This document shows, one piece after another, positions 1 to 64,000 of a stretch of 64,000 bases of DNA. The stretch's first letter is position 1, and every line of letters begins with the position of its first letter. The DNA is taken from positions 40,734 to 104,733 of the forward strand of contig JAHLWS010000038.1 in assembly GCA_019057795.1 (NCBI GenBank), in the 5' to 3' direction. The notes beneath the pieces are model-generated. The model was not told where the DNA came from and searched no databases. It saw only the letters and a list, made by a program, of their open reading frames with translations. This DNA comes from Promethearchaeota archaeon. Its GTDB lineage: Archaea > Asgardarchaeota > Lokiarchaeia > Sigyniarchaeales > SOKP01. The position numbers were made by a program, and so were the translations under genes.

Positions 1-58
1 AGAATATAGTTCAATTATCATAAAATAATGAAATATGAGTAAATTTTAATGGATTACT

Positions 59-1162
59 ATGTCTGAAAATATTATATATCTCGACGCAAAAACACTTGAA
101 AGTTTTATGAGAGATGTTTTTATTGGGCTTGGGGTTCCTAAAGACGATGCCCACATTATAGCTGAAGTATTAATTGCTTCTGATATGAAAGGAATTGATA
201 CGCATGGAATACAACGTTGTAAAATGTATTTCGATCGTATCAAAGCTGGAATGTACGAAGTAATTACAAAGATTGACATCGTTAAGGATGGTCCAACTAC
301 AGCTCTTTGGGACGGAAATTGCGGAATGGGGCACGTTATTGCTTATAAGGCGATGAAAACTGCGATTGAAAAAGCTAAAAAGTATGGACTTGGTTCTGTT
401 GCTGTTCGAAATTCAACCCACTTTGGAATTGCGGGTTACTATTCTCTCATGGCTACAAAGGAAGGGATGATTGGCTTCGCAGTTACTAACGCTCGCCCCT
501 CCATGCCCCCTACTTTTGGAGTTGAACCAATGTTAGGAACAAATCCATTAACTGTAGGCGCTCCAACAGACGAAGAATTCCCCTTTTTAATTGACTGTGC
601 CACTACAATCATTCAAAGAGGTAAAGTAGAATTATACAATAGAATAAATAAACCTTTACCGGATGGGGTGGTAATAACAGACGATGGTAAAACAGAAACT
701 GATCCTGCTAAAATATTAGAGGGTATGAGTAAAGGGAAAGCTGCGTTATTACCCTTAGGTGGCAAAGGAGAAAGTACTTCAGGTTATAAAGGCTATGGTT
801 ACGCAACCTTAGTTGAATTATTATCTGCAGCTTTACAAAATGGAATATATCTTAAAGATACGATAGGTATCGTTGAAAACGGGCAAAAGCGTTTAAAGGT
901 GGGACATTTCTTTTTAGCAATTAATATTGAAAGCTTCCTATCAATTGGTTCTTTTAAAAAAACAGCCGGAAATATCATGAAGGGATTGAGAGAGTCAAAA
1001 AAGGCTCCAGGCGAGGAAAAGATTTACACTGCGGGAGAGAAGGAATTCATTGCCGAACAAGAAAGATTAAAAACGGGCATTCCGATTAACAAAAGTTTAC
1101 AAGAAGATATCAAAATTATGCGAAAGGAACTTCATCTCGATAAATACGAATTTAATTTTTAA
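59..1162 (+). CDS. Ldh2-family (malate/L-lactate/L-sulfolactate dehydrogenase-like) oxidoreductase, copy 1
   Basis: Family motifs DxxGxDTHG, NSTHFG, GTNP, GYKGYG, GHFFLAI. Confidence 0.9.
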   Translation: MSENIIYLDAKTLESFMRDVFIGLGVPKDDAHIIAEVLIASDMKGIDTHGIQRCKMYFDRIKAGMYEVITKIDIVKDGPTTALWDGNCGMGHVIAYKAMKTAIEKAKKYGLGSVAVRNSTHFGIAGYYSLMATKEGMIGFAVTNARPSMPPTFGVEPMLGTNPLTVGAPTDEEFPFLIDCATTIIQRGKVELYNRINKPLPDGVVITDDGKTETDPAKILEGMSKGKAALLPLGGKGESTSGYKGYGYATLVELLSAALQNGIYLKDTIGIVENGQKRLKVGHFFLAINIESFLSIGSFKKTAGNIMKGLRESKKAPGEEKIYTAGEKEFIAEQERLKTGIPINKSLQEDIKIMRKELHLDKYEFNF

Positions 1163-1327
1163 AAAAGTATCCTTTATTTTTCAATAAATTTCTAATTCTT
1201 TTTCTATAAAATTATCAAAAAAATCGCTAAAAATTATTAAAATTAGAGTTACACTAACTTTCAACTTATATTCAATATGATTTTAATTAAATAGAAGGAA
1301 TTCTAGTAAAATTCTATTGCATTCAAG

Positions 1328-2470
1328 ATGGTCTATATGACAAGTACAAAAAATGACATAGTACCCTTATCTAGTGATATTATTTACATAGATTTTAAGA
1401 CTCTCAAGAATTTTATTAGAGATGTGTTCGTTGGTCTTAAGGTAAATAAAGTGGATTCTGAAATAATTGCAGATGTATTAATGACATCCGATCTAAGAGG
1501 AATAGATTCGCATGGTATTCAGAGATGTAAGATGTATTACGATAGGATTAAAAAAGGAATTTATAACACAAAAACAAAGATAAAGATCGTTAAAAAAGGT
1601 CCTACAACTGCGGTTATTGATGGTGGATGTGGGTTAGGACCGGTTATAGGTTATAATGCTATGAAATTAGCGATTCAAAAAGCCAAAAAGTATGGACTCG
1701 GAGCTGTTGCAGTTAGGAATTCTACGCATTTTGGGATTGCGGGATATTACTCTCTCATGGCTATAAAAGAAGGAATGATAGGGATTACAACCACTAACGC
1801 TAGACCCGCTGTTCCTCCAACATTTGGTGTAGAACCAATGTTAGGTACAAATCCCTTGACTGCGGGGGCACCAACAGACGAAAATTTTCCTTTTATGATT
1901 GATTGTGCGACCTCAATTATTCAAAGGGGTAAGATAGAAGTTTATAATAGAGAGCAAAAACCGCTTCCTGAAGGAGTAATCATAACCAGAAATGGAAGAA
2001 CCCAAAACGATCCTCAAGAAACATTAAAAAATTTAGAAGATAGTACTGCAGCTCTTTTACCGCTAGGCGGTGAAGGTGAAAATACATCAGGTTATAAGGG
2101 TTTTGGATATGCTACACTTGTAGAAATTTTATCATCAGCATTACAAAACGGAGTATTCCTTAAAGATACAGCAGGAGTTATCGAAGAAGACCAAAAACGC
2201 TTAAAAGTTGGACACTTCTTTTTAGCAATAAATGTAAACCACTTTACACCCTTAAAAATGTTTAAACGAACTACTGGGACAATTATGAGAACTCTTAGAA
2301 ACTCTAAGAAAGCACCTGGTAAAAATCGAATATATACTGCTGGAGAAAAAGAATATTATTCTGAAAAAGTTAGAAAAAAACAAGGCATTCCAATTAATAA
2401 AAGTTTACAAGAAGATATTAAAACAATGCAAGAAGAACTGGGTTTATTTAGCTATAATTTTCCATTTTAA
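1328..2470 (+). CDS. Ldh2-family oxidoreductase, copy 2 (tandem paralogue)
   Basis: Same motifs; long near-identical stretches with 59..1162 (HGIQRCKMY, AVRNSTHFGIAGYYSLMA, PPTFGVEPMLGTNPLT). Confidence 0.9.
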   Translation: MVYMTSTKNDIVPLSSDIIYIDFKTLKNFIRDVFVGLKVNKVDSEIIADVLMTSDLRGIDSHGIQRCKMYYDRIKKGIYNTKTKIKIVKKGPTTAVIDGGCGLGPVIGYNAMKLAIQKAKKYGLGAVAVRNSTHFGIAGYYSLMAIKEGMIGITTTNARPAVPPTFGVEPMLGTNPLTAGAPTDENFPFMIDCATSIIQRGKIEVYNREQKPLPEGVIITRNGRTQNDPQETLKNLEDSTAALLPLGGEGENTSGYKGFGYATLVEILSSALQNGVFLKDTAGVIEEDQKRLKVGHFFLAINVNHFTPLKMFKRTTGTIMRTLRNSKKAPGKNRIYTAGEKEYYSEKVRKKQGIPINKSLQEDIKTMQEELGLFSYNFPF

Positions 2471-2471
2471 A

Positions 2472-3914
2472 TTAAAAAAAAATTCCATCTGTTCGACCTT
2501 CTAAAGGTTCAGAATGGATAATAATTTCTGTTAGGTTTTCAATTTTCAGAGTTTCTTCTATTTGTTGCTCTAAATTTGAAACTATATTATGAACTTTCGA
2601 AATGTTTAAGGATCCATCAAAAAAAACATGGAGTTCGAGTGTACAAAAATCAAGTGCTGCCCAAAATTCTAAACCATGATATCCTTTAACTTCTGGATTG
2701 CTTTTTAATAAGCTTTCTAAAGTAATCTGGATTTCTCTTTTCTTTTGAGGTTCAATAGTAGTACAGACTAAATGTTCAGCTATTAATTTTCGTATCGTAG
2801 CTTCTGATTCTATATGAGTAATTATTCGTGATATAAACGGAACTTGTTCCTTTAGTTGATTTTCAAACATAATACTTAATTCGTGAGCTTCTTCTAGTAA
2901 TAAATTCTCGTCAACTACTATTGCTACAGATAAAAAGTATTTATTTTCTATTCTGAAAACGTTTAAATTCCTGAAATCTGAAATCTCATTAAATTCACTT
3001 TTCATTGAATGAAGTAAGTTAATTATCTCTTCACCCATTGAAGATTCACCACTTAAAGGATTCATCTCAACTATACATTCTACATTATAAGACGAAAAAT
3101 ATTTTTTACTCAATGTATGAATTGCTTTTGTAATTACATTTGCATGAATAACAGATATATGATCTTCAACAGATAAGCGAACATCTAAAAATAATGTGTT
3201 TCCACCAATTCTGACTTTTAATTCTTCAACATCATTAACATGATCAAGGTTAAAAACTTTTTCTTTGATTTCTTCTAAAATAAGATAACTTATGGGATTT
3301 TCATCAATTAAATCTTTAATACCTTCTTTTGAAAGCTTAAGTGCGGTGAATATTATCCATAAAGAGAGACCAATACTAAAAAACGGGTCTAAAAATTGGA
3401 TACTGAAAAAGAGAGCTAAAATGAAATTAATCATAACTATAATCGCTCTAAGAGAATCTTGGAATAGATTTAAACCCATAATTTTAAGCGATAAGCTACT
3501 CCATTTCTTTCCTTGCCATATTAAAATCATAGAAAAAGTTAAATTAATAATGAATGAAATAATTAACAGTAGAAACCCTAAATCAGGGTTCATAATACCA
3601 TACGCGTTGGTTAATATTGTTTGAACAGCTAAATAAATAAGAATACAATAAAGATTTATCAATATAATTCCTTGAATTAATCCACCTATTGAATCAATCT
3701 TAGAATGCCCGTACATATGTTGGAAATCTGGGGGTTTTTGACTTACATACAGAGAATAAATTGTTAGAAAAATAAAAAAAATATCAGTAAGCGTATCAAC
3801 AGTTTCAGATAAAAAACTAAGACTTCCCGTTAGGATTACCCCTAGTAGTTTTAAACCTGACTGAATTAGGATTATGAAAAAAGTAATAATTCCCAATTTA
3901 ATTTTTATGTCCAT
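2472..3914 (-). CDS. Cation diffusion facilitator (FieF-like) with three C-terminal ZT_dimer-like domains
   Basis: Six TM segments, KPPDxxHxYGHxK motif, three repeats of the 'xxAH/VH...IIxHxE' cytosolic domain. Confidence 0.85.
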   Translation of the reverse strand: MDIKIKLGIITFFIILIQSGLKLLGVILTGSLSFLSETVDTLTDIFFIFLTIYSLYVSQKPPDFQHMYGHSKIDSIGGLIQGIILINLYCILIYLAVQTILTNAYGIMNPDLGFLLLIISFIINLTFSMILIWQGKKWSSLSLKIMGLNLFQDSLRAIIVMINFILALFFSIQFLDPFFSIGLSLWIIFTALKLSKEGIKDLIDENPISYLILEEIKEKVFNLDHVNDVEELKVRIGGNTLFLDVRLSVEDHISVIHANVITKAIHTLSKKYFSSYNVECIVEMNPLSGESSMGEEIINLLHSMKSEFNEISDFRNLNVFRIENKYFLSVAIVVDENLLLEEAHELSIMFENQLKEQVPFISRIITHIESEATIRKLIAEHLVCTTIEPQKKREIQITLESLLKSNPEVKGYHGLEFWAALDFCTLELHVFFDGSLNISKVHNIVSNLEQQIEETLKIENLTEIIIHSEPLEGRTDGIFF

Positions 3915-4030
3915 TACTTTCCTTTTATTTCTTTAGAAGTTGATTAAAAGACTTAAAGAAATACTGAGAAATAAATATTTGGTAATTAAATAAAATAAAA
4001 TGAAATAAAATAGAAATATTTAAAATTTTT

Positions 4031-5260
4031 TTAGAGGTGTCTTGGAATTTTTATTTCAAGATCTGTAATTGGGTAGGATGCGCATGGATGGAAATAATCA
4101 AATTTCTTATCCCCAGCTTTTCTCCAATCAGAAACGGGATTTATATATACATCACCAGAAATAAGAAGTGAACGACAGAACCCACATTCGCCAGAGCGGC
4201 ATTTTGATGGTGGATTTAAGTTTGCCCGTTCTAGAGCAACAAGGACTGATTCTGTTGCCTTTGCTGGTATGTCTTTAATCAAACTTCCAATGTGAGTCTT
4301 AATTTTAAATACTTTATCAACTACATCTTGAGGGAAGTCTGGATTACTTAGAATATCTTTAATTTCACCAAATGCTTCTCTACGGACGCGTTTATGATGT
4401 AAATTGAATTTTTCTAATTCTTTTTCAACAAAATTATACATAACTTGTGGTCCACAGATAAAAAATGAACTATTGTTTATGTCGCAATACTTTTCTATAA
4501 TATCAGAAGTTAAAAAACCCAATTCAGATCCTTCAAGGGTGACTTCTTTACAACTTAAAACATGTACAACTTTAATTTTTTCTGGGTACTTCTTTTCAAT
4601 CTCTTTAAATTCGTCGTAATAAATAATGTCGTCTTCTTCGCTACTTCCATACAGCAAAGTTAATTTTGCATCTAATTTGTCTTCAACAATTTCTTTAGCG
4701 ATGGATCGGAAAGGTGTAATTCCTGACCCTCCTGCGAGACCGACTATCTGTTTTAAATCCCTAAGAGGTTCGTAAAAAAAGAATCCTTCTGGTCCAGAAC
4801 TTTCAATTTTAGTTCCTACTTTCCAACTATCCCATATGTATCCAGTTAAAAATCCGGGTTCTTCTTTTCTAATCGTAATTTCATAGAAACCTTTTAAAGC
4901 ATCCGAAGGAGAAGAAGCTATTGAATAAGGTCTTGTGATAGCAACTCCATTCACTTGAACCTTCAAACTTAAATATTGACCGGCTCTAAAATAGGCCAAT
5001 TCTTTTGTGTTTGAATCAGGATCGGGTGTGAGCTTAAATGTTTTAGTGGATTTTGTTTCGTCTTTGATTTCACTAATAACTAAGTATTGTCTTATGGGAT
5101 GAAGTCGCACAGCGAGTTCATTCATTGGATCCTTTGTTATCGGCTCACTAGATGCCTTTTCGAACCTCTTTTTTCGGTTTGGGACTAATTTTGTAAACGC
5201 AAATAAATCTCTTGTGTTGCTTTTGATAATTATATCAAATTTCTTTTTTTCTCCGCTCAT
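4031..5260 (-). CDS. FNR-type FAD/NAD-binding oxidoreductase with C-terminal 2Fe-2S domain
   Basis: RPYSI, GPEG, AGGSGITP, ICGP, CRSGECGFC...C. Confidence 0.9.
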   Translation of the reverse strand: MSGEKKKFDIIIKSNTRDLFAFTKLVPNRKKRFEKASSEPITKDPMNELAVRLHPIRQYLVISEIKDETKSTKTFKLTPDPDSNTKELAYFRAGQYLSLKVQVNGVAITRPYSIASSPSDALKGFYEITIRKEEPGFLTGYIWDSWKVGTKIESSGPEGFFFYEPLRDLKQIVGLAGGSGITPFRSIAKEIVEDKLDAKLTLLYGSSEEDDIIYYDEFKEIEKKYPEKIKVVHVLSCKEVTLEGSELGFLTSDIIEKYCDINNSSFFICGPQVMYNFVEKELEKFNLHHKRVRREAFGEIKDILSNPDFPQDVVDKVFKIKTHIGSLIKDIPAKATESVLVALERANLNPPSKCRSGECGFCRSLLISGDVYINPVSDWRKAGDKKFDYFHPCASYPITDLEIKIPRHL

Positions 5261-6825
5261 TTTAGCTCACCTTTTTTATGTAAATCTTGTAAAGTTAGTA
5301 AAGCAGCAGTTTCTCCGTCCTTTAAAGCACTACTATATCCGTGACATCTTTTGCCAAAACCACCACAAAATTCAAGACCCTCAATATGCTTTTCGTCATT
5401 CATTGTCATCAAGCGTGGGACAAATGAATCCCAAGAATCTGGTTCGTATCCATATACTACTCCATTATAACTTCTGGTAAATCTTGATATGGTTTGAGGC
5501 GTAGCAACTTCAATTTCTTCAATATGTTCCTTTATTGGAGCACCAGTAGTTTTTTCCAAAGTGTTAATAAGGTCTCCCGCGATTTTATTTTTTAATGTAA
5601 AGTAATCTTCGGGTTTAACATCGTCCCATACTCCCGGTAGAAAAGCAGTTGTAATCGAAATAATACATGTACCTGGAGGTGAGCAATCTGGGATTGCATT
5701 ATTTAAACAAATTGTTGCTTGAACCCCAGGCGTTTCAAGGTTGTTCAAAGATTCGTAAAGTACATCAGTATTCTTATTGTTATAAATAAAATAACTATAA
5801 TCTTTGAGTCCTAATTCATCGGCCGTTGCATCTAAACCCAAATAAACAACAAATGTAGAAACTCCATGCCTTCTCGCATTTATTTCCTTATAAGCAATTT
5901 CTGGAACTTCTGATTTGGGATGTATTAATTTGTTATAAGTAAGCGTGGGCGAAGCGTTGCAAACAACATGATTCGTTTTAATCTTATCTCCTTTAGAAGT
6001 TTCAACTCCGACAACTTTACCGTTTTCAACCAATATTTTTTCCACTGTCGTGTTATATTCGATTTTACCCCCTAATTCTCTAATACTTGTATCTAGAGCA
6101 GTAGTGTAGTCGTGAGATCGATATTTTGGAATATAAGCACCTTTTAAAATATAACCATAAACCATAGAAGCAAAGATCGTAAAATTTACTCTACTTGTTG
6201 GAAGGCCTAAATAAACCCAATACGCGTTAAGAATGCTCCTTGCTTTTTCTGGCATATTAAGGGCATTTTGAATATCCTCCACAGAATAAGCTGTAGTTTT
6301 AAGAAAATTTGAATGCTCCTTTAGTAAAACATTTTGATCTGGGTTTCCTTTTGATTGCCCTATATAGGCAGTTGCCCTATTAATGTCTTCTGCTAAGCCA
6401 AAAAACTTACTTACCGATTCTCTACTTCCCGGGACCTCTTTTTCAATAGTATCAAGATAAGAATCAATTCCAAACGGCATTACTACATCAACACCTTCAT
6501 CTGGGTCCGTTAAAATTAACCTATACGCCTCAGGAACTTCTACGAACTCTGAATCTAGGTTATATTTTTCTAATAATCTTCTAGTACCGCCCTTATCTGA
6601 TGAAGGCCCATAATCATAAAGTTCGTGAAGTGAAGTCTCAAACTCAAACCTTCCCCTTACAAAGCTGGAAGCAAATCCTCCAGGTAAGTTATGTTGTTCT
6701 AAAAGCAGTATTTTAACGCCTCTCATTGCTAATTCTGCGGCGGCTATTAGACCGCCATTACCGGCGCCAATTATTATAGCATCATAAGTTTCGCTAATTG
6801 CTTGTTCAATACTCTCATTACTCAT
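5257..6825 (-). CDS. CrtI/phytoene desaturase-retinol saturase-like FAD-dependent oxidoreductase
   Basis: N-terminal GAGNGG...EQHNLPGG..RGRFEFE; ATPQT..RF..GxxYG; overlaps the reductase gene by 4 nt. Confidence 0.85.
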   Translation of the reverse strand: MSNESIEQAISETYDAIIIGAGNGGLIAAAELAMRGVKILLLEQHNLPGGFASSFVRGRFEFETSLHELYDYGPSSDKGGTRRLLEKYNLDSEFVEVPEAYRLILTDPDEGVDVVMPFGIDSYLDTIEKEVPGSRESVSKFFGLAEDINRATAYIGQSKGNPDQNVLLKEHSNFLKTTAYSVEDIQNALNMPEKARSILNAYWVYLGLPTSRVNFTIFASMVYGYILKGAYIPKYRSHDYTTALDTSIRELGGKIEYNTTVEKILVENGKVVGVETSKGDKIKTNHVVCNASPTLTYNKLIHPKSEVPEIAYKEINARRHGVSTFVVYLGLDATADELGLKDYSYFIYNNKNTDVLYESLNNLETPGVQATICLNNAIPDCSPPGTCIISITTAFLPGVWDDVKPEDYFTLKNKIAGDLINTLEKTTGAPIKEHIEEIEVATPQTISRFTRSYNGVVYGYEPDSWDSFVPRLMTMNDEKHIEGLEFCGGFGKRCHGYSSALKDGETAALLTLQDLHKKGELK

Positions 6826-7100
6826 TTTAAATTCTCCTCATTTTTCAAAAAAAAAACAATATTAGTTCAATAAATTTTTGCATCTATTAATATATTATTC
6901 TGTTATTATTTAGTCAATATTTAAAATATATTGATTTAATTGTGGAAAGATCAAACTTTAAAAAAAAAGTATGTTTAATTATTTGACAAAGAGATATAAT
7001 TTTTAATAAAAAAAAATAACAATTAAAATATTAAAAGAAAAGAATTATATTAGTACCAATTTAAAATAAGAAATTTTTCGAATTTAAAGAGATAATTAAT

Positions 7101-10067
7101 ATGAATGAATTAGAAATTGATAAAGAGATTGAAAATTTTAAAGAGCAATTAAATTTACTAGCGATGATATTCGATACTCGTAGAAAAATGCGTAGAGAGA
7201 TATCTAACGAAAAAACAGGATTTGTCTTTAATGCTAGATATCAGTTTACTACAAAAGATGATGAAGTTAATGTAAACGTAATATTTAAAGATGGAAAAAT
7301 GACAGTCGGCGAGGGAAAAATTGACGATCCAAACATAACAATTTATTATAAAGATAAAGAGACTTTGGCTAATCTCTATAATAAAAGTGCTGAAGAATCT
7401 CTTGATTATCTTTTGACAAATGAAATGGGGTATATAGGAAACATGTCTTACCTTACTAAATTCTCTTATCTTACTTCACTTGTTACGGCTCCTAAAAAAA
7501 GGGCTTATAAAGGTCCAGAAAATCAATTAATATATCCTATCGAAGATATTGATAAGGGAAAAAAGAGCAGAAAACTAAGGAACGAGAGCTTAAATCGTAA
7601 GATCGATAATGTTCAAGTTTTAGAAGATCCATATCTGTCAAAATATACTTTAGATGATTTTCCACGCTTAAAATATTTGAAAAATAGAAGATTTGCCTTA
7701 AAACCAGTGATATGTGTTGAAAGAGCAAAACATTTGACAGAATATCATAGAGAGAATGGATTTGAAGTAGACAATTCAGGAAATCCGATTGATCCCGAAT
7801 TGCGCCAGGCAAGAGCAGTAAATCATATAATGTCAAATAAAAAACCAATAATTCATGATAAACATCTTATAGCAGGTTCAACTACTTCAAAAGAAGTAGG
7901 TATCCCCTTGTATCCGGAACTTATCGCGACGGGTATATGGCCTGAACTAAAAACTATTGGTGAACGTGAGCTTAATCCTAACGATATCTCAGATAAAGAT
8001 GCGGATATCTTAAGTTTGGAAGTATTTCCCTATTGGATGGAGCGGAATGTAAGAGAATATTGTAGAACAAAAAACAACGATCCATTCTCGCAGCATTTAG
8101 AAGAAGGGTGGGTTTTTTATTTCATGATGAAAAATAACGCGATTAGTCATACTGTTCCTGGTTTTCCAATGGTGCTTAATGAAGGGTTAGAAAGCGTGAA
8201 GAATAAAGCTAATAAAATGGAAATAAAAGCGGATACAACTGAAAAGCAAAATTTTTATAAGGCTATTCAAATTGCAATCGATGGGGTTCTAGCGTATTCT
8301 CAACATTTAAGTGAAGAAGCCCTTAGATCTGCTAATAATTTAGATCAAAATGATCCGGAACAAGCTACTCGCATTGAAGAATTGAAGGAACTCTCTAGAA
8401 TATGTGCCAAAGTCCCTGCTAAACCAGCAGAAACAATGTATGAAGCAGTTCAATCAATTTGGACTAGTTTTGTTTGTCTTCACTGTGAAAATGCAAATTC
8501 GGCTTTATCAATTGGTCGGCTTGATCAAATGTTACAACCTTTCTTTTTAAAAGAAATTGAAAAAGCTGCAAATGATGAAGAAAGAAATCAAATTGTAAAA
8601 AAAGCTATAGAATTTGTAGGATCGTTATTTTTGAGGATAAATGACCACGATCCGGTAATGCCGAATGTAGGGTGGAAATTATTCGGGGGGAGCTCTTCTG
8701 ACGACACAGTAACTATTGGAGGTGTAGATAGAGATGGTAAAAATGCCGTAAACGATATGAGTTTTATTATATTAAAAACAAATGAAATGCTGGGTTTTCA
8801 GGATCCTAATATGAATGCCAGATATTATTCTGGTATTAATTCAAAGGAGTATCTAAGACGATTGTGTGAAGTAAATATCAATATGGGCGCTTCGCCTAGT
8901 ATTCATAACGATAGAACTATGATTGAAGCGTTGGTCCATGAAGAATTCTCAATTGAAGACGCAAGAGATTGGGCGGCTACAGGTTGTGTAGAGCCCACAA
9001 TTGTAGGTAAACATTATGGTCATACGAATTGTATGCTTTTAAACTTAGTCGCACCATTAGAAATTACTTTAAATAATGGTTTCATACCTTTAACTGGAGA
9101 AAAAGTGGGTCCTGAAACGGGTGATGTTCGAACATCTTTCCCGACATTCGAAGACTTTCTTAATGCATATAAAACTCAACTCAAATATTTAGCAGAAAAA
9201 TCAATTGAAATAAATAATTATTTAGGAGAAGCCCATCGGTATATACATCCTACACCATTATTATCTGGATTCTTTGAGGGTCCTTTAGAACAAGGCAAAG
9301 ATCTTATTCAAGGAGGAGCTATTTATAATACATCAGGAGTTGCCTTAGTGGCATTGACAGATGTGGTTGATAGCTTATTAGTTGTAAGAGATCTCATCTA
9401 CAAGAAAAAAGAATTGAACTTTGCTACATTGATGGATGCCATTGAAAATAACTTTGAGAATGGTTTTGAATCAGTTCTACACAATATAGAACAAGTTCCA
9501 AAATTTGGGTCTGGCGAAAATGGTACTTTCGAACTTGCTCAAGATTTAATTGACTTTTGCTACGATGTTTATCATTCTATTGATAATTATAGAGGAGGTA
9601 AATACTTAGTGGGATATTGGTCTATTAGTTACCACGCAGGGTTTGGAATGCTTACTGGCGCCTTGCCCTCAGGTAGAAAGAAAGGTAAAGCATTAACACC
9701 TGGACTAACTCCCGCCCCGGGTACAACGGATATCCTATTACCAAGTATTCAAAGTGTTGCGAGCTTAGATTACTTGAAAATGCCAAATAATGCATCTTAT
9801 AATGTAAAATTAATACCTCATTCTGGAGATTCACATAAAGAAACATTAGATCTCTTTACAAGTTATGTGCAAAGCTTTTTTGATTTGAATGGGATGCAGT
9901 GGCAATTTAATGTCGTGTCCACTGATACATTAAGAGATGCGATGGCAAATCCAATTGATTACCGCTGGCTTTTAGTTAGAGTTTCAGGATATAACGCATA
10001 TTTCACGAAATTAAATAAGAATATGCAATTAGAATTTATTGAGCGGCATGAATATAAATCAAGATAA
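7101..10067 (+). CDS. Glycyl radical enzyme (eliminase/PFL2-like class) with N-terminal SCP2-like lipid-binding domain
   Basis: Cys loop ATGCVEP, Gly loop RVSGY, SIGRLDQ; N-terminal ~130 aa (YQFTT..VIFKDGKMTVGEGKIDDPNITI..YIGN) match the SCP2 pattern. Confidence 0.88.
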   Translation: MNELEIDKEIENFKEQLNLLAMIFDTRRKMRREISNEKTGFVFNARYQFTTKDDEVNVNVIFKDGKMTVGEGKIDDPNITIYYKDKETLANLYNKSAEESLDYLLTNEMGYIGNMSYLTKFSYLTSLVTAPKKRAYKGPENQLIYPIEDIDKGKKSRKLRNESLNRKIDNVQVLEDPYLSKYTLDDFPRLKYLKNRRFALKPVICVERAKHLTEYHRENGFEVDNSGNPIDPELRQARAVNHIMSNKKPIIHDKHLIAGSTTSKEVGIPLYPELIATGIWPELKTIGERELNPNDISDKDADILSLEVFPYWMERNVREYCRTKNNDPFSQHLEEGWVFYFMMKNNAISHTVPGFPMVLNEGLESVKNKANKMEIKADTTEKQNFYKAIQIAIDGVLAYSQHLSEEALRSANNLDQNDPEQATRIEELKELSRICAKVPAKPAETMYEAVQSIWTSFVCLHCENANSALSIGRLDQMLQPFFLKEIEKAANDEERNQIVKKAIEFVGSLFLRINDHDPVMPNVGWKLFGGSSSDDTVTIGGVDRDGKNAVNDMSFIILKTNEMLGFQDPNMNARYYSGINSKEYLRRLCEVNINMGASPSIHNDRTMIEALVHEEFSIEDARDWAATGCVEPTIVGKHYGHTNCMLLNLVAPLEITLNNGFIPLTGEKVGPETGDVRTSFPTFEDFLNAYKTQLKYLAEKSIEINNYLGEAHRYIHPTPLLSGFFEGPLEQGKDLIQGGAIYNTSGVALVALTDVVDSLLVVRDLIYKKKELNFATLMDAIENNFENGFESVLHNIEQVPKFGSGENGTFELAQDLIDFCYDVYHSIDNYRGGKYLVGYWSISYHAGFGMLTGALPSGRKKGKALTPGLTPAPGTTDILLPSIQSVASLDYLKMPNNASYNVKLIPHSGDSHKETLDLFTSYVQSFFDLNGMQWQFNVVSTDTLRDAMANPIDYRWLLVRVSGYNAYFTKLNKNMQLEFIERHEYKSR

Positions 10068-10156
10068 ACCTAATGAAAGATATTTTTTTTATTCATTTTA
10101 TCTAACTTTTTAATTTTTTTATCTTTACTTTTATTGACGATATTATATTCTCAACA

Positions 10157-11056
10157 ATGACAGATAAAACTCTATTAGTAGATATTAAAAGGAACGCTTT
10201 AGATGACGGTCCAGGAATAAGAACATTACTATTTTTTAAAGGTTGCCCACTTTCTTGTGTATGGTGCCAAAATCCTGAAGCCAAATCGCCATTTAAAGAA
10301 ATTTCTTTTAATAAAGATAGTTGTAGTGAATGTGGAACATGTTTAAAAGTTTGTAATCAAGAAGCTATAGATTTTTCATATAAATATCGAATAGATCGCT
10401 CTTTATGTAATCTCTGTGGTAAATGCATTGAAGTATGCCCAAATTATGCCTTAGAATTTGTAGGACAAGAATATAGCATAAAAGACTTACTTGAAATTAT
10501 ATTAAAAGATAAAATTTTTTATAAAAATTCAGGTGGAGGGGTTACCTTTTCTGGCGGAGAACCACTTTTTCATATAGATTACATAAAGGAATTAGTAAAA
10601 GAACTCAAAAAAGAAGATATTCATTTATGCATTGAAACCTGTGGATATTATAATCGAGACAAATTTTATGAATTTATTTTACCATATATCGACCTTATTT
10701 ATTTTGATTTGAAAATTTACAATCCACAATTACATGCTAGATATTGTAAAGTTTCAAACGAGAGGATATTAAAAAATTTTGAAGATATCATTGAAAACAA
10801 ATCAATAGAAATATTACCAAGGATTCCTCTTGTTCCTAATATAACTGATACTGACGATAATTTGAGTAACTTAGCTAATTATTTGAAAACCTTAAATATA
10901 AAAAAAATAGGATTATTACCTTATAATCCACTCTGGCTCTCTAAACCAGAAAAGATAGGAATTAAACCATCCTATGACTATTCTGAATGGTTAGATAATA
11001 AAGATAAAGAGAGAATTAAATCAATTTTTTCTGATTTTGAATTTAAAGATTTTTAG
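10157..11056 (+). CDS. Glycyl-radical enzyme activating protein (radical SAM, with 2x[4Fe-4S] insert)
   Basis: DGPGIRT, GCPLSCVWCQNPE, two CxxCxxCxxxC motifs, GVTFSGGEP. Confidence 0.95.
   Translation: MTDKTLLVDIKRNALDDGPGIRTLLFFKGCPLSCVWCQNPEAKSPFKEISFNKDSCSECGTCLKVCNQEAIDFSYKYRIDRSLCNLCGKCIEVCPNYALEFVGQEYSIKDLLEIILKDKIFYKNSGGGVTFSGGEPLFHIDYIKELVKELKKEDIHLCIETCGYYNRDKFYEFILPYIDLIYFDLKIYNPQLHARYCKVSNERILKNFEDIIENKSIEILPRIPLVPNITDTDDNLSNLANYLKTLNIKKIGLLPYNPLWLSKPEKIGIKPSYDYSEWLDNKDKERIKSIFSDFEFKDF
10981..11056 (+). repeat. Activase 3' end (copy A'), duplicated in degenerate form at 15241..15316
   Basis: Ungapped 58/76 nt identity by manual alignment; first 13 nt and 23 of the last 24 nt identical. 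Confidence 0.85.
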
Positions 11057-11087
11057 CTAAGCAATTTATTTTAATATCTCTAATTTT
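11037..11087 (+). repeat. 51-bp direct repeat, left copy (last activase codons plus downstream flank)
   Basis: 48/51 nt identical to 14466..14516. Confidence 0.9.
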
Positions 11088-11269
11088 TATTTTCTAAAAA
11101 TTTCTGCGACATCTTGTCCCTTTTTTGGACATATACATTAGACTGTATACTCTACAAATTCTATGAACAACAACCTTTCTCTGCTTATCATGATAATCGC
11201 TTCTTTTAATTAATATCTAAAAAAATATTTATTGTTTTTATACTAAATTGTTAATTCCTAAATAATTAG

Positions 11270-11395
11270 AGCCCAAATCAAATACCAGACATTCAAACCT
11301 GTTATTTTGGTACAAGATTCACAGAAAAAGAAATATTATATATCAAAAAAAATGCAAAAAAAAGAAGCCAGACAATTGGTGAATTAAATAATTAA
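11270..11395 (+). pseudogene. Ribbon-helix-helix (CopG/MobC-like) DNA-binding fragment
   Basis: Manual translation ...CYFGTRFTEKEILYIKKNAKKRSQTIGEL; no start codon. Confidence 0.4.
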
Positions 11396-11400
11396 TATAT

Positions 11401-12543
11401 CTAGAAAATGTTAAATAATTCAGAATATCTTCTAAGGTAATCAGGAAATTTATCGATTAAATCTTTCGTTTTGAATGCATTATTAGCACAATTTACAAAA
11501 TCTTGTTGCGATTCTAATAAATCATCTGGAAAAATACCTGAAATTTTAACTTTATTCAATCTAATTTCTCTTATTTGAGAGTAGTTGGTATTTAAAAATT
11601 CTTTCCATTTATCCAGAAAAGAATCCTCTTTAATAATAAATAGATTGATAATATCTTTAAACATGGAGTTTGCGACATCTGGTCTTTCTTTTATATTTAA
11701 TTCAGCATTTTTACATTTTGTTTTTAATTCTTCAGCATTTTTGAACCAGAGGATATATTCAAGAAATTTTTTTATATTAGTTAGTAAGTCAAGATCGTAA
11801 TAAAAGATATTTTGCAAATCTTGTTCTCTTTTGACAAGTCTCAGAATATCTCTAACTTGTTTTATTCTAGTGATTCTTTCTTGAAATCCCTCTACTGAAT
11901 CCTTTTTATGCTTCCAAAAATTCGTCCAACCCTTAATAAAATACTCTGTTATCTCTTTATTTTCAAGAAAAATAATTTCCTCTATTGGGATTCTTGAATA
12001 GAAATGAGATAATTTTCCAATAAATATTTTACGAGCTTGTTCTATGATCCTTGCCTTCCAACAATATTTCAAATTTTCAATTATTATATTATAAGGGACA
12101 TTAAATGGATTATGAAAAATAATTTCAAATGGACCATATGATCTACTAGCATCTGGAGGAGAAATTCTTGGTATATACAATCTTCTCGTTGTGTCCTTTA
12201 TTTTTGTATTAATATCTTCAATAATATTATGCGAAGGAAGGAGTATTTCTGTAGATTCAAGTGGAAAAAATATCAAGTCTTTATTAGGAAGGATATCACA
12301 ATCTTGACTAGCTAAAATGCCCCAGTGAGCATCTATGAACCCTTCCACTTGCATTTGACCTCCATTTTTTAATATTTTTGTTAAAATCTCGTCTTTTTCA
12401 TTTTGAAACTTATCTAGAATGTCTGGACTCGATCGAATTAAGGAGTCATACGTTAAATAAGGTAAATTGCAAAAAATATCTCCTTGCGAGATTAAAACTT
12501 CATTCTTAATCATATCCTTGTATTTATAAATTGTTTTTTCCAT
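11401..12543 (-). CDS. Hypothetical protein with N-terminal 'QGDI...SQDCD' domain (PemK/MazF-like fold suspected) and helical C-terminus
   Basis: SQGDIF and ILASQDCDI motifs; third gene of the operon. Confidence 0.5.
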   Translation of the reverse strand: MEKTIYKYKDMIKNEVLISQGDIFCNLPYLTYDSLIRSSPDILDKFQNEKDEILTKILKNGGQMQVEGFIDAHWGILASQDCDILPNKDLIFFPLESTEILLPSHNIIEDINTKIKDTTRRLYIPRISPPDASRSYGPFEIIFHNPFNVPYNIIIENLKYCWKARIIEQARKIFIGKLSHFYSRIPIEEIIFLENKEITEYFIKGWTNFWKHKKDSVEGFQERITRIKQVRDILRLVKREQDLQNIFYYDLDLLTNIKKFLEYILWFKNAEELKTKCKNAELNIKERPDVANSMFKDIINLFIIKEDSFLDKWKEFLNTNYSQIREIRLNKVKISGIFPDDLLESQQDFVNCANNAFKTKDLIDKFPDYLRRYSELFNIF

Positions 12544-12561
12544 GATTAAGATCCAATTATT

Positions 12562-13191
12562 TTATTTTAAATTCCTCAATCTTTCCTTTCTATTCTGAAT
12601 ACAATTAGAATACACTATTAAAGATCTTACGGAATGTTTCAATAATTTATTTTCTTTCTTGTTTGTAATCTTCTTAAAAATTTCATCCTTCCAAAATTCT
12701 TCATCAATGATTTCAACTAGATCATTATCTTTTGATAATTCATTACAAATGTAATAGAAGGTATCTGGAGAAAATTGATCTTCAGGTTCTAAACGTGAAT
12801 AGGCATCCGGATCATTCTTTTTTAATTCATATATAATAGAAAGGTAAAATAGCGTTATAGAATTTAAGAATTTCGAATTCTTAATCTTAGGATCCCCTAA
12901 GAGTCGAAGGTATGTGATGATTAATCGGTGAAAAATGAGTGGAATTATTTCAGAACTCTCTTTGCTAACTAGATTTTTAATTTTCATTTTAATTTCCTTT
13001 GTTTTATCTATAAATTCTATTAGTGGATCTTCTTCCGATTCTTCGGATTCTTCCTCACTTTCAGTAGATGTTGCATCATCGTAAAACCATTTTATAATAA
13101 TAGACGCATTATCGATAATCCAATCTTGAATTTCAAGTTCAAGCTTTTTTAAATCAGGTGATTGGAAACTTTCCTCAATCTTATAACTCAT
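12562..13191 (-). CDS. Hypothetical protein with acidic tract
   Basis: 209-aa ORF, DDATSTESEEESEESEED; 12-18 nt spacing from neighbours. Confidence 0.65.
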   Translation of the reverse strand: MSYKIEESFQSPDLKKLELEIQDWIIDNASIIIKWFYDDATSTESEEESEESEEDPLIEFIDKTKEIKMKIKNLVSKESSEIIPLIFHRLIITYLRLLGDPKIKNSKFLNSITLFYLSIIYELKKNDPDAYSRLEPEDQFSPDTFYYICNELSKDNDLVEIIDEEFWKDEIFKKITNKKENKLLKHSVRSLIVYSNCIQNRKERLRNLK

Positions 13192-13203
13192 TTCAAGCCC
13201 TTT

Positions 13204-13950
13204 TTAATAATCTTTTACTTCAAGTTCGAGAGCATCTCTATATTCATCTGTCAAAAAATTTATGAAGTAATCTTCAATTCTATCATGGCATTCATTTAAA
13301 TGACTTTCAAGAATTTCAGTATCGGGGCCTATACTAGTATTAGCTACACTTCCTACGGTCTCTAATCTAAAATTGTAGTTTACCTCATCGTGATTTTTGG
13401 GGATAGATTTGAATCTTATGACAATCTTTCTCTTTCCCGAGATAGGGTCATCTTCAAAAGGTACAAATCCTAAGATTGTGTCATAGAATTTTATTTCCCA
13501 CTCGTGTTTAAAGTTAAAATTCGGCATAGTAAAAAACTTATTATACAAAAACGCCTCCTTTGGAATAGTAAAAATATCTATATATGTTAATACTATTTTA
13601 CTAATCTTAGGAAGGTCTAAAATTTTACCTAGAGCATTTAGTACAGTCAATATTTTAGGCAATTCTCTAACCCATTCTTGATAGTCAGAAAAAGTAAATA
13701 AAAGATAGTCTTGCCCAAGTTCTACACGATTTCTTTTGTTTGTATCCCAGAAAGTAAGAGGAGCTATATTAATTTCTGTAAAGCGCTTTTTGAGTAATCC
13801 TAAGAGTGGTTTTGTAGGGTAATATGCTTGAATGGCTTCTGCAAAAGGATTTATTTTTTCAAGTTTTATTCCCGGAAGCAATCTTTCATAGGTTAAATTA
13901 ATTATGAAATTATCTAATGTTCTCTTTCCAAAATATACTATTCTCTTCAT
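13204..13950 (-). CDS. TIGR04255-family protein
   Basis: ~250 aa; F..YQEW, KIVLTYIDIF, LNECHDRIEDYFINFLTDE pattern typical of the family. Confidence 0.65.
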   Translation of the reverse strand: MKRIVYFGKRTLDNFIINLTYERLLPGIKLEKINPFAEAIQAYYPTKPLLGLLKKRFTEINIAPLTFWDTNKRNRVELGQDYLLFTFSDYQEWVRELPKILTVLNALGKILDLPKISKIVLTYIDIFTIPKEAFLYNKFFTMPNFNFKHEWEIKFYDTILGFVPFEDDPISGKRKIVIRFKSIPKNHDEVNYNFRLETVGSVANTSIGPDTEILESHLNECHDRIEDYFINFLTDEYRDALELEVKDY

Positions 13951-14085
13951 AATAAAAACTTAAAATTATTATTTTACTTTAATAGATCTTTATACTTTTT
14001 ATCAATAAATTTTTTATCATTAAAAATTTATACTTTTTTGAATATTCAATTATTCCTTTAGTAAGAAATTAACTTTGAAAATTAA

Positions 14086-14469
14086 AAATCAACTACTAAT
14101 AAACATCATCATTATTTCTATAAATTTTATTTCAGGGATAATAGACTCCCTCAACCAATTGAGAGTTATTTATCGTTTACAGAAAAAAATTTATCCAGAA
14201 CTTACCATAAAATTATGGAAGAAAAATCTATAAATAACCTAAATGAGAAGGAAATAAAATATCTAGTTAACCTTACTTATTACTAATAAGTCCGAATAGA
14301 ATATATGAGAACTAAAGCAATACAGATATTAAAGGATGCTACAGAAAAAGAGAAATCTAATTACTTGAAAGATCAAACAATTAAAGAATATAATGAATTT
14401 AAAGAGTTTGGCACGACTAAGCATCCAATCAGACTCCAAAAATTATTAATTGTTGTTGATGATGATTGA
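14086..14469 (+). pseudogene. DUF4238-like remnant
   Basis: Manual translation HYFYKF..QPIESYLSFTEKNLSRTYHKIMEEKSINNLNEKE..YY**VR; two in-frame TAA at 14284-14289; ends at the repeat. Confidence 0.5.
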
Positions 14470-14516
14470 ATTTAACGATTTTTAGCTAAGCAATTTTTTT
14501 TATTATCTCTAATTTT
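14466..14516 (+). repeat. 51-bp direct repeat, right copy (reads EFNDF*)
   Basis: 48/51 nt identical to 11037..11087. Confidence 0.9.
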
Positions 14517-14644
14517 AATATTATCAAAATAACTCTAGCATAACATTTAAATAGATAAATCCCTATATATATAACATAAGCATATCCTTTAAAATTAGAA
14601 AAGATGTTTGTATAACAATTACTTTTTGAAAAAGGTGGTATTGT

Positions 14645-15208
14645 ATGACAACTATTGCAGAAAAATTAATAAAAGAATTAAAAACAAAAGCTTTAACAAT
14701 TCTTCAATTAAGTGAAATAACAGGGATTGAAGAACCAAAAATAAGAACTACTATTAAAAGATTAAAAGATAGAGCCATAGTCCAAGAAACAGGTATGTTT
14801 TCAGAAAGATATAAAATATATAAACTTTCAGACAAATTGTTTAATGCATCTTTCATAATGAGAATTATAAAGAAGCTTGATGGTGTAAAAGCTGTCATTC
14901 TTATAAGTATTATTGATGGCGCACCAATAAGCAGTATACTTCCGGAAGGAGCTAATGAATCTCGTTATGCAGCAATGACTACTGCTCTATTTAGTCTAGC
15001 GCAAAGAGCATGCGTCGCAACTAATAAAGGAAAATTCAAATTTTCTTATATCGAAGGAGAAGATGGAAAACTTCTAATAATATATTACCATAAAGCGTTA
15101 GTTTTATCGATTTCATTCGATTCAACAATTAGCAATGAAATGATTTTTACATCCTATATTAGAATTATAGAATTAATCGGTAATCCTTTATCTGATTTAA
15201 TTCAATAG
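14645..15208 (+). CDS. Winged-HTH fused to roadblock/LC7 domain
   Basis: N-terminal LTILQLSEITGIEEPKIRTTIKRL; C-terminal GVKAVILISIIDGAPISS..YAAMTTALFSLA..IEGEDG. Confidence 0.8.
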   Translation: MTTIAEKLIKELKTKALTILQLSEITGIEEPKIRTTIKRLKDRAIVQETGMFSERYKIYKLSDKLFNASFIMRIIKKLDGVKAVILISIIDGAPISSILPEGANESRYAAMTTALFSLAQRACVATNKGKFKFSYIEGEDGKLLIIYYHKALVLSISFDSTISNEMIFTSYIRIIELIGNPLSDLIQ

Positions 15209-15240
15209 AGCTTTATTTAATAATTAAGCTGGTTCTCAAG

Positions 15241-15316
15241 TTCTGAATGGTTAACTAAATAGAAAAAAAAAGAGATTAAAGAGATATTTTCAGATTTTGA
15301 ATTTAAAGATTTTTAA
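15241..15316 (+). pseudogene. Displaced original 3' end of the activase gene
   Basis: From 15242 reads SEWLTK*KKKEIKEIFSDFEFKDF* versus intact SEWLDNKDKERIKSIFSDFEFKDF*; its stop overlaps the AOR stop. Confidence 0.85.
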
Positions 15317-17109
15317 ATTGGTTTACCTTGTGCATCCCACTTTCTAATTTGGTAATACTTTTCTAATAATCCTTCTAATGGAGGAATATTATGTTTAGTT
15401 CCACCTTTTTCAAGGGGTGAATAAAATCTCTTCCCAAAATTATCGTCTGCTTTAGTGATCCCACAATTTACATTAAAAATTCTTTTCATTCTAATGATCT
15501 TTTGTCCTACTTTCATGAAATCATCAACTGTATATGCTCTTCCAGTAATTCCATTAAGACCATTTATCCAAGGTGTGAGTTTGTGGATGAACCAGAATCC
15601 AAATATACATCCACCACAGGCAGAATACGCCTCACTGGCATCTTGAATCTTTATTACAGCTTTGGCAACATCATCCCCCGTTCCAAAACGATCTACTTGT
15701 TCGGTTAAACCGATTTCTTCTTTTTGATTCATATAGGAAGATAAATGCATTGGTTCATAACAATGATATGCACCTCGAGGTGTTGTTGCATAATCTAATG
15801 CCGTTAGATTATTTGCTCGTGGTTCATGAGCAGGAACCTCGAGTCCTTTTCCATGCATGGAGAGTTCTTCTGGTAATCCCTTTACTTCACAAAAAGATCT
15901 CACTCCTTCAGCTAAATCATTACCAATTCCTTCTCGATAAGCAATTTTAGTGAAAAGTTTTTCTATCGGTCCAATAGCACCCCAAATATTTTCCTCAGTA
16001 AATCCAAATTCATCTAAATTAACATCAATTAGCTTTCTTTCAATAGATTCAAGAAAACATCCTATCATTGCCCCAAGACTAATTGAGTCCAGACCAAGAT
16101 CGTTGACTATTAAATTCCATTTGATTAACGCTTCTAAGTCGTTAACTAATAAATTAGAACCTAGCATTCCTAGTGTTTCATATTCAGGGCGAGTTACCCA
16201 TTCTCCCTCATATTCCACGAACCCTCTGCAAGCCGTTGGACAATTAAAACAACCATGCATTTTAACTTCTCCTCTTGCATTTAATGCTTTTGCTCCAATT
16301 TTTTTAATCCCAGTCCATCTTCCTTGAGTATAGTTCTTAATAATAATATCTCCTACACTAGCCATGGAGTCTATGTGGACTGGTGTACCTGAATCTGCTA
16401 TTACCATTCCTAATCCGGATTTCTTTAATAATTCTCTAAGTTCTTTAGCTGCATCATTCACTTTATCTTTATCTTGAACGGGAACTTTCCCCGTACCAAG
16501 GACTGCAATAGCTTTTAAGTTCTTGCTACCCATTACAGCTCCCATACCGCAACGTCCAGCTGCGTGATGTTTATCATTGATTATACACGCATATTTGACT
16601 AAATTTTCTCCAGCAGGGCCAATAGTAGCTACTTTTATTTTATCGTTTCCAAGCAGATCTTTTATTTTTTCATCAGTTTCTTGAGTTCCTTTTCCCCACA
16701 ATTCAGAAGCGTCCTTTATTTCTACTACCCCGTCATTTATCCATAGATAAACCGGGCTTTGACTTTTACCCTTAATGATTACTAGATCAAAACCTGCAGA
16801 TTTAAGCTCCTTACCAAAAAAACCTCCTGAAGATGCTTCCCCGAGAATTTTAGTTAGCGGTGATTTTGCTGTAATAAAGTATCTACCACAGAAAGGAATA
16901 GCTGTGCCGCAAAATGGACCAACTGAGAAGATCAAAAGATTATTTCCATCAAACGGATCAATTTCGGGTTCTACTTCTCGTGTGAAGATCGCAGTTGCTA
17001 AACCCATTCCTCCGATTAATGACACTTCATCTTCATCACTGTAATCTTCATAGTCAATGTTTTTCGTTTCTAAATCTATTCTTAAAATTTTTGCGATTTT
17101 TATCACCAA
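15313..17109 (-). CDS. aor: Aldehyde:ferredoxin oxidoreductase (W/Mo-pterin)
   Basis: KSPLT, AGRCGMGAVMGSKNLKAI, CxxCxxxC, PEYET, LGLDSIS, GKGLE. Confidence 0.92.
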   Translation of the reverse strand: MVIKIAKILRIDLETKNIDYEDYSDEDEVSLIGGMGLATAIFTREVEPEIDPFDGNNLLIFSVGPFCGTAIPFCGRYFITAKSPLTKILGEASSGGFFGKELKSAGFDLVIIKGKSQSPVYLWINDGVVEIKDASELWGKGTQETDEKIKDLLGNDKIKVATIGPAGENLVKYACIINDKHHAAGRCGMGAVMGSKNLKAIAVLGTGKVPVQDKDKVNDAAKELRELLKKSGLGMVIADSGTPVHIDSMASVGDIIIKNYTQGRWTGIKKIGAKALNARGEVKMHGCFNCPTACRGFVEYEGEWVTRPEYETLGMLGSNLLVNDLEALIKWNLIVNDLGLDSISLGAMIGCFLESIERKLIDVNLDEFGFTEENIWGAIGPIEKLFTKIAYREGIGNDLAEGVRSFCEVKGLPEELSMHGKGLEVPAHEPRANNLTALDYATTPRGAYHCYEPMHLSSYMNQKEEIGLTEQVDRFGTGDDVAKAVIKIQDASEAYSACGGCIFGFWFIHKLTPWINGLNGITGRAYTVDDFMKVGQKIIRMKRIFNVNCGITKADDNFGKRFYSPLEKGGTKHNIPPLEGLLEKYYQIRKWDAQGKPI

Positions 17110-17258
17110 TTTTTACTTTAATTGTAATTAAATCTGTTTACATGTTATTTATAGGTTTTCTTCGTGATTATAATAAGTTCATAAATATTGGTCTACTGCA
17201 ATTTAAAGTTATGTAAATTATTACACTATATTAGAAAACTAATATTAAATCATGAAAA

Positions 17259-18362
17259 ATGAGTATAAGAAAAAATATTAAGTTAGTAGACCCAAATATG
17301 GCAAAAGTCTTCATTCCATGGGTATTAAGACATCCTTCTTATTTAATTACAACAAGAAAATTAATTAAATCCTTCAAAAATACAGTTGAATTATGTAAAA
17401 AAGCTAAAGAAGAAGGTTTAAAAGTTCCACCCTTTCTAATTCTGAGTATTACGAAACAATGTAATTTACATTGTGCAGGATGTTATGCTGCTACCGCTGG
17501 AACCTTGAGCATCAAAACTGAAAAGCAATTAAATACCGATGCTTGGAGAAAGATTATAAAGGAAGGAAATGAATTAGGAGTATTTTGCTATGTAATTGCT
17601 GGTGGAGAACCATTCATGTTTCCAAACCTACTCGATTTATGTAGCGAGTTCAAGGATAGAGGTTTTATAATTTTTACAAATGGAACGGCAATCAAAGAAA
17701 CTGATTATGAGAAATTGAAAAAATTAAAAAACATCGCGATCATCGTTAGCATTGAAGGAGGTAAAGAGGAGACTGATAGTAGAAGAGGAGCGGGGGTTTA
17801 TGAAAAGGTATTAAAAACTATTCATAGACTTAACAAAATTGGCACAATAAATGGTATATCAGTGACAATCAATGGAATGAATTATAAACAATGGATGGAA
17901 CCTTCTATGATTGACTTTCTTATTAAAAAAGGTGTAAGAATAGGATTCTTCTTAGAGTATATTCCCACCAAGCATGATATTACAGAATCTTTAATGTTGA
18001 CAGAAGAAGAAAGAACAGCATTCCGAAACCAAATATTAAATTATAGAGCGAATAAAAAAATTTATTTAATTCATTCACCCGGAGATGAAGAATATATGGG
18101 CGGATGTGTTTCAGCGGGAAGAGGTTTCGCCCATGTTACTCCATCTGGAGCTTTAACACCTTGCCCAGTTTCTAGTATGACTACGCATAATTTAACTAAA
18201 TCATCATTACGTGAAGGATTAGCTAGTGATTTTTTTAAATATATAAGGGAAAATGAACATTTATTGGAAACTGAAGGCTCTCCTTGTGCACTTTTTAGCC
18301 ATCAGGAAGAATTGGCCTTAATTGCTTCTAAATTTAAAGTAAGTAAGGTAAGTACATTATAG
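17259..18362 (+). CDS. Radical SAM protein (SPASM/twitch-type)
   Basis: CNLHCAGC, GGEP, GCVSAGRG..PC. Confidence 0.9.
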   Translation: MSIRKNIKLVDPNMAKVFIPWVLRHPSYLITTRKLIKSFKNTVELCKKAKEEGLKVPPFLILSITKQCNLHCAGCYAATAGTLSIKTEKQLNTDAWRKIIKEGNELGVFCYVIAGGEPFMFPNLLDLCSEFKDRGFIIFTNGTAIKETDYEKLKKLKNIAIIVSIEGGKEETDSRRGAGVYEKVLKTIHRLNKIGTINGISVTINGMNYKQWMEPSMIDFLIKKGVRIGFFLEYIPTKHDITESLMLTEEERTAFRNQILNYRANKKIYLIHSPGDEEYMGGCVSAGRGFAHVTPSGALTPCPVSSMTTHNLTKSSLREGLASDFFKYIRENEHLLETEGSPCALFSHQEELALIASKFKVSKVSTL

Positions 18363-18408
18363 TTTTTTATATAATACTACTTTTTTTAAATAAAATGGTT
18401 TTGTAATC

Positions 18409-19374
18409 ATGGTTAATAATTTTAATTTTTCTGTACTTGATGGCCATATCGATACAATTAAAAAAAGCTCAAGAGACAAACTTGACTTTTCAATCCGTTC
18501 TGAAATTGGTCATTATGATTTACCTCGTATGGAAGAAGGAAATGTACAAGCTGCAATTTTTGCAATCTATCCCGCTTCGTCGATAAACCGCATTCTTAAA
18601 GGTCTTGACTTATGGTTTAAATTTGTCTTTAATCCAATTAATAAATTAATGCAAATAAAAAGAATAGATGATTTCACAAAAATGCAAACATTGGGTAAAA
18701 GGGGAGCGATCCTACACTTTGAGGGTGCTGGAGGGATTGATAAAACTTTTCGCCTTTTAAGGATTGCATATCGTCTTGGGTTGCGAACAATGGGTTTAAG
18801 CTGGTCAAATTTTAATAAATTTGCTACGGGAGTGATGTTTAACGACCCTCAAAAAGAATCTGGTCTAACTAAAGAAGGAATAAAATTAGTTGCTGAAGCA
18901 CAGGCTCTTGGTATCGCCATAGATGTTTCTCATTTAAACGAACCTTCTTTTTGGGATGTTTATGAAATCACTGAAAAACCGATTTTTGCCTCACATTCAA
19001 ATGCTCGTGCTATTGTTAATCATCCAAGGAATTTAACTGATGAGCAAATAAAAGCAATTCATGAAAAGCATGGAACCATAGGGATTAATTTTGCAATGGG
19101 TTTTCTAAATGCTAAAGAACCAGGTATGTATAATTATAACCTAAATTTTGATTCAATTAAAAAACATATTGACCATCTCGTTGAAATTGCTAGTATCGAT
19201 ATAGTAGCTATAGGTTCAGATTTTGATGGTGCAGCTACACCAACTTGTGTTAAAGATTGCTCTAGGTTTCCCAGATTATGGGATTATCTTCTTGAAAATG
19301 GGTATAGTGAACATGATATTGAAAAGATCTCACATACAAATTTATTACAAGTTTTTAAAAAAACATGGAAATAG
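18409..19374 (+). CDS. Membrane dipeptidase (peptidase M19)
   Basis: DGHID, DVSH, ASHSNA, HPRNL, GSDFDG. Confidence 0.92.
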   Translation: MVNNFNFSVLDGHIDTIKKSSRDKLDFSIRSEIGHYDLPRMEEGNVQAAIFAIYPASSINRILKGLDLWFKFVFNPINKLMQIKRIDDFTKMQTLGKRGAILHFEGAGGIDKTFRLLRIAYRLGLRTMGLSWSNFNKFATGVMFNDPQKESGLTKEGIKLVAEAQALGIAIDVSHLNEPSFWDVYEITEKPIFASHSNARAIVNHPRNLTDEQIKAIHEKHGTIGINFAMGFLNAKEPGMYNYNLNFDSIKKHIDHLVEIASIDIVAIGSDFDGAATPTCVKDCSRFPRLWDYLLENGYSEHDIEKISHTNLLQVFKKTWK

Positions 19375-19420
19375 GTTTTTTTTTATTAAAGAAAAAAAAA
19401 AGATTTGTTTATTTTTGAAT

Positions 19421-19747
19421 TTATTCTGGTGGCTTGAGCCCTAGAATATCCATTGCTTCGACAATTGAAGACATAACTTCGACCTGATATTTATAGCCCT
19501 CAATACCATTTGCGATAAAAAGTAGGGTTTTATTTAGTTGGGCAATAAATGCATTAAGTTTCCCTTCTTTAATTTCAGACGCGCTTACTACTTTGTATCC
19601 TTCTTTGGTTGCAGCGACAGCATTATTTAGGAGGTCTTTAGAAAGAGACCTATCTCCTGGAAATTTTTTCGAAGCTTCAATGAACAGTTTCCCTGCCTCA
19701 GAGGCTTTAGCATGGGGGATCCATACTGTAGTCATAACTATTACCAT
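19421..19747 (-). CDS. Small conserved-looking hypothetical protein
   Basis: 108-aa ORF with upstream AGGTGA SD-like site. Confidence 0.7.
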   Translation of the reverse strand: MVIVMTTVWIPHAKASEAGKLFIEASKKFPGDRSLSKDLLNNAVAATKEGYKVVSASEIKEGKLNAFIAQLNKTLLFIANGIEGYKYQVEVMSSIVEAMDILGLKPPE

Positions 19748-20077
19748 CTATATCACCTTAAATAAATAATATTTTATTAAATTCGCATCATTTTTTGACA
19801 AAAACGACAATTTTATTATATTAATCATATATATAAAAATATTACTGAGATTTCAGTAAAATTTTAGAAAAAATGATGAAACATTGTTAGTCTCTGTATC
19901 TCAATACAAAGTCGCTCCATATTTTTTAAGAGTTTAGAGCAAAGGGTGGCATTTTTGATACAGAAATATAAAAACAAACCAGAATTCGAATAGTTATTTT
20001 TAATTAATCTCAAATGGGACCTTTGCTGGTGATGCATCTAAATTTAAAGTCCGAAAATTGAATTCAATTTAGTCTTT

Positions 20078-21175
20078 TTATTGAATTTTATAGCTTGATT
20101 TTTTCATTTTACTCTTATAATCTTTATGATATAGACGTTGATGTTTGATAGGCATCTTCTCAAACTCTTCTGTTGCTTTATCTGGAGGAAACACTTCAAG
20201 ATTACCCTCTTCTCTTTGAATGACGCATCCAGAATTAACCAATATTTTGTATCGTTGAGCTGTTTCTTTTGGATTGCCGGCACAAACAAGTTGGCAATTT
20301 GCACAAGTGAGTTGAATATTACTCTTTCCACCATAAGATGCAGGTTGATATCCGCTTGAGCAATCTTTAATGGGAGGTCTTTTCCTTTGACTTGACATTG
20401 CGAGAGACATAAGGCGTGCTACTTCTTTATCGTTTTCGGGGTAATCATACCGTCCAGGAGACCACGTTGAAAACTTACCTGACGGATGTAATCCATTAGA
20501 TCCGCCACATGTAAGAAAACAGCGCATTTTATTCATCCTCTTGGAGTAACTAAATGTATTACCCCCTATTGTTACAGTAGTTTCTTCTGTAGGTGAGAAC
20601 ATTTGATAAGCACAGACTTTTGTGCAGATTTTACACTCATCACAAAATGATTCTGAATCAGGTAAAGGGTCTGTTGGTTCAAGTTTGGCATCAGTAATGA
20701 TTCCTCCTAGAATAATGGCAGTTCCATGCTCCTTTGTGCCAACATTCCCTGACCAACCAAACGATGCCACTCCAGTTCGAACGGCCAGATATCTTAACGA
20801 AAGCTCGGGGGGTAAGGTAACTTGCCATCCCGGGATATCCGTTCGATAGTGGTTATTCGGAATAACGGATATTGCTTTATAGCCCTGCTCAATCAACCAA
20901 TGTTTAACGCGTTGAGCCGCTCTCCAAATTATATAATGAATTTCTAAATTTTCTTCTTCGTGAATTCCACGTATGGACGGATCTTCTTTTCCTAAATATT
21001 TTAAAATCATCTCTTTATCAAAGGGCAAGTAAAAACTTATCGCTGACTGAGCTTCGGGAAGTAAATAAGTGATATCGGCCCCTGTTGGTCCACCTGTCAT
21101 TGTTTCTTTAGTAGCAAATCCGACTTTTTTTGCTCCACCCTCGAATAACATATCTTTAATATTTTGTTCTAACAT
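20078..21175 (-). CDS. Epoxyqueuosine reductase (QueG)/reductive dehalogenase-like Fe-S protein
   Basis: LAVRTGVASFGWSGN, CDECKICTKVC, later CxxxC and CANCQLVC. Confidence 0.75.
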   Translation of the reverse strand: MLEQNIKDMLFEGGAKKVGFATKETMTGGPTGADITYLLPEAQSAISFYLPFDKEMILKYLGKEDPSIRGIHEEENLEIHYIIWRAAQRVKHWLIEQGYKAISVIPNNHYRTDIPGWQVTLPPELSLRYLAVRTGVASFGWSGNVGTKEHGTAIILGGIITDAKLEPTDPLPDSESFCDECKICTKVCAYQMFSPTEETTVTIGGNTFSYSKRMNKMRCFLTCGGSNGLHPSGKFSTWSPGRYDYPENDKEVARLMSLAMSSQRKRPPIKDCSSGYQPASYGGKSNIQLTCANCQLVCAGNPKETAQRYKILVNSGCVIQREEGNLEVFPPDKATEEFEKMPIKHQRLYHKDYKSKMKKSSYKIQ

Positions 21176-21264
21176 AATAAATTACCACCTATATATGTTT
21201 CATCAATACTTAATTTAAAATTATTCAAGTTTAGTGATTAGAAATTTCAGAATAATCCAAGGTA

Positions 21265-22155
21265 TTATTTTTTTGCTGGTGATGCATAACAATAATCACA
21301 ATTATGTTTGCACCGAAAAATACCTGTATATCCACCGATATCTTTAGATTTAAAACACCCGCAACCTTTTCTTTGTCCTGTATCTTTTACTTTTGAAATT
21401 TTTTCCCCTATGATTTGTTCGATTTTATTAGCGTCAACGCAGTGAGCTTGTTCTATGCCATTAATTTCAAGTAACCCCGGTTGGCAACAAGCTCTCATCT
21501 GCATTTCATGTTTATTGCAAATTTTCAATAATTTATTGAGAATTTCTTTCTTTTTACTAAAAGGGGGATCAAGTGGGATAAATCCTCTTGCTTTCATTCG
21601 ATTGTTTACTTTTGTATAAATTGTAGCGAAGGAAAATATCATTTCTTTCAACCCAAGAGCAGAAACTTTTTCTATTATATATTCAAATTTGTCTAGGTTA
21701 CTTTTTATTCTATTTTCATCCTTCTTTTTGTAAATGATTATAGGATCAAATCTAAAACTTACAGAAGTCAAACCAAATTCATCGATTATCCATTTTAATT
21801 GGTCAAATCTCTCTTCTAAGGAGATACCCAGATTTTGCTCTAATTCAGAAGGTGAATTAATCGTAAACTGAAAGTAATGTCCCCTATAAGATTTAAAAAC
21901 TTGAGTGTTTCTTTCATAGTTTTTGATCCATCCTTCAAAATTTTTACTCCACCACACCCAACATCTTACATCCTTGGGTTTCAACGAAACTCGAGACATT
22001 TGTTTTCGATTAAATGGATTAACCACATCCACATAACCGATCTGGATTCTATCGATTACCCAATCCATTAAAAAAGCGGGAATATCTGTTCTACGAGAAC
22101 AAGAAATTATTGGAGATTTAACAATTTTCATTAAATCATTTGAATTTTTAACCAT
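21265..22155 (-). CDS. DUF1848 family protein (SPL-like)
   Basis: IISCSRRTDIPAF, RFDPI, QRxxCGC..SKDIG, CxHxCxYCYA. Confidence 0.9.
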   Translation of the reverse strand: MVKNSNDLMKIVKSPIISCSRRTDIPAFLMDWVIDRIQIGYVDVVNPFNRKQMSRVSLKPKDVRCWVWWSKNFEGWIKNYERNTQVFKSYRGHYFQFTINSPSELEQNLGISLEERFDQLKWIIDEFGLTSVSFRFDPIIIYKKKDENRIKSNLDKFEYIIEKVSALGLKEMIFSFATIYTKVNNRMKARGFIPLDPPFSKKKEILNKLLKICNKHEMQMRACCQPGLLEINGIEQAHCVDANKIEQIIGEKISKVKDTGQRKGCGCFKSKDIGGYTGIFRCKHNCDYCYASPAKK

Positions 22156-22348
22156 TCTATCCTTAACTTCTCTGAAATTATATTAATACTCCAACCAGAT
22201 AGGACAAAGTTCCTATTTGCATTATTACAAAAATAAGTTTTCTTAACTTTAAGGTATTTTCTTTTGATTGATTTTTTAATAATGAAACTGATAGAAAAAC
22301 ATATGAAATTACGGGTATTAGAATAAGTAATTTTTGATAAATTAGGCG

Positions 22349-23980
22349 CTATTTCCCCGATAAATATAAAATCATTGCTGAAACAAATAAATCATTTTTC
22401 TCGTTCATAGATAATTGCTCATCTATGCTTTGCAAACCATCAAGTGAAACTTTGAACTTTCTGAAGAGTAATTCATCAAAGATCATTATATGAGGATTTG
22501 AAAATACCGCGCCGTTTTTTGTTTCTTTTCGTAGCAGTTTTCTAAATTCAGGATCTAGCCAGATTCTAAAAGGACCAGGGCTATGTTCTGCTTTATGTTT
22601 TATGTTGAATTTATTTTTAAGATTAATAATAACATCAAAGACAGTTTCGCATATTAGTTTCAAATTTTTTTCTTTTTCTTTGTAGAAATACTGAATCGGG
22701 ACTGGTAAGCGCATATGTAATAGTAATCCTTGACCCTTCCGAAAGTTTATGTGACCGTATCCAAAAATTACTTTATGGAACCCGTGCTTTATAAATAGTT
22801 CATTTATAGTCTCAATAATATCTGGTAAGTTTTTTGGTTCGCTTAAGATATCTTCAAACCCTGGAAATGCGATATAATCGGTAGATTTGTCTTCAGTTTG
22901 GATTATTAAAGCAAAGGAAGAACGTTCTTGGAGATAATCTTGAAATTCTTCTTCGGTTAATATTTTCCAAGAACAATCAGCCTGCCGTTTCATTACATCA
23001 ATAAATTTATCAACACTATTCTTTGATCCTTCAATAAGGGCCGCCCATTTCACCTTTTTATTCTTTTTGCTTTCTCCCCCAAGTTCGCTAAACTTTCCAG
23101 GAAGTTTTTCATCTGAAATTACAAATTCACTAACTAAGGGAAAAATCTTAGAATCTAAAACTGATTGCAAACCCTTAAACGCTAAATTTAAATTATATCC
23201 ATATATAATAGCTTGTTTTAAATTAGTTTCAGGACGATATAATCGAAATACAGCGCTCAATATTACGCCAAAATAGCCGTTTCCAGCGATAATCTTCATG
23301 AAAAGAGGATGATCTTTATCAATCTCAACGATCGTTCCGTTTGGCCTCATGACACGAATTTTCTCGACCCAATTTTCAACTGAACCCAATTTTCCTGAAG
23401 TTACCCCGCTTGCATTCGTAGCAATTAATCCTCCTACTCTTACAGGTAGCTTTAAAGCACTTGCTGGTTGAACGGGAAAAATAAATTCCTTTTTGCTTTC
23501 AAATAGAGTATATTTAATTAGATCTGATACTAAAACATTTTGATTAGACCGAACACTACTTTTTTTTAAATCGAGTTTAATTGGTTCCTTATAGGAGCTA
23601 AAATCAACCATATCAACAATAATACCAAAATTTCCATAACTTCCAGAAAGGCCCGTCTTTCCTCCAGCAAAGGTTAATGGAATCTTAAATTTCTGAGAAT
23701 TTTTTACTATAACTCGTAGTTGTGTCTCTACTTTAGGTCTAAACAGAACGTAAGGTCTTAAGTGCAGATGTGAGGTATCTCGAATAACGCTAGCTTGTAT
23801 TGGATCTCCAACAAGCATCACATAACCGGATTGAAAGAGTTTGTAATATTTATTACTTTTTGATATTTTGGAGACCATTATGGAACTTAATTTAATAAAG
23901 CCATCTCTTTCCATATTATTTAGAAACTTCTCCCAAGGTAGTTTATCTTGAAGGTTTTTGATCAAAGAATTTTTTTCCAT
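22349..23980 (-). CDS. FAD-linked oxidase (GlcD/D-lactate dehydrogenase-like)
   Basis: GGKTGLSG, VGGLIATNASG, GxxGVI, GH..H, AEH. Confidence 0.8.
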   Translation of the reverse strand: MEKNSLIKNLQDKLPWEKFLNNMERDGFIKLSSIMVSKISKSNKYYKLFQSGYVMLVGDPIQASVIRDTSHLHLRPYVLFRPKVETQLRVIVKNSQKFKIPLTFAGGKTGLSGSYGNFGIIVDMVDFSSYKEPIKLDLKKSSVRSNQNVLVSDLIKYTLFESKKEFIFPVQPASALKLPVRVGGLIATNASGVTSGKLGSVENWVEKIRVMRPNGTIVEIDKDHPLFMKIIAGNGYFGVILSAVFRLYRPETNLKQAIIYGYNLNLAFKGLQSVLDSKIFPLVSEFVISDEKLPGKFSELGGESKKNKKVKWAALIEGSKNSVDKFIDVMKRQADCSWKILTEEEFQDYLQERSSFALIIQTEDKSTDYIAFPGFEDILSEPKNLPDIIETINELFIKHGFHKVIFGYGHINFRKGQGLLLHMRLPVPIQYFYKEKEKNLKLICETVFDVIINLKNKFNIKHKAEHSPGPFRIWLDPEFRKLLRKETKNGAVFSNPHIMIFDELLFRKFKVSLDGLQSIDEQLSMNEKNDLFVSAMILYLSGK

Positions 23981-23994
23981 ACTAAGTCAAATCT

Positions 23995-24879
23995 CTATTT
24001 AATTTCCTCGATGTGAGCTTGCCTTTTTCCTAAAATAAAGGAACTTATTAAGATTAGAATACTTGCTATCATAAATAATATTATCGAAAAGATACTTGGT
24101 GGAATCTTAAAAAAAATTAAAAAATAGACAATTGCAGGAGTAATCTGTTGTGGTACATTTTGAATAGGGACTAAATTACTTGCTTGCCCATGGTGTAATG
24201 CTTCAGCCATTTTAGTAACAGCAAAAATGTTCGTAAGAACAAGCATAAATGATGATACTATGAATAAAATTAATTCTCCGATATTAAATGTACCACTAAA
24301 TATATGTGTTATTACAGCCATTAATGGACTTATCCAAAAGCTCGAGAGTGAAAACATCAAACCAGATATTAGCGCAAACAATATACCTCTGATGTCTCCA
24401 TATTTTTTTTGGAATATTTGAAAGACTATTGCAAGAAAAACTAAGGCACATGTGTAAATCGCCATTCTTATAATGAATTCTAAATTCAATAAGTTAATTT
24501 CGGAAATCTCAATTGAGAGTTCACTTAATCCAATTAAGGTTATGGCAAATATCATCATTGCAATTGCTATTATTTCTAAAGTAGCTAGTTTCTCCCCAAT
24601 TATTTTAGTGGAACCTAATACTAAAATTACCAATCCAGAAGCTATTAAGCCAGGAATTAACACTGGTCCGATTAAAACCTGAGCTATCATATAAAATATT
24701 GTACCTACACCAAATCGTAAAAAAAGTGCAAATAACCACAGCGGAGTTCTTACTAAATTTTTCATTAATTTAACATCAGGAGGTATTTTGTTTATAATAG
24801 ACTTTTCAATTAGTAAACCAGTATAATGTGAAACCCCAGAAAATATTGCCAGCAAAACTCCTAACCAATATGCTTCCAT
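23995..24879 (-). CDS. DMT-superfamily (NIPA-like) membrane transporter
   Basis: About 9 TM segments, IGEKL..EI, ALxxGQAxxxVP. Confidence 0.65.
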   Translation of the reverse strand: MEAYWLGVLLAIFSGVSHYTGLLIEKSIINKIPPDVKLMKNLVRTPLWLFALFLRFGVGTIFYMIAQVLIGPVLIPGLIASGLVILVLGSTKIIGEKLATLEIIAIAMMIFAITLIGLSELSIEISEINLLNLEFIIRMAIYTCALVFLAIVFQIFQKKYGDIRGILFALISGLMFSLSSFWISPLMAVITHIFSGTFNIGELILFIVSSFMLVLTNIFAVTKMAEALHHGQASNLVPIQNVPQQITPAIVYFLIFFKIPPSIFSIILFMIASILILISSFILGKRQAHIEEIK

Positions 24880-25041
24880 TTTTATTAAACTTTAATAATT
24901 AAAGTAATATACTACGGATAAGTGATTTTAATTTGTCTTTCAATATTAATAAAGAATTAGTAAAAGATTCATAATGCTAGATCTAATATTCCTTTAATAT
25001 ACTAATTTAATTTTTTAAACATTGTAATATTTAAGATTAAT

Positions 25042-26067
25042 ATGATCCCGTCTATTGAATGGACTTATGACAATAAAGTGAAAATGATCGATCAAACTCA
25101 ATTACCGCATAAACTTGAGTTTTTAGAGTTTGAGGATTATAGAGATGTGGCAAAATCTATTAAAGTCATGAACATTAGAGGCGCCCCCGCTATTGGAGTT
25201 GCCGCAGCAATGGGAATGGCGTTAGCTACAATAGAATATAAAGCGTTTCCTAAAGATACATTCCTTAAAAAAATGGAAGAAGCTGCTGATGTATTACGCA
25301 GTACAAGACCTACAGCATCTAACCTTTTTTGGGCAGTAAATAGAATTTGGGAAATATTAAGTTCTTTTCCAGACAACCCTTCAAATATTTCGGAACTTGT
25401 CATCGAAGAAGCTAAATTAATGGCTCAGGAAGATGTTAACGTTAACAAAAATATTGGTAAAAACGGTGCTGCTTTATTAGAAGATGGCGATGTTGTTTTA
25501 ACACATTGCAATGCAGGTTCTTTGGCTACGGTTCAATATGGTACGGCATTAGCACCTATTAGAACTGCAATCGAAAATGGTAAAGAAATTAGCGTGATTG
25601 CTGATGAAACGAGACCAAGATTACAAGGAGCTAGATTAACGGCTTATGAACTTCAATACGATAAAATTCCTGTAAAAGTGATTTCTGATACATCTTCAGG
25701 TCTATTAATGAGGCTTGGAAAAATAAACAAAGTAATTGTAGGGACGGATAGAGTAACTTCAGACGCAGTTTTTAATAAAATTGGAACGTACTTGGTCGCT
25801 TTAGCCGCGTACGATAATAAAATACCTTTTTATGTTGCGGCTCCAACTTCCACATTATCTCTGCATGAGACCGTTGACGATGTTACTATTGAGCAAAGAG
25901 ATAGTAGTGAAGTAAAAAACATACTTGGGAAGGTGCAAATCGTCCCAGATGGTGTAGAGTGCTTAAATTACGCGTTCGACATCACTCCCTTTAGATTAGT
26001 AACCGGTATTATTACAGAAGATGGCGTTTTTACGCCTGAAAAATTATTAAAAAAATATAAGAGTTAA
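25042..26067 (+). CDS. mtnA: S-methyl-5-thioribose-1-phosphate isomerase
   Basis: DQTQLP, IRGAPAIG, TRPTA, LTHCNAGSLAT, ETRPRLQGARLT, NKIGT. Confidence 0.9.
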   Translation: MIPSIEWTYDNKVKMIDQTQLPHKLEFLEFEDYRDVAKSIKVMNIRGAPAIGVAAAMGMALATIEYKAFPKDTFLKKMEEAADVLRSTRPTASNLFWAVNRIWEILSSFPDNPSNISELVIEEAKLMAQEDVNVNKNIGKNGAALLEDGDVVLTHCNAGSLATVQYGTALAPIRTAIENGKEISVIADETRPRLQGARLTAYELQYDKIPVKVISDTSSGLLMRLGKINKVIVGTDRVTSDAVFNKIGTYLVALAAYDNKIPFYVAAPTSTLSLHETVDDVTIEQRDSSEVKNILGKVQIVPDGVECLNYAFDITPFRLVTGIITEDGVFTPEKLLKKYKS

Positions 26068-26116
26068 CTTTAAGAACATTATAGAAACACTAAAGAGCTA
26101 TAAAAATTTAGTAATA

Positions 26117-26374
26117 TTGATAAAAATGAAGCTTAATGAGAACGAAAAAGATACGCTTTTTAAGTTGTTTCTCTTTACAGTAACAGAATTATTTTGTATA
26201 AGTATTTACATAATCATTTCTGCACTCTCAGGAGATTTTAATTGGACAGTTGAAAGGTTAACATCTTCTTTTGGAGGGGCGGTTATTCAACTTCTCCAAC
26301 TAATTATACTGATTAATGGAGTAATTATCTTTATGTATGTCGCTATATTTTTAATATTACTCGTAAAAAACTAA
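26117..26374 (+). CDS. Small two-TM membrane protein
   Basis: Two hydrophobic segments. Confidence 0.6.
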   Translation: MIKMKLNENEKDTLFKLFLFTVTELFCISIYIIISALSGDFNWTVERLTSSFGGAVIQLLQLIILINGVIIFMYVAIFLILLVKN

Positions 26375-26386
26375 TTTTCTCGTCTC

Positions 26387-27385
26387 TTAATTATCAAAAA
26401 TCTGTTCGAAAATACCTCGTAATTCATCCAAAGTTTTTGCTTTAGAAATTTTTATCCTAATGTTGGTTGAGGTTTGAATGTTTTTAGTTAGCCATATCGA
26501 ATTTCTTTTTAATTCCATAAATTTATATCTTTCAATAGGATATGGAAACTCGATATTCTCCTCTATATAGTTATTTATGCATTGTTCGTAAAGATCAATA
26601 TGTTTTTTCATTTTAATTAAATTATTATTAAAAACCAGTTCTACTCCTTCTTTTAAGTATTTATGAATTTGATGAAAAATTTCAGGATTTCCCATAGTTC
26701 CTCTCCCAATCATAATAGCATCAACTTTTGTAAAATCTAAAAACCTTTTCGCAGATTGAGGACTGTTAATGCTTCCATTTCCAACTACAGGTATTTTTAA
26801 TAAATCTTTTAATTTTTTAACGGCTTTTAAATTAAGAGCGGTGTCATCGAATCGATCTTTTACCGTTCTTCCATGAATTGTGATGAAATCAATACTCGAT
26901 TTATTAACAATCTTCGCTAAATTATCGATATTATCTGAATTTTTGAACCCGGTTCTAACCTTTAAGGAAACTAGATGTGAGGAGTATTTTGTAGCAACTT
27001 TAATTAAACTACTTAATTTTTTCAAGTCATTAAGTAGATATCCTCCTTCTTTTGCCTTAATTGCTCTTTTAGATGGACAGCCCGCGTTTATATCCAAAAC
27101 ATCAAATTGATAGCTCTCAAGAAAATCAATTGATTCTCTTAAAGCTATTGGATCGGAACCAATTAACTGCACGCTTATAGGCCTCTCCTTCTCAATTTTG
27201 TATAAATTACTTAATATGGAGCGAGGATTATTTTGAATTCTTTTGGTGTAAAGCATTGGAACACTTACTAATCCTATTTTACCAAATTTTCTACAAAACT
27301 GCCTGTACGGTGCCGTAGTCACTTCTTGCAGTGGTGCCAATAAAAGGTTATTTTCTAAAACAAGCGTTCCTAATTTCATTTTCAA
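26387..27385 (-). CDS. dus: tRNA-dihydrouridine synthase
   Basis: LAP, VQLIG, DINAGCP, KVRTG, IHGRT, VGNG, MIGRG. Confidence 0.92.
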   Translation of the reverse strand: MKMKLGTLVLENNLLLAPLQEVTTAPYRQFCRKFGKIGLVSVPMLYTKRIQNNPRSILSNLYKIEKERPISVQLIGSDPIALRESIDFLESYQFDVLDINAGCPSKRAIKAKEGGYLLNDLKKLSSLIKVATKYSSHLVSLKVRTGFKNSDNIDNLAKIVNKSSIDFITIHGRTVKDRFDDTALNLKAVKKLKDLLKIPVVGNGSINSPQSAKRFLDFTKVDAIMIGRGTMGNPEIFHQIHKYLKEGVELVFNNNLIKMKKHIDLYEQCINNYIEENIEFPYPIERYKFMELKRNSIWLTKNIQTSTNIRIKISKAKTLDELRGIFEQIFDN

Positions 27386-27494
27386 GTAAATTATTTTTTA
27401 TTAAACTTTTATATTCAATAACCAAGAAATTTTTAAAAAACTTCATTTTATCTTATTTAGATCAATTTCTATTATATTTTAAAATCTTTTTAGA

Positions 27495-28013
27495 GTGAAA
27501 AAATTTATCATGTCAAAAAATATTAAAAAATATGTCTTCAAGTCAAAACCAAAAGAAATTACATACATTGACGGTGAACCCTTAAAATTAAGCAAAGAAT
27601 TCAGCTTTTTTCATAATAAAATTAAATTCAGGAAAGAATTAACTCGACTTCAAAACTTTTTTAAAGATTTTGCTAAAATCGCGCTCCAAGCTTCGGGAAT
27701 AAGGGATTCTTATTTAAAAGAAGAGTATTCAGAAAACTTTCTACTAGTTATTTTTACTACAAATCAAATTATAAAACAAGCCGATCTAATTCTTGAACCG
27801 CACAAAAATCTCGAACTCAGTCCAGGATGCTTCTATCTTGAATCTAACTCGGAATCAATGCTTTTATTAGCAAAGGATATGGAAGGGTTATCATTTGGCG
27901 TAGATACAATGGAAGAAATTTTTTCTCAAACATTTGAAATTTATTTCGAACAAAAGAATTTTGACGAATATTTAAAAATTAGACCGTTTAACCTCTTCAA
28001 TTGTATTAAATAA
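27495..28013 (+). CDS. Stand-alone GH20 N-terminal (zincin-like) domain protein
   Basis: P/KPKEI start; G.F.L....LLA.D..GL.FGV.T pattern; no catalytic barrel. Confidence 0.55.
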   Translation: MKKFIMSKNIKKYVFKSKPKEITYIDGEPLKLSKEFSFFHNKIKFRKELTRLQNFFKDFAKIALQASGIRDSYLKEEYSENFLLVIFTTNQIIKQADLILEPHKNLELSPGCFYLESNSESMLLLAKDMEGLSFGVDTMEEIFSQTFEIYFEQKNFDEYLKIRPFNLFNCIK

Positions 28014-28083
28014 CCTAATCTCTTCTCATTTTTATATTAAAATTTGTTAAGCTCTCTCAGACATTAGAAAAAAAAAGATATTT

Positions 28084-29805
28084 TTAACTTATAAATTTCC
28101 AAGGTTTTTGTTTTTTAAGTTTGTAGCTCTTTTTCGCGTACTCTTGCATCATCCTATTAGTGTTAAAGAAAGCTGCGAGAGAAATAGCGTTTTTACTTTT
28201 GAACAACCACTCGTCATGGTTCAAATAAGTTGGTATAATTTCGTTCTCTAGCGTTTCATATAATGCGTTTGAATCAATCTCCCAACTATTTGAGACTCCT
28301 GGATCGTCGGGATTTGAATCGTTAGGGCCAATTGACCATCCGGCCATAGAGTTCATGCGAAATCCTTCCAACCACCAACCATCTTGAACGCTAAAGTTTA
28401 AAACGCCATTCAATGCGGCTTTCATGCCGCTTGTACCACTTGCTTCGCGATATCTTTCGGGCGTATTGAGCCAAATATCACACCCAGATACCATCATATG
28501 AGCTAAATCCATGTTATAATTTTCCATCATTACAATTTTAACACCATAATTGTCGTAAAGGTATTCGCCTTTTTCGTGGATTTTTTTGATATAATCTTTT
28601 CCCATCGTGTCCTTAGGGTGAGCTTTTCCTGCAAAAATGAATTGAATCTTATCTTGGCAGATTTTACCTAACCGCTCGATATCGTGGAAGATTAAAGTAG
28701 CCCTTTTGTACGTAGCAAATCTTCTAGCGAAACCAATTGTAATTAATTCTTCATCCAGTAAGTTCCAACTATGACCTTTCTGATAACTAATTAGATTGAA
28801 CTTATTTTCAATGTGCGCATCAAAAATATCTAAATCGTCTAATTCAATTGCGTTTTGAAGTATCGAAGGTTTTGCCTTCCAATTTGGCCATTTTTTGTCA
28901 AATATCTGGCGAAATGGCTGGCTAACCCAAAAAGGTAAATGTATACCATTAGTAATTGAATCAACCTCGTATTGAGGAAACATTTTCCGTGAAATTTGGC
29001 CGTGTTTTTTGGCAACTCCATTTCTATATCTAGAAAGCTCCATTCCTAGAAATGTCATATTAAATTGACCCTTATCGTCAGCAATTTTTCGAATTTCAGA
29101 AGGCATTCTATCTTTAAATACCTTATTAACTAAATCTTGATTAAATCGATCGTGACCTGCCGGAACTGGTGTGTGAGTAGTAAACACAACTTTTTCTCTA
29201 ACCTTATCAAGATCGCCACTTAACATATTGTAAAGCTCTACTATTGAGAAAGAGCCGTGTCCTTCGTTTAGATGGTATGTTTTAATGTTATTAAAACCCA
29301 ATGAATTTAAGAGTTTTACGCCACCAATGCCTAATATCATTTCTTGTACGATTCTGTTCCATCGAGATGTGGAATCATAGAGAGAACCTGTCATTTTTTT
29401 CATCCAATCTTCGTTTCCCTCAATGTCAGTAGTTAACAAATAAATTGGTAAAATGTGACCGGATTGACCTATAACGCGATAAAGCCATGCAGAAACTAAC
29501 ACTTCTTTATTTTCTATTTTTATTTTAATTGGTTTTTCAACTTTTTCAAACTCGTAAAAAAAATTCCAGCCGATGGCGCGTTCTTTTTGATCGCCAAATT
29601 CGTTAAAAAATTGATAAAAATAACCTGAACTATAACATAAACACAATCCAACCATAGGAAGCTCTAAATCTGCCGCTGCTCTTACAGTATCTCCAGATAA
29701 AACCCCTAAACCACCGCTATAAGTTGGAATATTCGAATCAATTGCAATCTCCATGCTGATATAGGCAACTTGCGTACTATTTTTCAAATCATTGTTAATT
29801 TCCAT
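28084..29805 (-). CDS. glgP: Alpha-glucan phosphorylase
   Basis: YSGGLGVL, HLNEGH, TTHTPVPAGHD, ARRFATYKR, EASGTSGMK. Confidence 0.95.
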   Translation of the reverse strand: MEINNDLKNSTQVAYISMEIAIDSNIPTYSGGLGVLSGDTVRAAADLELPMVGLCLCYSSGYFYQFFNEFGDQKERAIGWNFFYEFEKVEKPIKIKIENKEVLVSAWLYRVIGQSGHILPIYLLTTDIEGNEDWMKKMTGSLYDSTSRWNRIVQEMILGIGGVKLLNSLGFNNIKTYHLNEGHGSFSIVELYNMLSGDLDKVREKVVFTTHTPVPAGHDRFNQDLVNKVFKDRMPSEIRKIADDKGQFNMTFLGMELSRYRNGVAKKHGQISRKMFPQYEVDSITNGIHLPFWVSQPFRQIFDKKWPNWKAKPSILQNAIELDDLDIFDAHIENKFNLISYQKGHSWNLLDEELITIGFARRFATYKRATLIFHDIERLGKICQDKIQFIFAGKAHPKDTMGKDYIKKIHEKGEYLYDNYGVKIVMMENYNMDLAHMMVSGCDIWLNTPERYREASGTSGMKAALNGVLNFSVQDGWWLEGFRMNSMAGWSIGPNDSNPDDPGVSNSWEIDSNALYETLENEIIPTYLNHDEWLFKSKNAISLAAFFNTNRMMQEYAKKSYKLKKQKPWKFIS

Positions 29806-29936
29806 TATTCAACACTTCATTATTGAGTTTTGAGTTTCTTAAGAAATTAATAATATAAATATATATATATTAGTTTTAAAATTCTTATTTTAAATTCTTA
29901 TGTTAAAATGAATATATAAATAATTTTAAAATAAGT

Positions 29937-30308
29937 CTAATCAGAATCAAGTTTCAATTCAGGATTTTCAAGAGAAACCTTTTTAGAAATACCGTAATTA
30001 TCCCATTTATCAATATCTAACTCGTTTAACTTATTAATTAATTCCTTGCTTTCAAAATTAGGAATTTGATTTATGAGGTTTGGCGTTGGTAATCGGTTTA
30101 TCAAATTTGGTTGTAATAATTTATTACTTTTAACTAAATATTCTTCAGTTCTATTTTTATTATTAATATAATTCTTAAAAAACGGATTTTCTGGTCTTAA
30201 ATTTTCGATTTTTGCCGCCTTAATGTTAATTGGACTTCGAGGAACTGTAGATTTCGTCATTCGGCAAATTGGACAATTGATAATATCAAGACCGTGTATA
30301 CAAGGCAA
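29937..30308 (-). CDS. Hypothetical protein with N-terminal Cys/His motif (CxH...CxxC)
   Basis: PCIHGLDIINCPIC; TTG start. Confidence 0.6.
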   Translation of the reverse strand: MPCIHGLDIINCPICRMTKSTVPRSPINIKAAKIENLRPENPFFKNYINNKNRTEEYLVKSNKLLQPNLINRLPTPNLINQIPNFESKELINKLNELDIDKWDNYGISKKVSLENPELKLDSD

Positions 30309-30421
30309 AAAATATCACTTCAATATTTATTTAAATCTGAATTGTTTAAATTAATTTTATCTTATATTTTTTATTATAATTAATTATAATTAATTATGAA
30401 TGCTTTTTTAGGGGATTATAT

Positions 30422-31540
30422 ATGAATGATTTTTTAGAAGAAATAAAATCTCAACCAGAAGCTCTTAAAGACACGTTTAACTACATTGTAGGAGAAGGTA
30501 AACCTCAATTTTTAAAAATAAGAGACTTTATAAAAAAAGGTGGTATTACTAAACTTATTTTTACGGGTATGGGTTCAAGTTTTATCAGCTCTTTCTTACC
30601 TTACTATATTTTAAATCAGTATGGAATCGCTGTTGAAATTCGAGAAGCAGGAGAATTCTTGTTTAATACATTTCCTAACGTTAAGCAGAATTGCTTTAAA
30701 GACATAGGAATTATAATTATTTCACAATCTGGAGAATCTGGGGAAATTAGAGAACTATTAAGGAAAATAAATGCAATAGATCTTAATGATAAGCCGTTAA
30801 CAATTGGTATTACGAATAATCCTGATAGTTATTTAGCTTACATGACAGAATTACAAGTTTATATGAATTTTGACGAAGAGGTTTCAGTTACTACGAAAAG
30901 TTATGTTTGTACGCTGCTATTGCTGTATGTTATGGCAAAAACAATAATAGGCGAATTCTTTACAAATGAAACCGAAATTCAAAATGTAGAAGCCTTCTTA
31001 GGGGAAGTTCGAAGATTTTTACAAGATCAGAAACAGATTAATAAGATATGGAAGAAGCTTCTATCTTCATTTGGATACGATATTGATTTTTTAGAAATTC
31101 TCGCACTAAGTTCTTCTTTAACTACTGCGCATCAAGCGGCATTAAATTTTAAAGAAATCGTAAAATCTTATTCGGAAGCAAGTTCTATATCAACTTTTAG
31201 ACACGGTGGTATTGAATGCTTAAAAGAGAGTACTAAACTTATAATTCTTTCATCCGATAAAGAGAATTTCGCTTTTAACATTCAATTCATAGATAAATTA
31301 GTTAACAAATGGGCTTGTGGGAAAATTCTACATATCACAAATCAAGAATTTGACGAAAAAACAAAGAAATTACACGATAATCCTAAGATTATAACTTATA
31401 AGCATAATATAAAAGACCCTCATTTAGCACCGATAATGGAAATAATAATTCTTCAATTACTATTTTACAAGATGGCAGAAAAAAAAGGAATTGAACCAGG
31501 TAAGTTTTTATATTCACAGAAAATAACCAACGACATATAA
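30422..31540 (+). CDS. SIS-domain sugar-phosphate isomerase (GlmS/AgaS-like)
   Basis: EIxxQP, GMGSS, SQSGES, TKSY, FRHG. Confidence 0.88.
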   Translation: MNDFLEEIKSQPEALKDTFNYIVGEGKPQFLKIRDFIKKGGITKLIFTGMGSSFISSFLPYYILNQYGIAVEIREAGEFLFNTFPNVKQNCFKDIGIIIISQSGESGEIRELLRKINAIDLNDKPLTIGITNNPDSYLAYMTELQVYMNFDEEVSVTTKSYVCTLLLLYVMAKTIIGEFFTNETEIQNVEAFLGEVRRFLQDQKQINKIWKKLLSSFGYDIDFLEILALSSSLTTAHQAALNFKEIVKSYSEASSISTFRHGGIECLKESTKLIILSSDKENFAFNIQFIDKLVNKWACGKILHITNQEFDEKTKKLHDNPKIITYKHNIKDPHLAPIMEIIILQLLFYKMAEKKGIEPGKFLYSQKITNDI

Positions 31541-31594
31541 CAATATTAAGATATTAAGAAAAATACTTCTTATTTAGTTTAAAATTTAATTCAA

Positions 31595-32884
31595 TTGTTG
31601 GAAAAGATGGAAACAACTGTTACGGTACAAACTTTTAGAAGCTATATATTTTTTTGGGCTGGTCAATTATTTTCCTTGTTAGGCTCATCTATAGTTCAAA
31701 TTGTAATAATATATTGGATAACAATTGAAACCGAAAGTTTGACGATAATATCAATAGCCGCTTTTTTCTCCTTTCTACCACAATTTATTCTTGGACCTCT
31801 CGCGGGCGTATTTACTGATAGATGGAACAGAAAATTGTTAATAGGTCTTTCTGATTTTTTTCAAGCACTTACAACTTTTAGTTTAGTTTTATTATTTTTT
31901 TTTAATATTCAGCAAGTATGGTTAATAATTTTGATTAATAGTATTAGAGGGGTATTTCAAGCATTTCATTGGCCAGTTGTAAACGCAATAATTCCCTTAA
32001 TGATACCAAAGAAACATTTAAGCAGAATGAATGGTATTAATTATTTTTTTACCGGTTTAGTTAATACAATGGGACCAATTATAGCTATCAGTTTATTACT
32101 ATTACTTCCAATTGATCAAATATTATGGGTTGACATACTTACTTTTTTGATTGCGATAACTCCACTATTATTAATAAAAATACCTCCTTTACCGAAGAAA
32201 CCTATTACTAAACATGAAAAATCGTATTTGAAAGAATTTAAAATAGGGTTTAAAGCAATTAAAATTGTTCCAGGGCTTCTAACCTTACTCTTTGTAGCGA
32301 CTATTTTAAACTTTTTAGGGAATCCCTTTAACACTTTAATAATATATTATATAAAAGTGACTCATGTCGGGACCGATAGCAATCTAGCTATTGTTCTAGC
32401 ATCAATTCAAGCTGGGATGTTTGTTGGAGCTATGATCGTAGTTACTAAAAAGGTTTGGAATAAAAAACCCTTAATTATCTTTGCTGGAATTTTAATAGGT
32501 GAGATCGGACACTTAATATTAGCCATGGCACCTCCACAAAATTTTCTTATGATTAGTATTGGTGGCTTCATGTTTGCGTTTATTGTTCCTTTTGTTAACA
32601 CCATGTTTTTAACGATTCTACAAACCGTCATACCTCCAGATAAACAAGGACGAGTTATGTCTAATGTAATTACTATTGTAACTTTAGTTTCTCCAGTAGC
32701 AATGATAATATCAGGACCGATAGCAGAACTGATTGGTATTACGACCCTTTTTGTTATATGCGCCGTGCTAAATTTTATTTTTATAATATGTGTTTGGATT
32801 TTTTCAAATGTTAGAAATAATGATTACGATAAAGTGTATGAATATGAATTGGATGAAAATATTAATTACCAAAATAGTTTTTAA
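31595..32884 (+). CDS. MFS transporter (DHA3/MefA-like)
   Basis: WAGQLFSLLGS, AGVFTDRWNRK, QGRV; about 12 TM. Confidence 0.9.
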   Translation: MLEKMETTVTVQTFRSYIFFWAGQLFSLLGSSIVQIVIIYWITIETESLTIISIAAFFSFLPQFILGPLAGVFTDRWNRKLLIGLSDFFQALTTFSLVLLFFFNIQQVWLIILINSIRGVFQAFHWPVVNAIIPLMIPKKHLSRMNGINYFFTGLVNTMGPIIAISLLLLLPIDQILWVDILTFLIAITPLLLIKIPPLPKKPITKHEKSYLKEFKIGFKAIKIVPGLLTLLFVATILNFLGNPFNTLIIYYIKVTHVGTDSNLAIVLASIQAGMFVGAMIVVTKKVWNKKPLIIFAGILIGEIGHLILAMAPPQNFLMISIGGFMFAFIVPFVNTMFLTILQTVIPPDKQGRVMSNVITIVTLVSPVAMIISGPIAELIGITTLFVICAVLNFIFIICVWIFSNVRNNDYDKVYEYELDENINYQNSF

Positions 32885-32939
32885 AAAATAGCTTTTTAAT
32901 TATTTTATACATCCCATTAAAACTTTATATTAAAAAAAA

Positions 32940-34076
32940 ATGACGAAAGCAATAATTTTATCGGGTGGATGGGGTACTCGTTTACGCCCTTTGACATGTA
33001 CTATACCCAAAACATTAATTCCAATCGTGAATAAACCAGTTATTGAGCGGCAGATGCTCTTATTAAAAGCAGCTGGAGTTAAAGAAGTAGTTTTAGCCGT
33101 AAGTGTGATGGATGATATTGTTAAAAGCTATTTCAAGGAAGGTAGAATGTTAGGAATAAAAATCCATTATACAAACGAAAAACATCCAATGGGAACTGCG
33201 GGAGCAATTAAATTAGCAGAATCTTACCTCGAAAATGATAACTTTTTCATGTTAAATGGAGATGTAATTTTGAATTATGACTTTAGCGATATGCTTAAAT
33301 TTCACGAAAAGTGTAAAGGTATTGGAACAATAGCCAGTAAAACCGTAGAAGATCCCTCAAGATATGGCGTATTGATAGTAAATAATGAAACACACCAACT
33401 ACTAAATTTTCTTGAAAAGGACGAATACACTCCTCCAGACGGCAAATATGTTCCTATGCCTATTAATGCTGGTGTGTATATCCTAGAACCTGAAATATTT
33501 TCCTTTATCGAACCAAATAAAAAAGTTTCTATTGAAAGGGGCGTATTTCCTAAAGTTTCCGATAAAAATAAGCTCTATCATTACCCAATTAGTGGAATAT
33601 GGAGCGATGTTGGTAATCCTTACGATTTATTGCAAGGAAATGTTCTATTAATGAACGACTTAATAAAAAATCAGAAAGGAAATGTAAAAAATTTAATAGA
33701 ACCTTCTACAGACATCCATCCAAGCGTAAAAATTTATCCTCCTTGTACAATTGGTGAAAGCGTTGTAATTCGAGGTAATTGTAAAGTTGGTCCGAATGTA
33801 ATAATCGGCGACAATGTATCTATTAATAACCATTCCGAACTTAAGGAGTGTCTAATCTTTAACAAGACACATATCTCAAGTAATGTTCAAATCGAAAAAG
33901 CTATCATCGCTGATAATTGTAATATCCAAGAAAATGTAAAATTGAAAGGTAATAACGAAAATTTAATAATTTTAGCCTCATATGTACAAGTTTCGAAAAA
34001 CCTCGAATTAATTGCCCCTAAAACAATCTCATTGACGGTATGTCATCACGAAGTAGTAAAAGAAAGTTTAAAGTAA
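32940..34076 (+). CDS. NDP-sugar pyrophosphorylase (mannose-1-phosphate guanylyltransferase-like)
   Basis: GGWGTRLRPLT..PK, GTAG, NGD, left-handed beta-helix tail. Confidence 0.9.
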   Translation: MTKAIILSGGWGTRLRPLTCTIPKTLIPIVNKPVIERQMLLLKAAGVKEVVLAVSVMDDIVKSYFKEGRMLGIKIHYTNEKHPMGTAGAIKLAESYLENDNFFMLNGDVILNYDFSDMLKFHEKCKGIGTIASKTVEDPSRYGVLIVNNETHQLLNFLEKDEYTPPDGKYVPMPINAGVYILEPEIFSFIEPNKKVSIERGVFPKVSDKNKLYHYPISGIWSDVGNPYDLLQGNVLLMNDLIKNQKGNVKNLIEPSTDIHPSVKIYPPCTIGESVVIRGNCKVGPNVIIGDNVSINNHSELKECLIFNKTHISSNVQIEKAIIADNCNIQENVKLKGNNENLIILASYVQVSKNLELIAPKTISLTVCHHEVVKESLK

Positions 34077-34078
34077 AA

Positions 34079-34891
34079 ATGAGCGATCAATTAGCACCTG
34101 AAAAAATTTATTTCAAAGTACTTAATAACGAAGTAGGAAAGAAGGACGCCTTAAAGCTATTCGAATCGTTAATAAATAAAAGTGATAACGAGGATATTAG
34201 ATATTCAAGCTTAGAATATATCGGTAAATTATCGATTGAAGACGAACTAACCTTTAACATAATTGAGAATTGCTTAATTTCTGATGAGTCTACTTTAGTT
34301 AGATTTGAAGCGGCTAAAGTATTGATCCAGAACTTTCCAGCACGGGAACACGAACCTTTATTATGGGCGATCCAAAATGAAAAATCTATATATTTCTTTA
34401 AAAAACTATTAGATTTATTTGAAACAGGCGAGTATCCTCAATTTGAAGAAATTCGAGAAAAAGCTTTAAAAAAAATTAGAACTTATTATAACTTAAATTC
34501 AGCAGACTCAAAATTTATTCTCGATATCGATTACTTAGATTATATGAAATTTAGGAGCGAATTAAAGAATTTTTTACAAAAGTTTGAGTTATCAGACGAA
34601 GCTAAACAAGTACTAATTAAAGAAAATACCGAAATAGGGTATAAAGGACTAGGTTGCGTTAGAGCTGCCAAAAAAGGCTTCATATTAAGTTTGTCTCTCA
34701 AAGACCTTAAAGAAATTCCATCGTCGATTTGTAAGCTATCAAAATTAGAATCCTTAGAAATATCTTATTGTAAACTAGAAAAATATCCAGATCCTTGCCC
34801 AAATCTTTTGTCACTTAAGAAATTAGTTTTCAGCAACAATCAGTTAGACAATTTACCTAGCTGGGTTATAGAGTTTGCAAACAAAAATTAA
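34079..34891 (+). CDS. HEAT-repeat plus leucine-rich-repeat protein
   Basis: HEAT (IRYSSL.., VRFEAA); LRRs LxxLxLxxNxLxxLP; start at 34079 preferred over 34040. Confidence 0.75.
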   Translation: MSDQLAPEKIYFKVLNNEVGKKDALKLFESLINKSDNEDIRYSSLEYIGKLSIEDELTFNIIENCLISDESTLVRFEAAKVLIQNFPAREHEPLLWAIQNEKSIYFFKKLLDLFETGEYPQFEEIREKALKKIRTYYNLNSADSKFILDIDYLDYMKFRSELKNFLQKFELSDEAKQVLIKENTEIGYKGLGCVRAAKKGFILSLSLKDLKEIPSSICKLSKLESLEISYCKLEKYPDPCPNLLSLKKLVFSNNQLDNLPSWVIEFANKN

Positions 34892-34955
34892 AATTAAAAA
34901 ACTATTTACAGAATAATCCGAGAGAAAACTCATAAAATCATATGGAGCATGTAAT

Positions 34956-35243
34956 ATGGAAGATTTGAAGGAAAAAGGTTTAAAAATATATAACGCAATG
35001 TTTCAAGGAGCTAAAAATGTTGAAATTGATGAGATTGAATACACCATTAAAAAATTTTCAAGCGGAATTAAATTTGTTGATTTATTTGGGTACCGCTTTA
35101 TCGAACAAAATCGCAACAAAAAATCAGAATGGGGGAAAAAAGCTCGAGAGGGCCATAAAATTATGTGGATAATTAAAGGAAGAAAATACATCTCCCAAAT
35201 AATAGATGGAGAATATATCGAATTAAAGAAAAAATCAGTGTAA
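34956..35243 (+). CDS. Hypothetical protein
   Basis: 95-aa ORF with FIEQN..K.S.W...AREGH.IMW conserved-looking motif. Confidence 0.7.
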   Translation: MEDLKEKGLKIYNAMFQGAKNVEIDEIEYTIKKFSSGIKFVDLFGYRFIEQNRNKKSEWGKKAREGHKIMWIIKGRKYISQIIDGEYIELKKKSV

Positions 35244-35600
35244 AATTGTTTCATTTTTGAAAAAATACTCATAATCTACATATAAATTTATACAATTTCA
35301 AAAGCAATTCATTTAATCGCTTATCAGAATTTAAAGTCTTCAGAATTACATCCAATGTAGTTCATTCGACTTAATTTCAGAAAAAAAAGAAGAATAGATG
35401 AAGATCTGAAGATATAAACCGTTTTAAAAATGGGATCGTCCTCCCATTTAATGTTTTAAAGTGTTACAGAATCACATTATTTAGTATTACTCAGAATTCT
35501 GAAACCACAAAGACTGAACTCCAGATTATTTTTAATTATATAATGCTATTTTGTAATTGTATAAAAATAAAAATAACTTAAAATGGAGAATTGAAACATA

Positions 35601-35789
35601 ATGAATGAATTAGTAGAAATTAATGTTGAATATTATGAATTTTTGAGTGTCATTCACGAAATATCGAGAAAATCGCAATCTATACAGAAAGATTTAATAA
35701 GAAAAGTCTATCAGAATTATGATTTGAGTCTATATCGAAAAAAATTAGAGAAAGAAATAGCAGAACTCGATAAATTAATAATTAAGTAG
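35601..35789 (+). CDS. Small hypothetical protein
   Basis: 62-aa ORF with upstream GGAG. Confidence 0.5.
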   Translation: MNELVEINVEYYEFLSVIHEISRKSQSIQKDLIRKVYQNYDLSLYRKKLEKEIAELDKLIIK

Positions 35790-35853
35790 AATACCTACTT
35801 ATCTTTTAAATCCTTTTTTTTTAATTTAAACTTTTAAATAATTGATATTTTTT

Positions 35854-36453
35854 TTATATTTTGTCTAATTTTCCTGCAATTAATTCCAAATAAGATTTTC
35901 TAATTGATTCTTCCTTTTTAATTCCAAATTTCTCTAAAAATTGAAAAAGAATCTTTCTACTTTTCTTTATATCTTCGTACGATTCGGTCATTAATTCAAC
36001 TTCTACGAAATGTTGCTTTAAAATAGGTAAATAATCGATTAAAGCTTCGATTCTCACATCTTTAAATAAAAATTCATATAATTCTCTTTCTTTAACGACG
36101 GTAAACACTTCTCTAAATCCTAATAGTTTGAGAAGATTTTTCATATCTTCAATTTCATTTATTTTTACCTCGATCTCTTCTCTTGTTTTGGTTGTTATAT
36201 CAATTTTTTTACCTTTATAGGTTATAAAATAGTTAATTTTCTGAGTTTTTTCTGAATTATCCTTATTAAATTCAATGGATTTTCTTAATCTTAGTGCTTC
36301 GTCAGTTTGTTTAAAATCCCTTAATCCTTTAGGCATATTAAAATATGTGTCTTCATGGTGTAAAGAAATTTTGTAAACCCCTTTGTTCTCTTCAAATCTT
36401 TTCCTCACTTGATTAGGATCAGAAATTTTAACTTTAATTTCGACTTCAATCAT
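35854..36453 (-). CDS. cyaB: CYTH-domain protein (class IV adenylate cyclase-like)
   Basis: EVEIK, DTYF, ALRLR, TYKG, REEIE, FVEVE, SYLEL. Confidence 0.9.
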   Translation of the reverse strand: MIEVEIKVKISDPNQVRKRFEENKGVYKISLHHEDTYFNMPKGLRDFKQTDEALRLRKSIEFNKDNSEKTQKINYFITYKGKKIDITTKTREEIEVKINEIEDMKNLLKLLGFREVFTVVKERELYEFLFKDVRIEALIDYLPILKQHFVEVELMTESYEDIKKSRKILFQFLEKFGIKKEESIRKSYLELIAGKLDKI

Positions 36454-36598
36454 AATGCTACTCTTTTCTATATTAATAACAAATATATAAAATTAATTTT
36501 TATTAAGTAATAATAGTTTCACTTAGAGTTGATAATTAATTTCCCAGAACTTTAAAACTGCTCATAAACTCGCAGAAAAGTACGGATATCTCCCTTAT

Positions 36599-37504
36599 AT
36601 GATTGAAAGATATATTCAATTCTTAGGATTAGATGAAACATTAAAATTATTAGAGGCAAATGAGCGGCCATTATTACCCTCAATACGTATTAATACTCTT
36701 AAAATTTCTATTTCAGAAATAAAAAAACGAATAGAAAAGAAAGGAAATGAGTTAGAACCAATTGAATGGATTCCTTATGGATTTAATATTGTTAAAGAAA
36801 GTTTTAATTTAGGCTCTTCTCATGAATTTCTACAAGGTTATTATTATTTACAAAACATTGCTTCAATGCTTTCAGCTATTATTCTCGACCCTAAGCCAAA
36901 TGATACTGTTATTGATATGTGCGCAGCTCCCGGAAGTAAGGCAACCCATTTAGCTCAACTAATGGAAAATGAAGGCACACTTATTCTAATTGATAAAAAT
37001 AAAAATCGAATTCCTGCTTTAGAAATTAATCTGCGTAGAATGGGGATTATAAACTCTATAGTACTTAATATGGATGCTATATATTTATCAAATTTAAATA
37101 CCAAGGGTGATAAAATTCTGTTAGATGCCCCGTGTACTGGAGAAGGATTGATACGACAAGATAAAAGTAGAAAGAAAAGCAAAAAAATGAGAGATCTTGA
37201 AAAAATGGCTGTAATTCAAAAGAAATTATTAAAAGCAGGATTAAAGGGACTAAAAACCGGAGGAAAGATGTTATATTGTACATGTTCTATTGCTCCTGAA
37301 GAAAATGAGTTAGTTGTAAATCATGTTTTAAATGATTTAAATAATTGTTCCATTGTTAAGATTTCTAGAGATTATGGTGTGAAAGGATTAACTGAAGTTT
37401 TTGGAATTAACTTATTAGATGATTTGAAATTCTCACAACGGTTATATCCTCATATTCATGATACTATAGGATTTTACTTCTGTCTTATAAAAAAAGTGGA
37501 TTGA
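36599..37504 (+). CDS. NOL1/NOP2/RsmB RNA m5C methyltransferase
   Basis: DMCAAPGSK, DAPCTG, YCTCS..PEENE; frame stays open about 21 codons upstream, so the true start may be earlier. Confidence 0.92.
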   Translation: MIERYIQFLGLDETLKLLEANERPLLPSIRINTLKISISEIKKRIEKKGNELEPIEWIPYGFNIVKESFNLGSSHEFLQGYYYLQNIASMLSAIILDPKPNDTVIDMCAAPGSKATHLAQLMENEGTLILIDKNKNRIPALEINLRRMGIINSIVLNMDAIYLSNLNTKGDKILLDAPCTGEGLIRQDKSRKKSKKMRDLEKMAVIQKKLLKAGLKGLKTGGKMLYCTCSIAPEENELVVNHVLNDLNNCSIVKISRDYGVKGLTEVFGINLLDDLKFSQRLYPHIHDTIGFYFCLIKKVD

Positions 37505-37599
37505 TTTTTTTTTGTAGAATTTTGGTCTATATGATTTTATATGATTAAGTCAATTATTTTTTCATATAATTTGTATTATTCTGTGGAATCCTCCTTATT

Positions 37600-38613
37600 A
37601 TGTTGAATTATTTAAGAGATGATCTTAAGACTAATTCTAATACTCTAGATCCCAGATTATTTGTTTCCCAAGATAAGTTATACTTATATTTATTAAGAAA
37701 CAATCTTTATAGAATTCTTAACAGAAGTATAAAGGACACCATTTTTAAGAAATTAATAAAACTTGAAATTCTGAAAGCTCCTAAAGGAACAATTACAGAT
37801 CTTTTAAGATTTTTTAACGAATTAGAAGAAGAATTATATAAATTTGTATATCAAGTATCCCATTTAGATTTACTTATACAATTGTTTATCTCTAATATGA
37901 AAACTCAGATTTTAACTAAAGCAATCGGATTAGAACATCAGACTGTAAAGAGAGTTATAGAGATCGCTGAAGAGATTTTGAGTAAAAATAAAGTAATGAA
38001 TGTGGAAATTTTATACAAGGTGGCAAAAAAAAGATTAAAAATACCTAGAAATGGTCTCTTATTTATAATACAATTTTTAATAAATAAAAAAATATTGATT
38101 GAGGGTTCAAAATTCTCAAGGGAAACAGTTCTTTCAAATTATATTAGAAATAGGATTTATAGATATATAACAATAAATCCTGGAGCACACTTTTCAATTC
38201 TAAGAAAAAAAGCTTTATTAGAAGAAACGGGGAGTTCTGGACAATTAGTATGGCATTTGGAGATGCTTCTAAAATTTAATTACATTAAAAAGATAAAAGT
38301 TGGGCATTACACTGTTTTTCTTCCATATGAACTTGATGAGAATGTTGGGAAAATCCTCTTCATCTTAAGAGATCGAATAAATGACAAAATAATTCATCTC
38401 CTTATTGAGAATGAAACTTTCATCAAATCGGATATATATAAAAAAATTAATGAAAAGAGAGCGGATGTATATTATCGCATCAATAATTTATTAGAACATG
38501 GTATAATTACTTTAAACCAAGATTTGGACAAAGAAATGTGTATAAACCATGATTTAAGGGAAGATATCATTAAAATTATAGATACAACAAAATCTTTTAT
38601 TAAAAAAACATAA
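37600..38613 (+). CDS. Multi winged-HTH transcriptional regulator (start may be Met at ~37897)
   Basis: R.RIY.YI..NPG.HF, WHL.ML, tandem wHTH. Confidence 0.75.
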   Translation: MLNYLRDDLKTNSNTLDPRLFVSQDKLYLYLLRNNLYRILNRSIKDTIFKKLIKLEILKAPKGTITDLLRFFNELEEELYKFVYQVSHLDLLIQLFISNMKTQILTKAIGLEHQTVKRVIEIAEEILSKNKVMNVEILYKVAKKRLKIPRNGLLFIIQFLINKKILIEGSKFSRETVLSNYIRNRIYRYITINPGAHFSILRKKALLEETGSSGQLVWHLEMLLKFNYIKKIKVGHYTVFLPYELDENVGKILFILRDRINDKIIHLLIENETFIKSDIYKKINEKRADVYYRINNLLEHGIITLNQDLDKEMCINHDLREDIIKIIDTTKSFIKKT

Positions 38614-38639
38614 TTAATCGTTAGAGAAGAGGAAAGAGA

Positions 38640-39959
38640 ATGGTTTTAAATTGGAATATTGAGGTTATTGTTGATTTTTTGTGCTTTGCGCTTACTTTCA
38701 TTCTTACAATAGTTTCATACTATACTCCAAGAGCTAAAAAGATTAAATCGCTATTTTTTATTAGATTAGGCTTTATCTCTTTTTGGATCTTTATATTATT
38801 AGATGGGCTGTCAATTCTATTTTTAAATGAATATCTAGGTGTTCTTAGTGGATTTCTTCTTATTCCAGCAGCATTATTTATAATAATTGGTGTAAATTAT
38901 ACAATCAAAGACCACTTTTATTCCTTTGGATTTCTTATCACTTTTGGCTTAACTGTGTTATTCATATATATTGGAATCCAACCCGGTGCTGTGGAAATAG
39001 GACCACAAGCGGGATATCTAGGAATAAGGTGGATAGGGTTATTTAGTACTTTGGGAACGATATTAACTGGTATCTCGTTGTTTTATTTATTTTATTGGGG
39101 TATAAAGACGTGGATAAATGCACCATTTTTGATTAAAAAAGAAGCATCTATATTTTTTATCGGAGTTTTTTTCGTTTGCCCTTGTGGTTTTATCTTTTAT
39201 ATCTTGTACTTTTTTGACCCAATTTATATTATATTTAGTGATTTTTCTATACTTATAGGTGCTATAATCCTAATATTCACTGTTTTAAGGGAACCTAAAC
39301 TATTATATATATTACCCTTTTCAATCCATAGAATTGTTGTTAAAGACAGGAACGGTCATCCCTTATATGATCATGATTGGTCTGAAACAAATATAAGTGA
39401 AGCAATTTTCACAGGCTTTTTAAATGCAGTACAACTTATGAGTGAAGAAGTAATGAATATTGGAGGTCTTTTAGATATTAATCTAGAAGAAGGTATTTTG
39501 ATATTAAAAGAATCTAAAAATATAACTGTAGGTTTAGTCGCCTCAAAAACTTCAAAATTGTTAAGAGATTCTGTAATTAAGTTCACTGATGATTTTGAGA
39601 AGAAATTTGAACGAGAATTAAAAAGATCGGTTAAGGATATGGCTCAATACGATGCAGCATTCGAATTGATTGAAAAGTATTTTTCAAACTTTCCATATAA
39701 GATTATTAAAAGCAAAAAACAACCCCTCCTTCTAACAGGAAAATACGTAAAAATTCCATTAGAACTAGAAAACAAACTTCGAAAAATATTTCCAGATGAA
39801 GAAGAATATGAAGCTATTAAAACTGAATTGATAAAATCACCCCTCTCGTTTACTTCTGGATTCACCAAGCTTTATAACGAGTTAAAAGATGAGATTGAAA
39901 AAATCTCAGATGAAGAAATGAAATTTTTAGATGAAAATTACGACAGAAACAATCAATAG
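38640..39959 (+). CDS. 7-TM membrane protein with cytosolic longin/roadblock-like domain
   Basis: Seven hydrophobic segments, then IVVKDRNGHPLY..IFTGFLNAVQ.MSEEV..G.L..I. Confidence 0.7.
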   Translation: MVLNWNIEVIVDFLCFALTFILTIVSYYTPRAKKIKSLFFIRLGFISFWIFILLDGLSILFLNEYLGVLSGFLLIPAALFIIIGVNYTIKDHFYSFGFLITFGLTVLFIYIGIQPGAVEIGPQAGYLGIRWIGLFSTLGTILTGISLFYLFYWGIKTWINAPFLIKKEASIFFIGVFFVCPCGFIFYILYFFDPIYIIFSDFSILIGAIILIFTVLREPKLLYILPFSIHRIVVKDRNGHPLYDHDWSETNISEAIFTGFLNAVQLMSEEVMNIGGLLDINLEEGILILKESKNITVGLVASKTSKLLRDSVIKFTDDFEKKFERELKRSVKDMAQYDAAFELIEKYFSNFPYKIIKSKKQPLLLTGKYVKIPLELENKLRKIFPDEEEYEAIKTELIKSPLSFTSGFTKLYNELKDEIEKISDEEMKFLDENYDRNNQ

Positions 39960-40192
39960 TATTACGGGTTAAAGCATTAAATTTGATTATTCTCTTTTTT
40001 TTTAGAAGTTTTTTTATAATATTTACGTATAAATTTGGTCCTAGTGATTTTATATTGATAAAACATATAATGATTTTTGGGATATATTAGGATATTTGAG
40101 AGATTTGGGCGGAATCCTCCCTTTTAATGAATTTAGGAGTAGGATAAATTGATCTTTACTCTCGAAAACGAAAAAACCTAAGCTATAAATAT

Positions 40193-40783
40193 TCATTTTT
40201 TTAATTGTTTTCTCCTTAAATAATATCCTTTATCTAATAAATTAAAAGCAGCTATATTATTTGGGTCCATTTTTTTAAATGAACTAGAATCTATTCGAGC
40301 TCTTGATATAGCAATAATCTCATTGTTTTGATTAAAAACAGCAAGAAAGTCGTTTTTTTTTGACTCTAATGGCATCATTCTTACCATCTTTTTTAAAATA
40401 TTATTTCCATAAAGAATTGATTTCTCTCCTTCTTTATTTACGATGATCTGTTTACTTTTTGGAATTTTATCATGGTTATGGATAAATTCAGCTCCTTCTA
40501 AACTTAAAAAGAAAATTCCCTTCTTAATGAAACCAAAATAAACACCTGCTGAACATACGATTTCTACTTTAAGGATTTTTTCCAAAAGATTACCTTGATC
40601 ACGGGAAATTAAATAGATTGAGGGAAACTTGGTTTCAGCTTCCAACCTATTTAAGGAAATATATAATCTATAGTCGTTTTTCTCGAAAAAGGGTAATATA
40701 TTGGGGGATAATTTTATAAGGGAGTCGTAAATCATCGTTGTTTCAATTATATTAACAAGCCTAAAAGTTTTAAAATCTCTCAT
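40193..40783 (-). CDS. NIP7-like PUA-domain ribosome biogenesis protein
   Basis: AGVYFG, F.LSLEG, LYGN.I, DKGYYLR; start trimmed to MRDFK because the longer ORF overlaps the ESCRT-II gene. Confidence 0.8.
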   Translation of the reverse strand: MRDFKTFRLVNIIETTMIYDSLIKLSPNILPFFEKNDYRLYISLNRLEAETKFPSIYLISRDQGNLLEKILKVEIVCSAGVYFGFIKKGIFFLSLEGAEFIHNHDKIPKSKQIIVNKEGEKSILYGNNILKKMVRMMPLESKKNDFLAVFNQNNEIIAISRARIDSSSFKKMDPNNIAAFNLLDKGYYLRRKQLKK

Positions 40784-40862
40784 TCTCGAATAAAATAAAA
40801 AGAAATAAGTAATTTTATTATTATTAATCAAATAAGGTATTAAATAATAGTGATATTGAAAA

Positions 40863-41579
40863 ATGGGCATTCGAAAGATTGAAGATGAAATTGATTTACG
40901 AGAAGCTATGAAAAGGAAGGCAGCAGAGTTAAAAATAAAAGACATTCAAGCGAAAGCTTCTACAGAAAACTTTACAAAAGAAAGACTTAGGGAATTAGCG
41001 AAAAAACATGGTGTTATATTAGCTTTAACTCCTGAATTGAAGGATCAGGTTAGAGACTTGCAAAAAAAGTATAACATACCATCTTCAAAAATTATAACAG
41101 AACAAATCACGGAAAACGATGTTTTGAAGAAGTTTTCTAAAATCGATCACGAAAAGTTAGGAATGCTTGCCTATCAAAGAGTTTTGATGCAAAAAGAAGA
41201 AATTGGAGTTGGATTGATGCCTATTTCTGAAGTTTATAACTTAGTAAATACAGGTATTTTAAAAGAAGTATTAAATATAAAGGATTTACTCAAAGCATTA
41301 AAGATTCTGAAAAAGGATCGCGTCATAGAGGAACTACAAAAATTAAGGGGCAGTTCCGTAATGGTGAGGTTCTTTCCTGTTCAGTACACTAACGATCAAG
41401 TGAAAATTATCGGAATCGCAAAAGAAAAAGGTTATATCTCGCTTGAAGATGTTTGTGTTGCTCTAACATGGTCTCAAGATCGCGCCCTACAAACCCTAAA
41501 ATCGTTAGAAGATAGTGGAGTCGCTAAATTTAGGGAATCTCTTTTAAAAGGAAAGCAGTGGTATTTCCCTTCAATATAA
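40863..41579 (+). CDS. ESCRT-II Vps22/Vps36-like (EAP30) protein
   Basis: MGIRKIE start, tandem winged helices, WS..RA...L..LE..G, YFP end; ESCRT context. Confidence 0.85.
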   Translation: MGIRKIEDEIDLREAMKRKAAELKIKDIQAKASTENFTKERLRELAKKHGVILALTPELKDQVRDLQKKYNIPSSKIITEQITENDVLKKFSKIDHEKLGMLAYQRVLMQKEEIGVGLMPISEVYNLVNTGILKEVLNIKDLLKALKILKKDRVIEELQKLRGSSVMVRFFPVQYTNDQVKIIGIAKEKGYISLEDVCVALTWSQDRALQTLKSLEDSGVAKFRESLLKGKQWYFPSI

Positions 41580-41584
41580 GAGAT

Positions 41585-42496
41585 TTATTCTATTTTGATT
41601 TTAAAAGAAAGCTGACCGTCATCTAGTTTTATAATCTTCCCTCTCTTATCTTTTTCCAATATTTTAAATATTTTTATAATATCTTTGTGGGGAAGCGTGT
41701 TAAAATCCTTGTTAGATTCTCTTATTTCAAATATTAATATTGGTTCTAATGGTGAAATTTCCATTGCCCAATCGTAGACTTCTTCGGCCCAATTATCCAA
41801 ACTTTTCCAATAAACTCTTAATTTCTCTTTACTTTTTGATAACCATTCAGCTTGTTCTTGATTTACTAGTTCTTCAGCGATTTCCTTTAAAGCTGAATTG
41901 CGATTATCAAATTTGGAAAAGGGTTTCTCGAACTCTAACTTTCTTAGATATAATATATGAAGAATCGCGTACCGAGCATAGTCAAAAAAAACTTTGGACC
42001 ACTCATCTTTCCAGGATTCGTAATCCTTAAGGTCTGTTTTTTTATTAGGAAGAGAAAACATGAAAACATATCTTTTTTCTTCGAGCCAAGGGTAATCGTT
42101 CAATAACAACTCGTAAGTTGAAATTTCTCTGGCAACAACACCCCTCTCTCTTATTATTTCTAATTCAATCTCTTGAAGCTCTTTCTCGATTTGAGCGGCA
42201 TTTTGTTTATAAGCTTTTTGATCGATTTCTCCTAGTTTTGATGTGAGAAAGTCTTCAATTTTATCTAAACGCGCTTCTATTTCTTCACTTGGTAATTTTT
42301 CGATTGTTTCTTCCTCAACAATTTCTTCTGTACTCCCTTCTTGTATCGATTCTTGCTTTTCTATCGTTTTTTGGCTTCTTAGTTCTTTTAACCGAGCTAA
42401 TTCTTTCCTTAAGTCTTCAAGTTCCTTATCTGCTTTTTCTTTGACTTCTTTAGGAACTTCTTTCGGTTTTTCTTTTTGCCTTTCCATATTTCGCAA
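41585..42496 (-). CDS. ESCRT-II Vps25-like protein with N-terminal coiled coil
   Basis: SW..EW, PF, AEW, VYWKS...WA..VYDW; ESCRT context. Confidence 0.85.
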   Translation of the reverse strand: MRNMERQKEKPKEVPKEVKEKADKELEDLRKELARLKELRSQKTIEKQESIQEGSTEEIVEEETIEKLPSEEIEARLDKIEDFLTSKLGEIDQKAYKQNAAQIEKELQEIELEIIRERGVVAREISTYELLLNDYPWLEEKRYVFMFSLPNKKTDLKDYESWKDEWSKVFFDYARYAILHILYLRKLEFEKPFSKFDNRNSALKEIAEELVNQEQAEWLSKSKEKLRVYWKSLDNWAEEVYDWAMEISPLEPILIFEIRESNKDFNTLPHKDIIKIFKILEKDKRGKIIKLDDGQLSFKIKIE

Positions 42497-42509
42497 CTTA
42501 AATTTTTAT

Positions 42510-43727
42510 TTAATATTCTCCAAAATCTTTTGCCCATTGTTCATATTGCTTTAGAGCAGCGCTAGTTGTCATTGGCTTAACTTTTTTTAATGTTTTAGTA
42601 AAATCTTTTAAATTAATATCCCTTACAATTACTTCTTGATCGTTGTTTTCTAAAAGTCCACTCATATCTAATTCTCTAATTGGAAGCATAATAACTTCGC
42701 GACACACATTAGAAATATCTCTTCCAGAATATCCTTCAGATCTAACTCCTAATTCGACGAAATCTTCTTCAGTTAACGACATATTAATACCTGCGGTATG
42801 AATTTTAAAGATTCCAATTCTGGCTGTTAGATCTGGAAGCGGTACATATACTTTCTTTTCAAATCTACTAAGCATAGCAGCGTCAATGTCCCAAGGTCGA
42901 TTAGTAGCGCCTAAAACTAATAATGGTTTTTTAGAACCCGATCTAACGCCCTGAATTTCGCTTAACAATTGCGTTTTTACCCGTCTTTCGCCTCCTCCTT
43001 CGTGCCCCTCGCCTCTTTTAGTTGCCACCGAGTCAATTTCATCCATAAAAATTAAACTTGGAGCTTTAATTCGAGCAACTTTAAAAAGCGAGCTAATTAA
43101 CTTCTCACTTTCGCCTAACCATTTGCTTAATAAATCTGCGGATGAAACACTAAAAAATGTCGCTTCACATTCCGTAGCAGCAGCTCTCGCTAATAGGGTT
43201 TTTCCACATCCAGGTGGACCAAACAATAATATGCCTGACCATGGTTTTCTTGCTCCCGTAAAAAGTTGGGGTTTCATAATTGGCAACACTATCGCTTCTC
43301 TTAAAGCTTGTTTAGACGACTTTAAGCCCGCAATATCGTTCCACCTTACATTAGGAGATTCTGTTAATATTGTGCCTGAAATCGAATCTATAATTTCTTG
43401 TTCTTCAGCAGAATATTGTCCTTCCTCTCCTTTTCCCTCGCTATCTTTGGCTTCACTTGTACCCATAGAGGGTCTTCCTTTTCGAGCACGAGGGCCACTT
43501 AAATGTGCTTTAAGTACGTTAGCACGATTAATATACTGTTCAATTTGATCGCGACATTTTCTAATCATTATTGGGTTTTTATTAAATTTTACGAATTGAA
43601 TTAGGATTTCTGCGGCTCTTTGATATTTATTTAGCGCTTGTCTATATTGGCCCTTTTCGTCTAATGCAACTGCAGCTTGCGCTTCTTGAACAGCGTATTG
43701 ATAAAGTTTACTGTCGACACTACTCAA
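42510..43727 (-). CDS. vps4: Vps4/CdvC AAA+ ATPase with MIT domain
   Basis: MIT N-terminus, PNVRWNDIAGL, GPPGCGKT, SKWLGESEK, DEID, W..DFG. Confidence 0.95.
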   Translation of the reverse strand: MSSVDSKLYQYAVQEAQAAVALDEKGQYRQALNKYQRAAEILIQFVKFNKNPIMIRKCRDQIEQYINRANVLKAHLSGPRARKGRPSMGTSEAKDSEGKGEEGQYSAEEQEIIDSISGTILTESPNVRWNDIAGLKSSKQALREAIVLPIMKPQLFTGARKPWSGILLFGPPGCGKTLLARAAATECEATFFSVSSADLLSKWLGESEKLISSLFKVARIKAPSLIFMDEIDSVATKRGEGHEGGGERRVKTQLLSEIQGVRSGSKKPLLVLGATNRPWDIDAAMLSRFEKKVYVPLPDLTARIGIFKIHTAGINMSLTEEDFVELGVRSEGYSGRDISNVCREVIMLPIRELDMSGLLENNDQEVIVRDINLKDFTKTLKKVKPMTTSAALKQYEQWAKDFGEY

Positions 43728-43956
43728 ATTTATAATAACCTTTTTAAATTAATTATTTATCTTGTTTATCTTAAAAAATTATTAATATTTATAGATAATC
43801 TAGTTCGATACTTATTTTATTTATTAATACATCCAAATATATCAAATTTTCTCTTTAAAATTGTACTGTAAACATTGGTCTACAACAAAAAATTATATAA
43901 TCTCGAGTTTTTAATATTATTATATAGTAATAACGAAAAAAGTGATGATTTAAGTA

Positions 43957-44583
43957 ATGGGTTTTTTAAAGGATATGTCAAAATGGCTCTCGGGTGGCCA
44001 AAAAACTGATTCTGTTCGTTCTGCTACCGTCAGGTTAAAAGTGTTCAACAAAAGATTGGCTCGCCAGGTGAGGAAAATGGAGATGTCGTCTAAATTAGCG
44101 AGAGATAAAGCCGTAAGACTTCGAAAAGCGGGTGATATGGACGGTTCAGAATTTCACGCGCGAAATTATCTACAAGTTAAAAAACAAGCTAGAGCGATTG
44201 ACCATTTCAGAACTAACTTAGAAGGAATGGTATTTAAATTGGAACAGGCTAACGCTGTTAAAGATATTTCCGTTATCATGAGTGGTATTGCCACTAGTTT
44301 AGGTGCGTTAAAAAATCAGTTATCGGTTCCTCAGCTTACTGACTTGATGACCACAATTGGTATTGATATGGAAGATTTTTCTGTGGTTGAAGAAATAACA
44401 TCTGACGGAATCGATGATATGACGCTCGATACAGCAGTTACCGATAACCAAGTTAAGGAAATATTAGGCGAAATCGATGCTGAGATACAAGTTGAAGTAG
44501 GTGGAGCATTACCTTCGGTTGATCCCGATGGAAAGGTAAAAGAATTAGAAGATGAATTAAACAAATTGAAGTCGCGAGATTAG
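43957..44583 (+). CDS. ESCRT-III (Vps2/24/46-type Snf7 family)
   Basis: Basic N-terminal helices, acidic C-terminus, MIM1-like ELEDELNKLK. Confidence 0.88.
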   Translation: MGFLKDMSKWLSGGQKTDSVRSATVRLKVFNKRLARQVRKMEMSSKLARDKAVRLRKAGDMDGSEFHARNYLQVKKQARAIDHFRTNLEGMVFKLEQANAVKDISVIMSGIATSLGALKNQLSVPQLTDLMTTIGIDMEDFSVVEEITSDGIDDMTLDTAVTDNQVKEILGEIDAEIQVEVGGALPSVDPDGKVKELEDELNKLKSRD

Positions 44584-44678
44584 ATTTTTTTTTTCTAAGT
44601 TTCCCTTTTTAACTACCAAGCAAAATTATTTAAGCTAAAACTCTATTTTTAATTTATTCTCTAATTCAATATTTAAAA

Positions 44679-45695
44679 GTGTTAAAAATGAATCCAGAAT
44701 TAATAACGATTGGTAGTTGTACTCTTGATTGTATGCTACAAGTTAAAGATATCCTTAGATTTGAATTGTTTGATAAAGAAATTGTTAAAAAATACACTGC
44801 AATTGAATACAGTCGTAAACTGAATATTGAGGGCGTTTTATTTGTTCCTGGAGGTTCTGCTGCTAACATAGCGTCAAATTGTGCGATGTTGGGGTTAAAA
44901 AGCACATATATCGGAGTAATAGGGAACGATTTTTCGGCAAGTATTTGTCTAGAAGATATGAAAAAAAGAGGAGTAGATCTTTCAAGTGTCATTCAAACTG
45001 ATGACGATTGTACGGCGTTCTCAGTAATTTTAAAAACCGAGTGGGGAAAAGACAGAAGTATTCTTGCGTATAAAGGCGCAAATAACATGTTAAAACCTGA
45101 GGATGTGAAAGACGATTTGTTTCATAATATTAAAGCGTTTGCTTGGACATCGTTAACAACCGAAAATGGTTGTAGAGCAATTGAGAAAGCACTGACGCTC
45201 ACATTAGAAAATGGTGGTCAAGTATTTGCTGCACCTAGCATGTCAATTATAAAAAACAACCCAAAATGGGCAAAAATTCTTATTTCAAACTCAAATGTAG
45301 TTTCATTAAATAAAGAAGAGGCTCAAGAGTTTACAAGCGAGACAGATATAGTTCATATGATTCATACTTTTTTAGATCTTGGTATAAAATTAATTTCAAT
45401 TACCGATGGTCCTAATGGCTCAATTATATCTGATGGTAAACATATTGTGAACAGTTCAATTTACGAGGGACCGGTAGAAGACACCACAGGAGCAGGAGAC
45501 GCTTTTCTAAGCGGGCTTCTAATGTCCCAACTAAACGAGTTTAGTCTCGAGAAATCGTCAAAGATGGCAACAGCAATGTCTTATTTAGAAAGCAGAGAAG
45601 TCGGGGTTCGAGAGGGCTTACCTAATAGCTTACGTGAATTAGAAGACTTTATCGCTAATAATGAGATAAAACAAAAAGTTTCACAGATTGTTTAA
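44679..45695 (+). CDS. PfkB-family carbohydrate kinase
   Basis: GGSAANIA, NxEE, DTTGAGDAF. Confidence 0.92.
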   Translation: MLKMNPELITIGSCTLDCMLQVKDILRFELFDKEIVKKYTAIEYSRKLNIEGVLFVPGGSAANIASNCAMLGLKSTYIGVIGNDFSASICLEDMKKRGVDLSSVIQTDDDCTAFSVILKTEWGKDRSILAYKGANNMLKPEDVKDDLFHNIKAFAWTSLTTENGCRAIEKALTLTLENGGQVFAAPSMSIIKNNPKWAKILISNSNVVSLNKEEAQEFTSETDIVHMIHTFLDLGIKLISITDGPNGSIISDGKHIVNSSIYEGPVEDTTGAGDAFLSGLLMSQLNEFSLEKSSKMATAMSYLESREVGVREGLPNSLRELEDFIANNEIKQKVSQIV

Positions 45696-45901
45696 TTGAA
45701 TGATTAGCTAAAAGAACACAGAACATAGAATAAGATATATAAGGAAAAAAGTAAGTATAATAAATGTTACATCTAATGTAGAAGTGAATTCTGAATTAAG
45801 AAATTAAACCTTGTTACCTTCTTTATATCAACTCATATTAAAGCAATAAATTTTAATTTCTTAATATATTTTTTATATCGTTAAACGACTTATACTAAAA
45901 A

Positions 45902-46033
45902 GCGCTGCTAGTATAGATTCTATTAAACGTCTTAATAGAATGTAGATTGGTCAGTATACACCAATGTTGCAAAGCAATATGGGTAAAACAGGTTGCCAAC
46001 TTGGTGACCCGGGTTCGATTCCCGGGCGGCGCA
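45902..46033 (+). tRNA. tRNA-Gly(GCC) with two introns (~45917-45945 in the D-loop; ~45964-45990 in the anticodon stem)
   Basis: Acceptor GCGCTGC/GCGGCGC, D stem GTAT/ATAC, anticodon stem CCA^GG/CTTGG, loop TTGCCAA, T arm CCGGG-TTCGATT-CCCGG. Confidence 0.88.
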
Positions 46034-46105
46034 CTTCTCTTAACAGATAGTTTTATTTCAAGTCAAATCAGTTAATTATAAATAGACAATTTGTTAAGAA
46101 ATATT

Positions 46106-46303
46106 ATGGGAAAGAAAAAGAAGAAGTCTCGAAAAAAGTTGCTGCAACATGCCATAAGTTATCAACATCAATATAATATACAACAAGAAAAAATAAAGAA
46201 CAATCCCCAATCACTTTCCGTATCGCATTGGAAGAAAGAAAAAGAGAACTTCTTATCTCATATGAATTATTATTTATTAAAAGCAAAGGTTGATACAATA
46301 TGA
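46106..46303 (+). CDS. Small basic protein resembling helical polymorphic-toxin tip peptides
   Basis: MGKKKK..QQEKIKNNPQS..VSHWKKEKENF; ATGA overlap with next gene. Confidence 0.55.
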   Translation: MGKKKKKSRKKLLQHAISYQHQYNIQQEKIKNNPQSLSVSHWKKEKENFLSHMNYYLLKAKVDTI

Positions 46304-46521
46304 CTTTATCTAATAAAATGATTGAGAGATTTAAAAATAAACCGGATCAGAGTATGTGGAATTATATTATAGCACTTCAACAACTTCAAAACGCTCTTTT
46401 TGAACTGGAAAAGGATGAAAATGACCATGAAATACTTCAGGATTTATCCAAGCGTGCGTTAGATATAGGAAAAGATCTAGAAAAATTATTAAATTTGATG
46501 GAGAACAATTTAGAAGAATAG
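46300..46521 (+). CDS. Small acidic helical protein (candidate antitoxin/immunity)
   Basis: 73 aa, E/D/L-rich, translationally coupled. Confidence 0.55.
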   Translation: MTLSNKMIERFKNKPDQSMWNYIIALQQLQNALFELEKDENDHEILQDLSKRALDIGKDLEKLLNLMENNLEE

Positions 46522-46554
46522 GATAACCTTAGTTAACAATTTCTTTCCGCAATC

Positions 46555-46586
46555 ACTTGGCGACCCTGGTTCGATTCCCGGGTGGC
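46555..46586 (+). repeat. att-like duplicate of the tRNA-Gly 3' half
   Basis: 29/32 nt identical to 45999..46030. Confidence 0.9.
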
Positions 46587-46667
46587 ATATTTATAAATTG
46601 ATCATTTAGAAATAATTTAATATTGTTTATATTTGATAGAGTAAGGGATTTTTCAAGGTAATTCCAG

Positions 46668-47460
46668 ATGGATGATAAAGAAGTTGGCAAACATTGGGAT
46701 GAGAACGCAGAAAATTGGACAAGACTGGCCAGAATGGGATATGATCGATGTAGAGATCTAATTAATTCACCTGCCTTTTTCAAAATTTTGCCCGATATTT
46801 CAAACTTAATAGGTTTAGACATTGGTTGTGGAGAAGGATACAACACCAGAATTGCTACAAAAAAAGGAGCAAAATTAACGGCAATTGATATTTCTAAAGT
46901 GTTTATCAAATACGCAAAAGAAAAAGAACAGCAAGAACCATTAGGAATTATATATAAAGTTTCAAGTGCAACAAAGCTTCCATATCCAGATAACAATTTT
47001 GATTTTGCAATAGCTACTATGAGTCTGATGGATATCGCAGAAACCGAAGAAGCAATAGCCTGAAGCCTATAGAGTTATAAAACCTGGTGGTTTCTTCCAA
47101 TTTTCAATTTCTCATCCTTGTTTTGCAACTCCTAGATGGGAATGGGTCAAGGATAAAGAAGGTAGAAGGACTGGATTAATTGTAGGGGATTATTTTAAAA
47201 AATATAATGGTGAGATTAAAGAATGGATCTTTGGAGCGGCTCCAAAAGATATGACCGATAAAATGAGAAAATTTAGAATTCCCCGATTTAATATGATACT
47301 ATCAGAATGGCTCAATTTACTGATTGCAAAAGGTTTTATTTTAGAGGAATTTTGCGAACCTTATCCTGATGATGATGTTTTAAAAAATTATCCAGGAGAG
47401 CATGATAGCACAATTATACCCTATTTTTTGATTGTTCGCTGTCGAAAACCGAATAACTAG
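46668..47460 (+). pseudogene. Class I SAM methyltransferase with a +1 frameshift near 47058-47061
   Basis: LDIGCGEG; after GCC-T the shifted frame continues EAYRVIKPGGFFQFSISHP and joins ORF 47251..47460. Confidence 0.85.
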
Positions 47461-47552
47461 ACTTTTACGATTTTACAAATTTTCGTGAAAGGACTGTTTC
47501 ACGATCTGTATCACTTGAATTCTAAAAATAAAAAAAAAAGTTAAAATTTTTA

Positions 47553-49259
47553 TTATCTATTAATTATTGGTATCGGTTCTTTCAAACCATAATGAAGTGC
47601 TAAAAATCCCATGACTGATGCATAAATTGCTAAACCTGGCCAAAGAGAAGCCCATGGAGCAGTGTATAAATATGTTCTTTCAGAATTGACATTAGATCCT
47701 AATTGTACTAGCAAAGGATCGGAAAATCCAAGGAAACCTATTGCTTCGAATAACAAAATATTGAATGCCATGAATAACGGGAAATATACAATTAATTTCT
47801 TTGCGGTTAACTTTAAGCTGTAATTTCCCTTACTGATTATTAAAGTGACCCAAGGTATCGTAAACATTGCCATAATATTTGTTATCACTGAGATATTTCC
47901 TACTCCCCAAGTACAAAATAACCTTATTAAACCTAGTACGCTGGGTATTATGAAAAGGATTACCATGAATCCCAATACAAATCCTTTTACCCACCTATGA
48001 ACTTTAGATAAATAACCAAATAATATTCCAATCGTAATTCCTATGAGAACAGGCAGGATACAAACTTTCATCAATGTTGATACACCATATACCAATAATG
48101 CAAGTACATCGCGTCCAGATGTAGATTGTCCTAAGGGGTGAGCCTCAGATGGCGGAGCCCAAGCACCTGGATAAACGTCAATTGCTTCTTCTAAAGTCAA
48201 TGGCGTTAATATCTGTGGAAATACAGATACTATTATTGTGAATACCACTACAGCTATTCCTATTATTGTTAATGGAGATTTTAGCCGATAAAAAATAAAA
48301 TCTTTAAATTTTTGGTCTGAATCGATAATATATTGAGTACCTTCTTCAATGATTCGCTCGGATTTCCCAAAATACTTAGTAAAAATTGGTGATTGGCTTT
48401 CCTCTGAGATAAAATTGTAAATTGTGTATCCTATATTCGATAGGAATAGAATAATTGCGGGAAGTAAGATTAGGATAAATAAGTATACTCTGTATAACCA
48501 ATAGTCATAGCATAGATTAACATTTATAAAAAGACTAAAAAATCCATTTAATTCAAAGATAACTTCGAGAAGGAGAATACTTGCAATTAGAACGCTTAAA
48601 TTTATAATTATCTGCAAGTTATTGGATAAAATATGTTTTTCCTCTGATTTCTTCAAATAATTAGAACGAACTTGTCTTGTCGTGAGAAATAAAGTTAACA
48701 GAAATAAGATACAAGCCGGTAAAAATGGATCTCCCTCTGTTGGAAAAAGTCCCATTTGATAAGCTAAAATGTATTGGAACCACATCCCTACAAAAAACAT
48801 TGGCATCGAAATACCTAAAATAACAAGGATTTGAATAAACACTTTAACTGATTTATATCTAACTTTAACTGATAATATACCTAGAAAAATACCTACAATT
48901 AAACCTAAAACAATCGGTAATATTGTAAAACGTAAACTTGCTAGAATCCTCGGAATCAAAAGTTCAATTATAGGCATACCTTGCGCAATATAAACAGAAA
49001 TCCCTAGATTTCCTGAAAAGAGCTCAGAAAGATACCTAAAGAACTGGACAATCAAAGGTTGATCAAAACCTAATAGTTGATACGCTGCATTATATTCTGC
49101 TGCTGAAGGATGATGAACACCTTGACCTTGTAGATATACAATAACTGGATCACCGGGAAGTAACAGAAGAAACTGAAAACTCAGAACCAATCCGAAAAAT
49201 AATAGCAAGATAGGGAGTAAAATAGTATAGAGTATGTTTCTATTAACAACTTTTAACAT
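47553..49259 (-). CDS. Fused DppB/DppC-type peptide ABC permease, internally shortened
   Basis: LPGDP, GFDQPL..QF, E.IF...G; second half HPLG...GRDV, E..GFLG, APW..LWPG. Confidence 0.8.
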   Translation of the reverse strand: MLKVVNRNILYTILLPILLLFFGLVLSFQFLLLLPGDPVIVYLQGQGVHHPSAAEYNAAYQLLGFDQPLIVQFFRYLSELFSGNLGISVYIAQGMPIIELLIPRILASLRFTILPIVLGLIVGIFLGILSVKVRYKSVKVFIQILVILGISMPMFFVGMWFQYILAYQMGLFPTEGDPFLPACILFLLTLFLTTRQVRSNYLKKSEEKHILSNNLQIIINLSVLIASILLLEVIFELNGFFSLFINVNLCYDYWLYRVYLFILILLPAIILFLSNIGYTIYNFISEESQSPIFTKYFGKSERIIEEGTQYIIDSDQKFKDFIFYRLKSPLTIIGIAVVVFTIIVSVFPQILTPLTLEEAIDVYPGAWAPPSEAHPLGQSTSGRDVLALLVYGVSTLMKVCILPVLIGITIGILFGYLSKVHRWVKGFVLGFMVILFIIPSVLGLIRLFCTWGVGNISVITNIMAMFTIPWVTLIISKGNYSLKLTAKKLIVYFPLFMAFNILLFEAIGFLGFSDPLLVQLGSNVNSERTYLYTAPWASLWPGLAIYASVMGFLALHYGLKEPIPIINR

Positions 49260-49373
49260 TTTCTTTTTTCTTTTTTTTTTTAATAAATGAAGATAACATA
49301 ATTCATTAAGATACTGAAATATATAAGTGTGATAAAATCATCTACTATAGGGTGATTTTTAATTCTAAAAGCG

Positions 49374-49586
49374 ATGAAACCGTTTGGTTTAGCACTTAAA
49401 GACTATTGGGATGGAAATAAACTTGCAAAAGTTATATTTCATCGAGATGATGGATTAGTTGATGATTATTTTGTTAGTCATTGCTTTAGGAAACCTGAGG
49501 ATTTTTCAGAATTAGAAAAAAAGGCATTAGAATCGTGTTTCGGGAAAGTTTTTAATTTAGAAGCGGGTGTATTTTCAAATAATTAA
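49374..49586 (+). pseudogene. N-terminal fragment of a class I SAM methyltransferase
   Basis: PFG.AL.DY..RDDG..LEKKAL..C.GKV, stops at a degenerate SAM-binding motif. Confidence 0.6.
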
Positions 49587-49603
49587 AATAAAAAAAATCT
49601 TAC

Positions 49604-50455
49604 TTACAGAGTTCCAAGAAAATTTGAAACCTTTGAAGATTTAGGAACCTCAACCTTGAAATAATTCTCAACGATTTCAAAAAGAAAATCGAGATATGCT
49701 AGTTGGATTTTTACATTGTGAATTCTAGATAAATCTCCAATTATTTTTTTCGAGTAAACCTTCTCTTTCTTTTTTAAACCTTTAACTATGTCTGCTATCG
49801 TTTCAGATAATTCGTAAGCTTTTTGAAGTCCATTTTGTAGATATATTAAACTGGCTCCTGGCTCATATTCCTCTAAAAATTTCTGAACTAAGGATCTTTC
49901 TACACCTAATTTTTTTACATCAATAATACCATCGTCGTCCTTTATAACATCCTTACGGTTAAAGACAATATAATCGTTATAACTTTCGTTATTATATTGA
50001 TCTTTTGAAATGACAACAAGCTCAGTTTTAAAAGAATTTATTGTTATATAATCAAAAAACCTTCGAACATCATCCAACATAAATATCTGGTCAAAAATTA
50101 AAACGATCTTTCTCTTACATAATATAGCTCTAAGTATGTAAGCGATTAAAGAAGCAGACAAATTAAGTTTGATTAAACTTACATTAATTGAATCAAGTTG
50201 AGCGGAGTCCTTAGGTTCTATGCTTTTTTTCGGAATTATCTCAGGAAGTTCTAATTGGAAATCTGTCGTAAATGTGTCTCTCACTGAGAAGTTCTTATCT
50301 ATGTAAGCAACGAAAGAATGCTCGCAAATAAATCCTTCCGACACATTTACTGCAAACACCCCTCTTTTAGCTTTTTCTACCTCGCCTTCAGAAACTTCAA
50401 TAAAGCCTCTAGCTGCACATGAGGGGCAACGAACTTCTATTTTCTTCATATTCAA
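49604..50455 (-). CDS. Hypothetical protein with N-terminal zinc ribbon
   Basis: CPSC...ICEHSF..YIDKNF.VRD. Confidence 0.7.
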   Translation of the reverse strand: MNMKKIEVRCPSCAARGFIEVSEGEVEKAKRGVFAVNVSEGFICEHSFVAYIDKNFSVRDTFTTDFQLELPEIIPKKSIEPKDSAQLDSINVSLIKLNLSASLIAYILRAILCKRKIVLIFDQIFMLDDVRRFFDYITINSFKTELVVISKDQYNNESYNDYIVFNRKDVIKDDDGIIDVKKLGVERSLVQKFLEEYEPGASLIYLQNGLQKAYELSETIADIVKGLKKKEKVYSKKIIGDLSRIHNVKIQLAYLDFLFEIVENYFKVEVPKSSKVSNFLGTL

Positions 50456-50604
50456 AAATCTTAATGAAAGTAATATAATTTAAAAGTTCCGATTAAATAC
50501 GAACTGTAATTAATTTTTAATTACTTTAATATTTAAATGTTAACTGAGTTAATTAATTGAAATCGTTAATTTATATACAGTTTTGTTTAATTTCTCTAAT
50601 TTTT

Positions 50605-51084
50605 CTATATTCTTTGGATTTTTGCGTATTTTTTTTCAATAAAATTAGCTATTAGTAAGGAAACTAATGTCGCTAAATTCTCCGCAATTAAAAATGACAT
50701 GATATTGTTTAGGAAAGTATAACATATTCCATATGTACTAAAAAACAGAATAGTAAAAATAGGGAAAGTTATAATTAAAGGTCTCACAATTGGAAAGTGC
50801 AAGAATTTTTGAATTTTCGAAGTCTTTTGTCGCGATTTACTAAATTGACTTTTTAATTTTTTCTTTCTTTCGACTTGAGCAAATGATTCAAAAATAATAA
50901 CTACGCCAAAAAATAAGGCTACTGTTGCTCCAATAGGGATTAGAATTACAACCAGATGATTACCTACGTTTAAAAGGTATTGAGCTACAAATATAAAAAA
51001 TACCTGGAAAAGCCCACAAGCACCGAATAGCATAAAAGCAATCGATATATATTCCTTAGATGACCAGCGAAATTTTATTGGCAT
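50605..51084 (-). CDS. Four-TM membrane protein
   Basis: Four hydrophobic segments and a basic loop. Confidence 0.7.
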   Translation of the reverse strand: MPIKFRWSSKEYISIAFMLFGACGLFQVFFIFVAQYLLNVGNHLVVILIPIGATVALFFGVVIIFESFAQVERKKKLKSQFSKSRQKTSKIQKFLHFPIVRPLIITFPIFTILFFSTYGICYTFLNNIMSFLIAENLATLVSLLIANFIEKKYAKIQRI

Positions 51085-51109
51085 TTTAATCTAATTCTTT
51101 TCTGTGTTT

Positions 51110-51184
51110 TGGTGGGCCAAGGGAGGATTGAACTCCCGACCTTCCGCACGTCAAGCGGACGTCATACGACTAGACCATTGGCCC
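51110..51184 (-). tRNA. tRNA-Val(GAC), CCA encoded
   Basis: Reverse complement GGGCCAATGGTCTAGTCGTATGACGTCCGCTTGACGTGCGGAAGGTCGGGAGTTCAATCCTCCCTTGGCCCACCA. Confidence 0.92.
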
Positions 51185-51648
51185 GTGTTTAATTTCAGTA
51201 TAAAAAATACTAAACTTTGAGATATGTATTTTATATTATTAAAAAATAAATATTTTATTAGTCCACTGGTTTCACAGTGTAAAACATTTATTTTCAATTT
51301 TTTCAACCTACATCTTTAAATCTCAGATCATTTAATAAAATTGTTATAGAAAGCTTCTTTTGTCAAAAGACTATTTCAATGTTCAAAAAACATATCAGGC
51401 TATCAAAACTCCCGATTGACGATTGGTATAATCTTGAGTATCATTCGATATAGGCTAAAAATCGATTCCAATCATACTTAAAAATTGTATAAAATTAAGA
51501 TTTATTAAATATATTTTTTTAACAATAGAATTTTGAATCCTTTTGAATACTGTTACAAAACAAGAATAATTTATATGCATAAATCTTCATTTTTATTGTT
51601 TAATAAGGAAAAATAGTCTTAAAAAAAAGAAAGCATTTGATGTAGAAA

Positions 51649-52758
51649 ATGAAAGTGAATAAAGTAATTACTAATATAGAGCAGTTAACACCAGAGTGGT
51701 TGACGACTATCTTCAAAAATAAAGGCTACCTTAGTAAAGGAAAGGTAGCAAAAATAATTTTGAAACATTCGGAAGTAACTATCACTTCTAATATGCATTT
51801 CTTGAAGTTAAAATTTTCTAATGATGCTCAAACGGAACCATCTATTCCTCATATCGTTGTAAAAACCCCCAAACCTATTGTCAAAAATCTAGGTATACAT
51901 GAAGCAAAATTTTATAGCATCATAGCTGAAACCATGAATCAAGGAACAATTCCGACGTGTTATGATGCGGTGTTTTCTGAAGAATCGGGATGGTCTCATA
52001 TTATCCTTGAAGATTTATCCAAGACATATGTAGAAAATTGGAACTATCCTCCTACAAAACGATATTGTGAAAAAGCGATTGATTGTTTGGCGGAAATACA
52101 TGCTTTTTGGTGGGATCATCCCAAACTAAAAGAACTCTCTAAACACTCATATGTACTTTACACTTTTAAAGAAAATTCTTTTACTGAAGAAGTAATTTTT
52201 AAATGGTTTAAAAATCAAAAAAGGACACTAAGTCGATTTTTAAAATTCTTAGGAGATAGAATAAGTAATAACAGAAAAGAGTTAATTAAATCTGTATTCT
52301 CATTATATCCTCAAGTAGCCTATGAACGAATCAAAAAAGAGAATATAACAGTTATCCATGCTGATGCTCACATAGGGAATTATTTTTTTCCTAATGATAT
52401 GGCAAGTAAAAAATCTAAAGCCATATTATTTGATTGGCAGACGTGGGGTATTGGTGTAGGATGTCAAGATCTAGCATACATGATAGGGCTGTTTTTCTAT
52501 CCTGATTATAGACATTTGATGGAAATAGATCTTATTAAACGCTATCATAACGAACTTTTAAAATTAGGTATAAAAGGCTATAGCTGGGATGATTGTTGGT
52601 ATGATTACAAATTATGGGCTTTATTAAACCTTTACAGAATTATCTGGTGGTGGAGTGTGGGTATGCCTCCTATAGAATGGTATTTAGAAAATATCCTTTG
52701 CACTATAGAAGATTTAAATTGTATGGAGCTTTTAGATAGTAAAAGCTCTAACAACTAA
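51649..52758 (+). CDS. APH/EcKL-like phosphotransferase
   Basis: LTPEWLT, E..FY, LEDL, IHADAHIGN, DWQ. Confidence 0.85.
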   Translation: MKVNKVITNIEQLTPEWLTTIFKNKGYLSKGKVAKIILKHSEVTITSNMHFLKLKFSNDAQTEPSIPHIVVKTPKPIVKNLGIHEAKFYSIIAETMNQGTIPTCYDAVFSEESGWSHIILEDLSKTYVENWNYPPTKRYCEKAIDCLAEIHAFWWDHPKLKELSKHSYVLYTFKENSFTEEVIFKWFKNQKRTLSRFLKFLGDRISNNRKELIKSVFSLYPQVAYERIKKENITVIHADAHIGNYFFPNDMASKKSKAILFDWQTWGIGVGCQDLAYMIGLFFYPDYRHLMEIDLIKRYHNELLKLGIKGYSWDDCWYDYKLWALLNLYRIIWWWSVGMPPIEWYLENILCTIEDLNCMELLDSKSSNN

Positions 52759-53250
52759 CAAATATACTAACAGTTAGCACACGCAAAATACATTACAGAA
52801 TTAAAAGCATAGTTTTAAAAATCGATTTTAATATCATTTTTAGCCAAAATTTCGCATGACAAAAAAAAACAAACTTTTATGAACATCAATAATTTTCATG
52901 TAAATTTATCTGGATTCTAAAAATCTTAAATTATGTGTTGAGATTTCATAGGTTCTGCTATAAAATTTTATAAAATCAAATCAGTTAGTTTTCTAATAGA
53001 GTTAATATAATTCTTTCATTTTATTATATCTATACTTTTAGAAATCAAACACTCCAAAAACAATGAGTTTTGATACTTTTTATTGAAAATAATATAAAAC
53101 CATATTATATCAAAAAGATTTCAAAACAAATATTCATAAAAGTGTGAAAAATGTAAAACGCTTGTAAACTAAAATAAATATTTTATTAGTTTTCTTGTGA
53201 AATTATGTTACATTTAAATTTATTTGAATAATTGTAGATTCAAGAATCAA

Positions 53251-53886
53251 TTAAGGTTTGATTTTCTTTTTTAACTCAATAAGACTTCTTATGTTTAAAT
53301 CAGCTAAATGATTAATTTTCCCATTAGGATTAAAATAGCATGAATTTATGTTAATTTTTCTAGCAGCCTGAATATCAATATCTCGATCACCAATCGAGAG
53401 TATACTTTCTATAGGAATTTTATATTTCTCAATCAGATAAAGAAATGATGTAGGGTTCGGTTTTTTGGGATATCCATGTTCATGTGTTATGATATCTTCA
53501 AAAAGATGTCTCATTTTGTAATATTTTAAAAGTTTATATAATGTTTTTTTTCCTCGATGAGTAACAATAAAATTTTTTCCTCCTTTATTTTTAATAAATT
53601 TAAGAATTTCTATCGCACCAGAAAAAGGTGGTTCTTCACTTTCTTTAGTATTTGAATATTCACGAGTAAATTCTTGTTGAAGTTTTTCTCTATCAATATT
53701 TAACTCTTTTGATATTTGATTAAAACAAGAATAAAGACTATCTTGACACAATTCTTTGACATTGTTAAAATTTAAATCTTTATTATAAATTTTTTTTATC
53801 AGATTTACTATTGTTAAAGCAATTGCGGGATATGTATTAAATAAAGTTCCGTCAAAATCCCAAATAAAATATTCTAGATTTTTCAT
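53251..53886 (-). CDS. HAD-IA hydrolase
   Basis: WDFDGTL, KPNP, IGDRDID. Confidence 0.9.
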   Translation of the reverse strand: MKNLEYFIWDFDGTLFNTYPAIALTIVNLIKKIYNKDLNFNNVKELCQDSLYSCFNQISKELNIDREKLQQEFTREYSNTKESEEPPFSGAIEILKFIKNKGGKNFIVTHRGKKTLYKLLKYYKMRHLFEDIITHEHGYPKKPNPTSFLYLIEKYKIPIESILSIGDRDIDIQAARKININSCYFNPNGKINHLADLNIRSLIELKKKIKP

Positions 53887-53991
53887 CTTAATATGATAAA
53901 ATTGTTGATATTAAGTATTTTTAATTAAATATTAGAGAAGATTTCCTTTTTAAGGTATTAAAATAGTAAAAAAAAATATTTATAAAATATT

Positions 53992-55209
53992 TTATGGTTT
54001 TTTTTCTCTTAAAGCTCTAACCATTGGTACATCCTTTCCAGATAATATTTCTAACAATGCACCTCCGCCAGTAGAAATAAATGAAACATCCTTTGCATAC
54101 CCTGACATTTCTGCTGCAGTTCCCATTTCGCCGCCTCCAATTACGGCAAGCGCACCCCCTATTTTAGCAGCTTCAGCCATTGCTTCAACCATATCAAAGG
54201 TTCCTTTTCTAAACACTTCTTTTTCAAATATTCCTGGTGGACCGTTAGCGATGATAGTTTTAGCTTTAATGATTATACTTTTGAATTCTTCCGTAGTTTT
54301 AGGGCCAATATCACCAGTTACGGCATTATATTTCTTTAATTCGTCGATATTAATTGCTTTTCTGTTGCCATTATCGTCAATTACCAAGTCTTTTGGTAAA
54401 ATTATCTTATCTTTGAATTTTTCGTAAGTTTCCTTGATGTCCTCTTTTGCTTTTTCTAAATCTTTTGCTATTGCCGCCTTATTAGGTTCCCCAGTTTCGA
54501 TTCCTATAGCTTCCATAATTAAAATTGCCGTTAAACCGGAGCAAAGTGCGTAATCAAGTTTGTCGTTTTCAAAATTAAATTTCATAGCTTTAAATTTATC
54601 TATTGCTTTCGCCCCTCCAATAAGCATGACCATAGGTTTTTCGGGGTTTTCTATTATTTTACTCATGTAATTAAATTCTTTAACTGTCGTAGGACCTGCA
54701 AGTAAGGTAGGCCATCCAATTATCGAAGGTTGTGCTCTATGGGCCGCACCAAACGCATCTGCGATGAAATAATCGAATAATGGCGCAAGAGTTTGAATCA
54801 TTTCTAATTCTTCAGCTTCGGAGAAATCTTTAAACTGTTTAGTTTCAAGTTCCCAGGTTCGCACATTATTAAGTACTAGAACTTCGCCTATTTTGAGATC
54901 TTTTATTGCATGAATTGCCTTTTCTCCAAAAACATCTTCTACATATATTACAGGACGATCTAATAGTTTTCGTATTTCTTTGGCATGCATTTCCAAAGAA
55001 GTAAAATCTTTTGCTCCTGGGCGAGATTGGTGAGCCATAATTACTACAGCACTATCTTTTAATTCTTCTAATGACGGAATTAAAGCATGAATACGAGGTG
55101 ATTCGCGAATTCTATTGTTTTCAATGTCGATATTAGAGTTGATATCGACTCTCATCAAAACTTTTTTTCCTTTTAAATCAACATCTTTATACGATTTATA
55201 ATCAAACAT
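53992..55209 (-). CDS. pgk: Phosphoglycerate kinase
   Basis: RVDIN, HQSRP, DAFGAAHR, GGAK, DIGP, NGPPG.FE, STGGGA. Confidence 0.95.
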   Translation of the reverse strand: MFDYKSYKDVDLKGKKVLMRVDINSNIDIENNRIRESPRIHALIPSLEELKDSAVVIMAHQSRPGAKDFTSLEMHAKEIRKLLDRPVIYVEDVFGEKAIHAIKDLKIGEVLVLNNVRTWELETKQFKDFSEAEELEMIQTLAPLFDYFIADAFGAAHRAQPSIIGWPTLLAGPTTVKEFNYMSKIIENPEKPMVMLIGGAKAIDKFKAMKFNFENDKLDYALCSGLTAILIMEAIGIETGEPNKAAIAKDLEKAKEDIKETYEKFKDKIILPKDLVIDDNGNRKAINIDELKKYNAVTGDIGPKTTEEFKSIIIKAKTIIANGPPGIFEKEVFRKGTFDMVEAMAEAAKIGGALAVIGGGEMGTAAEMSGYAKDVSFISTGGGALLEILSGKDVPMVRALREKKP

Positions 55210-55444
55210 TTAAAACCACTTTTAATGGATATAATAATAGTATTGATTAATATCAAAAAAAGTTTGATTAGTTAATATTGTTTTTTAAAAACAAAATTTT
55301 TTATTATACTTAAATAAAATCATCGTAATGAAATATTGAAACAAATCCATTGGAGCTATGTTTTTAAATTTATTAAGACCAAAAGATTCTATTTATAATA
55401 TAAATTATTATGAACTGAAAGTTTGAAATGTTTTTAATTGGTGA

Positions 55445-56230
55445 TTGAGTGTGGATGAGATTAGAGAAATTTTAAATAAACTGCTTGATAAGAAGTGTTC
55501 TATTGAAGAGGCAGAAATAATGTTGAAGGCTAACACTATTGAAGAAGTTGGAGATTTGGCTAAATTAGATGTCTTCAGAAGCTTACGCACTGGCGTTGTT
55601 GAGGTTATTTATGCGGAGAACAAAACACCTCAAATGATTATAGAAATAATTTATACATTTTTAAAGAAAAATAAATTTGCTATTGTATCAAGGTATAAAG
55701 ATGAACAAAGGGTTTTAATTTCTAAAGAATTTGGTGTTAAAGAAGAATTATCGTTAGTTTTTAACGAATTAGCTAAAATTGTAATAGTAAAAGAAAAAGA
55801 TTTCAAATTTAAGAAGAAGGGTGGAAGAATTGGCATAATTTCAGCTGGAAGTTCAGATATCCCTATTGCTGAGGAAGCCAAAGTAATTGCAGAATCAATG
55901 GGATGTGAAATGTTTACTAGTTACGATTTAGGAATTGCTGGCATTCATCGTCTATTTAAACCTCTCAGTGAAATGATTAAAGAAGACATTCATGTAGTAA
56001 TTGTATGCGCAGGGATGGAAGGAACCTTACCTGGAATTGTTGCAGCTCTCGTTGACATTCCTGTAATAGGAGTTCCCATATCTAGTGGATATGGATTAGG
56101 GGAAAAAGGTATTGGTGCTTTAACAACGATGCTTCAGTCGTGCTCACCAGGATTATTAGTAGTCAACATTGACAATGGGTTTGGAGCAGGAGCTTCTGCA
56201 GCTTTAATAGCTAATAAAATCGCAAAATAG
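55445..56230 (+). CDS. larB: Nickel pincer cofactor biosynthesis protein LarB
   Basis: R.G..EVI, AGSSD..AEEA, D.G.AGIHR, AGMEG.LP, VVNIDNGFGA. Confidence 0.92.
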   Translation: MSVDEIREILNKLLDKKCSIEEAEIMLKANTIEEVGDLAKLDVFRSLRTGVVEVIYAENKTPQMIIEIIYTFLKKNKFAIVSRYKDEQRVLISKEFGVKEELSLVFNELAKIVIVKEKDFKFKKKGGRIGIISAGSSDIPIAEEAKVIAESMGCEMFTSYDLGIAGIHRLFKPLSEMIKEDIHVVIVCAGMEGTLPGIVAALVDIPVIGVPISSGYGLGEKGIGALTTMLQSCSPGLLVVNIDNGFGAGASAALIANKIAK

Positions 56231-56319
56231 ATTTTTCATTTAAGAATTTCTTCTTACTACCGGCAAAAGATTAGTAATTTTGTATATTTTTAATAACAAG
56301 TTAATTTAAAATTATTATT

Positions 56320-56961
56320 ATGAATTTAATTAAAGATTTATCAAACGCAGTCATAGAAGGAAATTCAGAGTTAGCCGTATCAATCGCAAAAAACATAATT
56401 TCCCAAGGTGTAGATATTAACGACGCGATTTTTAAGGGGTTAAACGAAGGGATGAGATTAGTAAGCGACCTTTACGCTAAACGAGAATACTTTTTACCTG
56501 AAATTATTATTTCTGCTGATGCTTTATACGAAGCTTTGGAAGTTTTCAAACCACATCTAGAGCTTACAAATACAAAAAGTAAAGCAATTGTCGTAATTGG
56601 CGTCGTACGTGGCGATGTGCACGATATAGGCAAGAATTTAACTAAACTTTTTTTAGAAGCCTCTGGATATAAAGTTATAGATTGCGGAAGGAATGTACAA
56701 CCAGATATCTTTATTAAAACAATTAAAGAAAACAACGCAGATGTATTAGCTTTATCTACTTTAATGAACCCAACGTTAGAGAGTATTACCAATTTAATCG
56801 AGCTATTAAAAGAAGAAAATCTAAAAGAAAAGTTAAAAATAATTATTGGAGGTGCTGCTACGAGCGAACAATTTGCTCGAAAGATCGGAGTAATACATTG
56901 TGACGATGCTTCAAAAGCGGCTAAAATATTAGATGAACTAATATTGGAGGAAAAGAGCTAA
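56320..56961 (+). CDS. Methyltransferase corrinoid protein (MtaC/MtbC-like)
   Basis: GDVHDIGKN B12-binding motif, IIGGA. Confidence 0.9.
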   Translation: MNLIKDLSNAVIEGNSELAVSIAKNIISQGVDINDAIFKGLNEGMRLVSDLYAKREYFLPEIIISADALYEALEVFKPHLELTNTKSKAIVVIGVVRGDVHDIGKNLTKLFLEASGYKVIDCGRNVQPDIFIKTIKENNADVLALSTLMNPTLESITNLIELLKEENLKEKLKIIIGGAATSEQFARKIGVIHCDDASKAAKILDELILEEKS

Positions 56962-58007
56962 TGGAACTAATTGACACTGATTATTTTCGGGGGATACTAG
57001 GAAAATCAGGAACTAGCGTCCCTTCGTTTCCAATTATATTAGGATACTCTATATGGGCATATCACAAGCATACAGGAATACCCGCCTATGAGATAATGAA
57101 AGATGGTAAAAAACACGCCGCTGCTCAATTGCACGTTGCTAAAGAATTTAATTTGCCTTTTGTTATGGGTTTTTCTGATTTAAATGTAGTTGGTGAAGCC
57201 TTAGGTGCGACTTTAACTTACATGCCCGATGTAATACCCATGCACGAAATCGCAGCGGTTAAAACCGCAGAAGACATCGAAGCTTTAGAAACGGCAGATC
57301 CTCACAAAGACGGTAGAATGCCAGTAATCGTTGAAACTTGCAGAACCTACATTAAAAAATTTAAAAACTCAGAAAACATTATCGGTGCTGGAGTTGAAGG
57401 ACCAATTACCGCCGCAGGTTCAGTGTGGGGTATGGAAAACTTAATGAGAAATATGATCAATAACCCAGAACTCGTTCACAAAATTTTAGAGGTAACGACA
57501 GATTCAATTATCGATTTTTTAAACGAACAAATGGAAACAGGTGCTGATTTAGCTGTGTTATCTGATCCAAGCGCTTCGTGTACTTGCATATCCCCTCAAT
57601 TTTTTCAAGAGTTTGCTTTTCCCTATTATAAAAAAATTTCCAGAAAAGTAAATACTGTTGCGTTTTTGGTACATATATGTGGAGAAGTTTATAACATATT
57701 AAAACCTCTTACGAGAGTCCCTAAAATACTAGTAATTAGCGTTGATATGGTAGATTTAAAAAAAGCGAAAGAAGCTTTAGGAAAGAAATTCGTAATACTT
57801 ATGGGTAATGTCTCTACAGCAACCATGCTATATGGAACAGCTCAACAGGTCGAAGAAGAAGCGAAAATGTGTATTAAGGCGGCTGCAGAAGGGGGTAAAT
57901 TTATGCTTAGTACTGCTTGCGATATCGCTCCAGGAACTCCATCATCAAATATTAAAGCATTAATAAATGCCGGTTCAAAATATGGAACGTATCCATTAAA
58001 ATTTTAA
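56961..58007 (+). CDS. URO-D-superfamily methylcobamide methyltransferase (MtaA/CmuA-like)
   Basis: DP.KDGR.P, GP.T, HICG, LMGN, STACD. Confidence 0.85.
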   Translation: MELIDTDYFRGILGKSGTSVPSFPIILGYSIWAYHKHTGIPAYEIMKDGKKHAAAQLHVAKEFNLPFVMGFSDLNVVGEALGATLTYMPDVIPMHEIAAVKTAEDIEALETADPHKDGRMPVIVETCRTYIKKFKNSENIIGAGVEGPITAAGSVWGMENLMRNMINNPELVHKILEVTTDSIIDFLNEQMETGADLAVLSDPSASCTCISPQFFQEFAFPYYKKISRKVNTVAFLVHICGEVYNILKPLTRVPKILVISVDMVDLKKAKEALGKKFVILMGNVSTATMLYGTAQQVEEEAKMCIKAAAEGGKFMLSTACDIAPGTPSSNIKALINAGSKYGTYPLKF

Positions 58008-58163
58008 ATATAGAAATTTAATTTTATTTTTTATTATACGAATTCCTTAAAAAATTAAGAAAGATCAGTTCTTAACGAAAAAAGTATATATATATCAAAA
58101 ATAAAGATTTTGCATAACTAAAATAAAAATTTAAAAAATTATAATAAAAAAAAGTGTATTAAG

Positions 58164-58826
58164 ATGACACCTACAGACGCTTCTCTTGAAGCTTTGTCAA
58201 AATTAAGACAGTTAAATCCCGAAACTGGATGGTATATAATCCCGATTTTAGCAATAGTTCTATATATTTATGGCGTTGAAATTAAAAATGCGAGAGAAAC
58301 GAAAAACTGGAACACAATATTTGCTGGCTTGACTGTATTAGGCTTAGATTTAATTAACGAGATTTGGAACGCTTTAGTTTTTGCTTTTACTAATTATTCT
58401 GCATTTTGGACTACGCCAAGTGCAAGTGCCTATATTATTTTAATAGGTTGGAACTTAGAAATCGCTTTTATGTTTTCTATAGCAGGCATAACCTTTGCTA
58501 AATTTTTACCTGATGATAAAAACAAGAAGATCCTAGGACTTCCTAATCGATGGGCTATGGCTATTGGATTTTCATTATTTTGTGTAGCTGTCGAGATCTT
58601 TCTAAATTGGGGAAATTACTTAATTTGGGAATATGTCTGGTGGAATTGGTATAATCCCGTTTTAATTTTCTTAATTGGATATTTCCATTTCTTCGTTGGC
58701 GCTTTTTACGTCTACGATCTACCAGAATTAAAGGATAAGATTAAAGTAGTTGGGATTATTTATGGAGTTGGCATAATACTTTTATGCATTTTCGGACCAT
58801 TACTCGGACCATTAGGAATATTTTAA
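58164..58826 (+). CDS. Conserved six-TM membrane protein
   Basis: W/aromatic-rich TM segments; NEIWN, GWNLEI. Confidence 0.75.
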   Translation: MTPTDASLEALSKLRQLNPETGWYIIPILAIVLYIYGVEIKNARETKNWNTIFAGLTVLGLDLINEIWNALVFAFTNYSAFWTTPSASAYIILIGWNLEIAFMFSIAGITFAKFLPDDKNKKILGLPNRWAMAIGFSLFCVAVEIFLNWGNYLIWEYVWWNWYNPVLIFLIGYFHFFVGAFYVYDLPELKDKIKVVGIIYGVGIILLCIFGPLLGPLGIF

Positions 58827-59191
58827 TGAGTTTAATAAACATATTTTTTTTTTAATAGAAAATTGTAGATGTTTTAACAATTAATTCAAACGCAATTACT
58901 CAATCTTTTATTTACTATCCTTATTTATTTATATAGACATCTATTTGAACAATTTTTTAATGAGTGTATCGAATATCATTAAATTAGTTTTTTACCCAAA
59001 TCAATTACCAAAATCGAGTGTTATCCAAATTGAGATTGTTAAAACTCTATTAGTTTTTTAATATTCTTACATCTTTTTCTTCGAACCTAAAGATATATAT
59101 AGATAGTGAAATATAATTAATATTGAAATTACTAATTCTTAAAAATCTAAAAAAAAAAATAAAAAAAATTACAATGTAGTTGAGACTTTAA

Positions 59192-59725
59192 ATGGTCGCA
59201 ACAACCGAAAATTTTCAGAAGTCTAAAGAATTTTTTGAAAGTGGTGATATCATTAATACTTTAATAAGTTTCAATGAAGCCATTGAGCATTACGACAGCG
59301 CGAAAGGCAATAGAAAGAAAGAATTAATTCAATTTTTGAATGATCTTTTACAATATTGCCAGGATAATAATCTGCAAAACGAAGAAGCTATGGTTATAAG
59401 GACTTTAGGAAGAACACATACTAAGTTTAGAGACTATGTAAAAGGTTTAAAATATTCGTATCAAGCATTAAAAATTCAAAAGAAGTTAGGAAAGAAGTTA
59501 GATGTAGCCGAAAGTTTAGTATTTTTGGCTGAGGACCTTGAAGTTTCTGGAAACTATGAAGAAGTTATAAAAACATTTAATGAGGCTGCGGAGATTTTCC
59601 ATGAATTAGGGGAACTAGAGAAGGAAGACGCTATGAAAATAGAAATCGAACGCTTAAAAGACTTTTCTAAGCAAATGGTTGAAGATGAGTATTTCTTAAA
59701 CAAATACCAAGTAGATAAATATTAA
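59192..59725 (+). CDS. TPR-repeat protein
   Basis: Helical repeats LG..H....Y..GL..Y.AL.I...LG. Confidence 0.75.
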   Translation: MVATTENFQKSKEFFESGDIINTLISFNEAIEHYDSAKGNRKKELIQFLNDLLQYCQDNNLQNEEAMVIRTLGRTHTKFRDYVKGLKYSYQALKIQKKLGKKLDVAESLVFLAEDLEVSGNYEEVIKTFNEAAEIFHELGELEKEDAMKIEIERLKDFSKQMVEDEYFLNKYQVDKY

Positions 59726-59802
59726 AATAAGAATGGTATAGCCATTTAAATAAAAAATTATTTTTTTTTCTTTATTATTTATTATTTTATTTTTACTAAT
59801 TA

Positions 59803-61101
59803 CTAATTATTTCGTTTTTTACTGCTTTCAAAATGCTTTTTTATCTCAGATTGACAATAAAATAATATTTCTTTGATTGATAAAGTACTTTCTTTACTAA
59901 TTCTCTTCAGATCTTCAAATTCAGGTTTTACATTAATTACATTGATTTCTTCATTCATTTTAACGTAAGATATTTTAAAATTTAACTCGTAAGTTTTACT
60001 ATTTATATCAATTTTACTCTTTTCAAATTTACGATCAACGCATACTCGCTTAATTGTATAAAACCTTATACCTAATGTGCCTAATTCGTTAATTATTTTA
60101 TCCATTATCTCAAACCTGTTTTGAGGATGACATAATATTTTAATAACGTGACTAGGTCTATTTTTTTTAGTTACACTCGGAAAAACTTGAATATCAAGTA
60201 TTTTTTCATTTTCCATAATATTGATGAAGTTTCCTAGCATCTCTCCTGATACATCATCAACATCCGTTTCTAAAACAGATATATCTTCAACATATTTTTG
60301 TAATGGGTGCATATTTGGGGTGCTAATTGTCTCTTCGCTCTCGCCATATATTAACCGAAGAACATTTGAGAAGTTTTTAAACTCTTTTTGCCCAGTACTA
60401 TATGTTACTCTTAATATTTTCATCTGGTTCGTAAATCGAGCAAATTTTGGATTTAAATTAACCAAAAGCGCAGCACCAGTAGGAGTTACGAGTTCATTTT
60501 CGATGGGACCCCCGAATACTACTAGTTCGGAGAGTTCAAAAATTTTAGCTGTTGCTGGAGCTGGTATAGGCAAAATTCCGTGTGCAGTTTTTATACTACC
60601 CCCTCCAAGCGGAACCTTACCATAATAATATACAAAACTTTCGTTAAAACCACCTAATTTATCTAATGCTTTAGTTACTCCTAAAATATCAATTAAAGTG
60701 TCTACAGAGCTTAATTCGTGTAAATGAATATTTTCAACTAAATCTCCGTGAACTTCTGCTTCTGCTTCGAATAATGTGTTTAATACTTTTTTAGCGTATA
60801 TTTTTGCTGGCTCAGAGAAGCTTTTTTCAAGTAGAAATCGTTCCAATGCGTTGTAAAGTGCATCAGAGGTTCTATGGTTTTTAGATTCTTTGATAGCTAA
60901 TTTAAGTTGATTAACATCGACTCCCATTCGTTTAACTTTTGTTAGTTCCAGTTCGATATGGGAAACTCCTTTTAGAAAGTGCTTTAATTCTTTTAAATCA
61001 GCTATAATTTCGTTTGAATCGGATACTAAGCTTAATAGGGATGCCAAGAACATATCTCCCGAGATTCCTGAATTTGCTGTATCAATATATAAAGATTTCA
61101 T
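59803..61101 (-). CDS. larC: Nickel insertion protein LarC
   Basis: GISGDM, H.HE..DT..D, AHG.LP.PAPAT, ELVTPTGAA, ETDVDD, KPEFED. Confidence 0.93.
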   Translation of the reverse strand: MKSLYIDTANSGISGDMFLASLLSLVSDSNEIIADLKELKHFLKGVSHIELELTKVKRMGVDVNQLKLAIKESKNHRTSDALYNALERFLLEKSFSEPAKIYAKKVLNTLFEAEAEVHGDLVENIHLHELSSVDTLIDILGVTKALDKLGGFNESFVYYYGKVPLGGGSIKTAHGILPIPAPATAKIFELSELVVFGGPIENELVTPTGAALLVNLNPKFARFTNQMKILRVTYSTGQKEFKNFSNVLRLIYGESEETISTPNMHPLQKYVEDISVLETDVDDVSGEMLGNFINIMENEKILDIQVFPSVTKKNRPSHVIKILCHPQNRFEIMDKIINELGTLGIRFYTIKRVCVDRKFEKSKIDINSKTYELNFKISYVKMNEEINVINVKPEFEDLKRISKESTLSIKEILFYCQSEIKKHFESSKKRNN

Positions 61102-61262
61102 TTCATGTTTTCTCTTACTTTTAAAAGTAGGTAAATTTAAATCTAATATTTTAAAAATATTTACTATACTAAAAATAATAAACCGTCATTATTTTATAAT
61201 AAATTGTAATCAATTTCAATTTAATAATTATAAATTTAAGAATAAATTTTTATTATTTAATT

Positions 61263-61997
61263 ATGAGTGAACTTCAAACTATAAAGTGTTACTTAAATCA
61301 GTTACCAGCAACACTTCTAAAATTATTAGGAATTGCTCCTCCGCTCGGTACTATTCCAGGACCTGTCCAATCTGTTATCGATCTCTATCAAGGTGTTGAA
61401 AGGATCAGTATAAACATCATTGATAATTTTGGCTTATTCGAACTCACATATCATAAACCACAATTTATGATTACTAATTCTCAAGCGATGTTACTTCTAT
61501 CTACTAAAAATCCTTACACTTTAGGTGTTTTACATCAAATTATGTACGGTGGTTTTGATCCTGAACCCAACGGTTTTCATTTGTTAAGATATCTAAATGA
61601 GCACGGAAAAAAGACTTGTTTTGTCGGAAGAAAAAAAGATATAGAAAGGTACGATGGTGGGACTCATTCAGTCGCAAAAGAAACTGACATGAGTACATGG
61701 GTGGAATCTGCAAAAATAATTAATAATTTTGAGCTTTCTTGGATGCATTATTTGGATTTTGAAAACCTCCATAAACAACAACAAGCACTTAAACAAAGAA
61801 CTCCTGAGGATTTAATTGATAAACTGATTTTGCGTACTGATAAGTGGATTTTAGGCAATTACAAACAGCTTAGAAATAATTCCTTGATGATAATCTTAGG
61901 AGATCATGGTAGAGTGAAACTAAATTTGGAATACTCTGGTAAAATTGCCCAATGGCGAGAGGCAAGCGTTCCAATAGCCATTTTAATAAAAAAATAA
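61263..61997 (+). CDS. Alkaline-phosphatase-superfamily (PglZ/NPP-like) protein
   Basis: IIDNFG and ILGDHG metal motifs; other ligands appear degenerate. Confidence 0.6.
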   Translation: MSELQTIKCYLNQLPATLLKLLGIAPPLGTIPGPVQSVIDLYQGVERISINIIDNFGLFELTYHKPQFMITNSQAMLLLSTKNPYTLGVLHQIMYGGFDPEPNGFHLLRYLNEHGKKTCFVGRKKDIERYDGGTHSVAKETDMSTWVESAKIINNFELSWMHYLDFENLHKQQQALKQRTPEDLIDKLILRTDKWILGNYKQLRNNSLMIILGDHGRVKLNLEYSGKIAQWREASVPIAILIKK

Positions 61998-62026
61998 TTT
62001 TTTACTATTAAAAAAAAAGATTAAAG

Positions 62027-62563
62027 ATGTTTAAGATGGAGGAATACAAACGCTTTACAGTGTCTCTTCCAAAAGATTTGTACGATAAATTCGAGGCATT
62101 TAGAAACAAAATTGGTATCTCTAGATCAGATAGTATAAGAAAAGCTATGCATTCTTTAATGGTTAGTGAAGAAAGTATTCCTGTTGCTTCGGTAAACGTT
62201 GTAGGATGCATTCCTATTATTATGTTGCACGAACATTTTATTGGAAAGTCCGAAAAAGAAGACTCTCACGAGCATTCGCATGGAGTTAATCATGATCACG
62301 ACTACCACAACCACAAATATGATTCTAGACCGGTTTATGCTTCAGTTCAGCAAACAGATGAAATACTAAAAAATGACATTCAACACCATTTTTATGACAT
62401 AATTATCTCAACTATGCACATTCATTTAGAGTTTGAAAAATGTCTAGAAATTATCGCTGTTTCAGGACCATATAATCGAGTCAAAAGTTTAAAAGAAGCG
62501 CTACAAAGGTTAAAAAGTGTAATATCGATTGATTTTTTCATCATTGATAAGGAATTTAAATAA
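62027..62563 (+). CDS. nikR: NikR-family nickel-responsive regulator with His-rich insert
   Basis: RFTVSLP..SRS..IR RHH; QH...ISTMHIH...CLE. Confidence 0.88.
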   Translation: MFKMEEYKRFTVSLPKDLYDKFEAFRNKIGISRSDSIRKAMHSLMVSEESIPVASVNVVGCIPIIMLHEHFIGKSEKEDSHEHSHGVNHDHDYHNHKYDSRPVYASVQQTDEILKNDIQHHFYDIIISTMHIHLEFEKCLEIIAVSGPYNRVKSLKEALQRLKSVISIDFFIIDKEFK

Positions 62564-62879
62564 ATATTAGACATGTAATTTTATTTATCCTAAAATTTTA
62601 AAAGGAAGAGATAAGAATAAAAAATTTCCTTCAAATATGAAAAGAAAAAGGATAAGGCGATTATTGAAGTATTTTTTATTCCTTTAGGTCGTGTTAATTG
62701 TGTGTGTTAGAAATAATATACTTTTTTCTAATTAAAAAGTAAAATAGAGTGAAAAATTATTAATTTTTATATTAAATTTAATCGATATTTGGAATCTATT
62801 GTCTATTAAGAGAGGTTAATTTCAAATAAAATAATAATAAAATTTTAAAAAAAAAATTAAATTCTTTTTATAAAATCAT

Positions 62880-63074
62880 TTATAGATCTTTTTCTTGAAC
62901 AGTTTTTCGTCCATTTGCTTTAGCGCGGCCAATCGCTGCATCGAGAATGCTTATAATTGCTTCATTAAGAGCAGGACCATCAATAACATCCCCACTAGTG
63001 TTGCATTCTTTTGACTTAATGTACTCTCGAACTTTACTTTTTACAAATAGGATTTCAACTGGTTTTTTAGCCAT
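62880..63074 (-). CDS. Short prokaryotic histone (alpha3/Bd0055-like, non-HMf type)
   Basis: LFVKSKVREYIK..NTS..RAKANGRKTVQEKDL; GGAGG SD-like site upstream. Confidence 0.85.
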   Translation of the reverse strand: MAKKPVEILFVKSKVREYIKSKECNTSGDVIDGPALNEAIISILDAAIGRAKANGRKTVQEKDL

Positions 63075-63588
63075 TTTTTATTCCTCCTTTTATTATTTAA
63101 ATACGTTTTAAAATTAATTAGTGTTTAAAGTATATTTCTCCTTGCTCATATATAAAGTTAGTTAAAAAATCATCATAGAAGGTTAATACTAGCGATCTAT
63201 AAAAGATGAATTAATCTTAAAAAGCACGAGGTACAGCTGATAATCATTATTAATTGGAATAATAAAGGCTATTTAAAGAATTAATTTTATTCTATTTTTA
63301 CGCCGGCCACATCTATAGTTCCTTTTGAGTTATCTATACCTTCTAGCTTCATGTAATCTTCTAGTGATCTCGAAGTTACAACCCTCAACCCTTATTTTTA
63401 TTTCTAAGAAAAATATATTACATCACTTATGCTTTGATAATGTTCTAAACTTAGGGATATCACCGCATATTCCACAAATTTCTAGAAAAATTAAAAATAA
63501 CCATAATGCTTATTTGACAAAAATTTATAAATTAAAAAAAGGATATATTCAAATATCCAATGAAAATTTTTTATGGGGGTAAGAAACC

Positions 63589-63922
63589 ATGAAACGAAAT
63601 AAATTTAAATTAGCTCTATTGCTCTCTTTGACCATTTTTTTTAGTGGCTTCACAGCGATTTATCTCTATAATAACACCAATTTATTGAAGGATAGTGTTG
63701 TCGAAGATTTAGAGAACTTTTCAGAAGAATTAAAAATTTCTGCTTGGCTTTTAAACACGACCGAGGTGGTCTCCACGGAAAGCACGGGTGATTCTGAGTT
63801 TTCAACAATATCAGTGGACGATTCCGGAAACGTGCACATTGCGTGGGAAGATTATACGGATTATGGCGGTTCGGGAACGGATCCGGATATATTTTATAAG
63901 CGCTGGAACGCGACCACGGCGG
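63589..63922 (+). CDS. Secreted protein with beta-propeller-type repeat, 5' portion only (truncated at sequence end)
   Basis: Signal/anchor peptide, then VVSTES..S..ISVD.SGNVHIAWED..DIFYK. Confidence 0.7.
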
Positions 63923-64000
63923 CTGTCTCGTAGACCCATCTGACCGTCCCGCCAAATACACTTTAGTATGGATCGCTGGAAGGCGAATAAGTAAAAAAAA
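63923..64000 (+). other. Probable low-quality Nextera adapter read-through (artefact)
   Basis: ctgtctcgtagacccatctgaccgtcccgccaa aligns without gaps to CTGTCTCTTATACACATCTGACGCTGCCGACGA; poly-A end. Confidence 0.8.

Follow-up and report, generated by a model that had tools for sequence, protein, structure and literature searches.

SCP2-partnered glycyl radical enzymes of Asgard archaea and sulfate-reducing bacteria, with a proposed role in cleaving the polar heads of amphiphiles

Among the described glycyl radical enzymes (GREs) closest to the one studied here, the glycerol dehydratase of C. butyricum (1R8W) and the propanediol dehydratase of R. inulinivorans (5I2A) have a ten-stranded barrel, an RVxG[FWY] fingerprint, a Cys-x-Glu (CXE) motif, a His at the His164/His166 position and an activase with a ferredoxin insert, and their products are aldehydes; the roles of the dehydratase Cys, Glu and His residues have been set out in a review (PMC13450708). 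Archaeoglobus fulgidus PFL2 (2F3O) is an archaeal CXE GRE with a His at the same position, and its function is still debated between glycerol dehydratase and alkylsuccinate synthase. In E. coli, YbiW and PflD isomerise 1,5-anhydro-sugar phosphates by Glu-assisted heterolytic cleavage of the ring ether C–O bond beside the hydroxyl carbon (PMC13450708). The X-succinate synthases BSS and MASS act on water-insoluble substrates and depend on accessory proteins over the substrate channel. The accessory subunits described for GREs control both access to the channel and installation of the radical, and the only ones known are small iron proteins; no archaeal GRE has a known function, a clear gap according to the same 2026 review (PMC13450708).

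Here we examine a locus in a 64,000-nucleotide window (the whole stretch of DNA analysed) from a Promethearchaeota archaeon, in which an initial annotation had placed a GRE with an SCP2-like N-terminus in one lipid- or isoprenoid-modifying pathway with an aldehyde:ferredoxin oxidoreductase (AOR) and a CrtI-like/FNR-like pair. We propose a core system of three genes, encoding SCP2-GRE, its activase and AOR. SCP2-GRE, an oxygen-sensitive radical enzyme, likely splits the polar head of an amphiphile to an aldehyde without oxygen, with SCP2 holding the tail and AOR oxidising the aldehyde (probability about 0.55).

Locus organization and a nested insertion

The GRE, activase, AOR, CrtI-like/FNR pair and 275-bp divergent spacer all lie where the initial annotation had put them, and translation, Pfam and TIGR02494 agreed with its 988-aa GRE with GCVEP and RVSGY loops followed by an activase (Table 1). 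The activase scored 289.5 bits against TIGR02494 (cut-off 174), lies 89 bp from the GRE gene and adjoins GRE in 38 clustered loci; the AOR contains AFOR_N (E 3e-79) and AFOR_C (E 4e-91). The CrtI-like protein reached 118.6 bits against TIGR02730, far under the cut-off of 586.9, and the FNR-like reductase is PaaE-like at 142.6 bits, also under its cut-off; the start of the FNR-like gene overlaps the CrtI-like stop codon by 4 bp. The spacer contains zero ORFs of at least 25 aa, and a sigma-70 promoter scan of it, using a model that does not apply to an archaeon, showed no enrichment.

Table 1 Features of the SCP2-GRE locus (positions in the window)
Feature	Position	Strand	Size or residues	Remarks
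FNR-like reductase	4031-5260	(-)	409 aa	FAD_binding_6, NAD_binding_1, C-terminal 2Fe-2S (Pfam)
CrtI/carotenoid-isomerase-family FAD protein	5257-6825	(-)	522 aa	Amino_oxidase E 2e-13
Divergent intergenic region, CrtI-like gene / GRE	6826-7100		275 bp	
SCP2-fused GRE (P0001)	7101-10067	(+)	988 aa	
N-terminal SCP2 domain of GRE	7101-7505	(+)	residues 1-135	
Low-confidence linker after SCP2 domain	7491-7604		residues 131-168	
PFL-like domain of GRE			residues 191-849	Pfam PF02901 E 8e-153
His350 of GRE	8148-8150			
Asp534/Asp535 of GRE	8700-8705			
Cys629 of GRE	8985-8987			GCVEP at residues 628-632
Glu631 of GRE				within GCVEP, two residues past Cys629
Gly_radical domain of GRE			residues 866-969	PF01228 E 4.6e-22
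Gly963 of GRE	9987-9989			RVSGY at residues 960-964
GRE-activating radical SAM enzyme	10157-11056	(+)	299 aa	ferredoxin-like insert
Nested insertion, activase to AOR	11057-15312		4.26 kb	outside the system
Three-gene cassette in insertion	11401-12543, 12562-13191, 13204-13950	(-), all		
TrmB-like HTH/Roadblock gene in insertion	14645-15208	(+)		
Aldehyde:ferredoxin oxidoreductase (tungsten AOR family)	15313-17109	(-)	598 aa	

The island between activase and AOR is inserted at a repeated activase 3′ end: the 75 nt at 10981-11055 recur at 15241-15315, abutting AOR, and a second pair joins 11037-11101 to 14466-14530 (direct repeats D1, 77%, and D2, 89%), so that the insertion is bounded by two activase 3′-end copies (14466-14530 and 15241-15315). 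These repeats, together with the adjacency of activase and AOR in seven related loci (L012 and L016-L021), bear out the suggestion that AOR was formerly the direct neighbour of the activase. The three ORFs at 11401-13950 were found in 0 of 74 related loci, and the HTH/Roadblock gene is present in three (L009, L010 and L031). A 248-aa ORF of the insertion matches TIGR04255; PADLOC gave no match in the insertion.

An SCP2 partner of one GRE clade

On this GRE alone, Pfam PF02036 was marginal (E 0.067, 14.0 bits against a gathering cut-off of 21.3); across the family, 25 of 27 N-termini matched SCP2 (best E 7e-6). An AlphaFold model of residues 1-195 (mbb691d2c9557; pLDDT about 90 over residues 1-100) retrieved almost exclusively SCP2 folds as top Foldseek matches (E 6e-5, probability 1.00, TM (target) 0.55-0.65), including UbiJ-SCP2 (6h6p), AF1534 (3bn8), SCP2-like domains of alkylsulfatases and MFE-2 (1ikt). 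Pfam on relatives and Foldseek thus confirm the alpha/beta SCP2 fold that had been assigned to the N-terminus, and the open literature searched describes no GRE with SCP2, in keeping with the earlier statement that no characterised GRE is known to have this fusion. The conserved residues of the domain are mostly hydrophobic or aromatic, and the GRE-linked SCP2 subfamily, which Pfam mostly misses, has motifs of its own (RxNI, ARYxF and GN(L/M)xYxxKFxY).

Within one GRE clade, SCP2 recurs as a regular partner. Searching with a profile built on the N-terminal domain gave 325 protein clusters, which include more distant GREs with the N-terminal fusion (985-1024 aa) and some 100 proteins of ~150 aa that stand alone. 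At an E-value threshold of 0.01, Pfam recognised none of these stand-alone partners; by Foldseek, the stand-alone protein has an SCP2 fold as well (E 2e-6). In metagenome loci its gene adjoins the GRE gene in 66/80 and the activase gene in 66/80, and the order is GRE > SCP2 > activase wherever one contig has all three. SCP2 and GRE occur in three arrangements, as an N-terminal fusion, an apparent C-terminal fusion and a separate gene between GRE and activase; the relatives with the separate gene have quite different neighbours, namely DUF6765 and an unknown protein of 880 aa. In the tree, every SCP2-associated GRE falls into a single clade (support 100), outside which lie the 7 paralogues of this genome and E. 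coli PflD and YbiW.

Both the fused and the stand-alone SCP2 have as best fold matches UbiJ-SCP2 (6H6P), the SCP2-like domain of MFE-2 (1IKT) and the C-terminal domain of SdsA1 (2CFU). In these proteins the SCP2 module keeps the hydrophobic portion of the substrate in place for the catalytic partner; none is partnered with a radical enzyme. The SCP2 partner of the GRE probably binds lipid. By analogy, its role may resemble the accessory gating or delivery of BSS and MASS, whose accessory proteins are, by contrast, HiPIP-like or rubredoxin-like Fe proteins and whose Cys loop lacks Glu and serves fumarate addition.

Catalytic residues and the active-site pocket

The GRE combines a PFL-like barrel, beginning at about residue 185, with a Gly_radical domain and the RVxG[FWY] fingerprint of the superfamily, and has both a catalytic Cys629 in the Cys loop and a neighbouring dedicated radical SAM activase. 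C629-V-E631 is invariant across the 121 family proteins checked. When P0001 is aligned by HMMER with the PDB chains 5i2a and 5fay, its Cys629, Glu631 and His350 fall on propanediol dehydratase Cys438, Glu440 and His166; the CXE motif together with His350, which occupies the place of His164 in glycerol dehydratase, sustains the earlier claim of an eliminase-type catalytic apparatus. Because PflD, YbiW and 7/7 GRE paralogues of this genome share His350 and CXE, these residues cannot tell a dehydratase from an isomerase or from an enzyme of other chemistry. The ring-ether cleavage by YbiW and PflD offers a precedent for ether cleavage by such an apparatus, although both are soluble sugar-phosphate enzymes without SCP2.

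Against solved structures, P0001 was most similar to A. fulgidus PFL2 (373 bits), propanediol dehydratase (354), glycerol dehydratase (342) and HypD (340), and far less to MasD (191) and BSS (174). It stayed under the cut-offs for TIGR01774 (529 versus 678 bits), HypD (414 versus 1100), CutC (393 versus 1050), PRK09983 (377 versus 1109) and HpsG (361 versus 1000), and by these curated scores belongs neither to the PFL2-3 subfamily nor to the HypD, CutC, HpsG/HpfG or PflD equivalogs. P0001 is about 30% identical to the two dehydratases and differs from them in about 185 extra N-terminal residues with SCP2, in Asp534 for Phe344 (also the CutC Phe395 position), in Asn643 for the conserved Asp at Cys+14 and in its partner, a tungsten AOR in place of a microcompartment with a CoA-acylating aldehyde dehydrogenase. 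PFL2 has 776 aa without SCP2 and a pocket Asn-Gln where the SCP2-GRE family has Asp-Asp. His350 falls at CutC Asp216 and Leu646 at CutC Tyr506, and the substrate-binding residues of glycerol dehydratase, propanediol dehydratase and CutC are not conserved in P0001. By score cut-offs, residue mapping and comparison of 16 orthologues, the enzyme keeps the specificity residues of no characterised small-substrate GRE. Cys629, Glu631, His350, Asp534/Asp535 and Gly963 are invariant in 16/16 orthologues; given the invariance of the pocket across them, the family appears to have a single conserved function.

Asgard PFL-family GREs with a single Cys and 29-33% identity to AssA and BssA have been labelled alkyl/benzylsuccinate synthase (PMC8163825). 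Activation of hydrocarbons by fumarate addition would fit the single Cys on the Cys loop, the theme of a hydrophobic substrate and the occurrence of the SCP2-GRE family in Desulfatibacillum and Desulfosudaceae, groups that include hydrocarbon degraders. For SCP2-GRE we consider it extremely improbable. D. alkenivorans DSM 16219 has a true AssA, with 1485 bits to MasD (9o8u) and a C-M-S Cys loop without Glu, plus a separate 64%-identical orthologue of SCP2-GRE; P0001 retains CXE and scores 340-373 bits to the eliminase group against 191 and 174 to MasD and BSS. BSS and MASS need small Fe-S subunits (PMC13450708), and genes for these are absent beside the GRE, as seen from the ORF-free spacer (at least 25 aa) and the 89-bp gap to the activase. 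The succinate synthase label for Asgard GREs of this kind fails on Cys loop and similarity and on the small subunits.

The pocket is polar to acidic and not plainly lipophilic, the invariant residues N346, S467, D534, D535, H641, T642 and N643 all being polar or acidic. Such a pocket would also suit a soluble small-molecule eliminase or isomerase, acting on a polyol, an amino-alcohol or a sugar-phosphate-like compound, in which SCP2 would serve the glycyl-radical domain or oligomerisation in a structural or regulatory way and carry no lipid. Some SCP2-fold domains do have non-lipid roles, the small subunits of BSS, MASS and HPAD are models for an accessory of this kind, and Pfam's silence on the stand-alone partners points the same way. 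We regard this as possible but not probable: the reactive head of an amphiphile would equally call for a polar pocket, the fused domain and the stand-alone protein alike have almost exclusively SCP2 lipid-binding folds among their top Foldseek matches, conservation in the domain is mostly of hydrophobic or aromatic residues, and the operon repeatedly includes enoyl-CoA hydratase and an acyl-CoA dehydrogenase of roughly 600 aa.

Gene neighbours, origin and proposed function

AOR lies within the fetched flanks of the fused GRE in 24 of 74 loci and in at least five unrelated gene contexts, for example AE>ECH>GRE>AOR (L062), ECH>AOR>ACAD>GRE (L064) and GRE>AOR (L050). With 13 AOR-family matches in the genome, counting the GRE-linked gene, chance adjacency would be a few per cent per locus. 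The AOR tree included nine further AOR paralogues from this genome; all nine fall outside the single clade (support 100) formed by the 16 GRE-linked AORs of Asgard archaea, and the AOR of this locus is the GRE-linked orthologue, distinct from them. GRE-linked AORs as a whole fall into three separate AOR clades. The recruitment of linked AORs from three lineages argues for an aldehyde product, and the co-occurrence of AOR with GRE that had been predicted extends well beyond this lineage.

Acyl-CoA dehydrogenase and enoyl-CoA hydratase, which catalyse the first two steps of beta-oxidation, recur beside bacterial and some Asgard GRE copies, the hydratase in 14 loci and the dehydrogenase directly upstream of GRE in 5. 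Several homologues (for example L001 and L061 of Desulfatibacillum) have no AOR, hydratase or even activase nearby. The Asgard copies of SCP2-GRE, 63% identical to those of Desulfatibacillum, form one clade nested among sequences of sulfate reducers. This nesting documents that the gene was transferred between Asgard archaea and sulfate-reducing bacteria, the bacteria being its simplest source.

The CrtI-like/FNR pair is a lineage-restricted neighbour and not part of the core. Its two genes occur together in nearly every locus with either, and CrtI-like orthologues are confined to two families (f1, 20/40 genomes; f2, 1/3) among 201 sampled Asgard genomes. The pair sits divergently beside GRE in about 20 Asgard loci, two loci (L029 and L035) have a second pair just past AOR, and GRE and pair occur together in 14 of the 201 genomes, as might be expected if the GRE, a C=C-reducing pair and AOR formed one anaerobic pathway modifying lipids or isoprenoids such as archaeol or hydroxylated isoprenoids. 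However, adjacency is restricted to a single Asgard synteny block, Ldh2-Ldh2-CDF-[FNR-CrtI]-GRE, and every locus with the pair divergently upstream of GRE also has equally conserved flanking genes for cation efflux and usually for Ldh2, so shared descent explains the adjacency. L008 and L015 have the Ldh2-Ldh2-CDF block with GRE and without the pair, which is likewise missing from the AlaRS-GRE-activase-AOR block, from family f19 (GRE in 4/6 genomes) and from all bacterial loci. Among the 201 genomes, 7 have GRE only and 8 the pair only; three complete genomes (G141, G040 and G147) carry the pair without GRE, and three others (G135, G177 and G165) have GRE and pair on separate contigs. Integral membership of the pair in the pathway is not upheld. 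Isoprenoid substrates, archaeol included, are also disfavoured by the nesting of the GRE family in sulfate reducers and its beta-oxidation partners, and we judge a single pathway of this composition unlikely.

A biosynthetic role would have the enzyme remodel membrane lipids of the ether or other unusual type, acquired by Asgard archaea from sulfate reducers that make ether lipids. The SCP2-GRE gene is present in two model species for alkylglycerol ether lipids, D. alkenivorans and D. aliphaticivorans (PMC5552659; PMC13159169); the family is highly conserved at the identity given above, and several copies stand alone in the genome. Nevertheless, AOR, acyl-CoA dehydrogenase and enoyl-CoA hydratase are catabolic partners, and a patchy presence in 9/16 genomes of one genus is unlike a core membrane function. 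The GRE does not co-distribute with DUF2229, the PlsA/Ger marker domain: f19 has GRE in 4/6 genomes and DUF2229 in 0/6, and family f5 has a 1400-aa DUF2229 form in most genomes and GRE in 0/21. We hold remodelling to be very unlikely.

For the preferred reading, cleavage of an amphiphile head group, we suggest the following mechanism. The activase would install a radical on Gly963, from which it would move to Cys629; this residue would take hydrogen from the hydroxyl-bearing carbon of the polar head. Glu631 would deprotonate that hydroxyl as the leaving group on the adjacent carbon departs, either an OH that His350 protonates or else an amino or alkoxy group, giving an aldehyde. The SCP2 module would grip the hydrophobic tail of the water-insoluble substrate, presenting or gating it at the buried active site. 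AOR would convert the aldehyde to the acid with ferredoxin as partner, and in many genomes acyl-CoA dehydrogenase and enoyl-CoA hydratase would process the product further. Reaction type, aldehyde product, lipid binding by SCP2 and substrate are inferred; the substrate could be a long-chain 1,2-diol, a 1-O-alkylglycerol, or a 2-amino-1-alkanol or sphingoid base.

There is an outside chance that the system offers the first way to cleave glycerol ether lipids, or a comparable amphiphile head group, that does not depend on oxygen. SCP2-GRE would then dehydrate the free vicinal diol of a 1-O-alkylglycerol to 3-alkoxypropanal, which AOR would oxidise to 3-alkoxypropionate; after CoA activation, acyl-CoA dehydrogenase would form an enol ether, to which enoyl-CoA hydratase would add water, and the resulting hemiacetal would break into a fatty alcohol and 3-oxopropionyl-CoA. 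If so, the SCP2 partner would add a new class to the accessory modules of GREs. This route would employ all four recurrent partners, and it would fit the presence of the gene in ether-lipid-rich sulfate reducers and sediment Asgard archaea.

Together, these results tie a whole GRE clade to a lipid-carrier module, fused or as a separate subunit, whose profile reaches hundreds of protein clusters from sediment bacteria and Asgard archaea. They correct the alkyl/benzylsuccinate synthase label, which had served to infer hydrocarbon degradation in Asgard archaea, and the transfer documented between bacteria and Asgard archaea would involve lipid-related metabolism. Desulfatibacillum is a cultivable carrier of an SCP2-GRE orthologue, which makes a direct test possible. 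The clade suggests that radical chemistry extends to water-insoluble substrates that are not hydrocarbons: oxygen-free cleavage of a polar head to an aldehyde would be chemistry not yet described for lipids, and SCP2-GRE may do anaerobically what oxygen-dependent enzymes do when they cleave lipid head groups or ethers.

The SCP2 domain as partner of one glycyl radical enzyme clade

The initial annotation had described the N-terminus of P0001, the 988-aa glycyl radical enzyme (GRE) of this 4.95-Mb Asgard (Promethearchaeota) assembly, as SCP2-like. Alone, P0001 gave a marginal match to Pfam SCP2 (E 0.067), and searching the PDB by sequence with a profile of the N-terminus returned no SCP2 match but a single spurious TetR-like one (E 0.19), so that a fold search was needed. 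The approximately 130 N-terminal residues are highly conserved across the family (alignment A1), and 25 of 27 family N-termini matched Pfam SCP2, with a best E of 7e-6. In an AlphaFold model of P0001 residues 1-195, residues 1-100 have a pLDDT of about 90 and the linker at 131-168 is disordered; the top fold matches of the N-terminal model were almost all SCP2 (UbiJ-SCP2, AF1534, alkylsulfatase SCP2-like domains and MFE-2). The N-terminal domain is a real SCP2 domain, for which the family evidence is firm.

A search of 1.8 billion representatives with the N-terminal-region profile yielded 325 clusters that included, beyond the approximately 988-aa orthologues, more distant N-terminally fused GREs (985-1024 aa, 35-46% identical to P0001) as well as stand-alone proteins, about 100 in number and some 150 aa long. 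Across 80 metagenome loci, this separate gene sits between an approximately 800-aa CXE GRE and an activase; a GRE was detected beside it in 66 of the 80 and an activase likewise in 66, and in most of the remaining loci the contig end is no more than a few hundred bases away. The stand-alone partners had no Pfam match, and for the stand-alone protein that was modelled the fold search predicted an SCP2 fold too. One locus (L098) carries a single GRE-SCP2 open reading frame (ORF), an apparent C-terminal fusion. That GRE and SCP2 work together is indicated by a classic pattern: fusion in both orders plus a split operon. The SCP2-associated GREs formed one clade (support 100), in a tree whose only outgroups, all falling outside that clade, were the genome's seven other GRE paralogues together with PflD and YbiW of E. 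coli. In evolutionary terms, SCP2 and one GRE clade are partners. The only GRE accessory subunits in a 2026 review are HiPIP-like and rubredoxin-like (PMC13450708), and full-text literature searches found no paper connecting GREs with SCP2.

The split-form operon (GRE, SCP2-like gene, activase; L086-L165, for example L095, L136 and L148) represents a second SCP2-GRE system, one that is wholly uncharacterised and whose pocket differs. Its neighbours include a DUF6765 protein in 27 loci, an 880-aa protein without Pfam match in 19 and a 213-aa uncharacterised protein in 13. In P0151 (985 aa), one of the distant N-fused homologues, the catalytic Cys is replaced by Ala and the CXE Glu by Gln, and a pattern search found no Gly-loop motif R[VIT][SAGC]G[YFW]; this relative may be inactive or wired differently. 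The seven further GREs of the P0001 genome (G000, contigs C63, C53, C70, C24, C80, C79 and C56) are approximately 800 aa long and lack SCP2, and two of them exceed the PFL2-3 cut-off, a GRE complement unusually large for an archaeon.

Catalytic type of the SCP2-fused enzyme

Translation of the P0001 gene gives a Cys loop GCVEP (Cys629, Glu631) and a Gly loop RVSGY (Gly963). In HMMER alignments to solved structures, Glu631 aligned with the CXE glutamate and His350 with His166 of propanediol dehydratase, a position equivalent to CutC Asp216 and to glycerol dehydratase His164, the acid donating a proton to the departing hydroxyl (residue roles from PMC13450708). The highest PDB similarities, at 340-373 bits, were to A. 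fulgidus PFL2, propanediol dehydratase, glycerol dehydratase and HypD, much above those to MasD (191 bits) and BSS (174 bits), and P0001 reached none of the curated equivalog or subfamily cut-offs. The CXE motif, His350 and the similarity to the eliminase group agree with the eliminase type that had been assigned to the enzyme; however, His and CXE are found in GRE isomerases too, so that this apparatus points to an eliminase/isomerase type and is not enough on its own to identify a dehydratase. P0001 has Asp534-Asp535 in place of an aromatic residue of propanediol dehydratase and CutC, and Asn643 in place of the dehydratases' Asp. The pocket is unlike that of every characterised enzyme; these positions do not vary across 16 orthologues, and the split-form clade has other residues there.

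GREs of the PFL family from Hermodarchaeota and further Asgard lineages have been named alkyl/benzylsuccinate synthases (Ass/Bss), the grounds being a single Cys and 29-33% identity (PMC8163825). D. alkenivorans DSM 16219 encodes a true AssA, which scores 1485 bits against MasD and whose Cys loop reads C-M-S, and, separately, an orthologue of P0001 with 64% identity. Because one genome holds both a true AssA and a separate orthologue, and no small Fe-S subunit genes are present at the P0001 locus, the Ass/Bss label fails for this family; we rejected it also on the low MasD and BSS scores. This cultivable sulfate reducer (G201, contigs C40 and C14) has ten GREs, among them the AssA and two SCP2-fused forms, the second 46% identical to P0001.

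Gene neighbourhood and the aldehyde oxidoreductase

Features of the SCP2-fused GRE locus (window coordinates)
Feature	Position	Strand	Remarks
FNR-like FAD/NAD/2Fe-2S reductase	4031-5260	-	
CrtI-family flavoprotein	5257-6825	-	4-bp overlap with reductase gene
Divergent spacer, CrtI-like gene/GRE			275 bp
Glycyl radical enzyme	7101-10067	+	988 aa
GRE activase	10157-11056	+	
Inserted low-GC DNA			4.26 kb, activase to AOR
Activase 3′ end, three copies	10981-11055, 14466-14530, 15241-15315		delimit two nested cassettes
Three-gene cassette	11401-13950	-	380/209/248 aa, tight; low GC, ~0.25-0.29
TrmB-like winged-helix + Roadblock/LC7 fusion	14645-15208	+	sole gene of inner cassette
Tungsten-type aldehyde:ferredoxin oxidoreductase (AOR)	15313-17109	-	
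Radical SAM gene	17259-18362	+	divergent from AOR
Two Ldh_2 genes and cation-efflux gene			precede the reductase gene, just outside the locus

We compared 66 species-representative loci and 8 found by exact look-up, using tblastn and ORF clustering. The activase (AE) adjoins the GRE in 38 loci, and 24 loci have an AOR in their flanks, the contexts being several and unrelated: for Asgard archaea an Ldh2-CDF block, an AlaRS block and two further loci (L039 and L051), and for Desulfobacterales and Bdellovibrionota the orders GRE>AOR, AE>ECH>GRE>AOR, ECH>AOR>ACAD>GRE and GRE>AE..SDR>AOR (ECH, enoyl-CoA hydratase; ACAD, acyl-CoA dehydrogenase). The genome has 13 AOR-family matches, the linked gene included. 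In the AOR tree, the 16 Asgard GRE-linked AORs formed one clade that includes none of the nine genome paralogues placed in the tree, and the bacterial GRE-linked AORs fell in two other clades; this gives the association at least three origins, which bears out the proposal of AOR as a partner of the GRE. This repeated association, seen in gene order and trees, is the strongest argument for an aldehyde as the GRE product.

Enoyl-CoA hydratase is found in 14 loci; in 5 loci the gene immediately before the GRE encodes an acyl-CoA dehydrogenase of approximately 600 aa. TetR, SDR and MaoC genes also recur. NCBIfam gave generic matches only for the linked hydratase and dehydrogenase, the best for the dehydrogenase being acryloyl-CoA reductase (124 bits versus a cut-off of 640). 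The radical SAM gene is also beside AOR in L009, L010 and L033; its product weakly matches TIGR04317 (tungsten-cofactor oxidoreductase maturase; 69 bits versus a cut-off of 380) and may be an AOR maturase. A scan for sigma-70 promoters and terminators showed no enrichment, and the sigma-70 model does not apply to an archaeon.

In L012 and L016-L021 the activase and AOR genes are directly adjacent, and copies of the activase 3′ end bound the intervening DNA here, so the earlier view that AOR was once the direct neighbour of the activase is correct. The three copies therefore mark the activase gene end as a recurrent insertion site; no integrase was in sight at the island. The HTH/Roadblock cassette is common to L009, L010 and L031, and the three-gene cassette is unique to this genome, being absent from all 74 related loci. 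Its 248-aa ORF gave the sole NCBIfam match (TIGR04255), and PADLOC found no match among the island ORFs.

The CrtI-like/FNR pair, initially counted as a pathway member, takes the divergent position upstream of the GRE only where cation-efflux (usually also Ldh2) genes flank the locus, and L008 and L015 have the Ldh2/cation-efflux block without the pair. Of 201 genomes sampled from the phylum, 14 had GRE and pair. The GRE occurred without the pair in 7, among them four of the six genomes of family f19, and the pair without the GRE in 8, of which three are 100% complete. In L029 and L035, a second FNR/CrtI-like pair beyond AOR leaves the GRE-activase-AOR core bracketed by twin flavoenzyme cassettes. 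We take the pair to be a neighbour confined to one lineage, perhaps related in theme, and outside the conserved system.

Evolution and proposed chemistry

In a FastTree phylogeny rooted on a single outgroup, a distant fused homologue, the Asgard GREs formed one clade (support 97) nested among Thermodesulfobacteriota and Bdellovibrionota. Its sister is a Desulfobacterales group in which AOR directly follows the GRE in two of four loci (L050 and L062). The simplest reading of this tree would be a single transfer of the GRE from a bacterium to Asgard archaea.

A link to bacterial ether-lipid synthesis was rejected: its marker (Ger/PlsA, Pfam DUF2229), scanned in 201 Asgard genomes, was not co-distributed with the GRE. 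The genome's own DUF2229 gene encodes a 362-aa protein on a contig other than that of the GRE.

We suggest that the SCP2 domain would hold an amphiphile while the GRE carries out a radical 1,2-elimination on its polar head; the resulting aldehyde would be oxidised by AOR, and the product would pass on into acyl-CoA metabolism. Speculatively, cleavage of an alkylglycerol ether would use all four recurrent partners.

Follow-up and report, generated by a model that had tools for sequence, protein, structure and literature searches.

Displaced gene ends support two successive insertions beside a glycyl-radical activase gene in a Promethearchaeota genome

Background

Gene acquisition in Asgard archaea bears on how the gene repertoire was built up in the archaeal ancestor of eukaryotes, and the mobile elements described so far in these archaea are integrase-bearing or giant elements. 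The locus studied here raises the question of how the 3' end of a protein-coding gene, that of a glycyl-radical activase, comes to be present three times, with other genes lying between the copies. A first-pass annotation of the window, i.e., the whole stretch of 64,000 nucleotides analysed here, had read this pattern as two nested insertions, each rebuilding the end of the activase gene. Below, G000 denotes the source genome of the window (4.95 Mb) and the other G numbers its relatives of the same genus, and the three copies of the activase 3' end are labelled A (10981-11101), B (14466-14530) and C (15241-15316).

Three copies of the activase 3' end

On the plus strand, the conserved left flank of the locus is a glycyl radical enzyme gene (GRE, PFL-like; 7101-10067; Pfam PF02901, 8e-153, and PF01228), which is 97% identical in G020, G005 and G042. 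It is followed by the activase (10157-11056, plus strand), a radical SAM protein by Pfam, intact with 299 aa, whose final 21 codons are of a "new" tail type (LDNKDKERIKSIF...) when judged against the tails of orthologues. The functional 3' end of this gene (repeat A, 10981-11056, plus strand) agrees with C at 58 of 76 nt without gaps, while the best other 76-mer match to the A-type end on both strands of the window reaches 43/76. Likewise, 11037-11087 agrees with 14466-14516 at 48 of 51 nt (next-best in the window, 33/51), and this match stretches to 58/65 between 11037-11101 and 14466-14530; the left copy of this 65-nt direct repeat, also on the plus strand, covers the final 17 nt of coding sequence and the stop codon and runs on for 45 nt into the flank. 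Both displaced copies lie on the plus strand. B terminates in EFNDF* and C translates in frame as SEWLTK*KKKEIKEIFSDFEFKDF*, with its stop codon (15314-15316) overlapping that of the convergent aldehyde:ferredoxin oxidoreductase gene (AOR; 15313-17109, minus strand; Pfam PF02730 and PF01314; stop at 15313-15315). In a search of the whole 4.95-Mb genome, A, B and C are the sole matches, with E values of 7e-58, 4e-18 and 9e-14, and the next hit is at 2.7e-4. The triple activase end noticed in the first pass is thus confirmed: the similarity exceeds chance by far, and the genome has no further copies. Moreover, the Logan assemblies of two separate runs (SRR14803104 and SRR30888638) span all three copies and match the window at 100% identity along 11.1 and 8.7 kb, so the repeats are not an assembly artefact.

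A variable island between activase and DUF1848

The comparison of the activase-AOR junction among related MAGs, which had been suggested as a check, recovers empty, intermediate and differently filled alleles. In the empty allele, present in G005, G006, G023 and G057, the activase faces AOR and has the tail type that is kept in C. The intermediate allele of G042 and G050 has a wHTH-Roadblock gene, then a decayed C remnant and AOR. Other fillings of the site in the genus are an LRR gene (G056), a 6.4-kb metabolic block (G014, where the insert is at the same place with no duplication) and an AOR paralogue. In G021 and G013, the activase is directly beside the DUF1848 gene, about 25-30 nt from the activase stop. 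This gene (21265-22155, minus strand; Pfam 1.7e-70) is the conserved right flank of the island; in the window, the remaining variable part (17259-21175) holds a radical SAM/SPASM, an M19 dipeptidase, a 108-aa and a 365-aa gene, which are present or absent among relatives in varying combinations. The activase-DUF1848 interval measures 0.9 to 10.2 kb in other genomes, with at least eight distinct contents. Overall, with the same flanks, varied content and empty states, it is a genus-wide variable island of 0 to 10 kb that grows at the activase end, and the protein-coding hotspot proposed earlier, with gene gain after the activase, is supported. The proposed ancestral order, with the activase convergent to AOR, holds for this sub-lineage but not for deeper relatives, in which the activase faces DUF1848 or is followed by an AOR paralogue.

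The activases themselves show a mixed history. Relative to G000, the sequences mL064, mL062 and G014 show about 78% identity in GRE and at least 90% from the activase start on, while mL065, G016 and G007 rise to about 90% only within the last ~450 nt of the activase; these differing jump points show that the left crossovers are variable. Old-type tails sit on activase bodies 92, 89, 79 and 71% identical to that of G000. Tail type is uncoupled from body similarity, and the activases are cross-species recombination mosaics.

The older insertion

The body of the older insert (14531-15240, plus strand) is made up of a spacer, the wHTH-Roadblock/LC7 gene (14645-15208, plus strand; PF03259, 3.6e-10, with a weak TrmB-type HTH) and, on the 3' side of the gene, 32 nt of flank that end in CAAGT. 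The spacer aligns across wHTH-linked alleles, and in alignments with G020, G042, G007 and G016, B runs on into the upstream region of the gene as in single-filled relatives. The junction CAAGT/TCTGAATGG is common to G000, G042 and G050. These intermediate alleles with the same junction bear out the earlier claim that an older insertion brought the wHTH-Roadblock gene together with a new 3' end. The C remnants of the three genomes have this one junction, yet different stops and indels, and those of G042 and G050 decayed independently. In G000, C is what is left of the original activase end, now a pseudogene with a stop in frame: it is 72/76 identical to the functional tail of the empty-allele genome G005, and the stretch formed by C and the AOR 3' end is colinear with that genome (92.5% over 174 nt). 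Repeat A, on the other hand, matches the tails of wHTH-linked alleles at 68-72 of 76 nt and those of empty alleles at 56-58 of 76.

The CAAGT end is constant despite remnant lengths of 76 nt (G000, G042, G050) and 15 nt (L061, L065), and it is also present in the AOR-paralogue alleles, with a weaker remnant match of about 38 nt. Such a constant end suggests a discrete unit and not random fragment ends. In the comparison with integron gene cassettes, no integrase lies near the locus, and shuffled sequences fold as well as the 3' flank of the wHTH gene does (z = -0.95). It is conceivable, though rather doubtful, that the wHTH-Roadblock unit is a discrete cassette of a new kind, with CAAGT as its defined end, and that it arrived in the activase tail on several independent occasions.

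The younger insertion

The younger insert (11102-14465, 3.36 kb) is missing from the site in all relatives, including G042, G050 and G020. It starts with 194-282 nt for which no homologue is found, followed by a three-gene module (11296-14137, minus strand) and an internal fragment of a DUF4238 gene (14137-14467, plus strand). The open reading frames of the module, all on the minus strand, encode a 380-aa protein (11401-12543), an acidic protein of 209 aa (12562-13191) and a 248-aa protein of the TIGR04255 family (13204-13950; 1e-12). For these three genes, Pfam gives nothing significant, with one sub-threshold match to DUF4898, and PADLOC gives no hit. The module matches G020:C35, a different locus in that genome, with 86% nucleotide identity, where the operon adjoins a type IIG R-M gene with GmrSD nearby, and the metagenome contig L089 with 90%, where it is beside an LRR gene; G008 has a 35%-identical homologue of the operon. 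All named members of the 380-aa family come from Asgard MAGs. The TIGR04255 operon is Asgard-restricted and, judged by gene association, probably defence-related; G000 is the one genome in which it lies beside the activase.

The DUF4238 fragment has a 91% nucleotide match inside a 335-aa gene of G056:C54, which is intact there and assigned at 6e-37, and the right end of the younger insert cuts through this gene. The 54-aa ORF at 14305-14469 is a spurious part of the fragment; the younger insert is therefore a scrambled piece of DNA and not a neatly bounded element. Thus, of the earlier claim that a younger insertion brought a three-gene operon, the arrival of the operon at this site in G000 alone stands, but the operon came within a scrambled chunk that includes the gene fragment. 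The A-side flank (11037-11101) and the LRR allele of G056 have the same cargo-side boundary at +45, and the inserts of the two genomes also have an 11-nt inner motif in common; given these, the younger slot may be an older slot with turned-over cargo.

Order of the events

Since empty and wHTH-only alleles exist and the operon alleles are confined to G000, the proposed age-ordered stack, with the newest insert beside the host gene, holds. The view that the displaced activase ends record two successive insertions in the G000 lineage is supported. It could be argued instead that there was no insertion, the filled arrangement being ancestral and the shorter alleles of relatives being deletions between repeats. 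If A recombined with C or with B, the cargo would indeed be removed precisely and an old tail could be restored, the empty G005 falls among filled close relatives by GRE identity, and deletions are known at the locus (activase lost in G001 and G022, GRE and activase in L059). This reading is nevertheless highly improbable: C is a stop-bearing fragment colinear with the functional tail and AOR of four empty genomes, some of them distant, with an activase only about 70% identical; a displaced gene end must earlier have been functional; the operon resides elsewhere in other loci and contexts (G020, L089, the G008 homologue); and the cargo contains a truncated foreign gene.

How the inserts may have entered

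The first-pass annotation had found no integrase or transposase in the inserts, and scans of the insert ORFs with Pfam, NCBIfam, PHROGs and PADLOC agree, as no recombinase is detected in the inserts of the window; none is detected either in the 6.4-kb cargo of G014 or in the allele gene tables of relatives that were read. All four tyrosine recombinases (PF00589) and the one serine recombinase (PF00239) that the genome encodes lie on contigs other than this one. Searches of G000, of 42 genomes of the genus and of IMG/VR reveal no attP-like copy of the activase tail beyond A, B and C; the extra tail hits checked in the 42 genomes fall either in AT-rich intergenic DNA or in a conserved gene unrelated to the activase. 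Besides, at least four other loci of G000 (C79, C52, C60 and C78) have similar repeat-flanked insertions, with cargo that is defence-looking (an exonuclease-reverse transcriptase fusion, PIN toxins) or metabolic, and no integrase is seen among the scanned cargo genes at C79, C52 and C78.

Several known classes of element are rejected on these data. An element with its own tyrosine or serine recombinase does not fit, as no recombinase lies within a repeat-bounded unit. Nor does a transposon or IS fit: no transposase domain is detected, no inverted repeats are found at the insert ends, and the repeats, with lengths of 65-76 nt, share only 89% and 76% identity. Tandem accretion of CIME type is rejected too, since no related autonomous element with the same att core is found and the crossover core is not constant. 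In fact, the remnants start at -76 (C), -31 (G056) and -20 (B) relative to the stop, indicating three repeat-forming events without one common core.

The evidence leans away from the earlier view that the elements were mobilised in trans or have since been trimmed. In its fuller form, decayed or non-autonomous integrative elements with an activase-mimicking attP would stack by the gene, their recombinase acting in trans or lost. The architecture fits such elements: target-derived direct repeats resembling attL/attR are present (A/B 58/65, A/C 58/76), the functional end is of foreign type, the displaced remnant is of host type, and the newest unit is nearest the gene. The right end of the wHTH cassette, constant in several contexts, and the boundary common to G000 and G056 would also agree with it. 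Besides its four tyrosine recombinases, G000 holds an integrase-bearing element of 9.4 kb with imperfect direct repeats of about 85 nt, so that integrase-made long repeats are possible in this genome. The varying joints, however, leave no single core, the younger insert ends within a truncated gene, the cassettes are very small (0.8 kb), and neither a recombinase in any insert or allele gene table examined, nor an attP-like copy in the collections searched, nor an integrase in the scanned cargo of the three other loci is found. We consider this explanation unlikely.

Alternatively, long target-site duplications may arise at insertion, by staggered break fill-in around captured DNA or by replication template switching, and allelic recombination may have brought the foreign-type tail A afterwards. 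In the younger event, single-copy relatives are about equally far from A and from B (55-57 versus 56-59 of 65), and the two copies have some variants in common; this near-equality is compatible with target duplication at insertion. The repeats at C79 (53 nt, 98%) and C52 (66 nt, 97%) are near-identical and their sequence is single-copy in relatives, the cargo ends are arbitrary, and repeat lengths range from 42 to 154 nt genome-wide. Against this, A and C of the older event differ at 18 of 76 nt, each matching a separate natural allele class, so that a further recombination step is needed, its crossover falling within 13 nt. At C79 and C52, moreover, the few differences lie in the functional copy and the remnant is the same as in the relatives; decay would predict the reverse. 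To our knowledge, no mechanism regularly makes 50-150-nt duplications in archaea. Target duplication is therefore, in our judgement, quite improbable.

Homology-anchored recombination of DNA from relatives is tentatively favoured over a trans-acting integrase. Our best explanation, which has about an even chance of being right, is an island growing at the activase end by inserts that enter from related archaea through host recombination. The alleles show the history: in the G000 lineage, the activase once ended against the convergent AOR. A first event then put another activase tail, together with a spacer and the wHTH-Roadblock gene, ahead of the old tail, which survives as pseudogene C, and a later one set a 3.4-kb chunk straight after the activase, flanked by the 65-nt duplication. 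As to the mechanism, the incoming DNA would carry its own copy of the activase 3' region and enter with no element-encoded integrase, one crossover being homologous, in or upstream of the activase tail, and the other end an illegitimate joint inside the resident tail. Such a process would amount to homology-facilitated illegitimate recombination, and could equally be described as one-ended repair with a diverged allele as template. Because the activase directly adjoins the next gene or the promoter of that gene, both genes would stay intact only in events with a replacement tail; each surviving event would therefore "rebuild" the activase and leave a displaced remnant. Once formed, alleles would spread between species by ordinary homologous recombination. 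Host recombination is favoured by the variable left crossovers, by the uncoupling of tail type from activase body and by the irregular joints, among them the cut through the DUF4238 gene and the G014 insert that has no duplication. Two results count against host recombination: no donor allele with the three-gene operon natively beside an activase is found, and no clear donor conversion tract is seen just upstream of the repeats in comparisons of G000 with G042 and G005. The constant CAAGT end, the +45 boundary and 11-nt inner motif common to G056, the near-equal distances of A and B, and the 9.4-kb integrase-bearing element also speak against it.

A possible general route of gene gain

It is conceivable, though rather doubtful, that the locus exemplifies a general, recombinase-independent gene gain in Promethearchaeota (Lokiarchaeia), in which foreign or allelic DNA with a 40-150-nt copy of a resident gene end or an intergenic boundary is spliced in by host recombination, so that the gene is rebuilt and a remnant that can be dated stays behind. 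Under this reading, the activase hotspot may be one of about 25 repeat-bounded inserts in the 5-Mb genome. If host recombination alone suffices, it would provide a simple general route of island growth in these archaea. Displaced gene ends offer a practical marker to find and date recent acquisitions in MAGs.

Comparison with known systems

Among Asgard archaea, two reports describe aloposons and tRNA-integrated elements in Heimdallarchaeum (PMC8813620) and integrated elements in Atabeyarchaeia (PMC11529989). These elements integrate at tRNA genes or a short 11-bp motif and encode tyrosine integrases or giant proteins, and term searches of the two papers find no integrase-less stacks duplicating a protein-coding 3' end; common to them and to the present locus are Asgard hosts and integrated cargo-bearing DNA (PMC8813620, PMC11529989). 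The present locus is an unusually clean record, with empty, half-, doubly and alternatively filled alleles in sister species, in which fossil gene ends give the order of events and genes were gained beside a protein-coding gene with no recombinase seen.

In bacteria, the ICEs and CIMEs of the ICESt1/ICESt3 family in Streptococcus thermophilus accrete in tandem at the 3' end of fda. They resemble the present case in the protein-coding 3' end as target, the direct repeats for each unit, the integrase-less stacks and the gene end left intact. A related autonomous integrase element on the same att core exists in the fda system, however, whereas none is found here in 42 genus genomes and the joints vary. 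Phage 21 and e14, prophages in the icd gene of Escherichia coli, have their own integrase and a fixed crossover site. There, as here, the incoming DNA supplies an alternative 3' end and the original end remains downstream as a pseudo-copy, but the cargo here, 0.8-3.4 kb, has no recombination gene. In the tycheposons and island arrays of Prochlorococcus, which target tRNA genes and have a defined tyrosine-recombinase family, successive cargo units are likewise parted by partial target 3' ends and many units lack a recombinase; neither the tRNA target nor the recombinase family applies at the activase locus. Integrase-free hotspots between core genes are also known from the pangenomes of E. coli and Pseudomonas, where exchange by flanking homology is assumed. 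These have conserved flanks, variable content and no recombinase, as in the activase island, but are not usually described with displaced gene ends that record order, and the present case is from an Asgard archaeon, with mostly non-defence genes. Finally, homology-facilitated illegitimate recombination is known from experiments in naturally transformable Acinetobacter and Streptococcus pneumoniae. It has in common with the present locus a homologous anchor, an illegitimate joint, variable joints and no dedicated recombinase; what is experimental in bacteria is here inferred from sequence, in an Asgard archaeon.

Three copies of the activase 3' end

The locus belongs to the source genome G000 (87 contigs, 4.95 Mb; other G numbers denote relatives in the same genus, C numbers contigs, and L and mL numbers compared loci or metagenome contigs), the window being G000:C38:40734-104733. 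Among named organisms, those with proteins closest to its own are Promethearchaeota/Lokiarchaeia MAGs such as 'Promethearchaeota archaeon Loki_b31', so an Asgard assignment is reasonable. On the forward strand, a PFL-like glycyl radical enzyme gene (GRE, 7101-10067) is followed by a radical-SAM activase gene (10157-11056) and a wHTH-Roadblock/LC7 gene (14645-15208). Between the latter two lie three genes on the reverse strand, encoding proteins of 380 aa, 209 aa (acidic) and 248 aa (TIGR04255 family), and past the wHTH-Roadblock gene, again on the reverse strand, is the gene of an aldehyde:ferredoxin oxidoreductase (AOR, 15313-17109). The functional activase end, copy A (10981-11101), is 58/76 identical to copy C (15241-15316), with a best chance match in the window of 43/76, and 48/51 identical to copy B (14466-14530), where the next best match is 33/51 and the similarity extends to 58/65. 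Copy C keeps the activase reading frame but holds a stop, and its terminal stop overlaps that of AOR. A search of the whole of G000 shows A, B and C to be the sole copies of the activase 3' end, and the entire arrangement is 100% identical in two Logan assemblies from separate runs (SRR14803104, SRR30888638). The three copies reported by the first-pass annotation are thus real, being far above chance matches and reproduced by two assemblies.

Alleles in relatives and the order of insertions

The first-pass annotation had proposed comparing the activase-AOR junction across relatives, and our survey, which took in 42 genomes of the genus as well as metagenome contigs, indeed shows empty and differently filled alleles. 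The activase directly faces AOR in G005, G006, G023 and G057, while G042 and G050 have an intermediate allele of activase, wHTH-Roadblock gene, decayed C remnant and AOR. In these two the junction CAAGT|TCTGAATGG (15240/15241 in the window) is identical, and the lesions in the remnant differ. Among genomes whose GRE is 97% identical to that of G000, which is itself double-filled, G005 is empty, G042 is single-filled, and G020 is single-filled with a different right side. Copy C matches the functional tail of G005 at 72/76 positions, and the stretch formed by C and the AOR 3' end runs colinearly with G005 (92.5% over 174 nt). For copy A the corresponding matches are to tails of wHTH-linked alleles (68-72/76). 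These matches confirm the order proposed earlier, in which an activase facing AOR would have received the wHTH unit with a new tail and then the three-gene chunk, and the empty (G005) and intermediate (G042, G050) alleles bear it out. The argument that differences always fall in the functional copy was set aside, as it is strong for the older event only; the pattern is weak for two loci elsewhere in G000 (on C79 and C52) and for the younger event, and reversed for G056.

The remaining alleles vary widely. In L061 and L065, and probably in G016, all that is present of the old tail between the wHTH gene and AOR is its final 15 nt. A co-directional AOR paralogue follows wHTH in G020, G007, L062 and L092, and directly follows the activase, without wHTH, in L060, L094 and L095. 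A 6.4-kb metabolic block (fucosidase, SnoaL, sulfatase, DUF169, flavodoxin) separates activase from wHTH in G014 and is present without wHTH in L093; G056 and L062 carry a 0.8-kb LRR-gene insert with its own flanking duplication of ~75 nt; and G021 and G013 have no content, the activase facing DUF1848. Deletions are also seen: G001 (L052) and G022 (L053) have lost the activase, leaving GRE, tail remnant and AOR, and metagenome contig L059 has lost both GRE and activase, with 49 GRE codons remaining fused to the activase tail. These differing contents, empty states included, make all of 11057-21264 a variable island flanked by two conserved convergent genes. Possible short old-tail remnants after wHTH in the AOR-paralogue alleles, G014, G015 and G052 come from weak or low-complexity alignments and are leads only.

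The wHTH-Roadblock gene is conserved at ~80% across the genus. In most alleles examined it adjoins an AOR-family gene, in convergent, co-directional or divergent orientation (window, L029, L033, L049, L092), which suggests that it may regulate AOR. No AOR-family match was found beside it in G014, and G015 and G052, which have the sequence downstream of it in common with G014, likewise seem to be without such a neighbour. A hairpin after the gene, considered as an attC-like or terminator signal, folds no better than shuffled sequences.

Mechanism of insertion

The first-pass annotation noted no integrase at the locus, and this stands: no recombinase occurs in the inserts scanned or in the allele gene tables read, and the recombinases of G000 are all on contigs other than that of the window. 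Nor was an attP-like copy of the activase tail found in G000, 42 genus genomes or IMG/VR. A 26-nt tail pattern, allowing 3 mismatches, gave a few extra matches across the 42 genomes; those examined fall between genes in AT-rich DNA or inside an unrelated gene that is conserved (HHDSAFEFN motif), and were rejected. A CIME-like model, with an integrase acting in trans, is a live but less probable rival. G000 does carry one integrase-bearing element with imperfect repeats of ~85 nt. That element (G000:C22:49056-58500, L086), a candidate integrative element of the classical type, spans 9.4 kb bounded by direct repeats 83% identical; within it are a gene for a tyrosine recombinase of 306 aa and an ORF of 977 aa.

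The joints themselves vary. Remnants start at -76, -31 and -20 relative to the stop, and the G014 insert has no duplication. No convincing motif is common to all junctions, TGAAT near the start of B and C being a post hoc 5-mer. In sliding windows of nucleotide identity, mL064, mL062 and G014 are ~78% identical to G000 in GRE and at least 90% from the activase start onward; mL065, G016 and G007 do not reach ~90% until the final ~450 nt of the activase. Judged by these identities, recombination has made the activase gene a mosaic across species, and the type of its tail does not follow how similar the remainder of the gene is. With no recombinase or attP found, varying joints and sequence mosaics, we therefore favour homology-anchored host recombination. 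A homologous anchor in the activase would be combined with an illegitimate join within the resident tail, and selection would keep just those products that leave activase and neighbour both intact. As the stop codons of the empty allele are adjacent or overlapping (within 8 nt), an insertion sparing both genes would have to duplicate a gene end. Three observations fit homology-anchored recombination poorly: the wHTH unit ends at the same CAAGT despite differing remnant lengths, the G000 and G056 inserts have a +45 boundary and an 11-nt inner motif in common, and no donor allele was found among the relatives and metagenome contigs surveyed. A further such point is that, in the younger event, the target may instead have been duplicated as the DNA went in, a less probable alternative.

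Cargo of the younger insert

The younger insert (11102-14465) carries the three-gene module (~11296-14137), for which two other contexts are known, one on another contig of G020 (G020:C35, 86% identity) and one on metagenome contig L089 beside an LRR gene (90%). Common origin of the latter gene and the G056 LRR cargo was rejected, the similarity being generic to LRRs. The 380-aa protein family has 34 matches, every named member coming from an Asgard MAG; a protein-atlas search returned just unnamed bacterial clusters of low recognition and was set aside. PADLOC recognised none of the three module genes, which may plausibly serve in defence. On G020:C35 (L042, 7265-17802), the TIGR04255 operon adjoins a 1306-aa Eco57I/MmeI-type (type IIG) R-M gene, with a GmrSD endonuclease, an Arf-like GTPase and a Roadblock gene nearby, a setting which looks like a defence island. 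To the right of the module, 14137-14467 is an internal fragment (330 nt) of a DUF4238 gene, of which G056:C54 has the intact form (335 aa). The younger insert is therefore a mosaic, broken off at its right end within a gene; a 54-aa ORF at 14305-14469 sits within the DUF4238 fragment and was rejected as a gene. For the left inner flank (11102-11295), no homologue turned up in G000 or in the loci compared.

Similar insertions elsewhere in G000

Self-comparison of G000 detects ~25 direct-repeat pairs of 42-154 nt that enclose 0.9-10 kb each, with starts and ends of genes about equally represented. All four loci compared with relatives are insertions with empty sites in sister genomes. At G000:C79:87565-88982 (L067), a 53-nt repeat at the 3' end of a GNAT acetyltransferase gene, including its last codons (87565-87617 and 88930-88982, 52/53 identical), bounds a 1.3-kb insert with two PEMT-like methyltransferase genes, and the site is empty in G042, G020, G005 and G050; the locus lacks a recombinase. 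At G000:C52:62408-67456 (L068), a 66-nt repeat (62408-62473 and 67391-67456, 97% identical) over a tRNA-like end, not called by ARAGORN, bounds 4.9 kb with genes for a 1167-aa exonuclease-reverse transcriptase fusion and a protein of 259 aa; G042, G009 and G050 are empty. A two-layer stack, with the younger cargo adjoining the gene and the older cargo past a remnant, occupies G000:C60:6599-8452 (L097), where a 124-nt repeat of a gene 3' end (6599-6722 and 8332-8452) is 93% identical and the site is empty in G050, G009 and G005. The fourth, G000:C78:154118-157518 (L096), has a 59-67-nt repeat of a gene 3' end around a 3.3-kb insert with a 204-aa gene and an 805-aa HNH protein (HNH_3 domain), its site being empty in G020 and many other genomes. 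This insert looks like an uncharacterised selfish element; its first ~1.5 kb occurs repeatedly in the genus, at least 3 times in G000 and several times in G004 and G042. No integrase was found among the cargo genes scanned on C79, C52 and C78. What looks like a further displaced gene end is present at G000:C80:25325-27845 (L069): 2.4 kb downstream of the 3' region of an M14 peptidase gene, two pieces of that region recur fused together, and two PIN-domain genes occupy the space between.

Comparison with known systems

On the whole, the history of stacked insertions is supported, and as to mechanism we lean towards host recombination. The Asgard elements described in print encode integrases and insert at tRNAs or an 11-bp motif (PMC8813620, PMC11529989). 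Should the repeat-bounded insertions seen across G000 turn out to be a way in which Asgard archaea generally gain genes, the locus would be of greater interest. Tandem accretion at the 3' end of a gene is known from ICE/CIME elements at fda, phage 21/e14 at icd and tycheposon arrays at tRNAs. The activase locus is alike in anatomy to all three, but the recombinase and shared att core that define such systems were tested for here and neither was found. In behaviour it resembles the integrase-free hotspots between core genes of bacterial pangenomes, to which it adds fossil gene ends as an extra feature.
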